Origin: an uncultured Candidatus Saccharibacteria bacterium
GTDB lineage: Bacteria; Patescibacteriota; WWE3; 2-01-FULL-39-13
Length of the DNA stretch: 64,000 bases
Direction of reading: 5' to 3'
Assembly (NCBI GenBank): GCA_964510925.1
Contig: CAZEDS010000004.1
Coordinates: 500-64,499, forward strand
Shown here: positions 1-64,000 of the stretch, piece after piece
How positions within the stretch are numbered: position 1 is the first letter of the stretch
How the letters are laid out: the number at the start of each line of letters is the position of its first letter
The notes under the pieces: model-generated
Told to the model about the DNA's origin: nothing
What the model saw: only the letters and a program-made list of their open reading frames with translations
The model's database searches: none
Position numbers and translations under genes: made by a program

Positions 1-12
1 AATACTATTTAT

Positions 13-453
13 GTGAGTATCTGTGGCGAAGGATTAAAAGATTGTTTTTATAAAGATGGCGGACAATATATCCAGATGTTTAGAAAGCCTGAAAGACAAT
101 CTCTCTCAGATGCAATTAAAGAAACATTTTTAAAAAATTATAATGAGTCTGATTGTGTTGTAACTCCAGAATTAAGTCTTCAATTACCTGACAAAGGTGA
201 AAATAAAACAGAATATATTATTTCAAATATTGATGTTGCAAGTTTAGAGACGCTTGAGAACTATGACCAGTTGAATGAACAAATAAAAAAATGCCCAGCA
301 CAATATACAAAAAATAATGGGACTTCATATTTTATAATGTCAAAAAATCATTCTGATCGTTTTTATTTTGTTCGGATTGGACAATATGGAATTCCTGCTG
401 GAGCTGATGCTTCTATTGATGGATTATGGCAAGATAATTTAGAAATCCTTTAA
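13..453 (+). CDS. hypothetical protein; may be 5'-truncated by the window edge or co-transcribed with the ThyA-like gene 21 bp downstream
   Basis: ORF in the track with no recognisable motif. Same strand as the next gene and a short gap to it. Confidence 0.4.
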   Translation: MSICGEGLKDCFYKDGGQYIQMFRKPERQSLSDAIKETFLKNYNESDCVVTPELSLQLPDKGENKTEYIISNIDVASLETLENYDQLNEQIKKCPAQYTKNNGTSYFIMSKNHSDRFYFVRIGQYGIPAGADASIDGLWQDNLEIL

Positions 454-473
454 TAATATGTTTTTGATAAAAA

Positions 474-1949
474 ATGTATTTATACAAAAAAGAAAAGTAT
501 AAAGTTTTAGAAGGTTCTAAAACCAACGCAGTATTATGTACTTGTTGGTTTGACCCATTTATTGTTGAGTCTAAATTTCCACAAATAAAAAAATATTTTT
601 CAATTACAGGAACGCTTTATAGCAAAGAAGGTGTTTCCATTTTGTTGCGAAATTTAGCGTTGAATCCACATATAAGATATTTATTTGTGTGGAGCAACAC
701 GCCACTTTCTAATACCCCTTTTGGTATTGCTGGTAGGGCTTTATTGGATGCTGTTTGGTCCGGGAACTTTGATCCGAATGATATTCACAAAGAAATTGAT
801 CGTGAAATTATAAAAAAAATTACTGACAATGTGGAGCTAATTCATTTTAAAAATGAATCTTTTGAACAATCTTTGTCGATGGCAGATTCTTTTGATAAAA
901 AAAATATCAATGAATATATGGACCCGATCTCCTTTGCTGATCCTGTTCGAGATGAATCAGTCCCATTTCCGTCTGAAAAAGTTGGCTGGCTTGTGCGTGA
1001 AAAATCAATCTATAGAGCTTGGTTAAACGTAGTCGAAAAGGTAATGAGATATGGATCAATAAAACTTACTGAATATGGAAATAACCAAAGAGAGCTTCAA
1101 AGTATTAATTGGATTATTGATAATGAAAGCTTTCCAAATATATATTTGCCTGATTTGGATTCAAAATTAATGCAAATTATTGGATTAAATGAAGAATCTT
1201 TGGCTAAATATAAAGAATCGCTTTTGGATTCCAAAATACCAAATGGTGTGGCATACACATATGGATCTAGGTTACGTTCTTATTTTGATATTGACCAAAT
1301 TGATATTCTTATTAATCAATTTAAAAAGGCGAATATTACTCGACGTGCTGTTGCAATCACCTATATTCCACAAATTGATACCACACATAGTTCTCCGCCA
1401 TGCTTAATTTTTGTACAACTTTTAATCGATGTTGATAATAAGTTGAATCTTTTTGCGTTATTTAGATCTCACGATATTTTTAAAGCGGGACTACCAAATG
1501 CATTTGGACTATTAAGTTTGCATGATTATATTTGTCAAAATTTACAGCTAAAGCGTGGAACACTTTCCATTCAAGATATTTCTTCGCACATATATGAAGA
1601 AGATTGGCAGAATGCAAATGACTTATTAAAATGTCAAAAATGGTCAGACATAAAGATTCAGTACAACGAAAATACAGAAACTGATCCACGGGGTATTGTT
1701 AGAATTTCATTAATGAATAAAAAAATTAATCTTGAGATTGTAAACTCAAACGGAGTTTTGGTTTTTGAAGACACCTCAGAATCTGCACGTGCTTTGATAA
1801 TGCGAATTTCAAAATTAGAATTACTTTCTATTCCAGCTCATCTTGCCGATATTTGTATTGAGCTTGTTAAAGCTGAAATTGCACTACAAATGGATCTTGA
1901 ATATGTGCAAGATCGTTTATTAAAATTCGGTACAGCCACTATAAAATAA
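474..1949 (+). CDS. thymidylate synthase / dNMP hydroxymethylase superfamily protein with a ~175-aa N-terminal extension
   Basis: The C-terminal ~315 aa align by eye to the ThyA core. [10 protein letters not shown] matches [19 protein letters not shown] matches the catalytic APCHAFFQF region, with the Cys retained and His replaced by Leu. [22 protein letters not shown] matches [34 protein letters not shown] matches GDTHLY. The N-terminal 175 aa have no counterpart in ThyA. Confidence 0.7.
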   Translation: [491 protein letters not shown]

Positions 1950-1952
1950 CTT

Positions 1953-3449
1953 TTAGCATTCACCACCATATATAGAAATATTCGGTTGGTTTAACATGCA
2001 TGAATTATTGTTGATCGTTTCGAGATTTTGTTTTTGCATCGATCGTATTCTCATGCATTCTAAACCTAAAAGATTGTTTATAAATGATTTATAAAATGCT
2101 GTAGTTGAACAAAATTTACTGACGTCTCCATTGTTTTCTGCTTTTCGTAGTCTAGGACATCCAAGTCCTCCGTGTAAGAATAGATAGTCAAAACTTTTGC
2201 TATCAAAATAGGTGAGCCCATTGAGATGTTGCATCGTATCCTTATATTTTTCGTTTACGATATCTAAAATATTTTCACCATTTTTTATGCGCTCAAAATT
2301 ATCTTTCATTTGGAATAAATCTTCATGGCATGGAGCTGCTCCTTCTGGGCCACAAGCCACATAATTTATTCCACTACCGCAAGTATATGGGGCAATGCCT
2401 GTTAAATTTATGTAATCAATAACACTTAGGCTTTGTATTGGAACTTTATTTTTTATCATCTGTTTAATTTTAGAGAAACCACGATTGAGTCCTTTCAGCA
2501 TAATAGAATACATTTTTTCAGATAATTCTTTGCTAATTCCACTTTGCGGTCTGAAAAACGCTATAAATACTGTGACCGGATGTTTGTTGCTCCAGTTTTT
2601 CCCGATAAATTTAGGCGAATTGATATCCCACATTGTTTCTATGAATTCTGGAAAATTATGTGCATTCGCAGGTGTTAAAACATAGTTAACGCTGTAATCG
2701 AGTCCGAAATTATCTATTGCTGAAATATTTTTGGTTATTACTTCATATGTTTCCATTTTATTTCTAGGCTTTCTTGAATTGTCTTGGACGCTTCCCGTTC
2801 CCCATAAACTTACGCTTAATGAAATATTATTTTGTTTAAAGAATTGTGCTTTTTTTTCGTCTAAAAAAACGCCATTAGTTAAGACTATTTGCTTAATATA
2901 TAAATTGGGATATTTATTTTTTAGCTCATTAATTTTATCTTGAGCTTGTAAAATTAAATCGTAAGACATTTTTAACAGAGGTTCGCCACCAGCCCATTTA
3001 ATTTTTATAGTTTTCATTTTTTTATCGTTTGCAGATTTTGCGAATGATTCTAGGTATGTTTCTAGTTTTGCTAAGTCTAAAGTTATTGCTTTGTTTAAGG
3101 GAATTCGGTCAATTGAAGTTGTGCATCCTGGGCATGAAAAATTGCATGCTTCTGTTAATTTTACGTACATTTGCGCATTATCTGGATTGTAATCAAGTTC
3201 GATTTTGACTTGCTCGTCATTTTTGTGGATGATTAAATTTTTTTCTAATATCGAAATATGTTTTTTGTTTATGCTTTCAAAATCATCATTTTGAATCGCT
3301 TCAATTGTTTTCCATTCAGCTCTATTTAAAAAATATATTTCGTTATTTATCGGATGGTATAAACCGATATTTTTTTTATTTCCTTTTCGATTAAAATAGG
3401 GCTCATTAATAATTTTTACGCCGTTGAATAGACGATATTCTTGAGTCAT
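1953..3449 (-). CDS. radical SAM enzyme with a C-terminal Cys-rich SPASM/twitch-like domain (putative peptide maturase)
   Basis: ACNFSCPGC is a CxxxCxxC radical SAM cluster motif near residue 100. The C-terminus has clustered Cys (YTCGSGINYVACGPEGAAPC ... GLGCPRL ... KFCST ... LECMR). The start ATG overlaps the stop of the upstream small peptide gene (ATGA). Confidence 0.75.
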   Translation of the reverse strand: MTQEYRLFNGVKIINEPYFNRKGNKKNIGLYHPINNEIYFLNRAEWKTIEAIQNDDFESINKKHISILEKNLIIHKNDEQVKIELDYNPDNAQMYVKLTEACNFSCPGCTTSIDRIPLNKAITLDLAKLETYLESFAKSANDKKMKTIKIKWAGGEPLLKMSYDLILQAQDKINELKNKYPNLYIKQIVLTNGVFLDEKKAQFFKQNNISLSVSLWGTGSVQDNSRKPRNKMETYEVITKNISAIDNFGLDYSVNYVLTPANAHNFPEFIETMWDINSPKFIGKNWSNKHPVTVFIAFFRPQSGISKELSEKMYSIMLKGLNRGFSKIKQMIKNKVPIQSLSVIDYINLTGIAPYTCGSGINYVACGPEGAAPCHEDLFQMKDNFERIKNGENILDIVNEKYKDTMQHLNGLTYFDSKSFDYLFLHGGLGCPRLRKAENNGDVSKFCSTTAFYKSFINNLLGLECMRIRSMQKQNLETINNNSCMLNQPNISIYGGEC

Positions 3450-3550
3450 ATTTTTGTTGTAAAAATATTAACGAATGAATTTTTTAGATCAGGGCAAGCA
3501 CAGTTGCATTGATCATTTTTTATGATTGTGTAAAGTTTTAGTTTTTTCAT
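3446..3550 (-). CDS. small peptide P1 (34 aa, MKKLKLYTIIKNDQCNCACPDLKNSFVNIFTTKI); putative RiPP precursor
   Basis: Manually translated; too short for the ORF track. Its TGA overlaps the rSAM ATG. It shares MKK-KL and the KNxQCxCACP core with paralog P2. Cys, Ala and Pro codons differ synonymously between the two copies. Confidence 0.5.
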   Translation of the reverse strand: MKKLKLYTIIKNDQCNCACPDLKNSFVNIFTTKI

Positions 3551-3609
3551 GTACCTACTATATGGTTTGGTACATGAAAAAACTTGAGTCTAACCTGAGT
3601 GTTCCTGAG

Positions 3610-3714
3610 TTATTTTTTAATTTTGGTAACTTTGATTTTTGAATCTTCCGTATTTGGACATGCGCAATCGCATTGATGATTTTTTACTGGTTTTGTTAAT
3701 TTAACTTTTTTCAT
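3610..3714 (-). CDS. small peptide P2 (34 aa, MKKVKLTKPVKNHQCDCACPNTEDSKIKVTKIKK); putative RiPP precursor
   Basis: It is the C-terminal 34 codons of the 67-aa track ORF at 3610..3813, starting at internal Met34. Paralogous to P1, with the same strand and orientation as the rSAM gene. Confidence 0.5.
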   Translation of the reverse strand: MKKVKLTKPVKNHQCDCACPNTEDSKIKVTKIKK

Positions 3715-3796
3715 ATGACACACATTATTGATATTTTGTTTTGCGGTTGCATTACTGTTTCTTATAACCTCTAGTATTCTTACTTTTTCCTTACTT

Positions 3797-3805
3797 TGGT
3801 ATAAT
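3797..3805 (+). promoter_or_regulatory. extended -10 element (TGgTATAAT) about 12 nt upstream of the ATG at 3818; near-leaderless transcript
   Basis: Sequence tttggtataat read directly. No Shine-Dalgarno between it and the ATG. Confidence 0.3.
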
Positions 3806-3817
3806 ATTGGCAAAATT

Positions 3818-4894
3818 ATGAAAAAGTCGGATGCCTCTAATATAAAGTATAAATTTAACTTAGGAATTGAAGCTGAAATGGTTCAATTTTATCGGGTAGC
3901 TCAAAATGAAAGCGCATTAAACTCAAATCGGGGTTTATTTTATGTTCTTCCATATCTTCCGAAAAGCTACGCCGATAGCCTCAAAACATGTTATTTCCCT
4001 GATCTTTCTTTACAGATAGATTTAAATGATTGGGTAAAGCTGAAAAAGAACAATTTTTATGCATACAATTCTTTGGCGTCGTACAAGAAGATCTTTTCTG
4101 GGTTGGCGGAGCATATGCTTCCAAAATCATATAAACAGAAATTAGTTGCTGACTTTGAATCCAAAAAACAGGGCTTTTTTGAAGATTTTAATAAAATTTT
4201 TGGTAAAACAGAGTTTCCGTTCTCAGAAATAGAGATCAACGTGATTTCGACTGGAACATTTGCTTCATACGATTATAAAGATAATAAAAAGCTTGAGCTA
4301 TATATTCGTGGAGATATGGCAGTCGATTTTATTTTTGAGCTTGTATTAACTGGATATCTGAGAAGAACTTATATCGACCATAAATTGAATAAAATTGATT
4401 ACGAAAATTTTGCGAACATTAATGAATGGATTGAGACAGAAAGTATTTCTGATTTTTTGATGACTGAAACAATTCTAAATAAATATTCAAAGAATTTTGT
4501 TCCGACTTTAAAAATTGTCACTGCAATTAATAATGAAGAATTGTTTAATGAATCACAAGCCTATCGTGAAAAACTGGGATTTGATACTTCTGTTAATAGT
4601 CGAATTTTAATTGATATGAATAAGAATCTTTGTTACAACAATAAGCCAATTGTTGGTTTGACTTTGCATGAGAAAAAAGTTCTTATGCTTCTTTCAGATA
4701 ATATCAATAGCACAATTTCTTATGAACGAATTGCAGAAGCACTTTGGGGACAAAATTATATTGAAAAATTCTCATTAGTTTATATAAATAAATTAATTTT
4801 TAGTGTCAGGCAAAAGCTAAAATTAAATCGATTACAAAATTTGAAAATCGATACGTTGCGAAGCTCTGGCTATATCTTGAGAAAAACAAATTAA
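3818..4894 (+). CDS. DNA-binding protein with C-terminal OmpR/PhoB-type winged helix (Trans_reg_C-like), no receiver domain; the N-terminal ~270 aa are unknown
   Basis: C-terminus LTLHEKKVLMLLSDN...ISYERIAEALWGQ...IDTLRSSGYILRK fits the OmpR wHTH pattern. The track ORF starts at 3728, but the first 30 codons overlap the P2 promoter region and are AT-rich hydrophobic filler. Internal Met31 at 3818 is preferred. Confidence 0.6.
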   Translation: MKKSDASNIKYKFNLGIEAEMVQFYRVAQNESALNSNRGLFYVLPYLPKSYADSLKTCYFPDLSLQIDLNDWVKLKKNNFYAYNSLASYKKIFSGLAEHMLPKSYKQKLVADFESKKQGFFEDFNKIFGKTEFPFSEIEINVISTGTFASYDYKDNKKLELYIRGDMAVDFIFELVLTGYLRRTYIDHKLNKIDYENFANINEWIETESISDFLMTETILNKYSKNFVPTLKIVTAINNEELFNESQAYREKLGFDTSVNSRILIDMNKNLCYNNKPIVGLTLHEKKVLMLLSDNINSTISYERIAEALWGQNYIEKFSLVYINKLIFSVRQKLKLNRLQNLKIDTLRSSGYILRKTN

Positions 4895-4904
4895 GCTAAA
4901 TACT

Positions 4905-6005
4905 ATGAAGATACATTCTGATTTAGATTATCCATTACTGCCAGAGACTTTGATTTCGATGGCTGAAAAAATTTCGAAATCTTCTGATGCCGGTCAATCA
5001 ATTTCATTTGTATTTGAAAAGGATATTGGGGGAGAACGTGCGTTACTAAGTTTTATTTATGATAATCGTGAATCAAAAGATTTTCAGAGATTTTTCAAAG
5101 ATAAGCTCGTATATAAATTTGATTTTTCGAATTTGCTTGAATATTCATTGGTAGGGTTTTTTTATGAGCTAAACAAAATTTTAAATCCTGGTGAAACATT
5201 GCCATATGAAAAATCTTCGATTGATTTTCTTCAATTGAAAATAAGAGACTCAATATCTAAAAATGTTGAAGCTGGGATACAAACAATTATTTTTATGCCT
5301 AAAGTTGATTCAATACCAAATTTTGATCAGTTGTATGGAAACCAATTAATGAATGTGTGGCGCTTAGATATTAACAAGCAAAAAATTGTATTCGTTTTCT
5401 CGATGGAAAAACATAAATATCAAAATTTTATTAATGAAAAAAGTGGTGATCTTAAATCTGTTTTGTTACAAAATCTTAATTTTATAGATAGATTTTCAGA
5501 AGAGGATATTAAACATAGTATTGAATATTGGCTTAAAAAGCTTGATTTTCAAATTGATCAAGAAGAATTTCGTTTAATTGTAAATTTGTCTGAAGGCTCA
5601 GCATATAAATCAAAATTACTTACTCAACATGTTGCTCAATTTCCTAAGCTTGGAAAAAATGAATTGGAACTTAAATTAAAAGAATTATTAAAGATAAGAT
5701 TTGAATTTTCAAATTCAAATGCAAAGCTCAAAATTATCGATGGGAATGTTTTTTTAGAAAACAAAAAATTCGAGGGAATAACTTCAACCGAATCTGATTT
5801 ATTGAAATTGTTTATTAATAACGAAGACACTGTGGTGAGTCGTGAAATGATTGCGGATTTATTATGGGGTAAAGAAAAATATGAGAAATATTCTGATTGG
5901 GCAATAGATAAACATATTTCAATTATAAGAAAAAAGTTAGAACAAAACTCGCTTGATGCGCATATCGAAACTATTAAAGGTTCTGGTTATAAGTTTTCTC
6001 AATAA
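4905..6005 (+). CDS. DNA-binding protein with C-terminal OmpR/PhoB-type winged helix; N-terminal domain unknown
   Basis: C-terminus SDLLKLFINNEDTVVSREMIADLLWG...HISIIRKKLE...IETIKGSGYKF matches the OmpR wHTH pattern. It lies 10 bp after the previous gene. Confidence 0.6.
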   Translation: MKIHSDLDYPLLPETLISMAEKISKSSDAGQSISFVFEKDIGGERALLSFIYDNRESKDFQRFFKDKLVYKFDFSNLLEYSLVGFFYELNKILNPGETLPYEKSSIDFLQLKIRDSISKNVEAGIQTIIFMPKVDSIPNFDQLYGNQLMNVWRLDINKQKIVFVFSMEKHKYQNFINEKSGDLKSVLLQNLNFIDRFSEEDIKHSIEYWLKKLDFQIDQEEFRLIVNLSEGSAYKSKLLTQHVAQFPKLGKNELELKLKELLKIRFEFSNSNAKLKIIDGNVFLENKKFEGITSTESDLLKLFINNEDTVVSREMIADLLWGKEKYEKYSDWAIDKHISIIRKKLEQNSLDAHIETIKGSGYKFSQ

Positions 6006-6007
6006 TC

Positions 6008-7474
6008 ATGAATGAACAAGATTCTAATGCTGAAACATTAGAGTATGATGAATATTTTGATTTAAATTTAATTCCTTCAGCTTTACTTAAAGATGCTGAT
6101 ATTGTTATGAAGCCATTTGAGTTTGGCGGCATAAATGAAACTTCACTTTTAACATATTCGCTATCGAAAGTGCTGGAGGCTAATGATAAAAAATTTTTAG
6201 AATTATCGGAAAATCCATATCATACAGTATCTTTAAACAGAGAAAGAGGTGGAATTGTATTAAGAATACAAACTCTTTTATCTGATTTACAGGAATCAAC
6301 TCAATGTGCATTTTTTATCGTAGGTGGTGCTGCCAGATCTTTGATGTCTCCAAATGATGAAAATCAAAGATTTAATGATTTGGATATTTGTATGATGCCA
6401 ACAAAATTTCAGAGTCCCGTTGATTTTATAAATTCAATTCGAAAATTTTTTTCAAGTCATCCAGCTATAAAATTGACGGCTCCTGAATATTCATATAATA
6501 ATTCAGTTTATCAAAATTCGTTTCCTCCTAATTTATCGACATTTCCAACATATTCAAAATATGAATATAATAAAAACCATACATTCGTAGGAGGCCTTCG
6601 TCCATCTGTTCGTAATGGCAATAATGATATAGAGATTAGACATGCAAGAGTTATACGTGTTTATCAAAAACATAATTCGCAAGCGATTAAGATTGGACTT
6701 TCAAAATATAAATATGATCGTAATGATAACTATATCTGTGTTGAGCTTGATTCTCCTAATTTTGAAGATGATTTTTGTGTTCCTCCAGTTTTTTTAGATC
6801 CTGAAAATCCATATTCAGTTGTGTTAATGCCAAATGGTCAGATTCTATCTTTAGAGATAAAACGTGATAAACCAATTAATACAGGTAATTTTAGTGCGAA
6901 GGATCAGTTTACATTTGCTACGAGAATTTTTTCAAAGCAAATCCCATTGATGAAGGTTCGTGAATCAGATCTTGGTACTTCATTTCCTATTGCAAGGTTA
7001 GAGAATGTAGAAATGGTTTTTAAAAATCAATTTCATGAGTTATTCGATCCTCAAAATGCTAAGGATTTAAATTTATGGAATTTTAATATTGCCATGAAGA
7101 TGCAAGAATATTTTGCTAAAAGTTTTAATGCTAATCCTGAAATTTTTAAATGTATGCTAACCCCTGAATTTTTTAACTATATGTGGAATGTTTTTCCAGG
7201 CTTAACAATGAAAATTGGACCTCATGTTGTAAAAGATTTTAATATGCAGTTCCCGAGATCAAGTACGACAAAACTTAGTGATGTTTATAAGTGCTTGTAT
7301 TATTTGTGGTACACAAAAGGGAAAACTTCTCCGATGTCAAAATTCATTAATTTAATTCCCGGTGTAGCTGATGAAATTGAAAAACTACAAGCTCGGAACA
7401 CAGGTCTGTGGAGCTTTGGATTTAATCATTTGGCATATGTTGAGAATAAGCGTAGACAAGCATCTAAAACATGA
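6008..7474 (+). CDS. hypothetical protein with a Pol-beta-like nucleotidyltransferase motif (GGAARSLM...NDLDI)
   Basis: FFIVGGAARSLMSPNDENQRFNDLDICM resembles the GG-x-R-D-x-LL ... D-x-D head motif of the CCA-adding/poly(A) polymerase family, with an insertion. The rest is unrecognisable. It begins 2 bp after the previous gene. Confidence 0.35.
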   Translation: MNEQDSNAETLEYDEYFDLNLIPSALLKDADIVMKPFEFGGINETSLLTYSLSKVLEANDKKFLELSENPYHTVSLNRERGGIVLRIQTLLSDLQESTQCAFFIVGGAARSLMSPNDENQRFNDLDICMMPTKFQSPVDFINSIRKFFSSHPAIKLTAPEYSYNNSVYQNSFPPNLSTFPTYSKYEYNKNHTFVGGLRPSVRNGNNDIEIRHARVIRVYQKHNSQAIKIGLSKYKYDRNDNYICVELDSPNFEDDFCVPPVFLDPENPYSVVLMPNGQILSLEIKRDKPINTGNFSAKDQFTFATRIFSKQIPLMKVRESDLGTSFPIARLENVEMVFKNQFHELFDPQNAKDLNLWNFNIAMKMQEYFAKSFNANPEIFKCMLTPEFFNYMWNVFPGLTMKIGPHVVKDFNMQFPRSSTTKLSDVYKCLYYLWYTKGKTSPMSKFINLIPGVADEIEKLQARNTGLWSFGFNHLAYVENKRRQASKT

Positions 7475-7486
7475 TTTTTTAGAAAA

Positions 7487-7495
7487 TGGTATACT
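7487..7495 (+). promoter_or_regulatory. extended -10 element (TGgTATACT) giving a ~230-nt leader for the RRM protein gene
   Basis: Sequence aatggtatact read directly. A long untranslated gap precedes the GTG start at 7730. Confidence 0.25.
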
Positions 7496-7729
7496 TTGCT
7501 CAGAACTCTGACAGTGTTTGAAGTATCGAAGTTCCATTTTTTTGCTTTACGTTGTAAGTGCAGGTAATTTGGTCAACTCCGTTAAGTTTTAAGAAATTAA
7601 AATTTATTGGATCCTTCATATTTCCCATCTAAAGAGTGAGTGTGAATCCGTCTTAAAAGGCGGTTTCAAGCTGTTTTAGACTAAAAACTAGAATAGCGAA
7701 GTTCAATTATTTAGGAGGTGAATTTTTAA

Positions 7730-8047
7730 GTGACCAAATTATACGTTGGAAATCTTCCTTACAAGATTACTTCAGAAGACCTAAAGCAAATGTTCTCCGC
7801 ATATGGAGAAGTAACTGCTACAGTCATTATGGACAAAATGTCAGGTAGATCAAAAGGCTTCGGCTTTGTTGAACTAGACGATGCTGTTTCAGAACAGGTT
7901 ATATCTGAGATGAATGGCAAAGACATGGAAGGCAGAGCTCTCGTTGTTAATGTCGCCAGACCTATGGAAGACAGACCAAAGAGACCTTTCGATAATAACA
8001 GAGGCGGCGGCCGATCAGGCGGCAGCTTCAGCAGAGATCGTTATTAA
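7730..8047 (+). CDS. RRM-domain RNA-binding protein with Gly/Arg-rich tail
   Basis: LYVGNLPY (RNP2) and KGFGFVEL (RNP1). GTG start with AGGAGG 11 nt upstream. The C-terminus is RGGGRSGGSFSRDRY. Confidence 0.85.
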   Translation: MTKLYVGNLPYKITSEDLKQMFSAYGEVTATVIMDKMSGRSKGFGFVELDDAVSEQVISEMNGKDMEGRALVVNVARPMEDRPKRPFDNNRGGGRSGGSFSRDRY

Positions 8048-8121
8048 ACATTAGATAGGACTAGTATCTGCCTTTTGGTTAGATACTGGTTTATCTTGGT
8101 TTTGAGATATCTCTAGAAAAA

Positions 8122-8146
8122 GGCCCACGAAAGTGGGTCTTTTTTG
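8122..8146 (+). terminator. rho-independent terminator (GGCCCAC-GAAA-GTGGGTC plus T7)
   Basis: Hairpin plus U-run immediately after the RRM gene. Confidence 0.6.
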
Positions 8147-8353
8147 TTATATGACACTTTAGTAAAAAACGGGTCTGACCCATTTTATTATCCGTTAATA
8201 ATTCGATTTTTGTTGGTTTTCCGGACTATTTCGGTTTTGGCTCGTAAAAGTTTTAACTAAAATATTAAATCTCCCTAAGACAAAAATCTTAACAGTTCAT
8301 AAAACGGGTCAGACCCTATCTGAAAAGGGTTATTTCATATATAATAGTCACTT

Positions 8354-10168
8354 ATGGACTTGAGAAATATCGCAATCATCGCACACGTCGACCACGGCAA
8401 AACCACATTAGTAGACGGACTTTTAAAACAATCAAAAACTTTCAGAGAAAATGAAGCATTCATGTCTCAAGAATTGATAATGGATTCCAATGATCAGGAA
8501 CGAGAAAGAGGCATCACAATTTTGGCTAAAAACACAGCAGTAATCTACAAAGACGTTAAAATCAACATTATTGATACCCCGGGTCACTCGGATTTTAGTG
8601 GAGAAGTCGAGCGTACATTAAACATGGCTGATGGTGCATTGTTGCTTGTAGACGCTCAAGAAGGTCCAATGCCACAAACAAAATTTGTGTTGAAAAAGGC
8701 TTTAGAGCTTAAGTTAAAACTCATTGTGATCGTTAATAAGATCGATAAAAAAGATGCTAGAGTCAAAGAAACTTTAGATAAAATTTATAATCTTTTTTTG
8801 GAACTTGCTACCGATGACAGTCAGTTAGAATTTCCAATTTTGTATGCAATCGGTCGAGATGCAAAATCATGGGAAAAAATGCCAAATGATTTTTCAGAAT
8901 CCGCAGATTTAACACCAATTTTTGATGCGATTTTAAAGTATATTCCTTCTCCTGCAGTAGAAGAAAATCAACCTTTCCAAATGTTGGTTTCTTCACTTGA
9001 TTGGGATAATTACAAAGGTAAATATGCAATTGGTAGAATTCGACGTGGTGCTATAAAGTCAGGTGATCAGCTTAAATTGATGAATCTCGAAGGAAAAAAT
9101 GAGCAAGTAACTGTTGATAAGATTTTTGTTAACCAAGGTTTAAAGAGGGTAGAGTCAACTATTGGCGAATCTGGCGATATTATTGCGATTACGGGTATTA
9201 AAAATGCAGAGATCGGTGATACATTGTCGGCTTCAGGTCATGCTGATGACATCTTTTCATCAATCAAGATTGGTGAACCTACTTTGAGCATTTCGATTGG
9301 ACCTAATACTTCTCCTTTAGTTGGAAAAGAAGGCTCTATATTAACTGGTCGACAAATTTTGGATCGTATTCAACAAGAGCTTCATGTAAATGTTGCTATG
9401 CGTTTTAGAATTGACGAAAGTGGACAATACATTTTATCTGGTAGAGGTGAGCTTCATATTTGTGTGTTTTTAGAAACTTTAAGTAGAGAAGGTTACGAGC
9501 TGGAAATTGGAAAGCCAAAAGTCATCACTAAAGTAATCGATGGTCATGAAGTCGAACCAATTGAAGAGTATTTGGTCGATGTTCCTGAAGAGCATGTTGG
9601 TGCAGTTAAAAGCGAATTTTCACAACGTGCAGGAGTTTTGATGATGCAAGAAGAAGCCGGTGTTGGAACTTCTCGATTGATTTTTGAAATTCCTACTAGA
9701 TATGTTTTAGGTTTGCGAAGCTTACTTCTAACTTTGACAAAAGGAACTGCTATCTCAAGTTCAACCTTTTTGCGTTATGACCGTGTAAATCAAACGATCA
9801 AAAAAACTAGAAAAGGTGTTCTTATCGCTACTGAATCAGGAAAAGCCACTATTTATGGCTTACGTAATGCACAAGAGCGTGGTGGTACCTTTATCGAGCC
9901 TCAAACACTAGTTTATGGCGGAATGATCGTCGGTATCAACCCTCGTGAAGGTGACCTCGAAATTAATGTTTGTAAGCCTAAACCAGTTTCAAACGTTCGC
10001 TCAAAAGGTGAAGATACAATCTTTTTAAGTGCTCCAATAAAAATGAGCCTTGAACAATTTTTTGGCTTTTTAGAAGAAGACGAACTTTTGGAAATAACAC
10101 CTCAAAATTTACGTTTGCGCAAAAAAATTCTTGATATGAATTTGCGATACAAGAGCCAACGAAAATAA
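8354..10168 (+). CDS. typA: translational GTPase TypA/BipA
   Basis: N-terminus LRNIAIIAHVDHGKTTLVD with the G-domain motifs DTPGHSDF and NKID. 604 aa. Confidence 0.9.
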   Translation: MDLRNIAIIAHVDHGKTTLVDGLLKQSKTFRENEAFMSQELIMDSNDQERERGITILAKNTAVIYKDVKINIIDTPGHSDFSGEVERTLNMADGALLLVDAQEGPMPQTKFVLKKALELKLKLIVIVNKIDKKDARVKETLDKIYNLFLELATDDSQLEFPILYAIGRDAKSWEKMPNDFSESADLTPIFDAILKYIPSPAVEENQPFQMLVSSLDWDNYKGKYAIGRIRRGAIKSGDQLKLMNLEGKNEQVTVDKIFVNQGLKRVESTIGESGDIIAITGIKNAEIGDTLSASGHADDIFSSIKIGEPTLSISIGPNTSPLVGKEGSILTGRQILDRIQQELHVNVAMRFRIDESGQYILSGRGELHICVFLETLSREGYELEIGKPKVITKVIDGHEVEPIEEYLVDVPEEHVGAVKSEFSQRAGVLMMQEEAGVGTSRLIFEIPTRYVLGLRSLLLTLTKGTAISSSTFLRYDRVNQTIKKTRKGVLIATESGKATIYGLRNAQERGGTFIEPQTLVYGGMIVGINPREGDLEINVCKPKPVSNVRSKGEDTIFLSAPIKMSLEQFFGFLEEDELLEITPQNLRLRKKILDMNLRYKSQRK

Positions 10169-10289
10169 TTTTTGAAGGTCGCACCTTTCAGAAGGTTGCT
10201 ATTTCAACAAAAAATAAATCTGTTTAAATTTGCTCAATTTTAGAACGGTTGTAATATATAGACTTTAAGCTGATTTAAAGGTGCGACCT

Positions 10290-10565
10290 TCAAGTTAGCT
10301 GATTTGGGTTTTGTTTGATGAGTTCTAGTTTTTTTGATCTTGAGAGCTTTTTTATTTCATGTTCTCGCTTGAGCGCTTCACTTTTTGTTTCAAATTCTTC
10401 AACGTATATAAGCGTTACGGGTTGTCTGACACGTGTGTATTTCGCACCATTTTTTTCAGAATTATGATTTTCGATGCGTTTTTTAATATCTACAGTGTAA
10501 CCTGTATATAAGGTTTTATCGGAGCATTCGAGTATATAAACGAAGTTTGTTTTTGATTTTGGCAT
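10290..10565 (-). CDS. GIY-YIG nuclease family protein
   Basis: FVYILECSDKTLYTGYT ... KRIENHN ... REHEIKK is the GIY-YIG / UPF0213 pattern. Start taken at internal Met19 (10565), because the track start at 10619 overlaps the divergent neighbour. Confidence 0.7.
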   Translation of the reverse strand: MPKSKTNFVYILECSDKTLYTGYTVDIKKRIENHNSEKNGAKYTRVRQPVTLIYVEEFETKSEALKREHEIKKLSRSKKLELIKQNPNQLT

Positions 10566-10599
10566 TATAGTTGTTAATGTAAATATTTCCCATAAGATA

Positions 10600-11739
10600 T
10601 TGTATATGGATAAATACACAGAGACAAAAACAACGGGTTATTTTAATAGGATTGGCGATTCAATTAAAGGGTGTGTTTTTGGCTTAATAATAATACCTAT
10701 CGCATTTATTACTTTATATATTAACGAAGGCCGATATGATTTATCAAAACTCGCAAGGCAAACTGTTGAAATTTCCTCGATTGAAATCGCAAATAAAGAT
10801 TTATTACAGGGGGCTCCAGTTTCGGTTACTGGAAATATTTCAACCTCAGAAATGTTGGGGGATAACCTTTATCTTAAGCCAATAAATGTAATCGCTTTGG
10901 GGCGTGTTGTTGAAATGTACTCTTGGGTTGAAGATAGCAAATCAGATTCACATTCAAATACTGGCGGATCTGAAACGACTTCTACAACCTATAATTATTC
11001 AAAAAAATGGATGGTTACACCACAGGATTCTTCTAAATTTAAGCAATTTGAGGAGCATTTTAATCCGGAAAAATCTTTGCAAAACGTCGAATATCAAACA
11101 TCAGCTGCAAAAATTGGAGTTTATAAAGTTAATCCACAGTTTGCAACATTGCCTGAATTTCAAGATCTTTTCCTTACTGATGAAGATTTGATTCGTTCTG
11201 CTGATTATAGTTTGGCTTCTAATAAGTATCTTTTTATAAAAAAGGGTAAAGCTGGTACGATAGAAAATCCTGATATTGGTGATTTGCGCATAAAATACGT
11301 TGCATTTAAGCCGCAATCAAATATTACTGTTATGGGTAGCCTTAATCAGGACGAAGTGAATGCTTATGTTGATAGAGATGGACATAGTTTATATCGAATT
11401 TTTTATGGAAACCGTGAGGATTCTATAAAAGCTATGCACACTGAATATACTTGGTCATTATGGGCACTTAGGTTATTAGGATTTTTACTAATATGGGTTG
11501 GATTTTCGGCTATTTTCGGCCCTTTTAGTGTTATTTTAGATTTTTTCCCAATATTGGGAAGTTTGGGTCGATTTGGGTTAATTTTATTAACCTTTGTCAC
11601 TTCGCTTGTTTTAAGTTTATTAGTTATTTTTTTGTCTATAATTTTGCATAACCCTATTTTGATAATGGTTATTATTGGATTAGTTATGCTTGGATTTGGG
11701 ACAATAATGTATATGAAGAGGCCAAATACTGTCAATTAG
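10600..11739 (+). CDS. membrane protein of unknown function (N-terminal TM, large central domain, C-terminal TM cluster)
   Basis: Hydrophobic segments at both ends with no catalytic motif. Possibly TMEM43/DUF1625-like. Confidence 0.45.
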   Translation: MYMDKYTETKTTGYFNRIGDSIKGCVFGLIIIPIAFITLYINEGRYDLSKLARQTVEISSIEIANKDLLQGAPVSVTGNISTSEMLGDNLYLKPINVIALGRVVEMYSWVEDSKSDSHSNTGGSETTSTTYNYSKKWMVTPQDSSKFKQFEEHFNPEKSLQNVEYQTSAAKIGVYKVNPQFATLPEFQDLFLTDEDLIRSADYSLASNKYLFIKKGKAGTIENPDIGDLRIKYVAFKPQSNITVMGSLNQDEVNAYVDRDGHSLYRIFYGNREDSIKAMHTEYTWSLWALRLLGFLLIWVGFSAIFGPFSVILDFFPILGSLGRFGLILLTFVTSLVLSLLVIFLSIILHNPILIMVIIGLVMLGFGTIMYMKRPNTVN

Positions 11740-11922
11740 GCCATTCTTGCTGCTTATGGTAGAATTGTGGTCATTGTTTTAATGAATCTGGGTTAAATTT
11801 GCATCTTTGAACTGTTTGCTTGATGCCACCACTCAATTTTCATTGAGAACAAGGAAATATCAAGTATAAAAGTTAAAGGTGAAGCCACTCTTTAGTGGTG
11901 CCATCTAAAATAAAGGATTCAT

Positions 11923-13179
11923 ATGTTGAGACAAACAAGGCACTTTGGTGCTTCCAGTAGCCGTAACGGCAGAGGTTTTTCAGGTAGTTCAGGTGGTCGA
12001 AGTTCGGGACGTAGTTCCGGTTTTGGCGGTGGTTTTTCCCGAGGTGGATCTCGAGGCGGAAGAGGCCGATTTAGCCAATATATCGATCCATCAAAATATA
12101 TTAAAAAAGCCGATTTTCAAGAGCAAGCGCCATACATGGCAGTAAATCAGTTCGCTGATTTTGAAATTCATGATTTGATTAAGAGAAATATCCATGAAAA
12201 AGGATATGTAACTCCATTGCCAATTCAAGACCAAACTATTCCTCATGCATTGCAAGGAAAAGATATTGTAGGTATCGCAAATACAGGTACAGGTAAAACT
12301 GCAGCTTTTGTCATTCCTCTTTTACATAAAATGCTTACGGATAAAAACCAAAAAGCTATTATTGTAGCTCCTACAAGAGAACTTGCACAACAAATTGAGC
12401 AAGAAGTCAGAACTTTTGCTAAAGGAAGTGGTTTAAGCGGTGCACTTTTAATTGGTGGTGCTTCAATGCAGCTTCAATATAGAGCATTAAGAAATAACCC
12501 TAATATTATTATTGGAACACCTGGACGTATTAAGGATCATGTTCAACGTAATTCGATAAAACTTGCTACATTTCAAAATATTGTTTTGGATGAAGTCGAT
12601 CGAATGCTTGATATGGGATTCATTGATGATATTACAGAATTATTAAACCAGTTATCTCCAGAACGACAATCATTGTTTTTTACAGCTACTCTAGATGAGA
12701 AGATTCGGGTTCTTGTTCAAAGATTTGCAAAAAATCCTTTGATAATTTCTGTGAAAACAGGCGAGACTAGCAGCAATGTTAACCAAGATGTTATTAGATA
12801 TATGTCTGAAGGTGACAAAATGGAAAAATTGCACGATGCATTGTCACATGTTGATGCTCATAAAATTATTATTTTTGATGAGACACAAAGAAGTGTTGAA
12901 AAATTAAAATTAACACTTGAAGAACGCGGTTTTAAAGTTGATGCTATTCATGGTGGAAAAAGCCAAGGTCAGAGACAACGAGCTTTAGTGCGTTTTAAAA
13001 AGAACGAAGTTAAAGTTTTGGTCGCAACAGATGTTGCTGCTCGTGGTTTAGATATAACTGATATCACTCACGTTATAAATTTTACACAACCACAAAGCTA
13101 TGATGATTACATTCATAGAATTGGTCGTGCTGGAAGAGCTGGCCGTGTTGGGTATGCATTTACGTTTATTAGAGGTTAA
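11923..13179 (+). CDS. DEAD-box ATP-dependent RNA helicase with N-terminal RGG/Gly-rich extension
   Basis: Q motif PLPIQ, motif I ANTGTGKT, Ia PTRELAQQ, TPGR, DEVD, TAT, HRIGRAGRAG. The first ~50 aa are an RGG/SGG repeat. Confidence 0.9.
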   Translation: MLRQTRHFGASSSRNGRGFSGSSGGRSSGRSSGFGGGFSRGGSRGGRGRFSQYIDPSKYIKKADFQEQAPYMAVNQFADFEIHDLIKRNIHEKGYVTPLPIQDQTIPHALQGKDIVGIANTGTGKTAAFVIPLLHKMLTDKNQKAIIVAPTRELAQQIEQEVRTFAKGSGLSGALLIGGASMQLQYRALRNNPNIIIGTPGRIKDHVQRNSIKLATFQNIVLDEVDRMLDMGFIDDITELLNQLSPERQSLFFTATLDEKIRVLVQRFAKNPLIISVKTGETSSNVNQDVIRYMSEGDKMEKLHDALSHVDAHKIIIFDETQRSVEKLKLTLEERGFKVDAIHGGKSQGQRQRALVRFKKNEVKVLVATDVAARGLDITDITHVINFTQPQSYDDYIHRIGRAGRAGRVGYAFTFIRG

Positions 13180-13196
13180 TAAACTTTAAATTTGAA

Positions 13197-13229
13197 GGTC
13201 GCACCCAAAAGGGTGCGACCTTTTTTTTT
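13197..13229. terminator. bidirectional rho-independent terminator (GGTCGCACCC-AAAA-GGGTGCGACC plus T9)
   Basis: Perfect 10-bp stem with a T-run on the plus strand and an A-rich flank on the other. Sits between convergent genes. Confidence 0.7.
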
Positions 13230-13231
13230 GC

Positions 13232-14485
13232 TCAATTAAAAAGATTGTAAAAGAATTTTTGTATTTTAAAAAATATTCCTTCGTATTCTTTTTCGAGAAT
13301 AAAATTAAGGTTAGTTGTATTGTTTATATTGAGTTTTTCAATTGTGGCGATATGATCAGAAGCGGCAATGTTTAAGCTGAAGCTTTTTTGGTTAGAATCT
13401 TCAAGCGATGGTAGTTTAATAAGAAAATGTCCATCGACATCACTTTTATAAATATTTTCATTATAAGTAAGTTCTGCATAGCTTATTGGTTGGTTAATTT
13501 TATTTACGATCGCGCCACTGATTATTAGTGGTGAATAATAGCTATTTATAGCTTTTATTGCTAATCGAGGTTTTCCGTTTGGTTCCCAAATTTGTGTCGA
13601 ACCGCCAGTGCCAGTCCAATAATTTAGACCAATCACACCATCAATTTGGGAGATTTGTCTTAAGGTCTCTTGTATCCAATCGTGCTGCTGTTGTTCGTTC
13701 ATTTCTCCGTTAATGTCGATAATGGGGGCGCCAAATTCACCTAATACAATTTTTCCACCTGAAAGATTTATGTATTCTTTAATATCTTTAGCTAGTTGTT
13801 CTCCATTTTTTACGTAGTGATCTATTGTGACAATGCCTCCAAGTTCTTGTGTGGTGTTCTTGTCCATTATTAATTTGGCAACATCACCATTCATTGAGAA
13901 ATAGCTTGTTTCAATTCCTTGTTTTCCGAGGCTTAAAAATGTTTTGACTGCTATTTTTTTTGATTCTAATAAAAATTTTCGATGACCTTCAATATCATTT
14001 GTTTGTCTTGGATCTCCCGGTCCACCATTTTCGCATTCTGGACATGAAATAAAGATATCTCCATCTTTAAACAAGTTGTTATTTTCTTTTATAAACTTTT
14101 CGGTTAGTTTTAAATGTTCTTCTCTTGAAATAGGTGGGTAATCAAACCAACCTTCCCATCCACTAAAGTTTCCACGAAACCAAATTTTAAGATTATATTT
14201 TCTTGCAGTATCTACCCATCTTTTCAAAAATGGAAGAAATTCATTATCATAAGGTGTGCCGATCGCTACATGGGTTGCTCCAGTTTGGGCGATGTCCCTG
14301 ATTTGCATTTCAATAATTGCATCAAAATTTGGATCGGCAAGTTTTTCACGAGCTTTGTCACGTGAATATTTCATGGTATCAATTGACTGTATTTTCCACC
14401 AAGTTGGTTTAGTTTTTTCTTGTGCATGTGCTGTGTTTACAGACAACGAAAGAAATAAAAGTATTAATAAGATAAATTTTTTCAT
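13232..14485 (-). CDS. secreted TIM-barrel glycoside hydrolase-like protein with C-terminal beta-sandwich domain
   Basis: Signal peptide MKKFILLILLFLSLSVNTAHA. Body resembles glycoside hydrolases (WFRGNFSGWEGWF etc.). The C-terminus is CarboxypepD_reg-like (DVDGHFLIKLP). Family not assigned. Confidence 0.45.
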   Translation of the reverse strand: MKKFILLILLFLSLSVNTAHAQEKTKPTWWKIQSIDTMKYSRDKAREKLADPNFDAIIEMQIRDIAQTGATHVAIGTPYDNEFLPFLKRWVDTARKYNLKIWFRGNFSGWEGWFDYPPISREEHLKLTEKFIKENNNLFKDGDIFISCPECENGGPGDPRQTNDIEGHRKFLLESKKIAVKTFLSLGKQGIETSYFSMNGDVAKLIMDKNTTQELGGIVTIDHYVKNGEQLAKDIKEYINLSGGKIVLGEFGAPIIDINGEMNEQQQHDWIQETLRQISQIDGVIGLNYWTGTGGSTQIWEPNGKPRLAIKAINSYYSPLIISGAIVNKINQPISYAELTYNENIYKSDVDGHFLIKLPSLEDSNQKSFSLNIAASDHIATIEKLNINNTTNLNFILEKEYEGIFFKIQKFFYNLFN

Positions 14486-14559
14486 AGTTCAAAAACAGTA
14501 TACTTTATTCTTTAGTAACTTAAGACCATTTATATTTGAGAGCTGATCATCTTTTATTG

Positions 14560-16257
14560 TTATTTATTATTTAATAACGTTGGTTTTGTATTGAGCTCTT
14601 TTTGATATTCTGGCTTTAATTCGTAAATATCTGCAAACGGAAAATGATTTACAAGTTGATACTTATCCATTGATGGATTATCTTTGATTGCTTTCCACGT
14701 TAAATCATTGTCATCATATGTTCTTGCAATGATCCATTTAGCCCAAAGCTCAGGATTTTGCGTTGCAACATCCCAATATCCTCCGGTACCTTCATGTATA
14801 AATCTTTTCATTGGTAATCCTGATGAAAAGATAATTGCATCATGCGAAGCGGCTGAAATTAAAATAAAACCATCTTGGTCTTTTGCATTTTTATAAAGCC
14901 AACCACTAACTTCCGAAACATTTTTCTGGCTTGATCCAACCGTTGCATCATCTATTGTTACGGCATCATAGCCATTAAATGCAAAAAATGTAATGAATAT
15001 CATTAATCCGAAAAGCATTATTCGTAGATTCTTTATTTTATAGGTAAGGTATCCGATAAATATTGCAATTGAAGGCATTAACATAATCCCATATCGAACA
15101 TTAAACCAAGTGTCTCCAGACAATCCTTGGATAAACAGAACTGAGTGGCCTAAATATAAGGCAAGAATATTAAAGGCTAGTGGTGCGATTAATGCGGTTG
15201 AGCAAATCCTTACTGTTTTTGAAATTGTCTTATCGGTCCATAAACTAAGTGCTCCGAGTGCACCTAAAATTACAAAAATTGCGTTTGAATTATAGACAAG
15301 TGCGTAATAGTAAAATTTAATTGATAACCATAAATTATATTTTGTTTGAAGAACTCCTGCGGTTTCGAGTTGGTCTTGTTGTGCTTTTGCAGAAAATGGT
15401 CCTAATATAAAGTAAAGAGGATCTTTAAAAATAATAAGATTCCATGCAAACCAGAGCATAATACCAAATGCAGATAATGTTAAAAATAAAATCATAAAAC
15501 CTTCTGTTACTTTGTATGCTGATTTTAATTCTATAAGTAAATTTTTAAATTTTATTTTTTTATTTTCTATAAAGTTTGAAATATGTACGTTTTCAGCAAA
15601 TGTAATTAAAGCGAGTATTCCTGAACACCAAATTAATAAGAACCATCCATCATATCTGACTAATGTAGAAAGCATTATCCAAAAAGCGCTTTTTATTAAG
15701 CTTAAAACATTCTTTTTTTCACCCCAAGTTAAGAGCTCGTACGATGCAATGGTCATTGTCGCTAACAACAACAATTCTGTCATTGCAGTAGATTGCAAAT
15801 ATAAAATATTTAAATTTGTTGCAAATACAAAAATTGCAATAATTCTTGAGAATAGATCAACTCCAAGATGCTCTAAAAATTTATAAATTATTAAGCCAGT
15901 GATTATGTATGAAAGCATTGAAAACATTGCTCCAGAGAGTCCAGAGTGCCACATGTAATCGTTCCAAATAGTAAGTGTCATTAAGAAATGTGGCAAAGGC
16001 AACCACACTGAACCCAATTGGGCGAGACCTGGCTTGAGCCCTTCTACAACACGTCTTCCGATGTCTAGGTGAGATCTTGCATCGTTGTATGCTAATCCTA
16101 GCTTGTTATCAAGATAATGATCAAAAGCATAAATTGAAATCGCAGATAATATTGTAATGATTATTATCTTATGATTGTTATATAGAATCTTTGAGAATTT
16201 GCCTTTCCAAATTTTAGGGATTGTTATCTGGAGTTGTAAATTTTTAAAGCTGTACAT
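14560..16257 (-). CDS. polytopic membrane glycosyltransferase-like protein (GT-C, ArnT/PMT-like)
   Basis: More than 10 predicted TM segments, periplasmic loops, and location inside the glycan cluster. Overlaps the upstream paralogous-type gene by 14 nt. Confidence 0.5.
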   Translation of the reverse strand: MYSFKNLQLQITIPKIWKGKFSKILYNNHKIIIITILSAISIYAFDHYLDNKLGLAYNDARSHLDIGRRVVEGLKPGLAQLGSVWLPLPHFLMTLTIWNDYMWHSGLSGAMFSMLSYIITGLIIYKFLEHLGVDLFSRIIAIFVFATNLNILYLQSTAMTELLLLATMTIASYELLTWGEKKNVLSLIKSAFWIMLSTLVRYDGWFLLIWCSGILALITFAENVHISNFIENKKIKFKNLLIELKSAYKVTEGFMILFLTLSAFGIMLWFAWNLIIFKDPLYFILGPFSAKAQQDQLETAGVLQTKYNLWLSIKFYYYALVYNSNAIFVILGALGALSLWTDKTISKTVRICSTALIAPLAFNILALYLGHSVLFIQGLSGDTWFNVRYGIMLMPSIAIFIGYLTYKIKNLRIMLFGLMIFITFFAFNGYDAVTIDDATVGSSQKNVSEVSGWLYKNAKDQDGFILISAASHDAIIFSSGLPMKRFIHEGTGGYWDVATQNPELWAKWIIARTYDDNDLTWKAIKDNPSMDKYQLVNHFPFADIYELKPEYQKELNTKPTLLNNK

Positions 16258-17830
16258 GTTTTGCTCCTTTTTTGAAAATATTTAGTGTGAGTAACAATAT
16301 AAAAAGACTTAGAATTGTTCCATATATCAATTTGAAATAATTCCATACATTAAGTTTGTTTATAAAATAAGTGTTATAGACAAATGATTTTGTTTTATTA
16401 TCAACAATTTGATCTAAATTTCTTTCGTACGTATATTTTTCTTGTTTTTTAGATAGTTGCTCAATTTGTAATACTTCAACTTGAGGTGGGTTTGCGTTTG
16501 ATGTGATTCCACCAATGGTATTTATAAATGCAGAATATGAAAATAGAGCTATAAACAAAATAATAAAAATAATATTTTTTCTATATTTTTCAACCGCATA
16601 AGCCATTCCAATAGTCATTACTGCATAAGTTGGAATTAAATATCTTGCACCAAATGCCCAGCCTCCCCATGGATCGCCCCACATTGTATAAAGTGTTAAA
16701 TTAAAAGCAATGACAGCGATTAACACTACAGACCATGTTTTTTCTTTTTTATAAAATTCTATGAAACCTAAAATCATTACCAATATTATTGGTGAATAAT
16801 ACAAAGCTCCACGATCTGGACTGAAAAGAAGTATGTATAGACCTTGTTGCATATTTCTTGTCCGGAAAAAATTTACAGCACTTCTTTCTTGCTTTGTAGT
16901 TTCTTCAACTGAACTGCCACCTTTACTTATTTGTTTTCCGACAACAATTGCAGGTTGTCCGTTTTCATCGATTTCTTTTACTTGCGTTACGGTACCAGCT
17001 AATTTTGTTGGACTTCCGTATGATAATTGATTAAAAGATGCTAAAAAGAAGAGCGGTGGAATGATATACGCTAATGTTAAAATTTTCACAAAATTTACTG
17101 AAACTTGTATTTTATCTGTTTCATTTTTTATCTTAACGATTTTTATTAATCCATATAAACCAATAGGGAACATTAAGAAAAAATTTGGAAAGTCTATTAA
17201 TATACTTAATCCGCATAAAAACCAAACGGTTGATAATCCTAAAAATGGGCTTAATCTTTTAAGCGCATAAATTGCGGCTAATACGCAAAAAGTTGATAAG
17301 TGGTGTTGATATAGACTGACTCCATATGAAAATGCATTAGTCGCAAATATAAATGTTATTGCGCAAAGATTTGCAACAATATAATCGAATCCAAAGCTTA
17401 AAATAATTTTTCGAATCAACCAAAAATTTATTATCGCAAAGATTGTGATAACGGCAAAAGCACCAATTTGCGCTATTCCAAAATATTTACCGATAATATA
17501 GCCAGGTGTGATTAAAAATGATAATCCAGGTGCGAATAGTGATACATAGTATCCGTTGTAATAACCTAAATCTGGAGAGGCAAATTTTGCGATAGGTACT
17601 GAAAAATGAACGCTTTTATTTTCTGCAATGGAATACATTAGTGCGAATCTACCTCTGTCTGGAGATAATTCTAAAGGTCCATTTATTACCCATTTTTCAG
17701 AATTAAGTTCGTCGACTGTTGGATTTCCAGCATTACCTCGAATATTTATTATTAATAGAAGTGCAACTGTTATTAAAATAAAAAAGCTGACTAATTGTTT
17801 AAATATTTTTGCTACCTTGGATTTGGTCAT
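16244..17830 (-). CDS. polytopic membrane glycosyltransferase-like protein (GT-C, ArnT/PMT-like)
   Basis: Multi-TM architecture similar to the previous gene. Overlaps the SDR gene by 4 nt. Confidence 0.5.
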   Translation of the reverse strand: MTKSKVAKIFKQLVSFFILITVALLLIINIRGNAGNPTVDELNSEKWVINGPLELSPDRGRFALMYSIAENKSVHFSVPIAKFASPDLGYYNGYYVSLFAPGLSFLITPGYIIGKYFGIAQIGAFAVITIFAIINFWLIRKIILSFGFDYIVANLCAITFIFATNAFSYGVSLYQHHLSTFCVLAAIYALKRLSPFLGLSTVWFLCGLSILIDFPNFFLMFPIGLYGLIKIVKIKNETDKIQVSVNFVKILTLAYIIPPLFFLASFNQLSYGSPTKLAGTVTQVKEIDENGQPAIVVGKQISKGGSSVEETTKQERSAVNFFRTRNMQQGLYILLFSPDRGALYYSPIILVMILGFIEFYKKEKTWSVVLIAVIAFNLTLYTMWGDPWGGWAFGARYLIPTYAVMTIGMAYAVEKYRKNIIFIILFIALFSYSAFINTIGGITSNANPPQVEVLQIEQLSKKQEKYTYERNLDQIVDNKTKSFVYNTYFINKLNVWNYFKLIYGTILSLFILLLTLNIFKKGAKHVQL

Positions 17831-18591
17831 ATTGTTTGTTCCTTCGATTTAAAAACTAATCCTTCAAAATCGAGGTCGTCAAATTTAATAATCATTCCTA
17901 TTACTTGTGCAACTCTATCAGGACTCATGAAATCTCCTGCATTAGTGGATACAAATGTGTTAACAGTTCCAGGCATTAGACAAATTGATCGTACGCCAGT
18001 ACCTTTTAATTCTTTGTTTAATGCAAAACTGAATCCTTCGATTGCGTATTTTGAGGTCGCATATAAAACTTTATTTGCACCAACATTTGTGTTGTGACTA
18101 ATTTTTGATCCAATATTTATTATTGTTCCAGATTTATTTTTTTTGAAGTGTGGAATCAAATTTGCACTCAAATTTATTGCGCCTTTTATATTTGTATCGA
18201 TTATTTTATTTATATCTTCGTTTGTAGATTCTTCGAGTGGCTTTTCTATGTTTACTCCAGCGTTATTTATCAATACATCTATATTTATATTTTGATTAAG
18301 TATCGAATTGATTGTCTGTTTAGTTTTTTCGAAATTAGAAATATCTAATTCATAAAGTTTTACAGCACTAAATTTTTCTGATGGAAAAATATTTTTTAGC
18401 TCGTCAATTTTTCGGCCTAATAAAATTAAATTGCAGCCTTGTTCTTGTAAATATTCTGCAGTTGCTTTGCCAATTCCTTTGCTTGCACCTGTGATAATTA
18501 CAGTTTTACCTTTTAGTTCTGCTAAAGGTAACGCATTTGTGATTTTGTCACGTAATATTAAATTGATTGTTTTTTTAATATTATTTAACAT
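17827..18591 (-). CDS. short-chain dehydrogenase/reductase (SDR)
   Basis: TGASKGIG cofactor motif and a YATSKYAIEGF (YxxxK) active site. Confidence 0.8.
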   Translation of the reverse strand: MLNNIKKTINLILRDKITNALPLAELKGKTVIITGASKGIGKATAEYLQEQGCNLILLGRKIDELKNIFPSEKFSAVKLYELDISNFEKTKQTINSILNQNINIDVLINNAGVNIEKPLEESTNEDINKIIDTNIKGAINLSANLIPHFKKNKSGTIINIGSKISHNTNVGANKVLYATSKYAIEGFSFALNKELKGTGVRSICLMPGTVNTFVSTNAGDFMSPDRVAQVIGMIIKFDDLDFEGLVFKSKEQTI

Positions 18592-19792
18592 ATTCGGATA
18601 TCTTGCCCTGTTGAACTAAGTTGTAGAATTTAAACATTCTTTCGGCGACTTCTTTCCATGAATTTTTTAAACCATATTCTTGGTTTCTTTTTTCCATATC
18701 TTTTATGAATGGTGTGTCTTTATTTTCTAAAACAAAATTTATTTTATTTGCCACTTCTTTGTAATCTTTTGTTTCAATGCAGTATCCATTAACTTGATCC
18801 TTAATCAAAAATGGAAGTGCAGTATTGTTTGCAACAATACAAACCAAACCTTGGCTTAGTCCTTCATGTACAACATTGCAAAAGCTTTCCCATAAGGCCA
18901 TATGAACCATCATTTGAGCCTGTTTCATTAAATAAAATTTTTCTGCACCTTTTATAACTCCTGTAAAAACTACTCGATCTTGTAATCTAAGTTCGATGAT
19001 TAGATCATCTAAAATTTTCTTGTATCCTGCATTTGTATTTAGCTCGATTGGTCCAACGATTAAATATTTAATATCTTTTGGTAGATCTACCATTGCTCTA
19101 ATTACTGTTTCATAATTTTTGATAGGGTAGACTCTGCCAACTTGAATTATGTATCGGCCATAATTTTTAACTTTTTCTTTGAAGTCATCACTCACGTGTT
19201 CCACTAAATTTAGGTAAGCTTCGTCTTCGATACCATTATCAATGACTGCAATTTTCTTTGGGTTTAAACCTTTTTTGATCATTTCAGTTTTTTCCCAATT
19301 TGATACCGCACGTACACCATCGACTACTAAATTTATTAAGAATGTTCCTAGTGTAAAATGATAAAAGCTTTTAATGGTTGCAACCCATTTAGGAAATACA
19401 GACCATTCAGGATTGAATCCTCCATGTGGAGTTAAAAATAATGAAAAATTCTTTTTTCCTTTCAATTTTAGCCAATAAACATAAATCATTAAATTAAAAT
19501 GAGGGAATACATTAAAATTGTGTAAGCATACAAAATCTGCGTTTTGCCAATCAAATTCTGGCCAAAACCCGAATTTTTTAAATTGGTATCTTTTTACTTT
19601 GATTCCTTTTATCAAATCTGTAGGTGGAAGCACATTTTTTTCAGTTAATGTATCTGTTGATGTGTGCATAGTTATGTCCCAGCCCATTTCAACGAGTTTT
19701 GAATATGTTTCAAGCATGTTTACTTCAATACCAGCGGTAACTGGGATGAAATATTTTTCTATGACGTGCACAATTTTTTTATTTTCGCTCAT
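18581..19792 (-). CDS. glycosyltransferase family 4 (GT-B)
   Basis: C-terminal ESFCNVVHEGLSQGLVCI is an E-x7-E-like motif. About 400 aa, typical for GT4. Confidence 0.7.
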   Translation of the reverse strand: MSENKKIVHVIEKYFIPVTAGIEVNMLETYSKLVEMGWDITMHTSTDTLTEKNVLPPTDLIKGIKVKRYQFKKFGFWPEFDWQNADFVCLHNFNVFPHFNLMIYVYWLKLKGKKNFSLFLTPHGGFNPEWSVFPKWVATIKSFYHFTLGTFLINLVVDGVRAVSNWEKTEMIKKGLNPKKIAVIDNGIEDEAYLNLVEHVSDDFKEKVKNYGRYIIQVGRVYPIKNYETVIRAMVDLPKDIKYLIVGPIELNTNAGYKKILDDLIIELRLQDRVVFTGVIKGAEKFYLMKQAQMMVHMALWESFCNVVHEGLSQGLVCIVANNTALPFLIKDQVNGYCIETKDYKEVANKINFVLENKDTPFIKDMEKRNQEYGLKNSWKEVAERMFKFYNLVQQGKISEYVK

Positions 19793-20511
19793 GATGATTT
19801 TATTGCCCTTGTTCCAATTATTACAGGAAAATACTGATCGTTATAGTCGAGCTCTTCTTTTGTTAAATCTTGAATTGCCATGCCAACCCAAAATGCCTGA
19901 CCAGATAGAACATTGCCGTATGATTTTACTAATAAGTTTTCTGGAGTAACGTGCTTACCAAAAGTATATTCAGATGAAGCGACTGTAAATCTCCAGCAAT
20001 GATTTTTTATGTTCCAAACTGGGCTTAAACATGGCATTGTTACTAGCAATGTTCCACCTGGTTTTAGGATTCTAAAACATTCTTTTACTGCTGCATGGAA
20101 ATCATCAATCATTACGTATGTTTGCGTAATAATTAAGCAGTCGTACGTATTGCTTTCGATCATGTCTAGGTTTCGCATATCTCCATAAATATTGGCTTCT
20201 TTGTTGTTTGTATCTATATCTAAAACGTCACTTTTTGTGACAAGATTCCCACCAAATTTTTCGGTATATTGGTTATCTGTTATTTCAAGACATACGCCTT
20301 TGATATATTCTTTGTTTTCTTCTAGAAACGCTTCAATATAATAGCGGTCGACAGGAGTTCCACGGTCAAATCCGTACATGATGCTTGCAGGTTTTAAGCT
20401 TCTTTCTGGCGCTTTAAACAAGAAATAATTAGATTTTGGTCTAATTGTTCTAACTATGTATCCACGGACTATTCTTAAAAAATTAAGAATTTTGTTTTTC
20501 ATTTTATTCAT
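19789..20511 (-). CDS. class I SAM-dependent methyltransferase
   Basis: ILKPGGTLLVTMP post-motif region and Rossmann-like layout. Overlaps its neighbours by 4 nt. Confidence 0.6.
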   Translation of the reverse strand: MNKMKNKILNFLRIVRGYIVRTIRPKSNYFLFKAPERSLKPASIMYGFDRGTPVDRYYIEAFLEENKEYIKGVCLEITDNQYTEKFGGNLVTKSDVLDIDTNNKEANIYGDMRNLDMIESNTYDCLIITQTYVMIDDFHAAVKECFRILKPGGTLLVTMPCLSPVWNIKNHCWRFTVASSEYTFGKHVTPENLLVKSYGNVLSGQAFWVGMAIQDLTKEELDYNDQYFPVIIGTRAIKSS

Positions 20512-21311
20512 AAAATTTTTTTAACTAAACCTCCTGCAAAACTTTTGACAAACCTTCTAAACTTTATGGAAGGTTCTAATATTGTTGTGGTAAATTCTCC
20601 AAAATCATGAGATTTATTGATTCCGATTCTTGGCAACAAGTATGGATTTGTATCTTTTGTAATTTCGTCATCATCCATTGAGATTGCAAATTCGTATCCT
20701 GCTTTTTTTACAGCATCAATTATTTCTGGAGTGTATCTTCCTCTTGGATATGAAAAAGCTCTAATTTTTGTATTGAAAGTTTTTTCTAAAATTTGTTTTG
20801 ACTCAAAAATTTCATTTTGTATATCTGCTTGAGTTAATTCCCAAAAATTTTTATGGGTTGAACTGTGTGATCCAATTTCCCAGCCATCTGCAATAAGTAA
20901 TTTAATTTCATCGTTAGTGAGAAACTCAAGTGAATTTTTTAATTGAGTTTTATCTGCGTTTGCATTATCTGCTATTAAAAATAGTATTGGCTTTATATTT
21001 TTTTCTTTTAAAAACTCTTTTATAGACAATATATCTTTGTATCCGTCATCAAATGTTAATAAGAATGAAGGGGTTTTAGGATTCACTGCCGTTCCATCTA
21101 ATATCTTTTTTATGCTATTTAAATTTAAAAGTTTATATTTGTAAAACAAAAAATTTATTTGTCTTTTGAAAACGTTAGCATCGATTGCATGATCCCAGTT
21201 GCTTTGAGATATTGAGTGATAACAAAGTATAAATGGTCCGATTTCTACAGGTCTCAACGTAGCAAGTGTCTTATATATTACTTTTCTTATTGTGTTAAAT
21301 AGTATGCTCAT
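20508..21311 (-). CDS. polysaccharide deacetylase (NodB homology domain)
   Basis: LTFDDGYKD canonical motif 1, plus a HSSTH region. Confidence 0.8.
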   Translation of the reverse strand: MSILFNTIRKVIYKTLATLRPVEIGPFILCYHSISQSNWDHAIDANVFKRQINFLFYKYKLLNLNSIKKILDGTAVNPKTPSFLLTFDDGYKDILSIKEFLKEKNIKPILFLIADNANADKTQLKNSLEFLTNDEIKLLIADGWEIGSHSSTHKNFWELTQADIQNEIFESKQILEKTFNTKIRAFSYPRGRYTPEIIDAVKKAGYEFAISMDDDEITKDTNPYLLPRIGINKSHDFGEFTTTILEPSIKFRRFVKSFAGGLVKKIL

Positions 21312-21312
21312 A

Positions 21313-22218
21313 TTATTTTCTAAGGTTTTTTGAACTAGTGACTATTTTCCAAGTATCTTTTTTTTCTGTTAAACCTAGCTTTGTTTTTATTACTATGTAA
21401 ATTGTTGTGATTGCATAAATGATTGCCATTAATGGCTTTTGTAAAAAAAGTTTTAGACCTTCTGAAGCAAATTCTTGTTTCGGAATTTTGAAATGCTGGT
21501 CAATGAATTCTCTATCAAATTGATTTGCTAATTTTTTGTTTACAGCAAAAAAACGCGAACTTTGTTTTATATGATCTGCCGGATTATCAGGTAGCTTAAT
21601 AAATACTTCTGCCTCATTTACATATTCATAATTAAAACCATTTTTTATACAAGTTAAATAGGAGTAGGCGTCTTCTGCAATACTTCCTTTGAACTCAAAT
21701 TGTTCATAAAACCTTTTTGAGAATGCTCTGTGTGATCCATGGCATGTGAAAATATTTTTTCCAGAATTGAATTTTGCAAAAGCATTTCTTCGTAGTTCTG
21801 ATCCAAAACATATTATTTTTTCGAAAAAGGTAGTTGGTTCAATCTCAAAAAGAGGACCGCAAACTAAATCTGCGCCATTATTTATGGCCTTTGCCATAGC
21901 ATTGATGACATTTTTATCTTTAATTTGTATATCTGCATTTAATAGAATCAAAATATCGCTACTACATTTTTTAATAATTTGGTTTTGTCTTGCACCTTGT
22001 CCTTCTCTAATTTGATTTTTTATTAGGACTACTTTTTCGTTGTTAAAATTTGTGACAATTTCGTCTGTTTTATCCTCACTTGCATCAGAAGATACTAATA
22101 TTTGATCTAACTCAAAGTCTATTTGATTTTGCTCGAGCAAATCGGCAATTAGATATCCGATATTGGCTTCTTCGTTATATGCTGGTATTCCAATTGTGAC
22201 TGTCGGTTTAGAGGTCAT
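21313..22218 (-). CDS. glycosyltransferase family 2
   Basis: TIGIPAYNEE ... SSDASEDKT ... and an N-terminal GT-A fold pattern. Confidence 0.8.
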   Translation of the reverse strand: MTSKPTVTIGIPAYNEEANIGYLIADLLEQNQIDFELDQILVSSDASEDKTDEIVTNFNNEKVVLIKNQIREGQGARQNQIIKKCSSDILILLNADIQIKDKNVINAMAKAINNGADLVCGPLFEIEPTTFFEKIICFGSELRRNAFAKFNSGKNIFTCHGSHRAFSKRFYEQFEFKGSIAEDAYSYLTCIKNGFNYEYVNEAEVFIKLPDNPADHIKQSSRFFAVNKKLANQFDREFIDQHFKIPKQEFASEGLKLFLQKPLMAIIYAITTIYIVIKTKLGLTEKKDTWKIVTSSKNLRK

Positions 22219-23122
22219 TTACGATTTGCTTTTTTGTTGAATTAACTAATGTCCAATTTGCTATAGCGGTCTTTTTAGATTCTTTATAAAAATATTTTGC
22301 GTAAAAGTTTAGTATGAAAATTACAGTACAGTGTAGAGGCCATCTTAAAAATGCTTGTAATTTATATTTGTACAACATTGATTTTGGAATTACATATTCT
22401 GGTAATATCCAATCACCAAAATAGCTAATCAAAGCTTTATCTTCTCTTTGGTATCGACTAATTTGCTTAATATAATCATTGCTTGTTGCTGGAAGTGTAA
22501 AAAGTGTGCCAGCTGATTTTGCCGATACGAATTTGCCACCGTCTCGTAGGCATATAAAATAATGGAATCCGATATCTGCCCAGACTGTTTCTGGGAACGG
22601 ATTCTTTTTGGCAAATTCATTTTTTAATGCATAAAGTTGTCCGTGGCAAGAGTAAACGCTGTTTCCATTTTTCAAATTTAGACGAACTTTGTCCCAAACT
22701 GATCTGCTAACATATACTGCTTGTTCAATAAAATTTTGTGGTTTTACTACTTTGGGTCCACCCGATGTATATACGACTTCTGAATTTTCGATGAATGGTT
22801 TTATTAAATTATCGAATGTATCATAGGTTGCAGGGATGACATCTGCGTCAACTAGGGCAACAATGTCTCCTTTGGCTATCTCAAATATTTCGTTAATTCG
22901 TTTAATTTTTCCTTTGCGATCAGTGCTATCAATTACTTTTATTTTAGGATCTTCGACCTCACTTGCTTTTTTGACTGTAGCATCTGAACTTCCATCTGAC
23001 ATTACAATTATTTCTAATAGTTCAAAATTAGTTTGCTGCTGCCTTAGTAATCTGTTTAGTAAGTTTTTAATATTTGCTTCTTCGTTATAAGCTGGGACGC
23101 CGATTGTAAGTGTAGGTTTCAT
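22208..23122 (-). CDS. glycosyltransferase family 2 (tandem paralog of the previous gene)
   Basis: TIGVPAYNEEANI ... MSDGSSDAT. N-terminus near-identical in pattern to the neighbouring GT2. Confidence 0.8.
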   Translation of the reverse strand: MKPTLTIGVPAYNEEANIKNLLNRLLRQQQTNFELLEIIVMSDGSSDATVKKASEVEDPKIKVIDSTDRKGKIKRINEIFEIAKGDIVALVDADVIPATYDTFDNLIKPFIENSEVVYTSGGPKVVKPQNFIEQAVYVSRSVWDKVRLNLKNGNSVYSCHGQLYALKNEFAKKNPFPETVWADIGFHYFICLRDGGKFVSAKSAGTLFTLPATSNDYIKQISRYQREDKALISYFGDWILPEYVIPKSMLYKYKLQAFLRWPLHCTVIFILNFYAKYFYKESKKTAIANWTLVNSTKKQIVNDL

Positions 23123-23126
23123 ATAA

Positions 23127-26100
23127 TTATTTTTGTTGTGTTGACGTTTCTGTTTTGTTAAATAATAAACTTGTAAAATTTGCTAAGTAATTTTTGTTTT
23201 TAATATTTTTTGCGATCTCGAGTTCTAAAATAGGTATTAATTTTAAAGCAGAGCCGTCCCATGTAAAATTTTTAGACCAAGCTAATGAATTATTTTGTAG
23301 GTTGGTTAAAAGTTCTGGATCTTCGATTATTTGTTTAATTCTTTTTGTAAAATCATTGACGCTTCCATATTTGACTAAGTATCCACTGTATTCGTGTTTA
23401 ACTGAATCTTTTAAACCTGGTACATTTGATGCAAGTACTGGCGTTCCACAAGAGTTTGCTTCAATTACTGAAATTCCCCAACCTTCCCAAATTGAAGGAT
23501 ATACAAAAATCCAAGCAGCTGACATGAGTTGGATTTTTTCTTCTTCTGTGACTTTGCCCAAAAATTTTATATGTTTTTCTAATTTTAATTTTTCAACAAT
23601 TTTTTGTAAGTGTGGGGTGTGGTCACCGAATCCAGCAATATTTAATTCAATGTTTGGAATTTCTTTTTTTAGTTTATCAATTGCATGAATTACTACTTCG
23701 ATAGATTTGTAAGATTTGATTCTGCCGAGATATAAAAGTGAAGGATGCTCAGTTTTTTTGCTTGTATAAAATTTAGATGATTCTGCACCAGGGTGAATAA
23801 TTTCAATTGCCTGATTTTTGCCTAGTCCAATTTTTATCATATCTTTTTTTGTCGAATCTGAAACAGTTATCATCTTGCAATTTTTATATACGATTGGCAT
23901 TATGTTAGATTCTAAAAACCTAGCAATATATGCAATTGGTTTTAAATGCAATGCAAGATCTAGCTCTTTTAAAATTATTTCTCGATGTACGTGGTGTACA
24001 AGACCGATAACAGGAGCGTCTGCATAAATAGGGGAGAAAAATGGGATTCCATTTTCTGAATCTATAACGACATCAAATTTTCCTCTGAATCTAAAAATGT
24101 AATAGATAAATGACCAAATATATACGGTGAATTGGCCACCTCTTCTTATTATGTAAATACCATCAATGGTTTCTCTACGTTTTGATTTTTGGTCATTTCC
24201 GCAGAATATAACGATAGACATTCCTTGTTTTTTTAAGCTTTTTGCAATTTCATGAACATAGGCTTCAGCACCACCTGCCCAAGTGTGTTTGGTATCTCTC
24301 CAGTTTAATATTAAAACACGCTTATTTTTATTTTCGATATGATCACTTGGAAGTTCTGAAAATAAATCTATAAAATCTTTTATATTGAGCCAAATTGTAA
24401 GAATATTTTTTTCATAATAATGAACTACAAAGGTCACCCCTAGGTTCAAAATTGAAAGAATAAAAATAGTATTAATAAAAGTTTGTAAGTTTGTTCCAAA
24501 TATAGAAAGAGCAGTAATCTGTGCCATTGCTATTACAAAGCTGATTATTGGGGTAATATAGTTTTTTCTGATTTGGTGGAATCCAATCACACAGCTTGAA
24601 AGTGTGAAGAATAATATTGCTAATGCATACTCTGGTAACAAGTAAGTTACAGGTACTATTTTTTGGCCTAATAAAATTGGAGCTGTTATATTTCCAAAAT
24701 ATCCAAAGAATAAATATGAAAAAAATCCGATGATTGCTGTAAACCCAAAAATCCAATAAAAACGTTGGCTGCTGTCTGCTTGTTCACCTTCACTCTTGCT
24801 TATAAATGGAACTAAAAACTGTCCAGCCAGTGAGCTTAAAAAGAATATCATTTTGCCTACTAGTGAAATCAACGCATAATATCCTGCATCGCTAGGTGAT
24901 AAATAATGTTTAGCCAAAATAATATCAATGCTAATAAATGCGATAACTGAAAATCTATAGATTACACCGCTTAAAAAAAATTCAGTAGGGAACTTTAATA
25001 TAATGTTAGAATTTTCAATTTGTTTATCTGTTTTGATTCTGCAAGCAAATACGTATCCGATTATTAGGGCCACAATCATTGATAATGGAATTGCATAATA
25101 CACAGAATCTTTTGATATATATGTATTGAGCAAATAAGTTAGAGCTAGTTTTGCAATTGGTTCCGATACAATTACAATGCTCAACAATTTGAATTTGTGT
25201 ACTCCATTAATATATCCATAATCGATTGATGAAAGTGCACCTATAATCCAAATCGGAGCAAATATAATAAATGGTATTACTGAACTTTCATTGAAAAAAC
25301 TTATTATAAATGGAGTTGCGATTAACCATGCGATGGCAAAAATTGTTGAGATTCCAAAAAATTTCTTTCGAGCATATCTCCAGAATCTGCCTATGATTTG
25401 GTCGAATTTCCCAAGAGAATATCCACTTTCGTATGCAACAGTTAACGATAATGAGCTAAAAAATAATGACGCAACAAATAAAAAGTTATTGAATAAACTT
25501 ATTAATCCAAAATCTTCGATGGTAAGGACTCTGCTCAGGTATGCGTTGCAAAGATAATTTAATGCATTACTAGCAAGTAATGCGATTATTAAAATAAATT
25601 CGCCATTTTTGTTGAGCTTATTAATCGCAAGAGCTAAGACTTTTATTTTTTTTTCTTCTTTTGGATTTGTTGTTACTGTTAGTTTTTCAGGTTCAATATT
25701 TGTAGCATTTTTTGGTTTATCTTTATTATTTTTTTTGAATAATGAAAATCTTTTTTTTTGGATAAGGTGAAGGCCGTGATTTGTTTTTTCCCAGTGATGC
25801 GGATTAAATATTAGCTGATAAAAGGCCATTACGGCGGCAAAAAACATTAATATCCAATAGAAAGGCACGAGAAAAACAAATTTCATTAATCCCCAATGAC
25901 CTCTTTTTGCACAGCCGATCATATAGTTATAAAGATAAATGAAATTACCAAATATCAATGAAATTGCGGCCATATAAAAAACTACAGTTGGGAACAGCGA
26001 TTCAATAAAAGGTGCAAGTTGGTTATAAAATACAAAATATGAAATTGTTGTTAGCCATAAAAATGGGTTGATTAAAATAAAGCTAATTCTGAGTCCAATT

Positions 26101-27902
26101 ATTAATTGAAATACAAAAGCATGTTTCCCATGTGCTTTAAAAAATTTAGCAGGGTTTCTCATGTGCACCAGATATGTTTGCATGTATCCTTTAATCCATC
26201 TTGATCGCTGTCTGATCCAATTTCGTGTGTTACTGTTTGCTTCTTCTAAAGTAGTTGAATCAATAATTGCGGTTGTGTAACCTAGTTTGAAAAGTCTAGA
26301 ACCAAGATCGCAGTCCTCAGTTACATTGAATGGATCCCAACCTTGTAATTCACGCAATTTTTTTGTTATGAAATGGTTGCTTGTTCCACCTAAAGGAATG
26401 ATCGTATTAATTGATTGGAGCCCAGGCAAAATAACATCAAACCAGAGTGAATATTCTGCAGTAAAAAAGCGTGTTAATAAATTGTGATTAGCGTTAAAGT
26501 AGTTTAATTTTGCTTGTACGCAAACTGTTTTTTCTCCAAGTTTGGTAAAGGCAAGATAGGCTTTTTTAAGTTGGTCTGGATCTGGTTTGTCTTCTGCATC
26601 ATAAATAACCACATATTCTCCATTTGCCCTTAAAAGTCCGTAATTACATGCTTTTGGCTTGGTCTTTGGCATTGAATGCGGTACAACCATTACTTTGAAA
26701 TACGAAGGTAATGTAATAGATTTTGCTGTTTCTATCGTTTCTAGATCATTAGCTTCTAATAGCAAAAGAACCTCAAGTTTATCTTTCGGCCAATTTAATG
26801 CCTCAATATGCTCCGCAAAAAAAGGCAAAACTTCTGATTCTTTGTAAAGTGGGCATAATACTGTATAAAGTGGCAAGGTTTTGTCATCTATTGCTGCGAT
26901 TTCATCCTTTTCAAACGTGAATTCTGGTGGGAAATGAAGACTTTTTAAAATCACATAAACATTAAAAAGCACATCTAAGAAGTAGATCGTGCTTAATATT
27001 GCAATGAAAATTAATGCGCATAAAAATGGATTGTAAATTATTGCTGCGATTAAGCCTATTCCAATTAATCCAAATGCTATTTTTTGAGATCTAACAAATG
27101 TATAAATTGCGGATTCTTTATGTGGAAGATGAGAGTGAGTTAAATATGCTTTTTTCTTATAAATGATACCTTTTTCAAAAGTATTCGGTTCATCAAGTTC
27201 GTATATTTTTTTAGGAGATAGTTTAACTTTTAACGCACACATTATAATTGCGTATGAAGTTTTTATTATCCCTACCTTTGAAGCACCATGCTTTCTGTCA
27301 CTGAATGTTATCGTTACCGAATCAAAGGTATAACCAAGTTCTCGTGCGGCTTCAAGCAAAGGAATGTCAAAAGTCCAAGGCGTAACGAGTTTTCTGTTAA
27401 TGTGGTTAATAATTTCTTTGCGAAAAATTTTTAGGCCAGATTGAATATCTACGTCCATACCTAAGAGCATTTTTCCAACTATAAAAGCGTTAACTTTTGA
27501 TAAAACGGCTCTTTCTCTAGAGAGGTTTTGAGTTTTGCGTTGTGCAATTACAACTCCAGTTTTAGCGTTTTCTTGGAGCTTTTTTACCATCTCTGGCAAA
27601 TGTTTAGGATGATATTGCAAATCGCCGTCAATAAATGCCACAAAATCAGCTGTTACTAGGTCTAGACCTTCTAAAATTGAATAACCTTTTCCGCCTTTTC
27701 CTTGCTTTTCATGAAGTATTACTGGATGGCTATCTTGCATTTTTTTAATATTTTCGATAGTTTTATCAGTGGATTGATCTACGATGAAGATTATTCTATA
27801 TTCTATGTTAGAGGGGGCGAGTGCCTGCTCAATGCTCAATACCATGTCTTTGATATTTTTTTCTTCGTTTTTTACGGGGACAATAATATCGATGACCGAC
27901 AT
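23127..27902 (-). CDS. 1591-aa multidomain fusion: GT2 (DPM1-like), processive GT2 (QxxRW), Wzx-like polysaccharide flippase, and GT4
   Basis: Domain 1: IIVPVKNEEKNI...FIDGDLQYHP. Domain 2: VLCPLYKESEV...VIYDAEDKPD...QRSRWIKG. Middle: about 12 TM segments resembling a Wzx N-terminus (NALNYLCNAYLSRVL). C-terminus: RVLILNWRD...EGWGISVIEANSCGTPVLASN (E-x7-E). Start moved to Met14 (27902). Confidence 0.75.
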   Translation of the reverse strand: MSVIDIIVPVKNEEKNIKDMVLSIEQALAPSNIEYRIIFIVDQSTDKTIENIKKMQDSHPVILHEKQGKGGKGYSILEGLDLVTADFVAFIDGDLQYHPKHLPEMVKKLQENAKTGVVIAQRKTQNLSRERAVLSKVNAFIVGKMLLGMDVDIQSGLKIFRKEIINHINRKLVTPWTFDIPLLEAARELGYTFDSVTITFSDRKHGASKVGIIKTSYAIIMCALKVKLSPKKIYELDEPNTFEKGIIYKKKAYLTHSHLPHKESAIYTFVRSQKIAFGLIGIGLIAAIIYNPFLCALIFIAILSTIYFLDVLFNVYVILKSLHFPPEFTFEKDEIAAIDDKTLPLYTVLCPLYKESEVLPFFAEHIEALNWPKDKLEVLLLLEANDLETIETAKSITLPSYFKVMVVPHSMPKTKPKACNYGLLRANGEYVVIYDAEDKPDPDQLKKAYLAFTKLGEKTVCVQAKLNYFNANHNLLTRFFTAEYSLWFDVILPGLQSINTIIPLGGTSNHFITKKLRELQGWDPFNVTEDCDLGSRLFKLGYTTAIIDSTTLEEANSNTRNWIRQRSRWIKGYMQTYLVHMRNPAKFFKAHGKHAFVFQLIIGLRISFILINPFLWLTTISYFVFYNQLAPFIESLFPTVVFYMAAISLIFGNFIYLYNYMIGCAKRGHWGLMKFVFLVPFYWILMFFAAVMAFYQLIFNPHHWEKTNHGLHLIQKKRFSLFKKNNKDKPKNATNIEPEKLTVTTNPKEEKKIKVLALAINKLNKNGEFILIIALLASNALNYLCNAYLSRVLTIEDFGLISLFNNFLFVASLFFSSLSLTVAYESGYSLGKFDQIIGRFWRYARKKFFGISTIFAIAWLIATPFIISFFNESSVIPFIIFAPIWIIGALSSIDYGYINGVHKFKLLSIVIVSEPIAKLALTYLLNTYISKDSVYYAIPLSMIVALIIGYVFACRIKTDKQIENSNIILKFPTEFFLSGVIYRFSVIAFISIDIILAKHYLSPSDAGYYALISLVGKMIFFLSSLAGQFLVPFISKSEGEQADSSQRFYWIFGFTAIIGFFSYLFFGYFGNITAPILLGQKIVPVTYLLPEYALAILFFTLSSCVIGFHQIRKNYITPIISFVIAMAQITALSIFGTNLQTFINTIFILSILNLGVTFVVHYYEKNILTIWLNIKDFIDLFSELPSDHIENKNKRVLILNWRDTKHTWAGGAEAYVHEIAKSLKKQGMSIVIFCGNDQKSKRRETIDGIYIIRRGGQFTVYIWSFIYYIFRFRGKFDVVIDSENGIPFFSPIYADAPVIGLVHHVHREIILKELDLALHLKPIAYIARFLESNIMPIVYKNCKMITVSDSTKKDMIKIGLGKNQAIEIIHPGAESSKFYTSKKTEHPSLLYLGRIKSYKSIEVVIHAIDKLKKEIPNIELNIAGFGDHTPHLQKIVEKLKLEKHIKFLGKVTEEEKIQLMSAAWIFVYPSIWEGWGISVIEANSCGTPVLASNVPGLKDSVKHEYSGYLVKYGSVNDFTKRIKQIIEDPELLTNLQNNSLAWSKNFTWDGSALKLIPILELEIAKNIKNKNYLANFTSLLFNKTETSTQQK

Positions 27903-27979
27903 AGTAATAAAATTAACACTAAACACCCAAGCCCAGGGCACTGGCTATAGGTTTAGATTATACAGGAAAATTCTGTTAG

Positions 27980-28567
27980 ATGGGTAGTGGCAAATTCTCT
28001 AAATTAGGCCTTTTAGAAGAGAGTATAATCAACGGTATGCTTCTTTCAGTAAACGATGTCCCACAAATAGTAAAACTTCTTAAAGCCGGTGAGATTGTAG
28101 TGATGCCGACAGACACAATATACGGGATTCACTGTCTACCTCATTATCAAGATTTAATTGATAAAATCTGTGAAATTAAGAAACGTGCTAAAGATATGCC
28201 TTTAATAACACTTATAAGTAATTGGGCTGAAATCATAAATTTTGATGTAAAGCTTGATGATTTTGAGCAAGACCAAATTAGAAACTATTGGCCTGGTCCA
28301 AACACACTAATTTTTAAGACGAATCATGGTACAACAAAGAGTTTTCGGTTGCCTGAGAGTGAGTTTTTGATATCAGTATTGAAAAAAACTGGACCACTTG
28401 TCTCTACTAGCGCTAATTTGCATGGGTTTCCTACAGCAAAAAGTATAGCTGAAGCTGAGCAGATTTTTGGCGATTCCATAAAATATTATGTAGATGGGGG
28501 TTTTTTGAATAATCCTCCTTCATCTATTTATAGGTTCGAGAATGATCAAATTGCAAAGTTAAGATAA
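27980..28567 (+). CDS. tsaC: L-threonylcarbamoyladenylate synthase (YrdC/TsaC family)
   Basis: VVMPTDTIYGIHC and PLVSTSANLHG YrdC signatures. 195 aa. Confidence 0.8.
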   Translation: MGSGKFSKLGLLEESIINGMLLSVNDVPQIVKLLKAGEIVVMPTDTIYGIHCLPHYQDLIDKICEIKKRAKDMPLITLISNWAEIINFDVKLDDFEQDQIRNYWPGPNTLIFKTNHGTTKSFRLPESEFLISVLKKTGPLVSTSANLHGFPTAKSIAEAEQIFGDSIKYYVDGGFLNNPPSSIYRFENDQIAKLR

Positions 28568-28630
28568 TCAATCATTTTGTAGAATATTTGCCGGATTATC
28601 GGTATAATCACATAACCTCCCAAAATAAAT

Positions 28631-29398
28631 ATGCATAACAATATAGAAGATATGTTTGGTCTGGATTTTGATCCTTTGCCAGGAGCAGTGATTCTTCACG
28701 AATCTGTAGCTGCTTACGATTTAGCGCCACCGAAGATTAGGATTATTGACAGTACTGTTGATAATATAGGCTTTTCATTTAAACAACCAAATGGGCAGAC
28801 TCGAATTGAGTTTGTTATTTCTGAATCAAAATTAATGGAACCTACAGCTAAAGATGAGTTTGATATCTGGAAATATACCTCATCTGCAGCACTGGTCGCT
28901 AGACATGGATACGCTTTTGCACCTGCAATAGCATTTGAGAATCCTGATCATCAACAATTTGCGGTTTCTTTGATCCATCATTCTCTTAATTCAATAATTT
29001 TAGAGTCAATGTTTAAGAAACATCCTGATGGTCAGGCCCTTTTTGATAAATGCACTAAGATTTTTTTTAAAGAAATTAACAGCAAAGGTAAAACACAAAA
29101 TCCACTTGTGAATATTTTGCAACGAAATCAATCAATTCGTGCATATTCACGTACAAACAAAGGTAGTAAATATGTTATAAAAGACTTGTTGCAACAGGAT
29201 TTATTGTTGAGTCAATCATATTATTTACAGCGTGTGAATGCACACCTTGTGTCAGATCCATTTAATAACATCAGTCTTAATACTTTAACTGATATGGTAG
29301 CTGATACTCTTAATATTTTAGTTTTTTATAGAGAGTTGCAAAGAGACCATAGTTTAAAGAATTTAAGAGTTGAACAGGGGCTTTATTGGATGGATTAG
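28631..29398 (+). CDS. hypothetical protein
   Basis: ORF with good coding look but no recognisable motif. Overlaps the convergent NYN gene by 4 nt. Confidence 0.4.
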   Translation: MHNNIEDMFGLDFDPLPGAVILHESVAAYDLAPPKIRIIDSTVDNIGFSFKQPNGQTRIEFVISESKLMEPTAKDEFDIWKYTSSAALVARHGYAFAPAIAFENPDHQQFAVSLIHHSLNSIILESMFKKHPDGQALFDKCTKIFFKEINSKGKTQNPLVNILQRNQSIRAYSRTNKGSKYVIKDLLQQDLLLSQSYYLQRVNAHLVSDPFNNISLNTLTDMVADTLNILVFYRELQRDHSLKNLRVEQGLYWMD

Positions 29399-29964
29399 TC
29401 TTTTATAGAAGGCTGTTTCTTTTGTCTTGCTCTTTGTTTGCAGAATTTTTTGAGATCTTCTTTAGTAAGAATTCGGGATTCTTTGCAGAACCTTACCATT
29501 GCAACACTAGGCATATGCGAAAATCCAATGTATTCAATGATTTTTCCTCTTTCTTGGGCACTTTTTATTGCTGGTGATAGATCTGTATCTGAGGATACAA
29601 TGATTATTCGATCACAAAGGTTTTCGTATGTCGCAACTAAGATATCGACGGCCATTTGAACATCGACTCCTTTTTCGTGGAATTTGCTCTCTGATTTCAT
29701 TAAATATCCAAAAGAGTATTTAACTTGATGCTTTTTTAATAATGAAGTTAACTTTTGCTGGTTAGCCAAAAGCTTGTCTGTATGTTCGGTTCCATCTTGT
29801 TTTACACGTCCTACATAATAAGTTGCGCTAACTAGTTCGTTTGATCTTGCTAAAAATTTGCTGAATCTTTCGTAATCAAAATTGAGTAGGTCGTGTAATT
29901 TGAGATCTTTGAGTTTAAAGTAAAAGTTGCTTCCATCTATAAGGATGATGCATTTTTGTTTCAT
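29395..29964 (-). CDS. NYN/LabA-like domain protein (predicted RNase)
   Basis: ILIDGSNFY ... EKGVDVQMAVDIL ... IIVSSDTDLSPAI pattern. Confidence 0.7.
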   Translation of the reverse strand: MKQKCIILIDGSNFYFKLKDLKLHDLLNFDYERFSKFLARSNELVSATYYVGRVKQDGTEHTDKLLANQQKLTSLLKKHQVKYSFGYLMKSESKFHEKGVDVQMAVDILVATYENLCDRIIIVSSDTDLSPAIKSAQERGKIIEYIGFSHMPSVAMVRFCKESRILTKEDLKKFCKQRARQKKQPSIKD

Positions 29965-30106
29965 GTGGCTTGATTATATCTCAATCGGGATTGGTTCGAA
30001 AATATTATGGGTAAATTTATTCAAAAACCCCTGCAAACAGCTTTCGCTCTCACAGGGGGATTAAGTAGGTTCACTATAACAATCGTTTATAGTGATGTCA
30101 ATTAAA

Positions 30107-30140
30107 AAGAAGCTCCCGTCGGAGCTTCTTCTTTTTTTTT
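30107..30140 (-). terminator. rho-independent terminator for the minus-strand gene ending at 30170 (AAGAAGCTCC-CGTC-GGAGCTTCTT; functions bidirectionally)
   Basis: Perfect 10-bp stem flanked by a T9 run on plus and an A5 run on the other side. Confidence 0.65.
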
Positions 30141-30169
30141 GTGTTCGCGAACACTTTTATTATTAAGGA

Positions 30170-31027
30170 TTATTGGTGGTTTGTGAAACTCACACAGCTT
30201 CCTTGGTTTTTAAAGGTTGGGTTATTAAAAATTTTCCAACCATTATCTTTGCATTCATTTTTGCTTGTAGGTGTTAACAACGGTTCGAAATCGAATGTTG
30301 TAACATCGCTTCCAGTTCCAAATTTGAATGTATCGATATTCTCAGTGTATCCATCTGGATAAGGTTCTCCGACACGGATTCCTAAGAACGAATCAGTAGT
30401 TCTCATTTTTACGCCTGGGTAATCAGATAAAATCTGATTCCAAGTTTTTGGTGTTGTACCTGATTCACCTGTAACTGGCCATGTTGCTCCAGAATATCTC
30501 CATAGAGCGTTTCCACCGTTATAGGCATCCCATTCTTGCCATGTATCTTGTAATACTGTTCCATTGTCTGTTGGTAAGAAGACTAATCTTCTTTGCCATG
30601 TGTCTGTACCATTAAAATCAACATTAAACTGCAAATAGCCTGATCTATTAGCACTACCGCCATTTCCTGCCGAAGGATTATAGGTGCTGTAAGCGAGAGT
30701 TGTTATATCTGCTAATTCAGTTCCTTTAAACTGGTATGTAGCCACATTTTTTCTTTGAGTTCCGCTCACGCTAAGTTGAACGCTTCCCATTCCTGCTGGT
30801 GCAGTATCTGGTCCTGTTACAAAAGTTGCTTGAGAGTTATCAATTTGGTCTGTGACGTCATCATAAATGAACCATGATCCATTTAGATATGCATTGATTT
30901 TGGAATTTTCAAGATTGTTTGCTGTGATGACTACTGTATTGGTTGCTGCAAAGGCTATCGAAACGGCCAAAGCGAATGTAAGCCCAAGTACTGGTAGTGC
31001 CGTCAGCAATTTTGAAGATTTGATCAT
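30170..31027 (-). CDS. secreted protein of unknown function
   Basis: Start moved to internal Met43 (MIKSSKLLTALPVLGLTFALAVSIAFA signal peptide). The 42 upstream codons run into the tRNA-Gln gene. The C-terminus has a Cys pair. Coordinates +/-1. Confidence 0.5.
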   Translation of the reverse strand: MIKSSKLLTALPVLGLTFALAVSIAFAATNTVVITANNLENSKINAYLNGSWFIYDDVTDQIDNSQATFVTGPDTAPAGMGSVQLSVSGTQRKNVATYQFKGTELADITTLAYSTYNPSAGNGGSANRSGYLQFNVDFNGTDTWQRRLVFLPTDNGTVLQDTWQEWDAYNGGNALWRYSGATWPVTGESGTTPKTWNQILSDYPGVKMRTTDSFLGIRVGEPYPDGYTENIDTFKFGTGSDVTTFDFEPLLTPTSKNECKDNGWKIFNNPTFKNQGSCVSFTNHQ

Positions 31028-31158
31028 AATATATATCACCCCCTGGTGTTTTAATATCCCACGTGAGCAATCGTGGCTATATATTTTGAGCCGCGATTTT
31101 GACTGGCTACTTAGTGGTATTTCTAATCTACTCTTTGGAGTTATCAAAATCAAACCTG

Positions 31159-31232
31159 TGGCTGCCCAACTTGGATTTGAACCAAGATTCTACGCTCCAG
31201 AGGCGCATGTCCTACCATTAGACGATCGGGCA
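31159..31232 (-). tRNA. tRNA-Gln (anticodon CUG) with encoded CCA
   Basis: Manual fold gave a 7-bp acceptor with U1-A72, a 4-bp D stem with a GG loop, and a 5-bp anticodon stem. The anticodon loop is CUCUGGA. T arm is CUUGG-UUCAAAU-CCAAG, with discriminator G followed by CCA. Confidence 0.75.
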
Positions 31233-31278
31233 ATAGTGGTGTAAAAAAGTTAACTGCTTAATTATATACTGAGTGTGC

Positions 31279-31776
31279 TTATTCAATAATAAGGATTTCT
31301 GAAGTTTTTTCTTTTAGAACCTCAAAGAGTGTTGTTGCAACACCTGCAAATTCAAATTCTTTAGCGTTAGTTGTTTCTCTTTTGTTTGGATCTTGTTCAT
31401 CAGGTGTGTGTTTGTAAAGTTCCGTTGAACGGGCTCTTGGATAGCCATTAATATAAAAGATTGAATGGAAAAATTCGTAACAGATAGGTGTGTCTGCAGT
31501 TAAATCAGACAACAATATTCTATTTTCCTCGACGTATTTATTATCTGGTCTTAATTTCTTAGAAAGTTGTAATGTTATTTTATATGGTTGAGAATAGCTT
31601 GTTATAACTATTCTGCAATTTGAAATATCTGTAGGTGCTCCTCCTAATTTGATCAATAATTGGGATTTTAATCCGTTATAAAAATCATTTTGGGTGTGTC
31701 TCATGTCTGCACTTAGTATCTCCATAATCAATTGGTGGGTTTGTTCTGGTGTTTGCAGTTGTTGTTCTTCTTCCAT
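31279..31776 (-). CDS. hypothetical acidic protein
   Basis: ORF with weak patterned similarity to the next gene. Lies in the ABC exporter gene string. Confidence 0.4.
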   Translation of the reverse strand: MEEEQQLQTPEQTHQLIMEILSADMRHTQNDFYNGLKSQLLIKLGGAPTDISNCRIVITSYSQPYKITLQLSKKLRPDNKYVEENRILLSDLTADTPICYEFFHSIFYINGYPRARSTELYKHTPDEQDPNKRETTNAKEFEFAGVATTLFEVLKEKTSEILIIE

Positions 31777-31782
31777 GTGTGA

Positions 31783-32283
31783 TTATTTATCGTCGGCTTT
31801 TTTGCCTTTGGCTTGATCTAACAACTCTTGGATTGATCGGCTTAGACCTAGAAAATTAGTGCAGAATGTTGTTAGTCGCTCGTCATTGTTGTGTGGTTTT
31901 GGTGTTGATTCTTTGTCTTCGCTTCCAATTAGATAATCAGCTGTGCCTTCAAAACCTATTGTGTATGATAACCAAAAACATTTTTCTGGTGCGGATAAAT
32001 CTGTAAATTTTAAACATTTCGTTCCAGTTTCTTTATTGGCTAATGCTTCGACTTTAAAGTTACCAATTATTATGTTTGCACTAAAATATTCTTCATGTGT
32101 TGAAATTGTCTCGATATTGCTGTACCAGCAGACTTGCTTAATTTGAGCTAGTTTTTCATCAAGCAGTTTTGTATCTTGTGTAAAAAGATCATCAAGCAAG
32201 GTTGTCTTTAATGGGTTCAATTCTTGATCGATCTCAGGTTGTTGATCAATAATATTTGGTGTTTCTTCTAGTTGTGTTTGCAT
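31783..32283 (-). CDS. hypothetical acidic protein (possible paralog of the previous gene)
   Basis: ORF with a shared C-terminal-half pattern: C[FY]...G...TP...F.G...EL. Confidence 0.4.
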   Translation of the reverse strand: MQTQLEETPNIIDQQPEIDQELNPLKTTLLDDLFTQDTKLLDEKLAQIKQVCWYSNIETISTHEEYFSANIIIGNFKVEALANKETGTKCLKFTDLSAPEKCFWLSYTIGFEGTADYLIGSEDKESTPKPHNNDERLTTFCTNFLGLSRSIQELLDQAKGKKADDK

Positions 32284-32332
32284 CGAGAGCTTATTTTATA
32301 GGATAGGTAAATTTTCGGCAAGATATAGCGGG

Positions 32333-33130
32333 TTATTTGTTGCGTTCGTTTCTGACAAACATATATGTTCCGAGTACTAAAAATATTACAGAAAAGGCTA
32401 TTACGACAATTATATTTGTTAGTGGGCTGAATAAAACTGTTTTTTCATAAGCAGGTGAATTCCAATAATAAATACTCCTTAGCAAATCTACTGCATATGT
32501 CATTGGTGCAATTCTTGAAAGGATCATTAATGGTAATGGCAAAATTTTTATTGGATTAAAAACTCCAGCTAGAAAAAATTGTGGGAACAATAAAAATGGA
32601 AACAATTGATTTGCCGCACGTTGATCGCTCATATTGGCCATCACTAGCAAACCAAAGGAACCTCCTAAAATTGCTGTTAAAAATGCAAATGGAAACAAGC
32701 TTGCTAACATTCCAAGGTCAAATGGAACTCTAAATATAAACGCAAAAATTAAGACACCTAAAATTTGTACAAATGATACAAGTGTTTCTCCGAGTATTTT
32801 TCCAAAAACAATTGCATATCTTGAAACCGGAGAGATGAATAATTCTTGAGAAAAATCGTTTTGCTTATCTTCTATCAGTGATATTAATCCACCAGCAGTT
32901 GATTGAAATAGTGTTTGACCGATTACTCCAATAAATACAAATGTTAAAAAGTTATATCCAATATCGTCACCAATATTTGATTGCATGCTTGATCCTAAAA
33001 TTCCAATGAAAATTAATGGGAATGCTAAACTTGCGATCATTCGGCCTCTATCTCTAAGAAGTTTTGTTAAGTCTCTTGCTGCGATAGTGATTATTGCGTT
33101 AAAGTTGTTCATTATTTTTTTTGGAATCAA
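32333..33130 (-). CDS. ABC-2 type transporter permease
   Basis: Six TM segments. N-terminal ARDLTKLLRDR region typical of ABC-2. Overlaps the ATPase gene. Alternative start Met7 at 33112. Confidence 0.7.
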   Translation of the reverse strand: MIPKKIMNNFNAIITIAARDLTKLLRDRGRMIASLAFPLIFIGILGSSMQSNIGDDIGYNFLTFVFIGVIGQTLFQSTAGGLISLIEDKQNDFSQELFISPVSRYAIVFGKILGETLVSFVQILGVLIFAFIFRVPFDLGMLASLFPFAFLTAILGGSFGLLVMANMSDQRAANQLFPFLLFPQFFLAGVFNPIKILPLPLMILSRIAPMTYAVDLLRSIYYWNSPAYEKTVLFSPLTNIIVVIAFSVIFLVLGTYMFVRNERNK

Positions 33131-34052
33131 TTAGCGAAATATAGGCTTCTTCTAATGTTGGACTTAAAATTTTGATCGATGAAAGTTCTGTTTTTATTGA
33201 TTGTAAAATTTTTTGAGCATGTTTTGAATCAACAATATCAATTTTAAACGGATATGTTGATTCTATTTTGAGATTCATTTCTTTGAGCTCTGCGGCAAGT
33301 TCATTTTTATTATTTGATTCAAGAATTAAGAACTGATCCACAAGTTTTGCTTTTAGTTGTGCAGGTGAGCCAAAGGAAACTATTTTTCCATGATTAATTA
33401 CACAAACGGTATCAGCTCCTTCTGCTTCATCAAGATAATGTGTTGTTAAAAAAATTGTTATGCCTTTTTCTTGTCGGACTTTTTGAAGATATTCCCACAA
33501 ATTTTTTCTACTAACAGGGTCTAGACCTGTTGTGGGTTCGTCTAAAAACAAAACTTTTGGAGAGTGCATTAATCCTCTTATAATTTCAAGCTTTCGTTTC
33601 ATTCCGCCAGAAAAAGTTTTTATTGGTTTGAATAAATCGCTAGTTTTTAAATCTAAAACTTTTGCGAGTTCCTTTACTTTTTCTTTATAATCTTGAGGCA
33701 TCATTTTATAAAAAGGGCGGTATGAATAAATTCCATAAAGATTTGTGTGAAGCCTAATATTTTCTTCTGCCGTTAAATTTGCATCAAGACTTGGGTTTTG
33801 GAAAATTACACCAATGTTTTGTCTGACTTCATCTGCATTTTTTTCGGAATCAAAACCTGCAATTTCAATTTCTCCGGAAGTTTTTGAAAGTGTTGTATTA
33901 AGCATCGAAATCATTGTTGTTTTTCCAGCTCCGTTTGGTCCTAAAAGTGCGAAAAACTCACCTTTTTTAACTTCAAAGGATACATTGTTTACAGCATTTA
34001 CTGTTCCTTTTTTATATTTTTTTGTGAGATTTTTAACGCTAATTATATTCAT
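33099..34052 (-). CDS. ABC transporter ATP-binding protein
   Basis: Walker A GPNGAGKTT, signature LSGGMKRKL, Walker B LFLDEPTTGLD. Confidence 0.85.
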   Translation of the reverse strand: MNIISVKNLTKKYKKGTVNAVNNVSFEVKKGEFFALLGPNGAGKTTMISMLNTTLSKTSGEIEIAGFDSEKNADEVRQNIGVIFQNPSLDANLTAEENIRLHTNLYGIYSYRPFYKMMPQDYKEKVKELAKVLDLKTSDLFKPIKTFSGGMKRKLEIIRGLMHSPKVLFLDEPTTGLDPVSRKNLWEYLQKVRQEKGITIFLTTHYLDEAEGADTVCVINHGKIVSFGSPAQLKAKLVDQFLILESNNKNELAAELKEMNLKIESTYPFKIDIVDSKHAQKILQSIKTELSSIKILSPTLEEAYISLIDSKKNNEQL

Positions 34053-34255
34053 TTTAACAATCCATTATAGCGTATGTTTTGGTGTAGAAAAATGCGCTAG
34101 GTGAAACGGTTGGGTACTGTAGCTCGCCATCGCTAACGAGCACATCCGCTCCACCTAGCAAAAAAAACTCCTTTGCTAAAGCTCGCACTGAGCTTGAAAA
34201 CATATTACCATGCCAGTGTGTTCAAAATTTAGCAATTCAATATATACTTCAAGTT

Positions 34256-35794
34256 ATGAAAAATATCTTTGAATCAAAAATTAATATGGGGTATACGTTT
34301 AAAGGGGCATCCGTTGTAATGGGTGCTGCAGTTTTCGATGGTGAGCCGATAAAAGATTTGTTGGTTAAGATTCCTCTTAAGACTTTGAACCGACATGGAT
34401 TGATAACCGGTGCAACTGGTACAGGCAAAACAAAAACTTTACAGCATTTGTGTGAAATGTTGTCTGAACATGGAACCTCAGTCTTAGTTATGGATATGAA
34501 AGGCGATGTTTCTGGTATATCGGAACCGGGCCAAATGAATGCAGGTATTCAGAACCGTGTTGAGAAAACCGGTGTTGAGTGGAAACCTAAAAACTTTCCA
34601 GTTGAATTTTTATCAATCTCGAATGAATCAGGTGTTCGAATGCGTGCAACTGTTTCGGAATTCGGGCCAGTTCTTTTTTCAAAAATCTTGGAGCTTAATG
34701 ATACTCAGTCAAGTATTATGTCTCTAATTTTTAAATATGCTGACGACAATTTGCTTCCATTGGTTGATTTAAAAGATCTTCGTAAGCTTATTCAATATTT
34801 AACAACTGATGGAAAAGAAGATTTAAAAAAAGATTACGGTTCATTAAGTACCGCTTCAACAGGTTTGATTTTGCGTAAAATTATAGAAATTGAAGAGCAA
34901 GGTGCATCGATGTTTTTTGGAGAAAGATCTTTTGATGTTGAAGATTTATTGCGCAAAGATGGTCGTGGTTTTGGTTATATAAATATTTTGCGATTGATGG
35001 ATATTCAAAATAAACCAAAGATGTTTTCAACTTTCATGTTGAGTTTACTTGCAGAAATTTTTCAGAAATTTCCAGAAGAAGGTGATCTTGATCAACCAAA
35101 ACTTGTTATTTTTATTGATGAAGCACATTTAATTTTTAAAGAAGCTTCAAAAACACTTTTGGGACAATTGGAAACTGTTATTAAATTGATCCGCTCAAAA
35201 GGTGTTGGAATTATTTTTTGTACACAATCTCCAAATGATATTCCACAAATAATTCTTAGTCAGCTTGGATTAAAAGTTCAACATGCATTGCGAGCATTTA
35301 CAGCTCAAGATCGAAAAGCAATTAAATTGGTTTCAGAAAATTTTCCAATTAGTGAATTTTATGATGTAGACACGATAATTACTTCTTTAGGAATAGGCGA
35401 GTCATTAATAACTGCATTAAATGAGCGAGGTGAACCGACACCATTGGTTCATACCTTACATAGTTCTCCTGAATCTAGGATGGATACGATCACTAAGAGT
35501 GAAATGGATTCAATTATTTCAAGATCAAATTTGATTTATAAATACGATGAGGTTGTTGACCGAGATACAGCATACGAACTTTTATCTAAAAAAATGTCTA
35601 ACTCTATGGGTGATGATTCAAAAAATACTGATTCAGATAATTATATGGGTAGAGCTGGTGATGCCGTTTTAGATGCTGCAAATAGTAAGTTTGCAAAATC
35701 ACTTATTAAATCTGTAGCAACTTCGTTTGTGCGAAATCTTACAGGTCAGTTGACTCGTGGGATTTTGGGATCACTTTCAAGGAGATCTAAATAA
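34256..35794 (+). CDS. YjgR/DUF853-like P-loop ATPase (HerA/FtsK-like)
   Basis: NRHGLITGATGTGKTKTLQ Walker A in an N-terminal context resembling YjgR. Walker B-like VIFIDEAHLIF. 512 aa. Confidence 0.65.
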   Translation: MKNIFESKINMGYTFKGASVVMGAAVFDGEPIKDLLVKIPLKTLNRHGLITGATGTGKTKTLQHLCEMLSEHGTSVLVMDMKGDVSGISEPGQMNAGIQNRVEKTGVEWKPKNFPVEFLSISNESGVRMRATVSEFGPVLFSKILELNDTQSSIMSLIFKYADDNLLPLVDLKDLRKLIQYLTTDGKEDLKKDYGSLSTASTGLILRKIIEIEEQGASMFFGERSFDVEDLLRKDGRGFGYINILRLMDIQNKPKMFSTFMLSLLAEIFQKFPEEGDLDQPKLVIFIDEAHLIFKEASKTLLGQLETVIKLIRSKGVGIIFCTQSPNDIPQIILSQLGLKVQHALRAFTAQDRKAIKLVSENFPISEFYDVDTIITSLGIGESLITALNERGEPTPLVHTLHSSPESRMDTITKSEMDSIISRSNLIYKYDEVVDRDTAYELLSKKMSNSMGDDSKNTDSDNYMGRAGDAVLDAANSKFAKSLIKSVATSFVRNLTGQLTRGILGSLSRRSK

Positions 35795-35806
35795 AGCAAA
35801 AAAAAA

Positions 35807-35830
35807 GCGGCTCATTCGAGCCGCTTTTCG
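35807..35830. terminator. bidirectional terminator (AGCGGCTC-ATTC-GAGCCGCT with A-run and T-run flanks)
   Basis: Perfect 8-bp stem between convergent genes. Confidence 0.65.
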
Positions 35831-35841
35831 ATCTATGCTTT

Positions 35842-36534
35842 TTAATTAACTTCTGCGACGACGTTAAATTTTAATGTCGTTTTTGGGTCAACAGCAAATA
35901 TACCTAATTTGCTTGGAGGTGTGACATTATAATCTGTCATTAATATTGTTGCTGTACCTTCTACTGTTACCATTTTTTCATCCCAAGTTCCCATTACTTT
36001 GAATTCGACTGGTTTTGTAACCCCATTTATTGTTAAATTACCCGTGACTAGAGTATCAATTTTTGTATCTTTTTTTACTTCTAAATCATTTACCATAAAT
36101 GTTGCCATTTTACTTTCGGTTAAAATTTTAAGAACATCTTCATCACGAACCGGATTATCTGATCGTAGTCCCGATAAATCAGCCTCAGCTTTTATATCGA
36201 TTGAGCTTTTTTCTTCATTGTATGAACCTTTTCCGGTGACCAATGGTGAAGTTCCTGTAACTTTTCCAGCTTCTTTGCCGACGTATTTTTTATCGACCGT
36301 ATAGCTAACTTGGCCAGATTTTATTAAATATTTTCCTTTATCTTCAGGATTTGGTGTCGATGCAGGTGTTGGCGAAGGTGATTCAGTTTGAGTTGGTTTT
36401 GTAGCCTCTTTAACAGGTGCATCAACTGATTTATTTTCAGGTGCAAATGTAAAATATAATCCTGCAGCAAGAACGACTAAGCCTACTGCAATTAAAATCG
36501 TGTTGTTGGTTTTTGTGTTTGAATTTTGTTCCAT
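35842..36534 (-). CDS. YceI-like family protein with N-terminal TM anchor and Pro/Thr-rich linker
   Basis: GNLTINGVTKPVEF hallmark. N-terminal ILIAVGLVVLAAGLYF. Confidence 0.7.
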   Translation of the reverse strand: MEQNSNTKTNNTILIAVGLVVLAAGLYFTFAPENKSVDAPVKEATKPTQTESPSPTPASTPNPEDKGKYLIKSGQVSYTVDKKYVGKEAGKVTGTSPLVTGKGSYNEEKSSIDIKAEADLSGLRSDNPVRDEDVLKILTESKMATFMVNDLEVKKDTKIDTLVTGNLTINGVTKPVEFKVMGTWDEKMVTVEGTATILMTDYNVTPPSKLGIFAVDPKTTLKFNVVAEVN

Positions 36535-36592
36535 GCAACCTTTGTACGTTATTAAAAATTTTATGTCAAATGATTTATAAAGCTGTATACTC

Positions 36593-38077
36593 GTGATGTT
36601 TATACTTATGCTATTAAAAAACTTGCGAATTACAAGTGCATTTCTGATTTTATTAATATTTACTTTATTTTTACCTAGTAGTGTTAGTGCACATCCACTT
36701 GATACAACAGATTCTTATTTATATATAAAAAATGAAGTAGATGGAAAAATAATTCCAGCTAATGAACTTACGATATATTTTTATATGAATTGGTTTCAAG
36801 CTGCTGCTGTGCTAAAGCGTGAAAAAAATATTGATGCTAAAGATATTTATGAACTAGCTGAGCATAATGAATTTTATCAATCGTATTTTTTAAACCATTT
36901 TTCAATTTTAAATAATGAAAAAAAATGTGAAGGACGTTTTATAGATTTGCCTCAAACAGATGATGTGCTGCCTTTGTCTATTGGCGCACGTTTGGTTTTT
37001 TCATTTAAGTGCCCAGAAAATTTGTCTAATTTGAATATTAAAAATGATGTTTTTATTGAAGATTTTCAATATTCTACAAATAATATTTATATACAAAATG
37101 GAGAGATGCTTTTGGATAAAGCTGAAATGAATAAATACTATTCTTCTACGAATATAAAAATCGAAGGAGATTTAGTAACAGTAGATAAACCAAGTGACTT
37201 TGTCTCTACTAACAGCGATTTAAGCCCGGAAGATCCAAATTATAATAATCAAAATTTTATAAAATCATCGGTATCTACAGAATCTAAGACATCCTTTTGG
37301 GGAGGTGCTTGGAATAGTTTTCAAAAATTTAAGTTATCTAAAATTTTAAATATAAATCCAAATGCTGTAGACTTTCGGAAAATTTCAGTTTTAAGTGTTG
37401 TCGGTATTGTGTTTTTGCTTGGGTTTTTGCACACAATTGAAGCTGGACACAGCAAAATAATTTTAACCTCTGCAATTTTGCATAAAAACATGAGTATCAA
37501 AAGGGGACTCATTTATGCATCAATTTTTACACTCACACATATTAGCGACATTATTGTTGTTGGGTTGATTTTTTTATTTTTAAATAATTTTATAGATGTA
37601 TTCGCAAAATTTTCATTGTTAGAGAAATTTGCGTCTTATGCATTATTATTTATTGCAATATATTTGTTGTTTAAAAATATTGCTGAATATTTAAAACCAA
37701 ATGTAGAAGATAAAAATCATAGTCATCATCATGATTCGGCATTTGAACATACACATGATGGAACCACGCATACACACGAAATAGATAGCAGTGCTTCATT
37801 TAAAGAACAAATTTGGGTTGGCTTTATATCTGGATTAGCACCTTGTGTTTTTGGTTGGTCAATTTTTATGTTGATCCTTTCTACAAAAAATATTTGGATT
37901 TTAATTCCTGCAGTAATTTCTTTTGGTATGGGAATTTTTGTGGCACTTACAATAGTTGTGCTTTTGGCGGGTAAATTTAAAGAAAAACTTTATGGAAAAT
38001 ATTCATTTATAATGGAGCTTTCTCCAATTGTGTCTGCAATGATTTTATTGATATACGCAATTTATATACTTGTATAA
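36593..38077 (+). CDS. membrane protein with extracytoplasmic N-domain and His-rich loop (NicO/RcnA-like metal transporter?)
   Basis: Signal/TM at the N-terminus. C-terminal 6-TM region with the HSHHHDSAFEHTHDGTTHTHE loop between TM helices. Confidence 0.4.
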   Translation: MMFILMLLKNLRITSAFLILLIFTLFLPSSVSAHPLDTTDSYLYIKNEVDGKIIPANELTIYFYMNWFQAAAVLKREKNIDAKDIYELAEHNEFYQSYFLNHFSILNNEKKCEGRFIDLPQTDDVLPLSIGARLVFSFKCPENLSNLNIKNDVFIEDFQYSTNNIYIQNGEMLLDKAEMNKYYSSTNIKIEGDLVTVDKPSDFVSTNSDLSPEDPNYNNQNFIKSSVSTESKTSFWGGAWNSFQKFKLSKILNINPNAVDFRKISVLSVVGIVFLLGFLHTIEAGHSKIILTSAILHKNMSIKRGLIYASIFTLTHISDIIVVGLIFLFLNNFIDVFAKFSLLEKFASYALLFIAIYLLFKNIAEYLKPNVEDKNHSHHHDSAFEHTHDGTTHTHEIDSSASFKEQIWVGFISGLAPCVFGWSIFMLILSTKNIWILIPAVISFGMGIFVALTIVVLLAGKFKEKLYGKYSFIMELSPIVSAMILLIYAIYILV

Positions 38078-38104
38078 GTTGCGTACTCCCTCTAGTATGT
38101 TTGT

Positions 38105-39070
38105 ATGTCTGAAAAAAATAAATCAAACCAACCAACGAATCAAGTTGAGTCAACATTAAAAGGTCTTAAGCAAGAATTGAGATTTGTACGAAAGTTATTG
38201 ATCCTAAATAAATATGGAAACTACAATAAATCTTATGAAACAGAAGTCGCTGAATTAATTGCTTCTGGCGAAACTTCTTCAAATAAAAATAGCGGTTTTA
38301 ATACAATGCATGCCACAATAATTGGACTTTCTATATTATTATCTTCATTTATAGTATTGGCGGGTGTGGTTGCTAGTCAAACAAAAACAGGTCGTGAGTT
38401 TATGGCAAATAAAATGCATATGCAATTTGCTGATGTTTCAACTAGTGCAAATCCAAAACCTACTACTGCTGCAGCAAAAGGACCAAAGATTGCAAAAATG
38501 TCTATTGATGATGATCCTGTTTTAGGTGATCCAAATGCTCCAGTAACTTTAATCGAGTTTTCTGATTTTGATTGTCCATGGTGCAAAACTTTTTATGATC
38601 AAGTTTATCCACAAGTTAAAAAAGATTATATAGATACCGGCAAAATTAAGTTGGTATTTAGAGACTTGCCATTGGAATCTTTGCATCCTGACTCTAAAAC
38701 TAAATCTTTGGCTGCAAATTGTGCTTTAGACCAAGGTGGAGACGAGATGTTCTTCAAGTATCATGATCAGTTATTTGGCCGTGCACCAACTCCAGGTTCA
38801 GGAAAACCAGTTTTAGCTAGAGCTGATTTAGATAAAATCGCTAAAGATTTAGGACTTGATTTTGGTGCTTTTACAACTTGTATGGATACTAAGAAATTTG
38901 AAGCTGAAATAGATGAAGATATCAATGCTGCATTTGCAGTTGAATCTTATGGAACACCTACTTTTTATGTTGGCAAGTCCGCTTCAAATGGAGAAATTCA
39001 AGGTGAAGCAATGGAAGGATACGCTCCATATGCAACTTTTGCTAAATATCTAGACAAGGCTTTAAAGTAA
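38105..39070 (+). CDS. membrane-anchored DsbA-like thiol:disulfide oxidoreductase
   Basis: FSDFDCPWCKTFY (CxxC) in a thioredoxin-fold context. N-terminal TM. Confidence 0.75.
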   Translation: MSEKNKSNQPTNQVESTLKGLKQELRFVRKLLILNKYGNYNKSYETEVAELIASGETSSNKNSGFNTMHATIIGLSILLSSFIVLAGVVASQTKTGREFMANKMHMQFADVSTSANPKPTTAAAKGPKIAKMSIDDDPVLGDPNAPVTLIEFSDFDCPWCKTFYDQVYPQVKKDYIDTGKIKLVFRDLPLESLHPDSKTKSLAANCALDQGGDEMFFKYHDQLFGRAPTPGSGKPVLARADLDKIAKDLGLDFGAFTTCMDTKKFEAEIDEDINAAFAVESYGTPTFYVGKSASNGEIQGEAMEGYAPYATFAKYLDKALK

Positions 39071-39139
39071 AATTTACTAATTCTGGATGGAGGGTTTTGG
39101 CATAAATGTCCAAAACCTCCATTCTTAAGCTTTTTTTGC

Positions 39140-39673
39140 GTGTACTCAAATAAAATCTCAACTGCTATAATTTGCAATATCAATCCCTCAAGAAGCAAAG
39201 CATTTCAAAAGCTCAAGAAATTGATGCGAAAATGCGCATTTAATAAGCTTTTTGTCTTGGATTCTGATATAAACTGCCCAAAAAAAATACAAGTTATAGT
39301 TAGGCGCTCTAAAAGGGTTAATCGCATGAAATCTAAGAATAATTATCATAAACACAAGGAATACGCTCGAGAAATAATCGTGAAAACAGTCGATAATATT
39401 GCTCAAAAACATGGGTTTTCATACAACCGCATTGCTATTAAAAATCAAAAAACGAGACTTGGTAGCTGTTCAACAAAGAAAAACCTTAATTTTAATTGGC
39501 AGATAATCAAGTTCCCAAAGCCTATTATGGAATATGTCATAAAGCATGAGTTAGCTCACTTAAATGAGCCGAACCACAGCGATAGATATTGGTTCGAAGT
39601 ACAAAAAATTGATCGTGCATATAAAAGACACCATGCGTGGATAAAAGAAAATGCATACAAATATATAGATTAA
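39140..39673 (+). CDS. DUF45/YgjP-like (SprT-like) metal-dependent hydrolase
   Basis: GSCSTKKNLNFNWQII ... HELAHLNEPNHSDRYW (HExxH). The true start may be an internal Met. Confidence 0.55.
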   Translation: MYSNKISTAIICNINPSRSKAFQKLKKLMRKCAFNKLFVLDSDINCPKKIQVIVRRSKRVNRMKSKNNYHKHKEYAREIIVKTVDNIAQKHGFSYNRIAIKNQKTRLGSCSTKKNLNFNWQIIKFPKPIMEYVIKHELAHLNEPNHSDRYWFEVQKIDRAYKRHHAWIKENAYKYID

Positions 39674-39723
39674 GAAAATTAGCCTTGCTATATAGACCAC
39701 TAAAAAAGTAGAATATTTTAGCA

Positions 39724-41502
39724 ATGCCTAAAATTAGAGAAAGTGGAGAAGTATCCCAAACAAAAAAATCAATTTTAAAAAAGATTTCGATCTATCGGAT
39801 TATTGGTAGGCTTTTTTTGATTTCATATCTTATCGTTTTTTTTGCTGTAATATATTTTCATTTTAATTATGCTGATAAGGTTTTGCCAAATGTTTATTTG
39901 AATGGTGTTCCTGTCGGTGGAAAAACAGTATCCGAGTTATCAGCAATCGTTGATCAGCAAACATCTGCAGATATTTCAGCAACAATAAAAGTTAAAGATT
40001 ACTCCCGTCATATTTCACAAGAAGATATTACTTTTGTTTATTTGAAAAAGGCAACTATAAAGAAAGTTTTTTTAGTTGGCAGAGAAAGTAATTATATTGA
40101 ATCCTTTAAACAAAAGTTTTTGAGCCTATTTGATCGACATGATATTACATATGAATATAGCTATGATGAAGATCAATTAAAAATATTAACTACAATTGTT
40201 CGAATTGAAGCCTTAAAATCTTTTGAAGAACCTCACTTTCAATTAAGTGGTGATGAAATTGTTTTGGTAGAAGGAAAAAGTGGAGAAACATTTGATGAAG
40301 GATTGGCAAAGAATCTTATTTTAAATCGATTTACTACACTTAATTCTGGAGATGTTGATGTTGAAATAATCGCCCTAAAACCGACATTAAGATTGTTAGA
40401 TATTGAAAGACTAAAACCAGCGCTTAAGGAATATATTGATGCTAAATTCGTATTTAAATTTGAAGAAAAGGTTTGGCCATTTTTACCAAATGATATTTTG
40501 ATGATCTTTAAGCCAATAAAAAAGAATACAGGATCGGAATTTTTGATCGATGATCAAGTTATTATTGATCGACTAAACGTAATAGCAGACGAAATCAATA
40601 GAAATCCAAGAGCTCAAGTTTTAGAAGTAAAAGATGGAAGAGCAATCAAGTTTGAATCTTCATTAACTGGTCGTGCTCTAAACATTGAAAAAACACTTGA
40701 GCTTACAAAGGCCAATTTGCTAGAAAAAAAATCTGAGATTTTACTCATTGTGGATGAATCCAAAGCTCCTCAAGTAAAAAATGATTTTGAAATTGTTGAT
40801 GTTTTAGGTATCGGTAAATCAAGCTTTAGAGGTTCAGATTCAGGGAGAGTCAAAAATATTCAAAATGCAGTTGCAAAGATTGATGGAGTCATCGTTGCTC
40901 CAGGTGAAGTTTTTTCGTTTTTAAAATCTGTTGGTCCTGTAACTAGAGAAAATGGATTTGGCCCAGCAAAAGTAATAAGCGGTGGACGTACTGTTTTAGG
41001 CGATGGTGGTGGTGTTTGTCAGGTTTCTACAACGGTATTTAGATCTGCACTTAATTCAGGTTTGCCAATACTTGAGCGAAATGCACATTCATATCGTGTC
41101 GGTTACTATGAACAAGGATCGGCACCAGGTATTGATGCAACTATTTATTATCCATCGGTGGATTTCCAATTTAAAAATGATACTAATTCGTATATTTTGG
41201 TAGATGCTGATTTAGATGTAAAAAAGATGACTTTAGATTTTATTATTTATGGAAAATCTGATGGTCGAAAAGTTGAAGTTTCTACGCCTCAAATTACTAA
41301 TAAAAAAGCAGCACCAGCAACAATATATATGGATGACCCAACTTTGCCAAAGGGTACTCGTAAACAACTTGAATATTCAGTAGGTGGTGCAACCGTGGTT
41401 TTTAATAGAACTGTTACCCGTGGTGATGAGGTTTTAGCGACGGATTCTTTTAAAAGCGTATATAGAGCATGGGGCGCAATTATTGCGGTTGGTACAAAAT
41501 AA
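39724..41502 (+). CDS. VanW-family protein
   Basis: GGGVCQVSTTVFRSAL VanW core. N-terminal TM. Confidence 0.75.
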   Translation: MPKIRESGEVSQTKKSILKKISIYRIIGRLFLISYLIVFFAVIYFHFNYADKVLPNVYLNGVPVGGKTVSELSAIVDQQTSADISATIKVKDYSRHISQEDITFVYLKKATIKKVFLVGRESNYIESFKQKFLSLFDRHDITYEYSYDEDQLKILTTIVRIEALKSFEEPHFQLSGDEIVLVEGKSGETFDEGLAKNLILNRFTTLNSGDVDVEIIALKPTLRLLDIERLKPALKEYIDAKFVFKFEEKVWPFLPNDILMIFKPIKKNTGSEFLIDDQVIIDRLNVIADEINRNPRAQVLEVKDGRAIKFESSLTGRALNIEKTLELTKANLLEKKSEILLIVDESKAPQVKNDFEIVDVLGIGKSSFRGSDSGRVKNIQNAVAKIDGVIVAPGEVFSFLKSVGPVTRENGFGPAKVISGGRTVLGDGGGVCQVSTTVFRSALNSGLPILERNAHSYRVGYYEQGSAPGIDATIYYPSVDFQFKNDTNSYILVDADLDVKKMTLDFIIYGKSDGRKVEVSTPQITNKKAAPATIYMDDPTLPKGTRKQLEYSVGGATVVFNRTVTRGDEVLATDSFKSVYRAWGAIIAVGTK

Positions 41503-41505
41503 AAC

Positions 41506-41913
41506 TTATTTGAAGATTACTATTTTTACAATATTTCCTGCAATTTGATAATTTATATTTTTTGATTCTTTTTGGTAGGTGTTTTGTTTGACGAGTTTCC
41601 AATTATTTTTTTTGAAATATTCATCATAGAATTTTTTAATATCTTGTTCTTTGCTGTTTGTTTCGATGGAAAAACTTATTGTCTCGTTTGATGTATCAAA
41701 GCTTGTTATTTCTGAATTTGGCAACAATGGGATGTCTTTTATTACTGAATCAGGAATTTTTATGGTCGATTCACCTTGGACTTTTTCTTCATAGATGTTA
41801 TTTATTACGTTTTCGCTTTTTCTTTTATATTCCCAAATCGCATATATTGTTACGGCTAATGGGATGATTAATATTATTGTTATCAAAAATTTTTTTGATT
41901 TTAAGGTTTTCAT
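41506..41913 (-). CDS. hypothetical membrane-anchored protein
   Basis: N-terminal TM LITIILIIPLAVTIYAIW and no other motif. Confidence 0.4.
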   Translation of the reverse strand: MKTLKSKKFLITIILIIPLAVTIYAIWEYKRKSENVINNIYEEKVQGESTIKIPDSVIKDIPLLPNSEITSFDTSNETISFSIETNSKEQDIKKFYDEYFKKNNWKLVKQNTYQKESKNINYQIAGNIVKIVIFK

Positions 41914-42041
41914 AAAGAATTTTTATAAAAGTTTTAATTTTGGTTTTTTAAACTACTAAGTATAAAGAAATGCAATGCGCATATCTTTTACTTGTTAGTA
42001 CATTCTAGCATTTGCACACTAAAAAATGAAAAGGAGATAGT

Positions 42042-43709
42042 ATGTTTACAAATTCTTTTGTGTCAAAAGTTTGTGTTGTAATTGTTTGCGTTTTCGTTGC
42101 TTTGCCTGAGTTGGTTTTTGCACAAGCCGTGGAGCCCGCAAACAATTCACCAGCTGAGAATGTTCATGTTGCAAGTGGTTTCAATTATTTTTCTGAGGAA
42201 GTACCTCAGGAACCTGGGCAGGAAATTGAAACCACTTATGCAACTAAAATTCTTGATTTTGAGAATTTTAATAATTGGGCAGATGTCACAAATTTTTATA
42301 ATAAGTTGGGAGTCACAATTTTGGGAGCAAGAATCGTTACTCAAGGTGTTTCTTTAAATACTCCGCATTATGAGCCCAAATCCGGATTGAATGTGTTGGT
42401 TGATTTGTTGGCGCCTTGGCAAGGTATTACATTCGCTTTTAGTAATCCAGAATCCAAAGTTCATCGCTTTGGGTTTTTCTACACAGCTGGATATTCCTTG
42501 AGCGTTAAAGTTTTCGATTCAAATAACCAACTTTTGCGGCAAGATTTTTTAAATGGCCCCAATTTTTTCCCCAAAGGAACGCCAAATAAAAAATATGAAA
42601 TTTTTACACAAAGTTCTATTATGCGTGTAGAAGTTTCTACAATTCGTTTTGACGATAAGTTTAAAGGTGTGAATTCGTTTACTCTTGACGATGTGTTTTT
42701 TGATCGTGATGTATATTGCGAAAGCGAGGTGACAAAAATTTTTCAAAATGATCCACTTTGGGCAAACGATCATTATGGTGAGTTAAGTTGGAACGGTTTT
42801 AATGGCTTTGCACCTACGATTAAAAATTGGGGTTGTGCTTTGACTGCGGTAACGATGATGCTTAATCAACAGTCTTCAAAAAATGGTCAAAGAGGGACGA
42901 CTCCAGCAGAGCTTAATCAGTGGTTGCAAAATAATTCAGGGTATTCAGGTGGTTTTATCTCGTTTGTGCGTGTTAGTGAGTTTGCCAAAGAAATTCTTGG
43001 TTTGGATATTGAATTTGTTAGGGATACTATAAAGGTTGATGATCAAAGAATCAAATCTGAGTTATGTACCGCAAACACTGTTGTAATGGAGGTTCAATCA
43101 GGTCGTGGTCAACACTTTGTCCTTGGAACTGGATTTAATCATCTTGGTTATCTCATGAACGACCCTATTTCCAAAGAGGATCAATTGCTTAAATTGTATC
43201 CAAAAGGGCCAACGTCTATTCGTTATTTTGCACCAATCAAGAATAATCAATCTTTTGAGTTGATTTCTAGTGGAGATGTTAGTTTGAGAATCGTTGATCC
43301 TTCAGGAAGAGAGCTATCTGTTGGTTTTGATTCAAATTCTAGTAGGAGCGGTTATGTTGTTTCTAAAATTAGAAGCGGAAGTATTTTCGTTGAATCAATT
43401 ACAGCTGAAGGTTCAGAGGGTGCAACTATTTATGGTACGAGGGCAATGATTCAATACCTGATGACTGGCGTTTATACGATTGAATTTGTTGCAGCTAAAA
43501 ACAGTTCTTTTCAAGCTCAAGTAAATACAAGCAGTCCAAATGGAGTATCTCAATACATCTTGGATCACCAACTTGATGCCGGAAAAACATATTCAATGCA
43601 ACTTAACTTCAAACGTGCTGACAAATATTCAGGTGATCCTGGATATTCCGTATTTACAGATTTTGAGGAAAAAACCTTTAAATCCTATCTCCCATTTGTA
43701 GCAAACTAG
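42042..43709 (+). CDS. secreted protein with C39-like (papain-like) peptidase domain
   Basis: Signal peptide. NWGCALTAVTMMLN matches the C39-like Cys motif. AAGGAG RBS upstream. Confidence 0.4.
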   Translation: MFTNSFVSKVCVVIVCVFVALPELVFAQAVEPANNSPAENVHVASGFNYFSEEVPQEPGQEIETTYATKILDFENFNNWADVTNFYNKLGVTILGARIVTQGVSLNTPHYEPKSGLNVLVDLLAPWQGITFAFSNPESKVHRFGFFYTAGYSLSVKVFDSNNQLLRQDFLNGPNFFPKGTPNKKYEIFTQSSIMRVEVSTIRFDDKFKGVNSFTLDDVFFDRDVYCESEVTKIFQNDPLWANDHYGELSWNGFNGFAPTIKNWGCALTAVTMMLNQQSSKNGQRGTTPAELNQWLQNNSGYSGGFISFVRVSEFAKEILGLDIEFVRDTIKVDDQRIKSELCTANTVVMEVQSGRGQHFVLGTGFNHLGYLMNDPISKEDQLLKLYPKGPTSIRYFAPIKNNQSFELISSGDVSLRIVDPSGRELSVGFDSNSSRSGYVVSKIRSGSIFVESITAEGSEGATIYGTRAMIQYLMTGVYTIEFVAAKNSSFQAQVNTSSPNGVSQYILDHQLDAGKTYSMQLNFKRADKYSGDPGYSVFTDFEEKTFKSYLPFVAN

Positions 43710-43715
43710 AATTTT

Positions 43716-43772
43716 TGCAGGAATGCACATCATAATACTCTGTGCGTATTTAAGTGTGTTATTCCTGCAAGT
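43716..43772 (+). terminator. long-loop hairpin (TTGCAGGAAT ... ATTCCTGCAA, 10-bp perfect stem) followed by a T-rich run
   Basis: Inverted repeat read directly downstream of the secreted protein gene. Confidence 0.4.
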
Positions 43773-43798
43773 TTTAAAATAAATTTATCTATGGGAAA

Positions 43799-44932
43799 AT
43801 GGCAAGAATGAAAACTAATATAAGGCAAATAACAGCTAGGGGCAAAAACATTGAATTACCAGATTTTTATCCAGATGCTACAAGAGCAGTAATCCGTGGG
43901 CTTGAATCGCAAGATATCAAAAACGCAGGTATAAACGGCATAATTGTTAATACTTATCATTTGCTGTCGCAGCCAGGTGCCGATGTAATAGGCGAAATTG
44001 GTGGAGTGAAAAAACTAATGAATTATGATGGAACTGTAATTTCAGATTCTGGTGGTTTTCAAATGTTTTCATTGATTCATAAAAATAAATCATTAGGGAA
44101 AATTGATCGAGATACAGGTGTGACTTTTAACTTACATTCTAAAAGCGGAAAAAAGATCTACAACATCACTCCAGAAAAATGTATTCAAATTCAATTTGAC
44201 CTTGGAACAGACATCATGATTGTGCTTGATTATTTCACTCCGTTTGGAGCGAATCCAGATGAGATCGCCCGAAGCGTAACTTGGACAACTGAATGGGCTG
44301 CCAGATGCAAAGAAGAGTTTTTGAAACAGTGTCAAAAACGAGGATTAGATGATTCAACTCGTCCGCTGTTATTCGGCGTAGTTCAAGGTGCACATGATTT
44401 TAAAGAAAGAGAACGTAGTGCAACTGAATTAGAAAACATTGGTTTCGATGGATATGGGTTGGGAGGATGGACTTTTGATTCTACTGGAAAATTCGATCTA
44501 TCAATTATTGAGCATGTGGCTTCAGTAACTCCAGATTCAAAACCTAAATACGGATTAGGTGTAGGAACACCGCAAGATTTGGTTGATTGTATTGCTTTTG
44601 GATATGGGATTTTTGATTGTGTTTTGCCCACTCGAGATGCAAGACATAAACGTTTTTATAGATTTAATAAAGAGCCTTCGTTGATAACTAATATTTTTGA
44701 TGAAGAAAAAGAATCTTGGTATGAGTATTTATATATTGCACGTGAAAAATATATATCAGATACTTCACCTATAAGTGAATATTGCGATTGCTATACATGT
44801 AAAAATTATAGCTTAGCTTATTTGAACCATTTGTTTAAAATTGATGATACCTTGGCATTTAGACTAGCGACTATACATAATTTGAGATTTTATTCACAGG
44901 TAATAAATCTCGCTAGGCAGTCATTAAAATAA
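43799..44932 (+). CDS. tgt: queuine tRNA-ribosyltransferase
   Basis: DSGGFQMFSL. GLGVGTPQDLVDCIAFGYGIFDCVLPTRDARH. C-terminal Zn site CDCYTCKNYSLAYLNHL. Confidence 0.8.
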   Translation: MARMKTNIRQITARGKNIELPDFYPDATRAVIRGLESQDIKNAGINGIIVNTYHLLSQPGADVIGEIGGVKKLMNYDGTVISDSGGFQMFSLIHKNKSLGKIDRDTGVTFNLHSKSGKKIYNITPEKCIQIQFDLGTDIMIVLDYFTPFGANPDEIARSVTWTTEWAARCKEEFLKQCQKRGLDDSTRPLLFGVVQGAHDFKERERSATELENIGFDGYGLGGWTFDSTGKFDLSIIEHVASVTPDSKPKYGLGVGTPQDLVDCIAFGYGIFDCVLPTRDARHKRFYRFNKEPSLITNIFDEEKESWYEYLYIAREKYISDTSPISEYCDCYTCKNYSLAYLNHLFKIDDTLAFRLATIHNLRFYSQVINLARQSLK

Positions 44933-44938
44933 TAATTT

Positions 44939-46957
44939 ATGTTTGAAACAATAGAGTTTTTTTATATTTTGCAATTTTATTTATTGTCGATTCTTTATTC
45001 GATAATTTCATTGCCAATATCAGTTCGGATTTTTAAATTTAATGCTGATCGTGGATATCCTTTAAACCGTACTCTAAGTTTGTTGTTAATCTCATATTTA
45101 ACTTGGATATTAAGTTCTGTATTTAAGATTCCATATTCGTCATTAACTATTTGGCTTGTAATTTTGGCATTTTTTTTGGTTTCCGTTTTTACTCGCGCAT
45201 ATAAAAAAGTTTTGGATCGATACAGTTCAAGATGGAAAATAATTTTGTTCGAGGAATTTTTATTTCTGTTTGCCTTTATATTAATGCTTATTTATAGGGG
45301 TTCAAATCCAAGAATTGAAGGCATCGAGAAGTTTATGGATTATGCAATTATCAACGGACTTTTCCGTGGAGAATCTCTTCCACCAAAAGATGTTTGGTTT
45401 AGTCCTTTTGCAATTAATTATTATTACTTTGGACATTTTTGCCTGACAATCATTAATAAGCTTACACAAATTCCAAGTGGAATTTCTTATAACTTAAATG
45501 TTGCATATATATATGCTTTATCGTTTGTGAGTGTCTTTTCTATTGGTTTAAATTTAATAAATATCGAAAAGGATAAATCTAAGGTTAAGAATTTATTGGC
45601 AATATTTATATCATTTTTAGGGGCGTTGATTGTTACCTCTGTGGGCAATTTAGATTACATGTATAAAGTGTTGTTTGAAAAAGTAACAGATTATTTTTAT
45701 GCAGATGCGAGAAGCCTGATTGAATTTACAATAAACGAATTCCCGGCATATAGTTTTTTGATTAGCGATTTGCACGCTCATATTCTAGATATTCCTTTCG
45801 TATTATTGTTTGTTGCATTAGTAATGAGCTATTCATTTGATGCAAAAGTTAAAAGTTCGAAATTATTTTTCTTGGTAACTTCTTTGAGTTTAGGTGCGTT
45901 AGCGGCCGTGAATAGTTGGGATTTTTTTGTATATTTACCATTTTTTGCTTTAGCCGTTTTGATAAATAATTTCAAGAAAATATCTAACGCCGAGAATTTT
46001 ATAAAAAAAGTATTTGTTCCAATCTTATCTGTTTTGCTAATTTCATTAGTTTTCTTTTTGCCTTTTTATTTGAACTTCCAACCGGCATCTGGTGGTGTAG
46101 GTTTTGTTAGCAGTCATTTCGGACTTGCGCCAGTTATCCGAATGTTCGGATTTTTTATTGCCATAACTTTTTTATATGTTGTAAATATTTCATATCGCAA
46201 TGTTTTTAATAAAAGCGATTCGTTTGTATTAGTACTTTTATTTTTTGGGCTTTTGTTGATCTTTGTCCCAAACATAGTTTTCTTAAAAGATATTTATTTT
46301 AAATTAAATCCACCATATTATTTGGCAAATACAATTTTTAAATTGTGGTATCAAGCTTGGATCGTTTTGGGCGTGTCTTCCGGCTATATACTTTTTAAAG
46401 GGCTTAGTTCATTGCCGAAAAAGCCATGGTTAATTCCGAATTTAGTAATAGTCACTTTTTTATTTTTTTACGTAATTAAATACACAATTGTTTCAGTACG
46501 ATATGTAGTAGGTCCAACTTATGAATATAAATCAATTGATGGAACTAAATATTTAGAATTTGGCTATTTAAGTGAACGGAGTTTAATTGATTGGTTATCA
46601 AAAAATATTGTAGGTCAGCCAGTAATTTTAGAAGCCGTTGGAAAACCATATACGATGGATTCCTTAATTTCATCTTATACCGGTTTACCTACAGTCGTAG
46701 GATGGAATGAACATGAGTTAGGTTGGCGAGATGACTGGCCATTAATATCAACAAGAATGGGCGAGGTCGAAAAAATTTATCAGTCTAATTCTATTGATGA
46801 AATCAAAGATCTTTTAAACAAATATGAAATTCAATATATTGTAATCTCCAAAAAAGAACGAGAGAAATATGGCGAAAACGCAGGGCAAACTTTGATGAAT
46901 TTTACGGAGAATGTTTTTATAGATGGAGACGTGCTTTTGCAAAGATATGAAAGATAA
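44939..46957 (+). CDS. large polytopic membrane protein with C-terminal soluble domain (possible GT-C/DUF2298-like)
   Basis: At least 12 TM segments followed by a ~170-aa soluble C-terminus. No catalytic motif recognised. Confidence 0.4.
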   Translation: MFETIEFFYILQFYLLSILYSIISLPISVRIFKFNADRGYPLNRTLSLLLISYLTWILSSVFKIPYSSLTIWLVILAFFLVSVFTRAYKKVLDRYSSRWKIILFEEFLFLFAFILMLIYRGSNPRIEGIEKFMDYAIINGLFRGESLPPKDVWFSPFAINYYYFGHFCLTIINKLTQIPSGISYNLNVAYIYALSFVSVFSIGLNLINIEKDKSKVKNLLAIFISFLGALIVTSVGNLDYMYKVLFEKVTDYFYADARSLIEFTINEFPAYSFLISDLHAHILDIPFVLLFVALVMSYSFDAKVKSSKLFFLVTSLSLGALAAVNSWDFFVYLPFFALAVLINNFKKISNAENFIKKVFVPILSVLLISLVFFLPFYLNFQPASGGVGFVSSHFGLAPVIRMFGFFIAITFLYVVNISYRNVFNKSDSFVLVLLFFGLLLIFVPNIVFLKDIYFKLNPPYYLANTIFKLWYQAWIVLGVSSGYILFKGLSSLPKKPWLIPNLVIVTFLFFYVIKYTIVSVRYVVGPTYEYKSIDGTKYLEFGYLSERSLIDWLSKNIVGQPVILEAVGKPYTMDSLISSYTGLPTVVGWNEHELGWRDDWPLISTRMGEVEKIYQSNSIDEIKDLLNKYEIQYIVISKKEREKYGENAGQTLMNFTENVFIDGDVLLQRYER

Positions 46958-47014
46958 TAAAAATCTTAAACTTTATAAGACAAAAATTTAAAGTAGGTGT
47001 ACGCTAATTAGTAT

Positions 47015-47737
47015 ATGAACATAACAATAAATCTATCCCGATACCAATTTGTAGTATTGACTGTACTGTTTGGTATATTAATTGGGTTATTTACTTCAAG
47101 GCTTGTATACAGTGCAGGCGATACGATTAATGGTTGTATTAAAGTTAATGGTACATTGCGAATATTAACCGGAATTGACACGTGTACTTCTAATGAAACA
47201 CCTATTAGTTGGAGTTCGGGTGGTGGCTCTACTGGAGTTGGGCCAGGAGATTTTTTAAGTACAGATCTTAGTAATAAAGGCCCATTAGCTTGGGGTTGGG
47301 CAACTTATCGTAATTTTAGAAATTTTAATTTTTCGAACACAAATTTGGGTGGACCTGATTTTGGTTATTCTGATTTAAGTGGAGCAAATTTTTCTGGGGC
47401 TTCGATAAATGGTGGAGGACTATCACACGTTATTGCACATGGAGCAAATTTTTCAGGAGCTTCCCTTAATGGCTCATATATTGGATTTGGTGATTTTGCT
47501 GGATCTGATTTTTCTAACGCAAATCTTTCAGATTTAAATGCAGGCACAAGTGGAACTAATTATGTTCCAATGAATGGTGTAATTAATATGGCCAACGCTA
47601 ATTTTACAAATGCAACTCTTCTTAATTCACATGTTTTAACGGTTGCTGATTTTACAGGTGCAATTTGGTCAAATACGATTTGCCCAGATGGAACAAATAG
47701 CGATAGTAATGGCAACACTTGTGTTGGACATCTTTAA
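47015..47737 (+). CDS. pentapeptide-repeat protein with N-terminal TM
   Basis: Repeats ANFSGASINGG / ANFSGASLNGS / SDFSNANLSDL. Confidence 0.65.
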   Translation: MNITINLSRYQFVVLTVLFGILIGLFTSRLVYSAGDTINGCIKVNGTLRILTGIDTCTSNETPISWSSGGGSTGVGPGDFLSTDLSNKGPLAWGWATYRNFRNFNFSNTNLGGPDFGYSDLSGANFSGASINGGGLSHVIAHGANFSGASLNGSYIGFGDFAGSDFSNANLSDLNAGTSGTNYVPMNGVINMANANFTNATLLNSHVLTVADFTGAIWSNTICPDGTNSDSNGNTCVGHL

Positions 47738-47842
47738 AAATTCCGGATTAGTGTTTAATAATTAGATTGAAACTTTTATACGAAAGAGTTAATTCTTGTG
47801 TTTGCCCATAGTTTTTATTCCACACAATAACATTAAAATTAT

Positions 47843-48487
47843 ATGAACAAAAAAAATCTAAAAGTTCTTATAATCGTAGTTTGGATTTTGTTGTTGATTT
47901 TTGTTGTATGGAAATTTATTAGTTTGCAGATTCCGATTTCTGATTATCCTCGTGTTCTTGCAAATTTTATAAATCAATTTGGTTGGTGGGCGCCGTTATT
48001 CTTTATTTTATTATTTGTGATAAGGCCATTTATATTTTTTCCTGCGACTATTTTAAGTGTTTCTGTTGGATTGCTTTTTGGAGCAACTAAGGCGATATTG
48101 ATTTTAGTTGTTGCTGAAAATTTGAGTGCATATGTTTCATACAATATTGGGAAATATTTTGGGAAAGACATACTCTCAAAATTCGGTAGTAATAAATCGT
48201 TTGTAAAATCTTTTGAGAAATATTTTCAGCAAAATGATTTTATTGCAATTTTATGCTTACGTTTAGTTTTTGCACCATTTGATTTTGTCGGTTATGTTGC
48301 AGGTGCAAGTTCCATTAAATATAAATCATTTGCTCTTGCGACTTTTATTGGAATTATTCCAGGATTATTATTGTCTGCGTTTTTAGGTGGTTCATTTGCA
48401 AACCCATATTATTTTTTTGTTGTAATTTTTTTATTTTTAAGCACTTTGCTTTTATCTAAATTTATTAAAAAGAAATACACAATATGA
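47843..48487 (+). CDS. DedA / TVP38-TMEM64 family membrane protein
   Basis: VVAENLSAYVSYNIGKYFGKD DedA motif. Four TM. Confidence 0.7.
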   Translation: MNKKNLKVLIIVVWILLLIFVVWKFISLQIPISDYPRVLANFINQFGWWAPLFFILLFVIRPFIFFPATILSVSVGLLFGATKAILILVVAENLSAYVSYNIGKYFGKDILSKFGSNKSFVKSFEKYFQQNDFIAILCLRLVFAPFDFVGYVAGASSIKYKSFALATFIGIIPGLLLSAFLGGSFANPYYFFVVIFLFLSTLLLSKFIKKKYTI

Positions 48488-49863
48488 ATACAGAAAAAAC
48501 TTTTGATTATTTAGTAATTGGTGCAGGATCGGGTGGTCTTTTGGCATATGTTGGATTAAAAAATTTAGGAAAAAATGTAGCAATAGTTTCAAAAAATATT
48601 GGTGGTGATTGTACTCAGTATGGATGTGTTCCATCAAAAACTTTTTTGCATTTGGCCAAAGAATATCGATTAACCATTGATCCAGTTAAAAAAGCTAAGA
48701 TAAAAGATGAATCTTTAAATTCAATTAGAAAAATGGTTCAAGAATTTACACACGAAGAAAATAAACTTGTATTAGGTGAATCATATTTTGATGGCACTGC
48801 GGAATTTATTAATGGAAAAAGCGTAAAGGTTATATACCCAGACAAATCAATCGCAATTATTGGTTTTAGAAAAAAATGTATTATCGCAACAGGTAGTAGT
48901 CCCACAAGAGCTACAATTTCTGGTGTTCCGGTAGAAAAAATTATTACAAATGAAGATTTTTTTGAGTTATCAGTGTTGCCAAAATCAATCACAATAATCG
49001 GGGGAGGACCTATTGGTGCAGAATTTGCGACAGCATGTGCAAGTTTTGGCGTTGAAACATATATGCTTTCGCCTGATTATTTATCTCGTGAACCTAAAGA
49101 AATTTCTGCAAGAAGCTTACAATCATTAAAAAAATTAGGAGTTCAATATTTTCCTTTAAAAGCTGACCATTTAGAAAACAATAGATTGTATCTTGAGGAT
49201 GGAACGAATATTCCAGAAACAGATTATTATTTGATTGCAATTGGTAGAAAGCCAAATGTTCAAGTAGGACTTGAACATGCAAATATAAAATATTCACAAA
49301 AAGGAATAGTCGTCGATAGAAATTTATACACAGCCAATAAAAATATTTTTGCGATTGGTGATTGTACTCAAAACCCACAATTTACACATCTTGCAGCAAA
49401 CCAAGGAAAATTTGTTTTGAAAAAAATATTAATTCCATTTGCTAAAAATTCTGAAAGGTCTTTGCCAAGGGTTACCTTTACGTCGCCAACTATAGCGAGT
49501 GCCGGTCAGCTTGAAGAAAATAATTTCTCTAAAAAATTTGTACTTGATTTCGCAAATTTAGACCGAGCAAAAACTAATTATGATAAAGAAAGTTACGGTG
49601 AAGTTTTTGTAGATATTCGTTATGGATATATTCTTGGGGCATCATTATTTGGTGATTTTGCGGAAGATTTAATAAATGTTTTTACATTAATGATTGATGA
49701 AAAAATTCCATTACTAAAACTCGCAAATTTCATGACTCCATATCCAACATATGGAAATATATTTCATTCTTTAGTCATTGAATATTTTTCATTTATTTCA
49801 AAGGATTGGAAGAAACATCCGATTAGAACTATTTATCAGCTTTGGGGATATGTGCGGTCGTAG
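48484..49863 (+). CDS. class I pyridine nucleotide-disulfide oxidoreductase (FAD-dependent)
   Basis: FDYLVIGAGSGG. Redox-active GGDCTQYGCVPSK. A second Rossmann motif IIGGGPIGAEFA. Confidence 0.8.
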   Translation: MNTEKTFDYLVIGAGSGGLLAYVGLKNLGKNVAIVSKNIGGDCTQYGCVPSKTFLHLAKEYRLTIDPVKKAKIKDESLNSIRKMVQEFTHEENKLVLGESYFDGTAEFINGKSVKVIYPDKSIAIIGFRKKCIIATGSSPTRATISGVPVEKIITNEDFFELSVLPKSITIIGGGPIGAEFATACASFGVETYMLSPDYLSREPKEISARSLQSLKKLGVQYFPLKADHLENNRLYLEDGTNIPETDYYLIAIGRKPNVQVGLEHANIKYSQKGIVVDRNLYTANKNIFAIGDCTQNPQFTHLAANQGKFVLKKILIPFAKNSERSLPRVTFTSPTIASAGQLEENNFSKKFVLDFANLDRAKTNYDKESYGEVFVDIRYGYILGASLFGDFAEDLINVFTLMIDEKIPLLKLANFMTPYPTYGNIFHSLVIEYFSFISKDWKKHPIRTIYQLWGYVRS

Positions 49864-49864
49864 G

Positions 49865-49888
49865 GGTGACCCTATGGGGAATGAAATC
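49865..49888 (-). repeat. partial duplicate (19/23 nt) of the tRNA-Glu 3' end (acceptor/T-stem 3' strands plus ACC)
   Basis: ggtgaccctatggggaatgaaatc at this site versus ggtgaccctacggggaatcgaacc at the tRNA. A third 13-nt copy, accctacggggaa, is at 50017..50029. Confidence 0.45.
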
Positions 49889-50145
49889 TCGCTTTGCTCG
49901 ATTTCCAATTTGTCTAAAGTTCGCTTTGCTCACTTTGGCAAATTGCAGAACTTGCTTTGCAATGGTTTGATTCCAGTCATAACGTCAAGAGAAATTGATT
50001 GCTGCTTAATTTAGTACCCTACGGGGAAGCGCTCACTGCGTTCGCTAGGCTTCGCCCAGAACTTTGTGCGGTAGCACAAATGGTTCGTTGCCTTATAAGT
50101 TCACAAGCAAAATAATACCCACCTATTGGTGAGTCTCATTTTGCT

Positions 50146-50220
50146 TGGTGACCCTACGGGGAATCGAACCCCGATTTACAGGATGAGAACCTGCTGTCCT
50201 AACCGTTAGACGATAGGGCC
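50146..50220 (-). tRNA. tRNA-Glu (anticodon CUC) with encoded CCA
   Basis: Manual fold gave acceptor GGCCCUA/UAGGGUC, D arm GUCU-AACGGUUA-GGAC, and anticodon stem GCAGG/CCUGU. The anticodon loop is UUCUCAU. T arm is CGGGG-UUCGAUU-CCCCG, with discriminator A followed by CCA. Confidence 0.8.
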
Positions 50221-50551
50221 TTTTATCAATCTATAATGACCATTATAGGCGTTTTTGACTATCAAAATGATAACATACGTTTTATTTACTTTTAACCTTT
50301 ACCAGACCCTTTAGGGCTTGTCAGAACCAATTGTCTTAGCTATAATTCCTGTTCTAGTGTTCTAGACCGATTAATTGTTTGATACGGTTAGTTGACTAGT
50401 TTGCACTAAATAGTAAAATTTTAAAGTTCAAATCGAACATTGCTGGATACCTTAATCCATAGTAATTAAGGGTTAAATCAAATTTAACTGTTATCGCAAT
50501 ATTTACATAAAGTTGGAGTGTTTGTTTTTGAACACATTGAAAGGAATTTAT

Positions 50552-51025
50552 ATGGATAAAAAAATATTATTAACTAAAACAGGATACGAGGATTTAAAGA
50601 TAGAGCTTGATAAGCTTATAAATGTTGAATACCCACATGTTTTGGAGCAGTTGAATCTTGCTCGATCGATGGGTGATCTTAAGGAAAATGGTATGTTTAC
50701 CGTTATGAAAGAAAAACAACTTCAAGTACAAGGTCGAATGGCTGAACTCGAAGAGATTCTTAAGAATGCGGAAATCGTAGACAATAGCGATTCATCAAAT
50801 AGCTCGAAACGAGTTGTTAGTTTTGGCTCAAAAGTCCATTTAGAGTCTGAAAAACAAAAAGTTGCTTACTCAATTGTTGGTTCAGAAGAGGTTAATGCTA
50901 CACTAGGTAAAATCTCGCACGAGTCTCCAATTGGACAAGCTTTGCTAGGAAAAGTTGTCGGAGATGTTGTTGAGGTTAAGATTCCGATGGGTACTATCAA
51001 ATACAAGATTATTGATATTGCCTGA
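50552..51025 (+). CDS. greA: transcription elongation factor GreA
   Basis: N-terminal coiled-coil LTKTGYEDLKIELDKL and C-terminal ISHESPIGQALLGKVVGDVVEV. Start at internal Met14 with an AAGGA RBS. Confidence 0.8.
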   Translation: MDKKILLTKTGYEDLKIELDKLINVEYPHVLEQLNLARSMGDLKENGMFTVMKEKQLQVQGRMAELEEILKNAEIVDNSDSSNSSKRVVSFGSKVHLESEKQKVAYSIVGSEEVNATLGKISHESPIGQALLGKVVGDVVEVKIPMGTIKYKIIDIA

Positions 51026-51050
51026 TTTTATGATATTTTGATATAGAGCA

Positions 51051-51515
51051 ATGACAAAAGGACAAACATTTATAACAGAAGAAGGTTACAAAAAATTAAA
51101 GGAAGAACTAGAGGCTTTGAGAAATGAATCTAGAGTTACGGTTGCTAAAAAAATACAAGAAGCTAGAGAGATGGGCGGAGTAGAAGAAAACCCAGCATAC
51201 GATGTTGCTGTAGAGCAATTTGGTTTTATCGAAGGTCGAATTTCAGAAATCGAAGATGTATTAGCAAATACAACAATTGCTGAAGTCGATAAGAGCGCTA
51301 GTGTTGTTGAATTAGGTGCAAACGTTGTTGTAGAATTTTCTGGTAAAAAAGATACCTTTAGAATTGTTAGTTCAGTTGAGGCCGATCCTACAAAGAGATT
51401 GATTTCAGTAGAATCTCCAGTTGGAAAAGCTTTGCTTGGTGCCAAAAAAGGTGATGTAGTTGTTGTTAAAACACCAGTCATCGTGGCCCATTACAAAATA
51501 ATTGAAATAAAATGA
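51051..51515 (+). CDS. GreA/GreB-family transcription elongation factor (second tandem copy)
   Basis: ITEEGYKKLKEELEALRN and ISVESPVGKALLGAKKGDVVVV. Confidence 0.7.
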   Translation: MTKGQTFITEEGYKKLKEELEALRNESRVTVAKKIQEAREMGGVEENPAYDVAVEQFGFIEGRISEIEDVLANTTIAEVDKSASVVELGANVVVEFSGKKDTFRIVSSVEADPTKRLISVESPVGKALLGAKKGDVVVVKTPVIVAHYKIIEIK

Positions 51516-52879
51516 ATTTTTACAGAGATTACCAATTTGATTTAAACAGATTATCACAGAGCGAAAAAGACGCTGTTGTTCTGATGAAAAAAATGTTGGT
51601 TATCACAGGAGATATTTATAATTTACAATTAGACAAATCTTTTGCAGGTTCAAATTTTTATCCAAAAGATACAAATAAAGATGAGCTTATAGCAGCTTCT
51701 TTAAATGACTCTTCAATTTTAGACCCATATACAGTAGTGAAAAGAGATCCTTCCGGAGCTCTATTTTCTGTCCCTTTTCATAAAGAATATGAACAGTATT
51801 TAAAGCAGATTTCAGATCTTGCTATCGAAGCTTCAAATTTAGATATTGAACCTCAAGTTAAAGATTACTTAAAGCAACTATCAAAAGCATGTTCTGATGA
51901 TAGTTGGGAAGATCTTGAAAATTTTTGGTTAAAGGTTGAAGGTAATAAATTAGATTTTCAATTAGCGCCAATCGAATCATATTTAGATGGAATGATGAGT
52001 ATTAAACACGCTTTTCAAGGTACTATTAGATTTTCATCTGAACGTTCTGATTTTAATCCAGAGAGATACATAGAAACTGTAAAAGCAATCAAATTAACTA
52101 ACATTGAATCAGTAGATACTTTAAAATCAAACACGTCAGTTCGAGTTGACGATTTGATTGCAGCAAGTGGACATCAATATGTTGTCCCAGCACGTGGGTC
52201 AAATTACCCAAATGATATTAATAAGGTTGCAGATTTTGGTACCAAAATTATTGTTTACACAGATAATATAATTAGAAGAGAAAAAGAATCTTTAATTCCT
52301 ACATTAAAAAGAATCTTGGATCAAGAAACTTTATCGCAATTTTCAGATGAAGATTTATTTGGCGCAGGAATTCGAAATGTTCTTGCACATGAAATCGCTG
52401 AAGGTTATATAAAATACCCAGATACTGTAAAAAGATTAAAGAATATGTATTTTCCTATTAGAGAATTACATTCTTCATTAATCGGTTTAAAGATTGCTTC
52501 ACATCATGTTTTGCAAGGTGCATTATCACACCGAGGTTATGAATCTATGCTATTAACATTATTTATTGGACGTGCTTTTAGCGATACTTTGAGAAATGAA
52601 AATCCTGCAAACACAAGCAGAGGTTTAACTTATTATGTACGTGGATATGTTGCTGCCTTTAATTATTTTTTGATGAATAATGCAGCTACTATTACTTCAG
52701 ATAAATTTTTAACGGTAGATTTTCCTAAAGTTTTTGCATGTTTGGATCAACTTTCACAAGAGATTGGTGATATAAAACGGGAAGGTACAGAAGTTACTGC
52801 AAATGAATTTTTCAAAAAATACGAACACTATGAATTTATAGATGCTTTTAGAGATCGACTAAAAGATATAAATTATTAA
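51512..52879 (+). CDS. hypothetical protein
   Basis: 455-aa ORF overlapping the upstream stop by 4 nt. No confident motif. Confidence 0.4.
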   Translation: MNFYRDYQFDLNRLSQSEKDAVVLMKKMLVITGDIYNLQLDKSFAGSNFYPKDTNKDELIAASLNDSSILDPYTVVKRDPSGALFSVPFHKEYEQYLKQISDLAIEASNLDIEPQVKDYLKQLSKACSDDSWEDLENFWLKVEGNKLDFQLAPIESYLDGMMSIKHAFQGTIRFSSERSDFNPERYIETVKAIKLTNIESVDTLKSNTSVRVDDLIAASGHQYVVPARGSNYPNDINKVADFGTKIIVYTDNIIRREKESLIPTLKRILDQETLSQFSDEDLFGAGIRNVLAHEIAEGYIKYPDTVKRLKNMYFPIRELHSSLIGLKIASHHVLQGALSHRGYESMLLTLFIGRAFSDTLRNENPANTSRGLTYYVRGYVAAFNYFLMNNAATITSDKFLTVDFPKVFACLDQLSQEIGDIKREGTEVTANEFFKKYEHYEFIDAFRDRLKDINY

Positions 52880-52922
52880 TTCAAACGTAAATACAGCCTT
52901 TTTACATGATAAAATTGATCAC

Positions 52923-54446
52923 ATGAATGATCATAATACTTCAAACCAAGATTCACAGGCCGAAGGCCAACTTCCATTAGAAAGTTTAAGACAAATCCGA
53001 ATTGAAAAACTAAAAAAACTACAAGAACTCGGACTCGAACCATTTCCATCCAAATCAAATAGAACTCATAACATATCTGAAATAGTAGAAAATTTTGATC
53101 AACATGAAAATAATGAGGTAACAATTTGTGGTCGTTTAATGTCATGGCGAGAACACGGTGCATTAATTTTTGGTGATGTTCGTGATGCGAGCGGCAAAAT
53201 ACAACTTTATATAAAAACAGATGAAGTTAAGCCATTTGATAAAAATTCTCAAAATTTAGGATTAGAAAACTTTGGGTTATTAGATATCGGTGATTTTGTT
53301 GAAGCAACAGGTACAGTAACAAAAACAAAACGTGGTGAGATTTCTGTTTTGTTGCAGACGATTCGAATTTTAACCAAATCTATTAGACCAATGCCAAGCG
53401 CACATTTTGGTCTTAAAGATGAAGAAGATCGATATCGACAAAGATATGTTGATTTAGTTTTGAATCCTGAACTTAGAGATTTGTTTTTGAAAAAATCAAA
53501 ATTTTGGAATGCTGTCCGAAATTTTATGGTAAGCAAAAACTTTATCGAAGTAGAAACTCCAGTTTTAGAAAATAGTGCAGGAGGTGCAGATGCAACTCCA
53601 TTTGTAACTCATCATAACGCATTAGATATTGATGTATATTTGAGAATTTCTATGGGAGAGCTTTGGCAAAAAAGATTAATGGTAGGCGGTTTTGAAAAAA
53701 CATTTGAGCTAGGCAGACAATTCCGTAACGAAGGAATGAGTCGTGAACATTTGCAAGATTACACTCAAATGGAATTTTATTGGGCATATGCAAATTATAA
53801 AGATTCAATGGCCTTAGTCGAAGAAATGTATAAGTATGTTGCACAAGAAACTTTTGGTACTACAGTATTTAAAATAAATGGTTTCGATGTTGACTTGAAT
53901 AAAACTTGGGAACAAATAAATTATCGAGACATAATATTAGATCGACATAAAATTGATATCATGACAGCAACAAAAGATGATTTAGCAGCAAAAGCTCGAG
54001 AGCTAAAAGCTGAATTTGATTCAACTGCGGATCGTGGTCGTTTGATTGATTTAATTTGGAAAAACATTCGTAAAACAATTTCTGGTCCAGCATTTTTAGT
54101 CGGTCATCCAGTTGAAGTTTCACCATTGGCAAAGAGAGATTTATCAAGCCCAGATTTTACAGAACGCTATCAAATAATTTTAGCAGGAAGCGAAATGGGC
54201 AATGGGTATTCTGAGCTTAATGATCCAATCGATCAATCAGAGCGTTTTGAATCTCAACAAAAATTACGAGATGCAGGTGACTCAGAGGCTCAGATGCATG
54301 ATTATGATTTTGTTCGAGCACTTGAATACGGAATGCCTCCAGTTACAGGTTTTGGCGTGAGCGAAAGATTATTTTCATTTTTAGCGGATAAAACAATCCG
54401 TGAATGCGTACTGTTTCCTTTGTTAAAGCCTGAAGAGCATGCTTGA
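52923..54446 (+). CDS. lysS: lysyl-tRNA synthetase, class II
   Basis: OB-fold N-domain (VTICGRLMSWREHGALIFGDVRD). Motif 2 FRNEGMSREH. Motif 3 region GYSELNDP. Confidence 0.9.
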   Translation: MNDHNTSNQDSQAEGQLPLESLRQIRIEKLKKLQELGLEPFPSKSNRTHNISEIVENFDQHENNEVTICGRLMSWREHGALIFGDVRDASGKIQLYIKTDEVKPFDKNSQNLGLENFGLLDIGDFVEATGTVTKTKRGEISVLLQTIRILTKSIRPMPSAHFGLKDEEDRYRQRYVDLVLNPELRDLFLKKSKFWNAVRNFMVSKNFIEVETPVLENSAGGADATPFVTHHNALDIDVYLRISMGELWQKRLMVGGFEKTFELGRQFRNEGMSREHLQDYTQMEFYWAYANYKDSMALVEEMYKYVAQETFGTTVFKINGFDVDLNKTWEQINYRDIILDRHKIDIMTATKDDLAAKARELKAEFDSTADRGRLIDLIWKNIRKTISGPAFLVGHPVEVSPLAKRDLSSPDFTERYQIILAGSEMGNGYSELNDPIDQSERFESQQKLRDAGDSEAQMHDYDFVRALEYGMPPVTGFGVSERLFSFLADKTIRECVLFPLLKPEEHA

Positions 54447-54969
54447 TTTATTTGAGGCGGATCCACTAAATGAAAATCCACAACTTAATATAGGAGATTT
54501 TATTCCTGACGTATTAAGATTGAGTGTTGATGAGCTTAAATCTTTAAAATCTTTGTATGAGGGGTTATATAGACCAGCATTAACAGATTTTGGTATTAAT
54601 CATTCATTTGTGCAGTTTGGATCAATTTATTTTTCTGATTTGAATCCTTGGATGATTAATCGAGTACGAAGTGGTATGCAACTTACGCAAAGCAAAATTT
54701 CTCAATATGATCCAACTGCGATTTGTTGTAGAGTCTTGGGAATTGATGGATGTAGTTTAACTGATCGCGAGTTATATATCGAATTAACACATTATCCTAA
54801 GGATAGTGAATCGAATACTCTTCGTGCACATATATCTCGTAGGGAGAATGGAACTATTGAAGCTGGAAGTTTACATGTTTTTGTGCCTGATATTTATTCT
54901 GAAACAGGTTGGAGAAATCTGAAAGAAGGAATTTTAAGGCAATCATCATATACTTATGAGTTTAAATAA
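54439..54969 (+). CDS. hypothetical protein
   Basis: ORF overlapping the lysS stop. No motif. Confidence 0.35.
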   Translation: MLDLFEADPLNENPQLNIGDFIPDVLRLSVDELKSLKSLYEGLYRPALTDFGINHSFVQFGSIYFSDLNPWMINRVRSGMQLTQSKISQYDPTAICCRVLGIDGCSLTDRELYIELTHYPKDSESNTLRAHISRRENGTIEAGSLHVFVPDIYSETGWRNLKEGILRQSSYTYEFK

Positions 54970-55558
54970 ACAAACCGCAATTGACCTTTTGCATAGCCAT
55001 ATGCAAAACATAAATTTAAGAAGGCACTGTTATGGCGTATCTGTATCAATGGGTGCAATTTATGATTATCTTCAATCAAAAGGAATGCTATTACCGACTG
55101 AACCGGTAAAAGAAGTTTGGGAGATTTTTGGAGTGTTACATGATTCTGATTACGAAATTACAAAAGATGATTGGACGAAACATACTTTAATAACATTGGA
55201 TTGGTTAAAAGAGATTGGTTACGATGTTGATTCTGATCCACTTTGTTTAGCAATCAAATCTCATAATAATAAAATTACAAATTTACGAGAGCCAGAAACT
55301 CAAATGGAATGGGCTCTGGAATGTTGCGATGAATTGAGTGGCTTTATAGTTGCCTGTGCATTAGTTATGCCAGACAAAAAATTAAAAGATGTCGATTTTG
55401 AATCTGTTAAAAAGAAATTTAGATCAAACGGCTTTGCAAAAGCCGTTGATCGTGAGCAAATTGCACAATGTTCACAACGATTGGGCATTGAGCTTGATGA
55501 TTTTATAAAAATAGTTTTAGATGGAATGAAATCAAATTCCGATTGGTTAGGATTATGA
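54956..55558 (+). CDS. HD-domain phosphohydrolase
   Basis: An H...HD pattern (LHSHM ... GVLHDSDYE). Confidence 0.55.
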   Translation: MSLNKQTAIDLLHSHMQNINLRRHCYGVSVSMGAIYDYLQSKGMLLPTEPVKEVWEIFGVLHDSDYEITKDDWTKHTLITLDWLKEIGYDVDSDPLCLAIKSHNNKITNLREPETQMEWALECCDELSGFIVACALVMPDKKLKDVDFESVKKKFRSNGFAKAVDREQIAQCSQRLGIELDDFIKIVLDGMKSNSDWLGL

Positions 55559-56520
55559 AAGCAGCAATTGAATATTCTAAAATCCAAGAGTTTTCAGAGC
55601 AATCAGGTATTTCATTAAAGAAAATATTTAAACTTGTTGAGCTCTTATCATTGAGCGAATCTGGAATTCAAAATTCAGAATTAATTAGGTCTACAGGATT
55701 ATCAAAGCAATCAATCAATTTATTTGAAAAAGCATTCACTCATTTTTTCAATCCAAATGTTAACGGTATTATCAGCTTTAATATAAAAGGAAAAGATTTA
55801 TATCAAACCTTAAAAACCCATCAATATATAAATGAATTAAAATTTAGCCGTGATGAATTAAATTTTATTGAATTTGCATTAGAGCAAAGGCCAGGTGCAC
55901 AAAGGGATTTTGATCAATTTTATGCTGATTTAGAAACTCCAATAAAAAGAGCCAAATATATGTCATCAAATTTTGATTTGCAAAATAAAAAAATTTTATT
56001 TATTGGTGATGATGACTTTGGTTCAATTGTTGCAGCAATAACAAAATTGCCTAGTCAAATTACAGTTTTAGAAATTGATAAAAATTTATTAAACGTAATA
56101 AAAAAAATCTCAGAAAAAAATAAATTGAATATTCAAACAGTTGAGTACGATGCTTTAAAAAAATTAGAGCCAAAATTTTATAATGCATTCGATATTGTTT
56201 TTATTGATCCGCCATACACTGAATCAGGCGTGAATTTATTTTTATCACGTGCAATTGATGCTTTAAAGCAAACTAATAATTGCGCAAAAATTTATTTGAA
56301 TTTTGGTGCAAGTGATTTGGCTCGTGAACGATATATTGGTATCCAAGAAATTATTAATAAATCAGGATTATATATGAGATCAATTAATGATAATTTTAGT
56401 CATTATTATGGAGCAGAGTCTATCGGTAGCCATTCGACTTTGTATGAACTTGAACGGACGCCAAAAACAAAGGCAATGATCTCAGGATCTTTTTCTGGGA
56501 AGATCTATACGAATGATTAG
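55543..56520 (+). CDS. DUF43 / BpsA-like putative aminopropyltransferase (methyltransferase fold) with N-terminal wHTH-like region
   Basis: LFIGDDDFGSIV GDDD motif, FIDPPYT, and an N-terminal helix-turn-helix-like segment. Convergent with the SAM decarboxylase gene. Confidence 0.5.
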   Translation: MVRIMKAAIEYSKIQEFSEQSGISLKKIFKLVELLSLSESGIQNSELIRSTGLSKQSINLFEKAFTHFFNPNVNGIISFNIKGKDLYQTLKTHQYINELKFSRDELNFIEFALEQRPGAQRDFDQFYADLETPIKRAKYMSSNFDLQNKKILFIGDDDFGSIVAAITKLPSQITVLEIDKNLLNVIKKISEKNKLNIQTVEYDALKKLEPKFYNAFDIVFIDPPYTESGVNLFLSRAIDALKQTNNCAKIYLNFGASDLARERYIGIQEIINKSGLYMRSINDNFSHYYGAESIGSHSTLYELERTPKTKAMISGSFSGKIYTND

Positions 56521-56529
56521 GTCGATATT

Positions 56530-56856
56530 TTAGCTATTATTTTTATAAAATATCTCATTGATAACTGTAGTAAATTTTTGGGTTGTTAATCCTTTCTTAC
56601 AACATACTAGGTCTATGTGAACAAAATTGTATTCTGGCCAATAGTGGAGTGCTATATGTGATTCGCTTAGGATTCTAATTGTTGTATATCCGTGTGGGTC
56701 AAATTTATGCTCGAGTTTACCTAAAATTGTTAGATCAAGGTTTTGGCAAATTGTGTCTAATGCTATATCTAGCTCATTATTTGTATATTGCTTTTTGGTT
56801 GAAATTTCTTGAGTAAATTGTTGGTAGTATGGCTTCATTTTTTTGTTTGTAGACAT
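56530..56856 (-). CDS. speH: S-adenosylmethionine decarboxylase proenzyme (small pyruvoyl-dependent SpeH type)
   Basis: SESHIALHYWPE self-cleavage site (ES-H). 108 aa. Confidence 0.8.
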   Translation of the reverse strand: MSTNKKMKPYYQQFTQEISTKKQYTNNELDIALDTICQNLDLTILGKLEHKFDPHGYTTIRILSESHIALHYWPEYNFVHIDLVCCKKGLTTQKFTTVINEIFYKNNS

Positions 56857-56954
56857 TATACCGGTTTTCTTTGATATAATGTTGTAAAGCGTTGAAAAAG
56901 TCTAGCAGCTTTGGAGCTTAATTCTGTTGATACCTCGAGCGTCCCAGTTTTGGG

Positions 56955-56990
56955 AAAGGGGAGTGGCACCGCGGATCTTTTGATTCGTCT
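56955..56990 (+). promoter_or_regulatory. T-box-like motif (GGGGAGUGGCACCGCGG) plus short hairpin in the serS leader
   Basis: Partial match to the T-box consensus AGGGUGGNACCGCGG, with an AG insertion. The UGGC bulge would pair with a G discriminator, as in tRNA-Ser. Stem I was not confidently identified. Confidence 0.25.
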
Positions 56991-57017
56991 CCTCTAGTTC
57001 ATATTTTTCATTTATAT

Positions 57018-58286
57018 ATGTTGGATATTAAGTTTATCCGTAACAACGTTCAGTTAGTTAGAGATGCTATAAAAAATAAGCAGCTCTTAAAAACTATAGA
57101 TTTAGATCGATTGCTGGAGCTCGATCAAAAGTTATCAACTTTAACCCTTGAGTTGAATGAATTGAGGTCAAAACGAAATCAACTTGATGATCAAATCAAA
57201 ACGACTAAAGATATTGAAGAAAAAAAGAAAATTATTGCTGAAGCTTCATTGTTAAAGCCTACGATTCAAGAAAAAGAGTCAAAAATAGCTGAATTAAAGC
57301 CTGAATTTGATGCGTTAATGCTTTGGGTTCCAAATCCACCAGCTGCAGATGTACCAATTGGTGAAGATGAATCAGGAAACAAAGTTTTGTATTCTAAAGG
57401 TAACAAACGAGAATACGACTTTGAACCAAAAGATCATATGGATTTAGCTGAGAATTTAGATATTCTTGATACAAAAAGAGGTTCAAAAATCGCAGGATTC
57501 AGAGGCTATTTTATAAAAGGCAAAGGTATGATTTTGGAACAAGCACTTTTGCGATATGCCTTGGATTTTATGGTTGAAAAGGGTTTTACACCAATGAATG
57601 TTCCAATAATGGTCGACAAAAGATGGTTAACAGGGACTGGGTATTTTCCATGGGGACAAGAAGATCATTATTATACTCAAGATGACGAAGCACTTGTCGG
57701 TACTGCAGAAGTTTCACTAACTGCATATTATGCGGATGAAACTTTAAATGAGTCTGATCTTCCAATTAAATTAACTGGTCAGTCATTATGCTTTAGACGA
57801 GAAGTTGGAAGCCACGGAAAAGATACAAAAGGTGTTTTTAGGGTTCACACTTTTAATAAAGTTGAACAAGTTGTTTTATTACCAGCCGATGAGGATTTAA
57901 CACGTGAATGGCACGATAAAATGCGTGATTATGCAGAAGAAATTTTGCAAGGCCTAGGTTTGCATTATCAAGTTTTGTTGATGTGCACAGGCGATATGGG
58001 CGCTGGGCAAAGAAGAAAATATGACATTGAAACTTGGTTTCCAGCTCAAAAAAAGTTTAGAGAAACTCATTCTGATTCATATTTTAATGATTTTCAAGCT
58101 CGAAGGCTAAACATGAAATATAAAACTAAAGATGGTGAAACCAAATATGTGTACACGTTGAATAACACGGTAGCCGCTACACCAAGGCTTTTGGCTGCAG
58201 TCATTGAAAACTATCAACAAAAAGACGGTACAATTTTAGTCCCAGAAGTTTTGCGAAAGTATACTGGTTTTGACGTTATTGATTGA
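57018..58286 (+). CDS. serS: seryl-tRNA synthetase
   Basis: N-terminal coiled-coil, then the class II core FRREVGSHGKDTKGVFRVHTFNKVE ... GAGQRRKYDIETWFP. Confidence 0.9.
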   Translation: MLDIKFIRNNVQLVRDAIKNKQLLKTIDLDRLLELDQKLSTLTLELNELRSKRNQLDDQIKTTKDIEEKKKIIAEASLLKPTIQEKESKIAELKPEFDALMLWVPNPPAADVPIGEDESGNKVLYSKGNKREYDFEPKDHMDLAENLDILDTKRGSKIAGFRGYFIKGKGMILEQALLRYALDFMVEKGFTPMNVPIMVDKRWLTGTGYFPWGQEDHYYTQDDEALVGTAEVSLTAYYADETLNESDLPIKLTGQSLCFRREVGSHGKDTKGVFRVHTFNKVEQVVLLPADEDLTREWHDKMRDYAEEILQGLGLHYQVLLMCTGDMGAGQRRKYDIETWFPAQKKFRETHSDSYFNDFQARRLNMKYKTKDGETKYVYTLNNTVAATPRLLAAVIENYQQKDGTILVPEVLRKYTGFDVID

Positions 58287-58899
58287 TATGACTGACGCAG
58301 AACTATCAAAATTGTTTGGTGGACCTGTAACAAGTATTAATCCTGATCACGTTGAAGGTCCAACAAATCTCGAGAATCTAGACGAAGCTGTAAAGCCAGT
58401 TAACAATGAGGAAGTACTGAGTCCTGCAAACCCAGAACTTATTGTAGCTTTTGCTGAAATGCAAAAGAATCCTTCAAGGTTTAAATTCTTAGATCAAGTT
58501 TATAAGATTTTTGACCTTTTGGGTGTTGAAGATTTTGAAGACGGAGAGCTACCCTCTTTGTATGCAAAGGCGATTTCTATTATTAATAGCGGTGGTTTGG
58601 GTACTAAGGTTTCGATTAGCTATCAATCTACAGAAGAAAAGACACTGGGTACTATTGTATTTAGCAATTTTTCTGGTGAAACTGTTGCGTTAAGTGTTTT
58701 TGATCCTCAGCATATTGATCGAATTACAAGGCTAAAACCGAGAATTGATTTTACAAGATTTTCGCCAGATTATACTTTTCAAACTTTAAAGCCAGATGAA
58801 TTTGCAAGTGAATACGAAGGACTGGAACAATTTATAACAAGTGCTAAAAATGATCCTAATACACAAATATATGTGAAAGATGTTAAAAGTCCTTATTAG
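58270..58899 (+). CDS. hypothetical protein
   Basis: ORF overlapping the serS 3' end by 17 nt. No motif. Confidence 0.35.
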   Translation: MTLLIDMTDAELSKLFGGPVTSINPDHVEGPTNLENLDEAVKPVNNEEVLSPANPELIVAFAEMQKNPSRFKFLDQVYKIFDLLGVEDFEDGELPSLYAKAISIINSGGLGTKVSISYQSTEEKTLGTIVFSNFSGETVALSVFDPQHIDRITRLKPRIDFTRFSPDYTFQTLKPDEFASEYEGLEQFITSAKNDPNTQIYVKDVKSPY

Positions 58900-58946
58900 T
58901 TGTTGGATTTGTTTGATTTGCATTAATTAAAAATTTTAAGCATAAT

Positions 58947-59219
58947 ATGTATATGCCAATTAATTCAATAAATAATGCTGGAGAGGATGCGGGTTTAGAA
59001 ACAGAATTTAATATTAAAGCAGCTAGAGAAGCTTTTGTTCAGTCCAATGGAATTGGTCCAATTTCTGAGTATGTTGCTGAACAGATTTTTGATGAAGGTC
59101 AGAATAAGACGCTTTTGAATGAGCTTGGTTTAAGTTCTGCAAAGATGTTAGATTTAATCTTCGGAAAAACTGAAGTTAAAGATTTCGATCCTGATGCTGG
59201 TAAAAACAAAAAGCCTTGA
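58947..59219 (+). CDS. hypothetical small protein
   Basis: 90-aa ORF. Confidence 0.3.
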   Translation: MYMPINSINNAGEDAGLETEFNIKAAREAFVQSNGIGPISEYVAEQIFDEGQNKTLLNELGLSSAKMLDLIFGKTEVKDFDPDAGKNKKP

Positions 59220-59260
59220 AGTGTAAAAACTATTTTATTTGAGTATTTATAAAATTCTGG

Positions 59261-59335
59261 GTCGCGTTTAGCATATGTGATTCGGTTGTTTTTCTCGTGT
59301 TGAGAAAAAAACTTGTCACGCTAAACGCGACCCAC
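59261..59335. repeat. 14-bp perfect inverted repeat (GGGTCGCGTTTAGC ... GCTAAACGCGACCC) with 47-nt spacer; long hairpin
   Basis: Read directly. It is followed by the near-palindrome ATGGCTGATCGGCCAT and a T9 run. Confidence 0.45.
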
Positions 59336-59491
59336 TTGAGTTATGGCTGATCGGCCATTTGGCACCTCCTTTATTTTTTTTTGCCCTCAAGAATTGCAGA
59401 CTTAAAGAGTATCATTTGAGTCTATTTGTGTCAACCCATAGTATGCAGGGTTTGTTAGTTTGAGGAGAGATTTTAGTGCTAAAATGTTTTA

Positions 59492-60010
59492 ATGGTGAAT
59501 TTCATGTTTAAAAGTGGTTTGTCGTTGCCAGTTTGGGCGGATTTGTTGAGTGATGGGCTTGTGGTTTTGTTGATTTTAGGTCTTATTATCTGGCTGTTTT
59601 TTAAGAATAAGGCTAAGCTGCCGGATTTTTTGGTTGCGATTTTTGTATCAGGATTTTTGTCTGAAGTTATAAAAGACTTTGTTAATAGGCCACGCCCGGT
59701 CTCAGTTTATACATATGAGGGGAGTGGGTTTCCTTCGACACACACGACTTTGGCTTTTATTGCATTTTTCTTCTTTTTGAATGTTTGTCATAGATTTGCA
59801 CATATTTGGAAAAGATCCCAACGAATTGCTTTTGACTCTTCGAGGCTTGTTCTTTTGACCTTGCTGTTAATTGGGTCAATTATGGTTGGTTTATTAAGAA
59901 TTATTGCTGAGGCACATTTTATTAGTGATGTAATTGGAGGAGCGGCTTTAGCGTTTTTAGTTTCTGTAGCTTTTATGTATTACGACGTTTCGGTTAGGAG
60001 AATCAAATGA
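59492..60010 (+). CDS. PAP2-family phosphatase
   Basis: KDFVNRPRP, PSTHT and AEAHFISDV match PAP2 motifs 1 to 3. Four TM. Confidence 0.7.
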   Translation: MVNFMFKSGLSLPVWADLLSDGLVVLLILGLIIWLFFKNKAKLPDFLVAIFVSGFLSEVIKDFVNRPRPVSVYTYEGSGFPSTHTTLAFIAFFFFLNVCHRFAHIWKRSQRIAFDSSRLVLLTLLLIGSIMVGLLRIIAEAHFISDVIGGAALAFLVSVAFMYYDVSVRRIK

Positions 60011-60837
60011 CCCTGATTCAATCGATAGTGTTGGGTTTCACACAAGGTCTTACAGAGTTTTTGCCAGTATCTTCGTCAGGACACTTGCGGTTAGTTCCCT
60101 TTTTATTAGGGTGGCCAGAACATCCGTTGTATTTTGACGTAGCTTTGCATTTAGGAACATCTTTGGCAGTGATTATTTATTTTAGAAAATTGTGGTTTGA
60201 TTTTATTAAATCATTTTTTATTGATTTGAATGAAATGATTTTTGGCAATGGTATAAAAAATTTTGATACTGATAAATTACGACCACAGACCAAAACATTG
60301 ATTACGATTTTTGTTGTTTCTATTCCAGTTGCGATTATTGGCTATGTTGTTGAAAAAAAGTTTGAATCATTTTTGAACTCCCCTACCCTGATTGCTTGGA
60401 GCTTGTTAATTTTTTCGGCTGTAATGTTTTATGCTGACAAATTTGGCGCAAAAAATTCAAAAGAAAAATTAACGTTTTGGGATTCATTATTTATTTCTTT
60501 GAGCCAGACTTTGGCTCTTGTTCCTGGAGTATCTAGATCAGGGGCAACTATTTCTACGGGACTTTTTAGAGGCTTGAGTAGATACTCTGCGAGTGAATTT
60601 TCATTTTTGTTATCGACTCCAATAATTTTAGGTGCAGGGATTTTAAAAGCAGATGAAATTTTTCTTGCAGGAAATGATTCGATTAATGTAATGATTGGGA
60701 TTTTGGTTTCATTTTTGTCAGGATTTGTAGCAATAAGCTTTATGTTGAAGTTTTTGAAAACAAATAGTTTAAATATTTTTATTGTTTATCGAATAATCAT
60801 TGCATTGGTTCTGTTTTTTGTGATTGGAAAACTATAA
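60007..60837 (+). CDS. uppP: undecaprenyl-diphosphatase
   Basis: IVLGFTQGLTEFLPVSSSGHL N-terminal signature. 276 aa, 8 TM. Confidence 0.85.
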   Translation: MTLIQSIVLGFTQGLTEFLPVSSSGHLRLVPFLLGWPEHPLYFDVALHLGTSLAVIIYFRKLWFDFIKSFFIDLNEMIFGNGIKNFDTDKLRPQTKTLITIFVVSIPVAIIGYVVEKKFESFLNSPTLIAWSLLIFSAVMFYADKFGAKNSKEKLTFWDSLFISLSQTLALVPGVSRSGATISTGLFRGLSRYSASEFSFLLSTPIILGAGILKADEIFLAGNDSINVMIGILVSFLSGFVAISFMLKFLKTNSLNIFIVYRIIIALVLFFVIGKL

Positions 60838-60879
60838 TCACAGTATGCACGATTGCCTTTTAACTATATAATCCAGATT

Positions 60880-63432
60880 ATGTTTTTAAGCTATATTGAC
60901 TCTATTATTAACCCAAATAAATTTAAACTTGCAAAGCCGACGCAGATTTTAAAAAGAATAAATGATCTTGAATCAAAATATAAGGAATACACGGATCTTC
61001 AATTAAAAGAAGCTATTTTATCTTTTAAAGAAGATTTAAGAAAAGACTCAAAAGACGTTGATTTTAAAGTTTTGAACGATAAGCTTGATGCTTTGTTGCC
61101 TGATGTTTATGCAATTATTCGTGAGGCATCATTGCGTGTTATGAATCAACGACATCGAGACGTTCAGCTTATTGCTGGAATTGTTTTGCATCAAGGCAAG
61201 ATTGCTGAGCAAAAAACAGGAGAGGGTAAGACTCTTACTGCAACACTTCCGCTTATATTAAATTCACTGACTGGACGAGGTGCACATTTGATTACTCCAA
61301 ATGATTACTTATCAAAACATGGCGCGGGTTGGTATGGACCTCTTTTTGATTTTTTAGGTATAACTGTCGGAGTTATTGTTGATGACTTATCTTATGTTTA
61401 TGATGTTGAATATTTGGTTCCTGATGTAATTGACGAATACACAAAGCATTTAAGACCTGTTGGTCGTGCACAGGCATATCAAGCAGATATCACCTATGGG
61501 ACTGCGAGTTCTTTTGGTTTTGATTATTTGCGTGACAACATGGCAAAAGAATTGAACCGAATTTCACAGCAAAATCCAAATGGCGATTATGGTGATCATA
61601 ATTTTGCGATCGTTGACGAGGTAGATGCAATTTTGATTGATATTGCTAGAACTCCACTTATTATTTCTGGGCCATCAACGGATACCGCTGAAGATTATTT
61701 AAAATTTGCACATCTTGCAGAAGGTTTAGTTGAAGGAACTGATTACACTAAAGATGAAAAAGAAAAGTTTTTAATGTTAACTGAACTTGGTATTAATAAA
61801 ATCGAACGAAAGTTAGGTGTCGAAAATCTTTATGAAAAAGATTTTAATACGGTTCATCGGATTGAGAACTCCTTAAAGGCGAAAGTTTTTTTTCATAAAA
61901 ACAAAGATTATATTGTTCGTGATGGTGAGATTTTAATTATTGATCAAAATACTGGGCGTGTATTGTCAGGTAATCGCTGGAGTCGAGGTTTGCATCAAGC
62001 AATTGAGGCAAAGGAAAATCTAAAAGTTCAGGCAGAAAACAAAACAGTCGCAACAATTTCATATCAAAATTATTTTAGATTGTATAGAAAACTTTCTGGT
62101 ATGACTGGTACGGCTTCGACTGAGTCCGAAGAATTTTATAAAATTTATAATTTGGATGTTGTTGTTATTCCTACTAATAAAAAAATTGCGAGAGTTGATC
62201 GTCCTGATATTGTTTATAAAACTGAAACTGGAAAATTTCAAGCAATAGCAAAAGATATTCAAGAAAGAAATAAAAAAGGTCAGCCAATTTTAATCGGAAC
62301 AATAAGTATTCAAAAATCTGAATTGATTTCAAAATATTTAAAACATTTAGGTGTAAAACATGAAATTTTGAACGCAAAACACCATGACCGTGAAGCTCAA
62401 ATCATTAGGCAAGCAGGTCAAAAAGGTTCGGTTACTGTTGCTACAAATATGGCTGGTCGAGGAGTTGATATTATTTTAGGTGGTGATCCTTTTGATAAAG
62501 AAAAATTTGATGAAATAACTTCGTTGGGTGGTTTGTTTGTTGTAGGAACTGAAAGACATGATTCAAGACGAATTGATAATCAGTTAAGAGGTCGATCAGG
62601 TCGACAAGGTGAAATTGGTGAATCAAGATTTTATTTGTCGCTTCAAGATGATTTGGTTCGAATTTTTGGAGGTTCAACAATTGAGTCAATAATGACTCGA
62701 ATGGGAGTTGGTGATGAAGTTCCAATTGAAGCTGGATTGATTTCCAAATCAATTGAAAGTGCACAAAAAAAGGTTGAAGGTATAAATTTTGATATGCGAC
62801 GTAGGCTTGTAGAGTTTGATGATGTTATTAATATTCAGCGTGAATCAATTTATAGAATGCGTCGCAGAATTTTATTTGCTGAATTTGAAAAACGTGAAGG
62901 TTTGTATGAGTGGTTAGCAAAAAAACTTGATCCACAAAAGTTTAATTTTGAAGAACTAAGAATAGATAGAGAAAAAGAATATGGCGAAATGGTTTGGTTT
63001 CAAGTTTGCAGAAATATTTGTTTGGATACGATTGATTTTTTATGGATGGATCATATTGATACGATGGATGATTTAAAAACTGAGGTAAGCCTACGACATT
63101 ATGGGCAATTGGATGATGTTGTCGAATATAAGCGAGAAGCAAGAATTTTATTTGATGCGTTAGTTTCAGAGATCAACAATACTATTACTGATAGATTAGA
63201 AAAAATTGAGGTAAAAGTTGAATATATAAATGAACCAACTAACACGGAGACTTCAAATCAATTTGTTACAAATAATCCTGATGTTATTGAGAGCGGTTTT
63301 AAAGATGAGGCTGCTGCTCTTTTAACACGGGCAAATGATGGTTCAATCGATTTTTCAAAAGCAAAGCGCAATGATCCATGTCCATGTGGTAGTGGGAGGA
63401 AGTTCAAGAATTGCCACGGGCGCAATTCTTGA
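60880..63432 (+). CDS. secA: preprotein translocase ATPase SecA
   Basis: Walker A QKTGEGKTLTATLP. DEVD DEAD-box-like. C-terminal Zn finger CPCGSGRKFKNCHG. Start chosen at Met10 of the track ORF. Confidence 0.9.
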   Translation: MFLSYIDSIINPNKFKLAKPTQILKRINDLESKYKEYTDLQLKEAILSFKEDLRKDSKDVDFKVLNDKLDALLPDVYAIIREASLRVMNQRHRDVQLIAGIVLHQGKIAEQKTGEGKTLTATLPLILNSLTGRGAHLITPNDYLSKHGAGWYGPLFDFLGITVGVIVDDLSYVYDVEYLVPDVIDEYTKHLRPVGRAQAYQADITYGTASSFGFDYLRDNMAKELNRISQQNPNGDYGDHNFAIVDEVDAILIDIARTPLIISGPSTDTAEDYLKFAHLAEGLVEGTDYTKDEKEKFLMLTELGINKIERKLGVENLYEKDFNTVHRIENSLKAKVFFHKNKDYIVRDGEILIIDQNTGRVLSGNRWSRGLHQAIEAKENLKVQAENKTVATISYQNYFRLYRKLSGMTGTASTESEEFYKIYNLDVVVIPTNKKIARVDRPDIVYKTETGKFQAIAKDIQERNKKGQPILIGTISIQKSELISKYLKHLGVKHEILNAKHHDREAQIIRQAGQKGSVTVATNMAGRGVDIILGGDPFDKEKFDEITSLGGLFVVGTERHDSRRIDNQLRGRSGRQGEIGESRFYLSLQDDLVRIFGGSTIESIMTRMGVGDEVPIEAGLISKSIESAQKKVEGINFDMRRRLVEFDDVINIQRESIYRMRRRILFAEFEKREGLYEWLAKKLDPQKFNFEELRIDREKEYGEMVWFQVCRNICLDTIDFLWMDHIDTMDDLKTEVSLRHYGQLDDVVEYKREARILFDALVSEINNTITDRLEKIEVKVEYINEPTNTETSNQFVTNNPDVIESGFKDEAAALLTRANDGSIDFSKAKRNDPCPCGSGRKFKNCHGRNS

Positions 63433-63495
63433 TACTACGCATTAAAATTGCCACGGGCGCAATTCTTGATGCTACACATTAAAATTGCCACTGAA
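63409..63495 (+). repeat. 38-bp tandem direct repeat, 2.3 copies; the first copy contains the secA stop codon
   Basis: The unit aattgccacgggcgcaattcttgatActacGcattaaa is repeated with two mismatches, then a partial aattgccactg. Confidence 0.7.
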
Positions 63496-63499
63496 AAGG

Positions 63500-64000
63500 T
63501 TAATTGCTTGTTAGATTATCTTTCAAAATTTTTGTTGTATTTGAGTCAACTTTTCCATAAAGAATGAATGATGAATTGTCGAGATTCAAATGTGTTTTTA
63601 TAAAATTGTTGATTTCTGTGAGTGTAATTTTTTTGATTGAGTTTAGAACTGCTTTGGCAGTATAAATTTTTTCATCTAGTATTATCGCATTTACTAATAA
63701 ATTTTTATTCGCGCTAAAGCTATCGAATTGAAGTAGAGCACGGTTGTATGTATATTCTTTGTAGTGATTTAACTCTTCTTCTGTGATGCCTTCGTGCAAG
63801 AGCTTTCTGAATTCTTCTAAGTAAATTTTTAATGCTTGTTCGAATTTTATTGGTTCAATTTCAAAAGAAACATTAATTGCGCCAAATTTTGAATACAAAT
63901 AGGTTTCTGCATAAATGTCATAAAGCAAACCTTCTTTTTCTCGTAATCGTGAATATAAACGGCTTGTAGTTGTGTTCACGAGAATTTTTAAAGCGGTATT
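63500..64000 (-). CDS. M16-family peptidase-like protein (C-terminal/inactive-domain-like), truncated by the window edge
   Basis: SRLYSRLREKEGLLYDIY is typical of the pitrilysin family. The ORF continues beyond 64000. Confidence 0.5.
   Translation of the reverse strand, partial: NTALKILVNTTTSRLYSRLREKEGLLYDIYAETYLYSKFGAINVSFEIEPIKFEQALKIYLEEFRKLLHEGITEEELNHYKEYTYNRALLQFDSFSANKNLLVNAIILDEKIYTAKAVLNSIKKITLTEINNFIKTHLNLDNSSFILYGKVDSNTTKILKDNLTSN

What the first reader, a model, noticed from the sequence alone, without database searches (positions are those of the whole stretch)
49865..50220. tRNA-Glu with two nested partial duplicates of its 3' end, a putative integration/excision scar
Besides the intact tRNA-Glu (50146-50220, minus), a 23-nt copy of its 3' end including the ACC sits at 49865-49888. 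It is 19/23 identical, GGTGACCCTAyGGGGAAT, and lies immediately after the oxidoreductase stop. A 13-nt copy, ACCCTACGGGGAA, is at 50017-50029. Tyrosine-integrase elements regenerate exactly such 3'-tRNA direct repeats at their distal ends. Only about 260 bp lies between the copies, which suggests a decayed or excised element or repeated integration events. The region also holds degenerate CGCTTTGCTC repeats and is followed by a 290-bp AT-rich spacer before greA.
Basis: partly seen in the sequence, partly recalled or inferred. Interest (0 to 1): 0.5.

Follow-up and report, generated by a model that had tools for sequence, protein, structure and literature searches.

The report
Integration scars beside a tRNA-Glu gene
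Two leftover partial copies of the end of a tRNA-Glu gene mark a spot where foreign DNA has repeatedly been spliced into this small-genome (CPR) bacterium, a well-known kind of scar whose recombinase has been lost here.

Summary
An intact tRNA-Glu(CUC) lies at 50146-50220 on the minus strand. It is followed, in direct orientation, by two partial copies of its 3' end: 50016-50031 and 49865-49882. Both start at the same T-loop position.

The integration-scar reading is largely supported by related sequences. In strain-level relatives copy 2 is a perfect 18-mer including CCA, and homology to the window stops 6 nt beyond it. The window then carries 3.0 kb (hairpins, copy 1, oxidoreductase, VTT, pentapeptide protein) where the other haplotype has 0.47 kb.

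In sister species, strains diverge exactly at the CCA end of this tRNA. At least seven other loci carry a recombinase gene that reads into tRNA-Glu. It is a large serine recombinase, not a tyrosine integrase. One such element carries the closest homologues of the window's VTT-oxidoreductase pair, in the same order and orientation.

The window has no recombinase, so this is a decayed stack of remnants.

Three points are unresolved:
- which recombinase class made the 18-nt repeats;
- whether the copies are whole decayed tRNA units;
- what two hairpins with identical 11-nt loops do.

This is a known kind of feature and of modest interest.

The parts
50146..50220 (-). Intact tRNA-Glu (anticodon CUC) with CCA encoded. 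It is the regenerated target, i.e. the attL side.
   Evidence: ARAGORN and Rfam tRNA at 61.7 bits. The sequence is identical in both strain haplotypes and in L044.
50107..50134 (-). Terminator-like hairpin directly after the tRNA: ACTCACC-AATA-GGTGGGT followed by ATTATTTTGC.
   Evidence: Terminator scan. The other haplotype has a different terminator, a clean bidirectional one, in the same place.
50063..50145 (-). Proximal spacer between the tRNA and the conserved block. It is only about 50% identical between the two haplotypes, although the flanks are 96-100% identical. It contains the hairpin TTTGTGC-GGTA-GCACAAA at 50063-50080.
   Evidence: Alignment and identity profile.
50016..50062 (-). 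A 47-nt block identical in both haplotypes. It consists of copy 2 of the tRNA 3' end (TTCCCCGTAGGGT, 50016-50028) plus a 31-nt GC-rich imperfect palindrome (GGGCGAAGC...GCGCTTCCCC). I read it as an att-like site: an element arm plus the core.
   Evidence: In the L-type haplotype the copy is a perfect 18-mer, TTCCCCGTAGGGTCACCA. The Logan contig ends at 50045 and 50033 are the k=31 branch points expected around this shared block.
50005..50015 (-). Distal end of copy 2 and the haplotype breakpoint. CACC of the 18-mer is replaced by ACTA (50012-50015). The 6 nt after the CCA position (ATTAAG on the minus strand) are still shared. All homology ends at 50004/50005.
49883..49963 (-). Hairpin-rich segment found only in the window haplotype. 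Two hairpins have an identical 11-nt loop (GAGCAAAGCGA on the minus strand): 49883-49905, and 49916-49936 (49906-49945 with its outer stem). A third hairpin lies at 49942-49963. The two stems differ by two fully compensated base pairs. Function unknown.
   Evidence: (D7, I16). No other instance in 390 kb of related loci.
49865..49902 (-). Copy 1 of the tRNA 3' end. It matches 17/18 from the T-loop to ACC (49865-49882). The similarity fades out over 38 nt (76%). CCA reads as CCC.
   Evidence: (D1).
46960..50004 (.). A 3045-bp segment specific to the window haplotype. It lies between the DUF2298 stop codon and copy 2, and the other haplotype has 469 bp here instead. I infer it is the remnant of an integrated element or a swapped islet.
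   Evidence: BLAST of L035, L037, L038 and L039 against the window; sequences.
47015..47737 (+). Pentapeptide-repeat protein, part of the variable segment.
   Evidence: Pfam. Absent from the L-type haplotype.
47843..49863 (+). VTT/DedA-family membrane protein (47843-48487) and a pyridine-nucleotide-disulfide oxidoreductase (48484-49863). This two-gene module recurs on a serine-recombinase element at tRNA-Glu in L049.
   Evidence: Pfam listing. 72% and 64% amino-acid identity to the L049 genes, in the same order and orientation relative to tRNA-Glu. A fused VTT-Pyr_redox gene lies next to the recombinase remnant in L045.

Best explanation
The 3' end of tRNA-Glu(CUC) is a site-specific integration hotspot in this CPR (Microgenomates-like) lineage. 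The two partial copies of the tRNA end are att-type repeats left by successive integrations.

Mechanism (inferred, following the standard model for islands in tRNA genes). A recombinase joins an element to the tRNA 3' end. This leaves a functional tRNA on one side. At the element's far end it leaves a tRNA-3'-like sequence, either the displaced original end or the element's own look-alike half-site. A later element can use either copy, so remnants stack up.

Here the recombination and transfer genes have been deleted. What remains is:
1. a 117-nt proximal remnant ending in copy 2;
2. a 131-nt hairpin-rich remnant ending in copy 1;
3. probably the adjacent pentapeptide, VTT and oxidoreductase genes, as retained cargo.

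The recombinase was most likely a large serine recombinase of the family whose gene reads into tRNA-Glu in relatives.

Shown: the repeats, their common start point, the strain polymorphism bounded by copy 2, the recombinase elements at this tRNA in relatives, and the fact that no recombinase was detected among the window ORFs I scanned.

Inferred: that these particular repeats were made by integration, that the recombinase was of the serine class, and that the 3-kb segment is cargo.
For: Repeats:
- Three exact, same-strand copies of a 13-mer lie within 300 nt and nowhere else in the 64 kb.
- Both partial copies begin at the same tRNA position (T-loop, about nt 58). So does the repeat in the unrelated locus L032.
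- No tRNA-like similarity is found on the 5' side of the tRNA.

Strain haplotypes:
- Four contigs from other samples are 97% identical from 50005 rightwards.
- In them copy 2 is a perfect 18-mer including CCA.
- Between copy 2 and DUF2298 their DNA is unrelated to the window's: 469 bp against 3045 bp.
- Logan contig ends fit both haplotypes being present in SRR2135036.

Sister species:
- L045 and L046 are 99.97% identical starting exactly at the tRNA CCA end. Beyond it they carry different islands.
- L018 and L033 against L014 show the same break.

Recombinases at this tRNA:
- Intact serine recombinases with Resolvase, Recombinase and Zn_ribbon domains overlap the tRNA end in L014, L024 and L049. 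L026 carries an N-terminally truncated one. Remnants occur in L044 and in L045/L048.
- L024 has a 14/18 copy of the tRNA end, with the last 9 nt perfect, followed by a terminator. It lies 9.3 kb away. About 0.1 such hits are expected by chance.

Cargo:
- The L049 element also carries a TraG-like gene and a Replic_Relax gene. Its VTT and oxidoreductase genes are the closest homologues of the window's, in the same order and orientation relative to tRNA-Glu.
- The pair sits in unrelated contexts elsewhere.
Against: - No recombinase or transfer gene was detected in the window, though nine ORFs were not scanned. No empty site or excised circle was observed, so integration is inferred and not seen.
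- The 3-kb segment has no recognisable repeat at its DUF2298 end.
- It could be native flank that was swapped by homologous recombination. The DUF2298 flank is only 79-96% identical between the haplotypes.
- Intact serine-recombinase elements show at most 9 perfect nt of repeat (L024) or none within reach (L014, L049). Perfect 18-nt repeats starting in the T-loop are more typical of tyrosine integrases.
- The copies show some similarity to the tRNA 5' half as well (L-type unit 2, p=0.0035). A plain 3'-fragment model does not predict this.
- The two hairpins with identical loops are not explained.
Confidence: 0.68

Rival explanations
1. Tandem duplication of the whole tRNA-Glu gene, followed by decay of two of the three copies. 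On this reading it is a pseudo-tRNA array and no mobile element is involved. The strain variation next to it would be ordinary islet turnover.
For: - A four-way alignment places a 5' acceptor-like strand and the AGCAGGTTCT anticodon-arm motif in each unit, in the right order.
- Similarity of the L-type unit 2 to the tRNA 5' half has shuffle p=0.0035. Unit 1 has p of about 0.05-0.09.
- The L-type unit folds with an 8-bp acceptor-like stem followed by ACCA.
- Decayed tRNAs would explain the 44% GC and the strong folding z-scores.
Against: - ARAGORN and the Rfam tRNA model (E up to 10) see nothing in either unit.
- The window's unit 2 shows no significant 5' similarity.
- In both units the homology is lost over the same internal stretch (nt 36-57) and resumes at the same T-loop base. 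Independent decay does not predict this.
- The haplotype break sits 6 nt past the CCA of copy 2, and related species break exactly at the CCA of the real tRNA, next to recombinase genes. This points to site-specific events.
- The two models can be combined, since a displaced copy also decays.
Confidence: 0.2
2. The GC-rich, strongly folding 282 nt encode a functional structured RNA, for example a tRNA-like RNA or an sRNA co-transcribed with or adjacent to tRNA-Glu. Alternatively the two identical-loop hairpins are a functional RNA or single-stranded-DNA module, such as a remnant of a transfer or replication origin.
For: - The minus-strand fold has z=-5.1 and the plus-strand fold z=-3.5.
- GC is 44% against 30% in the flanks.
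- Two hairpins have identical 11-nt loops and two fully compensated stem pairs.
- On the minus strand the loop can close as tandem G-A pairs plus GC-AAA-GC (my reading of the sequence).
- The 47-nt block is perfectly conserved between haplotypes while the neighbouring sequence is not.
Against: - No Rfam family matches even at E up to 10.
- The hairpin part is absent from strains that are 97-99% identical in the flanking genes, so it is not a housekeeping RNA.
- A terminator lies between the tRNA and the rest of the region.
- No other instance of the hairpin motif occurs in 390 kb of related loci, in phage or plasmid databases, or in viral contigs.
- Only two paralogous copies support the covariation.
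Confidence: 0.1
3. The similarity is a chance match of short GC-rich palindromic words.
For: CCC-N-GGG words are self-complementary and slightly enriched. A fourth weak match upstream (50305-50316) is at chance level.
Against: Exact 13-mers occur three times in 300 nt and nowhere else in 64 kb. The 18-mer is perfect in the other haplotype.
Confidence: 0.01

Closest known systems
Genomic islands in tRNA/tmRNA genes, marked by the regenerated gene and its displaced 3' fragment (Islander database, PMC4383910; sublocation classes of Williams 2002, from my own knowledge)
   Same: An intact tRNA with direct-orientation partial 3' copies downstream. The copies start in the T-loop and run to the 3' end. 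The DNA bounded by them varies between strains.
   Different: No integrase is left in the window. The inter-repeat segments are only 117 and 131 nt. The recombinases seen at this tRNA in relatives are serine-type, whereas Islander-type islands are defined by tyrosine integrases.
Tycheposon-shaped islands in Prochlorococcus (bioRxiv 10.1101/2020.12.28.424599)
   Same: A streamlined genome with a hypervariable island next to a tRNA. Partial tRNAs are scattered as remnants of successive integrations that push older elements outward. Fragmented integrases occur. A minority of the elements use large serine recombinases.
   Different: A different phylum (CPR). Here the recombinase ORF reads through the tRNA itself. 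No replication module, and no activity, has been shown.
CIMEs (cis-mobilizable elements): ICE-derived remnants flanked by att sites but lacking recombination and transfer genes (Streptococcus thermophilus; from my own knowledge)
   Same: att-like repeats bound DNA that has lost its recombinase. Such remnants can arise by accretion of incoming elements at a retained att site.
   Different: No evidence that the remnant here can still be mobilised. Copy 2 in the window has lost CACC.
Large-serine-recombinase elements that insert at the 3' end of a conserved gene (for example SCCmec/Ccr at rlmH, phiC31 or Bxb1 type integrases; from my own knowledge)
   Same: The relatives carry Resolvase, Recombinase and Zn_ribbon proteins immediately at the target's 3' end. 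Repeats are short in the intact example (9 nt perfect in L024).
   Different: The target is a tRNA gene, and the recombinase ORF overlaps it antisense by 37 to more than 75 nt. The att sites have not been mapped experimentally.

Membership tests
tRNA-gene integration site with displaced/att 3' fragment | An intact target tRNA plus a direct-orientation partial copy of its 3' end downstream. | tested here: met
   two copies at +117 and +264 nt, on the same strand.
tRNA-gene integration site with displaced/att 3' fragment | The DNA bounded by the repeat is present, absent or different in close relatives, with the break at the repeat. | tested here: met
   the haplotype break lies 6 nt past copy 2; in the sister species the break is at the tRNA CCA end.
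tRNA-gene integration site with displaced/att 3' fragment | An integrase or recombinase gene inside the bounded segment, next to the tRNA. | tested here: not met
   None among the 41 window ORFs scanned with Pfam, including all those in 28-53 kb next to the tRNA. Nine of the 50 listed ORFs were not scanned. The feature is met in the relatives L014, L024, L026, L044, L045, L048 and L049.
tRNA-gene integration site with displaced/att 3' fragment | Demonstrated excision or integration (empty site, or circular junction). | not testable with these tools
   This needs read-level data or an experiment.
   None in the window ORFs scanned, and none in the ORFs next to tRNA-Glu in about 30 related loci.
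Large-serine-recombinase integrative element | A Resolvase + Recombinase + Zn_ribbon protein adjacent to the att site. | tested here: not met
   Absent from the window ORFs scanned. tblastn with the L045 recombinase hits the window only on the tRNA antisense. Present at the same tRNA in relatives.
Decayed element / CIME-like remnant | att-like repeats flanking DNA that lacks recombination and transfer genes. | tested here: met
   together with the Pfam scans.
Tandem tRNA gene array / tRNA pseudogenes | Each unit is recognisable as a tRNA (cloverleaf) or is homologous over its full length. | tested here: inconclusive
   Not detected by ARAGORN or Rfam. Similarity to the 5' half has p=0.0035 (L-type unit 2), about 0.05-0.09 (unit 1) and is not significant for the window's unit 2.
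Known structured RNA family (Rfam 15) | A covariance-model match. | tested here: not met
   nothing apart from the tRNA.

The most novel reading that the evidence does not exclude
The window holds the decayed footprint of a family of integrative elements in CPR/Patescibacteria and other lineages that I did not find described in a limited full-text search. Some members may be conjugative, since L049 carries TraG-like and Replic_Relax genes. The family would use a large serine recombinase whose ORF reads antisense through tRNA-Glu, and would use the last roughly 18 nt of the tRNA as one att half-site. On this reading, the conserved 47-nt block and the paired hairpins with identical loops would be functional cis elements (att arm, or single-strand origin) rather than junk.
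Probability: 0.3. Interest if true: 0.5.

Novelty: new member of a known kind. Interest (0 to 1): 0.3.

Why it matters
For this genome it explains three things. The GC-rich, hairpin-rich stretch next to tRNA-Glu is not a gene. The assemblies break there. The oxidoreductase/VTT/pentapeptide genes are accessory, strain-variable DNA.

More broadly, CPR bacteria have tiny genomes and are usually described as poor in mobile elements. A tRNA-Glu hotspot recurs across several lineages and is served by serine recombinases whose genes overlap the tRNA. It swaps redox, defence (SMODS, methyltransferase) and retroelement cargo. That would be a useful handle on how these organisms exchange genes, and a possible source of new site-specific integrases. 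The scar in the window is itself an ordinary example of a well-known phenomenon.

Tried and rejected
- Rfam at gathering and at E up to 10 on the window region and on the L-type region: only the tRNA and a terminator look-alike.
- tmRNA, RNase P, SRP and 6S readings: considered from the sequence and dropped for lack of any conserved motif or Rfam match.
- A phage attP carrying the tRNA end: the viral scan found only a jumbo-phage tRNA array. The 29-mer arm is not in viral contigs. Phage and plasmid blastn found nothing.
- Synteny through the oxidoreductase: relatives at 55-64% identity have no tRNA-Glu downstream, apart from the later L049 extension.
- A further distal repeat in the window: only a 5-mismatch hit inside the BipA gene, at chance level.
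- A fourth copy upstream of the tRNA (50305-50316): not significant.
- Tandem Repeats Finder on the 32-nt hairpin units: nothing.
- The hairpin motif elsewhere: none in 390 kb of loci.
- Recombinase remnants in the window by tblastn: none.
- Far-end repeats of the L014 and L049 elements: not found within 9-16 kb.
- L043 (GreA 87% identical) has no tRNA upstream of greA, so it is uninformative.

Full report
**Observation**

The window comes from a low-GC (about 32%) CPR/Microgenomates-like bacterium. ARAGORN and Rfam find one tRNA-Glu(CUC) at 50146-50220 on the minus strand, with CCA encoded.

Downstream of it, in tRNA orientation, lie two partial copies of its 3' end on the same strand.
- Copy 2 is TTCCCCGTAGGGT at 50016-50028, or 16 nt with one mismatch.
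- Copy 1 is at 49865-49882. It matches 17/18, from the T-loop to ACC, and begins 2 nt after the oxidoreductase stop codon. An ungapped 38-nt alignment is 76% identical.

The 13-mer occurs three times in the 64 kb, and only here. Both copies start at the same tRNA base.

The 282 nt between the oxidoreductase stop and the tRNA are 44% GC against about 30% in the flanks. They fold far better than shuffled sequence, with z=-5.1 on the minus strand and z=-3.5 on the plus strand. They form the loops of two hairpins whose stems differ by two fully compensated pairs.

**What the region is not**

Rfam finds no family other than the tRNA, even at E up to 10. A terminator-like hairpin follows the tRNA directly.

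I scanned 41 of the 50 ORFs listed across the window with Pfam (at least 90 aa in 28-44 kb, at least 120-130 aa elsewhere). None matched an integrase or recombinase. The nine not scanned include 23127-27941 (1604 aa) and 60853-63432 (859 aa). No phage attP carrying this sequence was found.

**Strain-level comparison (the key result)**

I looked up the exact GreA protein encoded 330 nt from the tRNA. This returned contigs from several samples, and they fall into two haplotypes.
- The W type comprises the window, L036 and L041.
- The L type comprises L035, L037, L038 and L039.

The L type is 96-100% identical to the window from the tRNA rightwards. The tRNA itself is identical. It also shares a 47-nt block (50016-50062) that contains copy 2.

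The two haplotypes differ in three ways.
- In the L type, copy 2 is a perfect 18-mer, TTCCCCGTAGGGTCACCA, identical to the tRNA end including CCA.
- All homology stops 6 nt beyond that CCA, at window 50004/50005. From there to the DUF2298 stop codon (46959) the window has 3045 bp, containing the hairpins, copy 1, the oxidoreductase, the VTT protein and the pentapeptide protein. The L type has 469 unrelated bp.
- The 83-nt spacer between the block and the tRNA is only about 50% identical, and each haplotype has its own terminator.

The DUF2298 flank is 79-96% identical.

Two Logan contigs of SRR2135036 end at 50045 and start at 50033. These are exactly the k=31 branch points expected if both haplotypes share only the block in that sample. 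That last step is inference.

**Relatives**

The arrangement tRNA-Glu, greA, greA, a 452-456-aa protein and lysS is conserved in L044 (GreA 74% identical, tRNA identical) and in L045-L048 (GreA 62%).

In L044, L045 and L048 a serine-recombinase gene reads into the tRNA 3' end. The L045 copy has Recombinase and Zn_ribbon domains but lacks the catalytic Resolvase domain, so it is a remnant. The sister strains L046 and L047 carry a different island there, with HTH, methyltransferase and SMODS genes. L045 and L046 are 99.97% identical starting exactly at the CCA end.

An independent scan of metagenomes for the tRNA's anticodon-arm sequence gave 22 loci. In three of them (L014, L024, L026) a serine recombinase with Resolvase, Recombinase and Zn_ribbon domains overlaps the last 37 nt of the tRNA. 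The L014 and L024 copies are intact. The L026 copy lacks the start of the Resolvase domain.

In L024 the only tRNA-end-like 18-mer lies 9.3 kb away and is followed by a terminator. It matches 14/18, with the last 9 nt perfect, and about 0.1 such hits are expected by chance. This is a plausible far end of the element.

L032, an unrelated organism of about 50% GC, has the same miniature architecture as the window: tRNA, terminator, 155 nt, an exact 18-nt copy, then a terminator. It also has a further GGGTCACCA-plus-terminator repeat 1.5 kb on.

No tyrosine integrase was seen at any of these loci.

**Link to the oxidoreductase**

The closest homologues of the window's oxidoreductase (64%) and VTT protein (72%) lie in L049. 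There they sit between a Replic_Relax gene and a TraG-like gene. An intact 534-aa serine recombinase lies 3 kb downstream, and its ORF runs antisense through a tRNA-Glu(UUC). It is 98.8% identical to the L045 remnant.

Gene order and orientation are the same as in the window: VTT, then oxidoreductase, then tRNA-Glu on the opposite strand. The window therefore looks like such an element with the transfer and recombinase module deleted. However, the same gene pair also occurs in non-mobile contexts, so this step is inference.

**Interpretation**

The best reading is a decayed stack of integration remnants at a tRNA-Glu hotspot (confidence about 0.68). The recombinase class is open. Every recombinase seen at this tRNA is serine-type. 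On the other hand, perfect 18-nt repeats that start in the T-loop are classically a tyrosine-integrase signature, and intact serine-recombinase elements here show at most 9 perfect nt. One reconciliation is that the 18-19 nt correspond to one recombinase half-site that the element end mimics. This is inference and is untested.

**Rivals**

A four-way alignment suggests that each copy is a whole decayed tRNA unit. Shuffle tests give p=0.0035 for the L-type unit 2, about 0.05-0.09 for unit 1, and no significance for the window's unit 2. The region upstream of the tRNA shows nothing. Tandem duplication followed by decay therefore remains possible (about 0.2), and it can be combined with the scar model.

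A functional RNA or single-strand element is unlikely for the region as a whole, because the hairpin part is missing from near-identical strains. It cannot be excluded for the 47-nt conserved block or for the hairpin pair (about 0.1).

**Novelty**

Partial tRNAs as island boundary markers and remnants are textbook. Examples are Islander (PMC4383910) and the tycheposon islands (10.1101/2020.12.28.424599). My literature searches found no description of serine-recombinase elements at tRNA-Glu in CPR, but the searches were limited.

Verdict: a new member of a known kind, with interest 0.3.

Noticed in passing
L014 3884-5512, L024 4393-5976, L026 390-1844, L044 5-823, L045 3688-4806, L049 14432-16036: Large-serine-recombinase genes from several unrelated lineages all end inside tRNA-Glu (CUC or UUC), read antisense. 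The last 12 to 32 codons are therefore tRNA-encoded (...VTPRGIEPRF(T/A)G*). This may be an undescribed tRNA-Glu-specific integrase family.
   Followed up: partly
L049 1-16036 (GCA_964579395.1, CAZOFT010000001.1): A candidate integrative, possibly conjugative, element in a CPR genome. It carries a serine recombinase, a TraG/TrwB-like ATPase, Replic_Relax, an ArsR-type HTH, a glutaredoxin and the VTT + oxidoreductase pair. It also has a reverse transcriptase with bAvd (a diversity-generating retroelement) and a HepT/MNT toxin-antitoxin pair. Its left end was not found.
   Followed up: partly
L046 1-4742, L047 1-3502: In a sister species the same tRNA-Glu site holds a defence-type island (SMODS domain, N6/N4 methyltransferase, HTH) in place of the recombinase remnant.
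   Followed up: no
window 49883-49905 and 49916-49936: Two hairpins 32 nt apart have an identical 11-nt loop (GAGCAAAGCGA on the minus strand). Their stems differ by two fully compensated pairs. On the minus strand the loop could close as tandem G-A pairs plus GC-AAA-GC. Found nowhere else. Unexplained.
   Followed up: partly
window 50012-50015 versus L035 2463-2466: Copy 2 differs between the haplotypes by four adjacent substitutions (CACC in L, ACTA in W). The sequence is identical on both sides of them. This looks more like a recombination joint than like point-mutation decay.
   Followed up: no
window 50063-50145 versus L035 2514-2594: The 83-nt spacer after the tRNA is about 50% identical between haplotypes that are otherwise 96-100% identical. 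Each version keeps a terminator and a small hairpin in the same places.
   Followed up: partly
window 44974-46959 versus L035 1-1986: The DUF2298 gene is only 79-96% identical between haplotypes (lowest in the middle), against 96-100% on the greA side. This suggests a recombination tract ending at the tRNA locus.
   Followed up: partly
L032 240-2060 and L020 46-802: An unrelated organism of about 50% GC has three copies of the tRNA-Glu(CUC) 3' end. Two of them carry the same 67-nt terminator repeat and flank a 1.5-kb segment. Its relative L020 has different DNA after the tRNA.
   Followed up: partly
L034 1933-2101: In an AT-rich relative with the same tRNA 3' end, a short ORF running into the tRNA reads ...LSDIFRNPVYAGVL...VTLRGIEPRLAG*. 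By my reading this resembles a heavily deleted serine-recombinase remnant. No domain search was run on it.
   Followed up: no
window 50552-51025 and 51051-51515: There are two tandem greA paralogues, followed by a conserved 455-aa protein with no Pfam match, then lysS. The arrangement is conserved in L044-L048.
   Followed up: no
window 50392-50450; L044 about 1025-1085; L043 about 1335-1390: A promoter-like TTGACT-16-TAAAAT is followed by a conserved motif, AAAGTTCAAATCGAACATTGCT, upstream of greA. It is kept in relatives whose GreA is 74-87% identical. It may be a greA leader element.
   Followed up: no
L001 (JBILVZ010000034.1) and L044 (SSFZ01000051.1): Contigs that carry CPR-type genes are filed in public MAGs named Methylococcaceae and Niabella. 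These are probably binning errors.
   Followed up: no

What the first reader, a model, noticed from the sequence alone, without database searches (positions are those of the whole stretch)
55543..56856. Polyamine pair: pyruvoyl-type SAM decarboxylase convergent with a DUF43/BpsA-like GDDD protein
The 108-aa protein has the SESHIALHYWPE self-processing site of small SpeH-type AdoMetDC. The facing 325-aa protein has a GDDD motif (LFIGDDDFGS) and FIDPPYT in a methyltransferase-like fold. It resembles DUF43 branched-chain polyamine aminopropyltransferases such as BpsA of hyperthermophilic archaea, rather than classical spermidine synthase. If real, this implies synthesis of an unusual (branched?) polyamine in this small-genome organism. 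An N-terminal wHTH-like segment is atypical.
Basis: partly seen in the sequence, partly recalled or inferred. Interest (0 to 1): 0.55.

Follow-up and report, generated by a model that had tools for sequence, protein, structure and literature searches.

The report
BpsA-like aminopropyltransferase paired with SAM decarboxylase
A small-genome, apparently mesophilic candidate-phyla-radiation (CPR) bacterium carries a conserved two-gene module, a self-processing SAM decarboxylase and a divergent relative of the "thermophile-only" branched-polyamine synthase BpsA, that most likely adds aminopropyl groups to a polyamine, although the product is unknown.

Summary
Both ORFs and every quoted motif are real. 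The 108-aa protein is a class-1b pyruvoyl AdoMetDC/SpeH. It passes the Pfam cutoff, keeps the equivalents of Ser63/His68/Cys83, and its model superposes on T. maritima AdoMetDC. It has none of the four residues diagnostic of ornithine-decarboxylase derivatives.

The facing protein is probably 321 aa, starting at ATG 55555. It is a PF01861/BpsA-family enzyme (147 bits, against 32 bits for the best methyltransferase profile), and BpsA crystal structures are its best fold matches. GDDD and the mappable acceptor-site residues are conserved.

The N-terminal winged-helix-like domain is a normal part of BpsA architecture, not atypical.

The protein differs from characterised BpsA in several ways:
- It falls in a separate clade, with 30% identity to Tk-BpsA.
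- It lacks the C-terminal acidic aminopropyl-carrier tail and ends in a different conserved module (GAESIGS…IYT).
- It has DPPY where Tk-BpsA has DPPE.
- Its host is predicted to be a mesophile.

About 40 of the 47 closest Patescibacteria loci keep an AdoMetDC gene within 130 bp, in four arrangements. About 10% of family representatives are fused to AdoMetDC.

A dcSAM-dependent aminopropylation module is therefore well supported. A branched product is plausible but unproven. No other polyamine gene lies in the 64 kb.

The parts
55555..56520 (+). BpsA-family (PF01861) aminopropyltransferase-like gene, 321 aa. The mechanical ORF starts at TTG 55543 and gives 325 aa.
   Evidence: Pfam BpsA_C 147 bits, cutoff 27. 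PDB sequence search: Tk-BpsA 5xnc E=3.7e-22, and 3.3e-41 with the family profile. AF2 model pLDDT 94.8. Foldseek top hits are BpsA structures at E~1e-21.
55555..55880 (+). N-terminal winged-helix-like domain plus helical linker (about aa 1-109)
   Evidence: Secondary structure of the model: H2-17, H21-33, H40-47, H51-60, short strands, H77-88, H99-109. The region aligns collinearly with the Tk-BpsA N-terminal domain and is covered by the full-length Foldseek alignments.
56005..56016 (+). GDDD motif (G151-D154), equivalent to Tk-BpsA G157-D160. This is the site that positions the dcSAM aminopropyl group.
   Evidence: Residue mapping. The motif is invariant or nearly invariant in the family alignment. 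Its role is described in the review PMC12979288.
56206..56217 (+). DPPY motif (D218-Y221). D218 corresponds to acceptor-site residue Tk D225, and Tyr replaces Tk E228.
   Evidence: DPPY occurs in 114 of 116 short-form family members.
56395..56517 (+). Clade-specific C-terminal module FSHY-GAESIGS-...-TPKTK-...-IYTND (aa 281-321). It has no acidic cluster.
   Evidence: PDB alignments stop at the Tk Y290 equivalent. The tail is 37 aa long with 1 D/E in the last 15 residues. Residues Y284, A287, I290, G291, S294, T302 and Y318 are invariant. The modelled tail is coil with high pLDDT.
56521..56529 (.). 9-bp spacer between the two convergent stop codons, with no terminator-like hairpin
56530..56856 (-). 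Class-1b pyruvoyl AdoMetDC (SpeH/SpeD-type) proenzyme, 108 aa. Predicted beta chain is residues 1-65 and alpha chain residues 66-108.
   Evidence: Pfam AdoMet_dc 66 bits, cutoff 25. T. maritima AdoMetDC E=4e-9. AF2 pLDDT 88.5. Foldseek top hits are T. maritima and A. aeolicus AdoMetDC, TM 0.72, rmsd 2.4 A.
56659..56661 (-). Codon of Ser66, the predicted self-cleavage site (E65|S66) and pyruvoyl precursor. His71 and Cys86 correspond to T. maritima H68 and C83.
   Evidence: Alignment to 1tlu, numbering, codon read directly from the sequence. The residue roles come from PMC10407285.

Best explanation
The two genes form a self-contained aminopropylation module. The steps are as follows. (1) The 108-aa proenzyme cleaves itself between Glu65 and Ser66, which creates an N-terminal pyruvoyl group. 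It then decarboxylates S-adenosylmethionine to dcSAM. This step is inferred from conserved residues and fold. (2) The 321-aa BpsA-family enzyme binds dcSAM in its Rossmann domain, with the aminopropyl amine held by D153/D154 of GDDD. It then transfers the aminopropyl group to an amine nitrogen of a polycationic acceptor. That acceptor sits in a pocket lined by D120, D218 (of DPPY), D254 and Y284, and MTA is released. This step is inferred from residue conservation with Tk-BpsA. (3) The enzyme lacks the C-terminal acidic cluster that carries the aminopropyl group in Tk-BpsA. Transfer therefore probably proceeds either directly, in the SN2 manner of SpeE, or through a different carrier in the clade-specific GAESIGS...IYT module. 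This step is speculative. The acceptor and product are unresolved. I slightly favour the view that this is the organism's only aminopropyltransferase, elaborating an imported or separately made di- or triamine, over the view that it is an orthodox N4-bis(aminopropyl)spermidine synthase.
For: Family and fold assignments. Mapped BpsA donor and acceptor site residues are conserved: D126->D120, GDDD->G151-D154, D225->D218, E259->D254, Y290->Y284. They are invariant or nearly invariant across 30 CPR homologs. AdoMetDC residues S66, H71 and C86 and the WPE motif are present. Genetic linkage: about 40 of the 47 closest loci have an AdoMetDC homolog within 130 bp, in four arrangements. Most overlap the stop codon by 8 nt on the same strand. 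The pair is convergent in the window, L007, L024, L066, L081 and L082, upstream in L034, and fused in L045, L046 and L075. Fusions: 22 of 210 family proteins held carry an AdoMetDC domain, and 21 of those 22 have intact GDDD and DPPY. The pair stays together while flanking genes differ. The window's AdoMetDC has none of the 4 SpeDC (ornithine decarboxylase) diagnostic residues and keeps both prolines found in bona fide AdoMetDCs.
Against: No biochemical data exist for any member of this clade. The 108-aa protein scores below NCBIfam's equivalog cutoff for AdoMetDC (61.3 against 75.65) and is 15-25 residues shorter than characterised enzymes. An arginine-decarboxylase derivative cannot be strictly excluded, because such enzymes diverge little from AdoMetDC. 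The acidic carrier tail of BpsA is absent, so the known mechanism cannot simply be transferred. No source of an acceptor polyamine and no polyamine transporter is seen in the 64 kb. Seven of the 47 close loci lack an AdoMetDC homolog within 10 kb.
Confidence: 0.7

Rival explanations
1. It is an orthodox branched-chain polyamine synthase. Like Tk/Tt BpsA, it converts spermidine via N4-aminopropylspermidine to N4-bis(aminopropyl)spermidine by a ping-pong mechanism, and the CPR bacterium accumulates branched polyamines.
For: Best profile, sequence and fold matches are to BpsA. The residues that activate the secondary amine in Tk-BpsA (D225, E259, Y290) have conserved equivalents. An invariant Tyr (Y318, in IYT) could stand in for Tk Y316. 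Thermophilic Methanothermococcus homologs fall in the same broad clade and share the same C-terminal motifs.
Against: The protein is in a clade separate from all characterised BpsA enzymes, at 30% identity. The acidic carrier cluster (Tk E339, D342-E345; 'DEE' in Tt) has no counterpart. According to the review, that C-terminal region determines substrate and product specificity. No SpeE or other route to spermidine is visible in the window. The host is predicted to be a mesophile, whereas BCPAs are described as thermophile-specific.
Confidence: 0.2
2. The 108-aa protein is a neofunctionalised SpeD homolog, a pyruvoyl arginine or ornithine decarboxylase. It would supply the acceptor amine (agmatine or putrescine) rather than the donor dcSAM.
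For: Such enzymes are widespread, including in the candidate phyla radiation. The protein scores below the NCBIfam AdoMetDC equivalog cutoff. One relative is labelled 'S-adenosylmethionine/arginine decarboxylase-like' by JGI.
Against: It has none of the 4 ODC-diagnostic residues: R, E, Y and H where SpeDC has Q, T, F and Y. This rests on my alignment to the SpeDC domains in Fig. S5. Both prolines of bona fide AdoMetDCs are retained, and loss of a conserved Pro marks the arginine decarboxylases. It is the only SpeD homolog next to, or fused with, a dcSAM-type aminopropyltransferase in dozens of genomes. In the logic of that same paper, this context marks the bona fide AdoMetDC. Without it the transferase would have no donor.
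Confidence: 0.07
3. The 321-aa protein does not act on a free polyamine. It would be a methyltransferase, or an aminopropyl or aminocarboxypropyl transferase acting on RNA, DNA, protein or a 7-deazaguanine intermediate.
For: The DPPY motif is typical of N-methyltransferases. There are weak secondary hits to RsmD, METTL5 and N6-adenine methyltransferase profiles. A folE-queD-queE-queC set lies directly downstream of the pair in about 6-10 related loci from WWE3, Woesebacteria and Amesbacteria. A sister class is fused to a KsgA-like domain.
Against: BpsA_C outscores every methyltransferase profile by more than 100 bits. GDDD, which pairs with the dcSAM amine, is intact here. In the KsgA-like-fused class it is mostly GDHD, so that class is a different branch. 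The acidic acceptor-pocket residues are conserved, which suits a cationic amine and not a nucleic acid. The obligatory AdoMetDC partner argues for dcSAM as donor. The window contains no preQ0 genes.
Confidence: 0.08

Closest known systems
Thermococcus kodakarensis BpsA (TK1691; PDB 5XNC/5XNF/5XNH), N4-bis(aminopropyl)spermidine synthase, EC 2.5.1.128
   Same: Same Pfam family. Same two-domain architecture: an N-terminal wHTH-like domain and a Rossmann catalytic domain. GDDD is conserved, along with the D126, D225, E259(D) and Y290 equivalents.
   Different: 30% identity and a separate clade. No C-terminal acidic aminopropyl-carrier cluster; instead a conserved GAESIGS...TPKTK...IYT end. DPPY where Tk-BpsA has DPPE. 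No CxxC segment in the linker. The host is a mesophile. The gene is coupled or fused to AdoMetDC.
Thermus thermophilus BpsA (PDB 6J27), the 'generalist' BCPA synthase
   Same: Family, fold and GDDD.
   Different: 26% identity over the catalytic domain. Tt-BpsA has a DEE-containing acidic C-terminal motif that is absent here. Tt-BpsA reads 'DPVE' at the DPPx position.
Thermotoga maritima AdoMetDC/SpeH (PDB 1TLU), class 1b pyruvoyl enzyme
   Same: ES|H processing site, equivalents of His68 and Cys83, the WPE motif and the fold (TM 0.72, rmsd 2.4 A).
   Different: 108 aa against 130 aa. The alpha chain is about 25 residues shorter and ends after one helix. It scores below the NCBIfam equivalog cutoff.
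speD-speE operons and SpeD-SpeDC fusion proteins (Li et al. 2023, PMC10407285)
   Same: The same logic applies: an AdoMetDC gene clustered or fused with the enzyme of the adjacent pathway step.
   Different: The partner here is a BpsA-family enzyme, not SpeE or a second SpeD domain. BpsA-AdoMetDC fusions are not mentioned in that paper ('bpsa' occurs 0 times).
(D/N)PPY amino-methyltransferases (RsmD, METTL5, N6-adenine MTases)
   Same: Rossmann fold and a DPPY motif that positions a target nitrogen. There are weak profile and fold hits.
   Different: Scores are more than 100 bits lower than for BpsA_C. The GDDD donor motif and the AdoMetDC partner point to dcSAM, not SAM.

Membership tests
BpsA family (Pfam PF01861, formerly DUF43) | Profile match above the curated cutoff, and better than methyltransferase or spermidine-synthase profiles | tested here: met
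   147.4 bits against a cutoff of 27. The next best are Cons_hypoth95 at 31.6 bits and Spermine_synth at 18.7 bits, below its cutoff.
BpsA family (Pfam PF01861, formerly DUF43) | Two-domain architecture: N-terminal helical/wHTH-like domain plus C-terminal Rossmann domain | tested here: met
   Foldseek full-length alignments to 2qm3, 5xnc and 6j27 at E 1e-18 to 1e-21. hhalign is collinear with Tk residues 7-291.
BpsA family (Pfam PF01861, formerly DUF43) | GDDD motif (Tk G157-D160), indispensable for catalysis | tested here: met
   G151-D154 align exactly. The motif is invariant or nearly invariant in the clade.
Functional BCPA synthase (BpsA sensu stricto, EC 2.5.1.128) | Acceptor-activating residues D225, E259, Y290 and Y316 | tested here: inconclusive
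   The D218, D254 and Y284 equivalents are present. Y316 lies beyond the alignable region.
Functional BCPA synthase (BpsA sensu stricto, EC 2.5.1.128) | Flexible C-terminal acidic cluster acting as aminopropyl carrier (Tk E339, D342-E345; DEE in Tt) | tested here: not met
   The protein ends 37 residues after the Y290 equivalent, with 1 D/E in the last 15. The family median is 2. No sequence alignment to the Tk/Tt C-termini is found.
Functional BCPA synthase (BpsA sensu stricto, EC 2.5.1.128) | Orthology with the characterised Tk/Tt enzymes | tested here: not met
   In a neighbour-joining tree of catalytic domains, Tk, Pf and Tt form a separate clade. Identity is 26-30%. The tree is rough and has no bootstrap support.
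Functional BCPA synthase (BpsA sensu stricto, EC 2.5.1.128) | Occurrence in thermophiles or hyperthermophiles | tested here: not met
   F(IVYWREL)=0.394, about 34 C, CvP bias 1.1 (the formula is recalled from Zeldovich et al. 2007). Identical genes occur in aquatic metagenomes. Relatives come from groundwater, aquifer sediment, river water and digesters.
Functional BCPA synthase (BpsA sensu stricto, EC 2.5.1.128) | Produces N4-aminopropylspermidine or N4-bis(aminopropyl)spermidine from spermidine and dcSAM | not testable with these tools
   Requires an enzyme assay or polyamine profiling.
Class 1b pyruvoyl AdoMetDC (SpeD/SpeH, PF02675) | Profile match above the curated cutoff | tested here: met
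   Pfam 66.2 bits against a cutoff of 25. However, the NCBIfam equivalog TIGR03330 gives 61.3 bits, below its cutoff of 75.65.
Class 1b pyruvoyl AdoMetDC (SpeD/SpeH, PF02675) | Processing and catalytic residues S63, H68 and C83 (T. maritima numbering) | tested here: met
   S66, H71 and C86 align. They are conserved in the partner family.
Class 1b pyruvoyl AdoMetDC (SpeD/SpeH, PF02675) | AdoMetDC fold | tested here: met
   Foldseek top five hits are T. maritima and A. aeolicus AdoMetDC, TM 0.71-0.74.
Class 1b pyruvoyl AdoMetDC (SpeD/SpeH, PF02675) | Conserved Pro that separates bona fide AdoMetDC from SpeDA arginine decarboxylases | tested here: inconclusive
   The position is shown only in a figure that is not held. 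Both prolines of the central region (FDPHG and YWPE) are present in the window protein.
SpeDC pyruvoyl ornithine decarboxylases | Four diagnostic residues Gln, Thr, Phe and Tyr in the central region | tested here: not met
   When aligned to the SpeDC domains of Fig. S5, the window has R, E, Y and H at those positions. The positions are my reading of an OCR-derived alignment.
Class 1b pyruvoyl AdoMetDC (SpeD/SpeH, PF02675) | Decarboxylates SAM | not testable with these tools
   Requires complementation of E. coli delta-speD or an in vitro CO2-release assay.

The most novel reading that the evidence does not exclude
The window protein represents a large, uncharacterised mesophilic branch of the BpsA family found in CPR/Patescibacteria and Myxococcota, with about 10% of members fused to AdoMetDC. 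This branch would work without the acidic carrier tail, using its own GAESIGS...IYT module. It would serve as a third kind of general aminopropyltransferase, alongside SpeE and thermophile BpsA. Its product would be either a polyamine not expected in mesophiles (branched or otherwise unusual) or, in lineages where the pair sits beside preQ0 genes, an aminopropylated non-polyamine acceptor.
Probability: 0.3. Interest if true: 0.75.

Novelty: new variant of a known kind. Interest (0 to 1): 0.55.

Why it matters
[quoted passage not shown] Here the BpsA family has a large branch in groundwater and aquatic CPR bacteria and in Myxococcota. The family as a whole has 2,106 representatives at 50% clustering. 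The branch is tightly coupled to AdoMetDC, and sometimes fused to it.

If these enzymes are active, there are two consequences:
- Some minimal-genome, probably host-dependent bacteria invest in tailoring polyamines rather than merely importing them.
- Either branched polyamines are not a thermophile signature, or the BpsA scaffold supports a second mechanism and product range without the acidic carrier tail.

Both alternatives can be tested directly with two small genes and established E. coli delta-speD/delta-speE assays. The BpsA-AdoMetDC fusions are also natural candidates for dcSAM channelling.

Tried and rejected
- Exact look-ups of the 325-aa and 321-aa products found nothing. The 108-aa product did locate 13 contigs.
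- NCBIfam returned no BpsA-type model at E<=1, only far-sub-threshold rRNA methyltransferase hits. It could not add to the Pfam result.
- The large protein search with the 108-aa query returned only 3 relatives, because of the word-index limit. I built a local HMM from the fetched loci instead.
- Literature searches for BpsA/DUF43 in CPR or mesophiles, and for polyamine genes in Patescibacteria, found nothing relevant.
- Neighbours of the homologs in Methanothermococcus and Myxococcota gave no polyamine clue.
- The two upstream ORFs, although overlapping in an operon-like string, do not travel with the pair. orf200 appears in one other locus, 5 kb away. They have no informative PDB or Pfam match.
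- I rejected the idea that the pair is a chance adjacency or horizontally acquired cargo. Composition is uniform, the flanks are housekeeping genes, and linkage is conserved in four arrangements.
- I could not inspect 3-D positions of the C-terminal tail residues, because model coordinates are not exposed.
Full report
**Observation.** The window has an ORF at 55543..56520 (+, 325 aa from a TTG) and one at 56530..56856 (-, 108 aa), and they are convergent. All three quoted motifs occur verbatim in the translations: SESHIALHYWPE, LFIGDDDFGS and FIDPPYT. The two stop codons are 9 bp apart, and no terminator-like hairpin lies between them. The likely true start of the longer gene is the ATG at 55555. 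It has an AGGA 4 nt upstream and an ATGA overlap with the stop of the upstream 200-aa ORF. Independent gene calls on other contigs give a 321-aa product. I use 321-aa numbering below.

**Host and context.** GC content is uniform at about 0.33, and the pair lies between the lysyl- and seryl-tRNA synthetase genes. It is therefore ordinary chromosomal DNA. The closest relatives are Candidate Phyla Radiation bacteria of the Microgenomates group: Woesebacteria, Daviesbacteria, Amesbacteria, Shapirobacteria, and WWE3.

**The small protein.**
- Pfam AdoMet_dc scores 66 bits against a cutoff of 25. T. maritima AdoMetDC is the best PDB sequence hit.
- Ser66, His71 and Cys86 align with T. maritima Ser63 (pyruvoyl precursor), His68 and Cys83. 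These residues are required for self-processing and catalysis.
- An AlphaFold model (pLDDT 88.5) superposes best on T. maritima and A. aeolicus AdoMetDC (TM 0.72, rmsd 2.4 A).
- There are caveats. The protein is short: its alpha chain is about 43 residues, against about 68 in T. maritima. It also scores below NCBIfam's equivalog cutoff (61.3 against 75.65).

Li et al. 2023 showed that many SpeD homologs, including some in CPR, are really ornithine or arginine decarboxylases. I therefore aligned the window protein to the bona fide and ODC-type domains shown in their Fig. S5. At the four ODC-diagnostic positions (Gln, Thr, Phe, Tyr) the window has Arg, Glu, Tyr and His. Both prolines of the AdoMetDC central region are retained. 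An ODC derivative is thus excluded. An ADC derivative is unlikely but not formally excluded.

**The larger protein.**
- Pfam BpsA_C scores 147 bits against a cutoff of 27. The best methyltransferase profile scores 32 bits, and the spermidine-synthase profile falls below its cutoff.
- PDB sequence searches find only BpsA entries at high significance. Tk-BpsA gives E=3.7e-22, or 3.3e-41 with a 30-sequence family profile.
- The AlphaFold model is very confident (pLDDT 94.8). [quoted passage not shown]
- hhalign of the family profile against Tk-BpsA residues 1-293 is collinear from residue 7 to 291. I reconstructed that Tk fragment from the alignment. The N-terminal winged-helix-like domain is therefore a standard feature of the family, not an oddity.

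**Residue mapping onto Tk-BpsA.** The 2026 review lists the Tk-BpsA functional residues. The mapping is:

| Tk-BpsA | Window protein (321-aa numbering) |
|---|---|
| D126 | D120 |
| G157-D160 (GDDD) | G151-D154 |
| D225 | D218 |
| E259 | D254 |
| Y290 | Y284 |

All of these are invariant or nearly invariant in the CPR clade. This supports a dcSAM donor site and an acidic pocket for a cationic amine acceptor.

**Differences from characterised BpsA.**
1. Every sequence alignment to Tk or Tt BpsA stops at the Y290 equivalent. The window protein then has only 37 more residues, forming a clade-specific and strongly conserved module (GAESIGS...TPKTK...IYT-end). That module has 1 acidic residue in its last 15. 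In Tk-BpsA the C-terminal acidic cluster (E339, D342-E345) is the experimentally mapped aminopropyl carrier of the ping-pong mechanism. C-terminal swaps also change product specificity. A defining mechanistic feature is therefore absent.
2. The motif is DPPY rather than DPPE.
3. In a rough neighbour-joining tree, Tk, Pf and Tt BpsA form a clade apart from the one containing the window protein, other CPR forms, fusions, Myxococcota and Methanococcales homologs. Identity to Tk-BpsA is 29.9% over 177 catalytic-domain columns.
4. Proteome composition predicts a mesophile: F(IVYWREL)=0.394, about 34 C. The formula is recalled from Zeldovich et al. 2007. Identical genes occur in aquatic metagenomes, and relatives come from groundwater, aquifer sediment, river water and digesters. 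[quoted passage not shown]

**Functional linkage.** I fetched 80 related genomic loci and searched them with a local AdoMetDC HMM.
- Among the 47 closest Patescibacteria loci, about 40 have an AdoMetDC homolog within 130 bp of the BpsA-like gene.
- Most are directly downstream on the same strand, with an 8-nt overlap.
- The pair is convergent in the window, L007, L024 and L066, and also in the two nearest relatives L081 and L082, whose outer flanking genes differ.
- The AdoMetDC gene is upstream in L034 and fused in L045, L046 and L075.
- A profile search of 1.84 billion representative proteins finds 2,106 family members.
- Of the 210 family proteins I hold, 22 carry an AdoMetDC domain, and 21 of those 22 keep GDDD and DPPY.

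Conservation in four arrangements, plus recurrent fusion, is strong evidence that the two proteins act in consecutive steps. This in turn supports dcSAM production by the small protein.

**What remains open.** The acceptor and product are unknown. A Pfam scan of about 55 ORFs across the 64 kb found no SpeE, no PLP or pyruvoyl arginine or ornithine decarboxylase, no agmatinase, no CASDH/CASDC, no homospermidine synthase and no PotABCD. Whole genomes could not be surveyed. Neighbours in Myxococcota and Methanothermococcus were uninformative.

About 6-10 related loci from WWE3, Woesebacteria and Amesbacteria have a folE-queD-queE-queC set immediately downstream of the pair. This may be plain synteny or a hint at a non-polyamine acceptor. 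The window lacks these genes.

A sister class of 513-605 aa is fused to a KsgA-like domain and mostly has GDHD in place of GDDD. It probably does something different and should not be used to infer the window protein's function.

**Conclusion.** The best-supported mechanism has two steps. The AdoMetDC self-processes and makes dcSAM. The BpsA-family enzyme then transfers the aminopropyl group to a polycationic amine, without the acidic carrier tail of thermophile BpsA. My confidence in this is about 0.7. An orthodox branched-polyamine synthase is a live alternative (about 0.2). A decarboxylase of arginine or ornithine (about 0.07) and a non-polyamine acceptor (about 0.08) are less likely.

I found no publication on this clade. 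Databases label some members 'bis-aminopropyl spermidine synthase family protein'. I rate it a new variant of a known kind, of moderate interest, and directly testable.

Noticed in passing
window 56883-56995 (+): The leader of the seryl-tRNA synthetase gene matches the Rfam T-box model end to end, at only 45.9 bits (gathering score 93; E=3e-9 in a 301-nt search). It is a strongly reduced element of about 113 nt that keeps the GGAGUGGCACCGCG T-box sequence. It was missed by the gathering-threshold scan of the whole window.
   Followed up: partly
L001, L004, L011, L017, L026, L038 (also FolE alone in L006, L016, L021); e.g. L011 11395-14322: In related WWE3, Woesebacteria and Amesbacteria loci, a folE-queD-queE-queC (preQ0/7-deazaguanine) gene set follows the BpsA-like/AdoMetDC pair directly. 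A NodU-type carbamoyltransferase and glycosyltransferases are often nearby. The window has only a TGT gene (43799-44932), 11 kb away.
   Followed up: partly
P0097, P0100, P0123, P0151, P0175 and about 30 further representatives; probably the Nocardiopsis loci L065-L080: A 513-605-aa class of the family carries a C-terminal domain of about 250 aa. The domain is weakly KsgA/RrnaAD-like (30 bits in P0097) and ends in a conserved motif NAxREALIRY...MTKxEAR. GDDD is mostly replaced by GDHD (24 of 34). The function is unknown and the donor or chemistry is probably different.
   Followed up: partly
P0062, P0064, P0122, P0129 and others (22 fusions): In BpsA-AdoMetDC fusion proteins the pyruvoyl-precursor Ser is kept, but its neighbours change from S-E-S-H to S-[NTQA]-S-[NS]. 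Self-cleavage would leave the whole transferase attached to the beta chain. One protein (P0124) has the domains in the opposite order.
   Followed up: no
L018 and L038 (CP055308.1, Woesebacteria Ch104a, complete 802-kb genome): This tiny genome carries two copies of the BpsA-like/AdoMetDC pair, with almost identical AdoMetDC sequences. One copy lies next to the preQ0 genes.
   Followed up: no
L052 5456-6661, P0165, P0146: Methanococcales members of the clade have a CxxC segment in the linker, as Tk-BpsA does, plus an extra C-terminal zinc-ribbon (CxxC...CxC) after the LYTG motif.
   Followed up: no
window 52923-56520: lysS, orf176, orf200 and the BpsA-like gene overlap one another (8-nt, 14-nt and 4-nt ATGA overlaps), forming an operon-like string. 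The two small ORFs have no Pfam or PDB match. orf200 has an H...HD-like pattern and does not co-occur with the pair elsewhere.
   Followed up: yes
window 474-1949 (+) and 1953-3449 (-): A 491-aa protein combines a partial thymidylate-synthase-like region with a PterinBD-DUF4346 domain. It lies next to a 498-aa radical SAM protein.
   Followed up: no
window 23127-27941 (-): A 1604-aa protein fuses GT2, GT2, a Polysacc_synt flippase-like region and a GT4 domain. It heads a run of glycosyltransferase, deacetylase, methyltransferase and SDR genes (17827-27941).
   Followed up: no
window 50513-51515 (+); 7730-8047 (+); 10600-11739 (+): Three further features: two tandem GreA/GreB paralogs, a 105-aa RRM_1 (eukaryote-type RNA recognition motif) protein, and a TMEM43-family membrane protein.
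   Followed up: no
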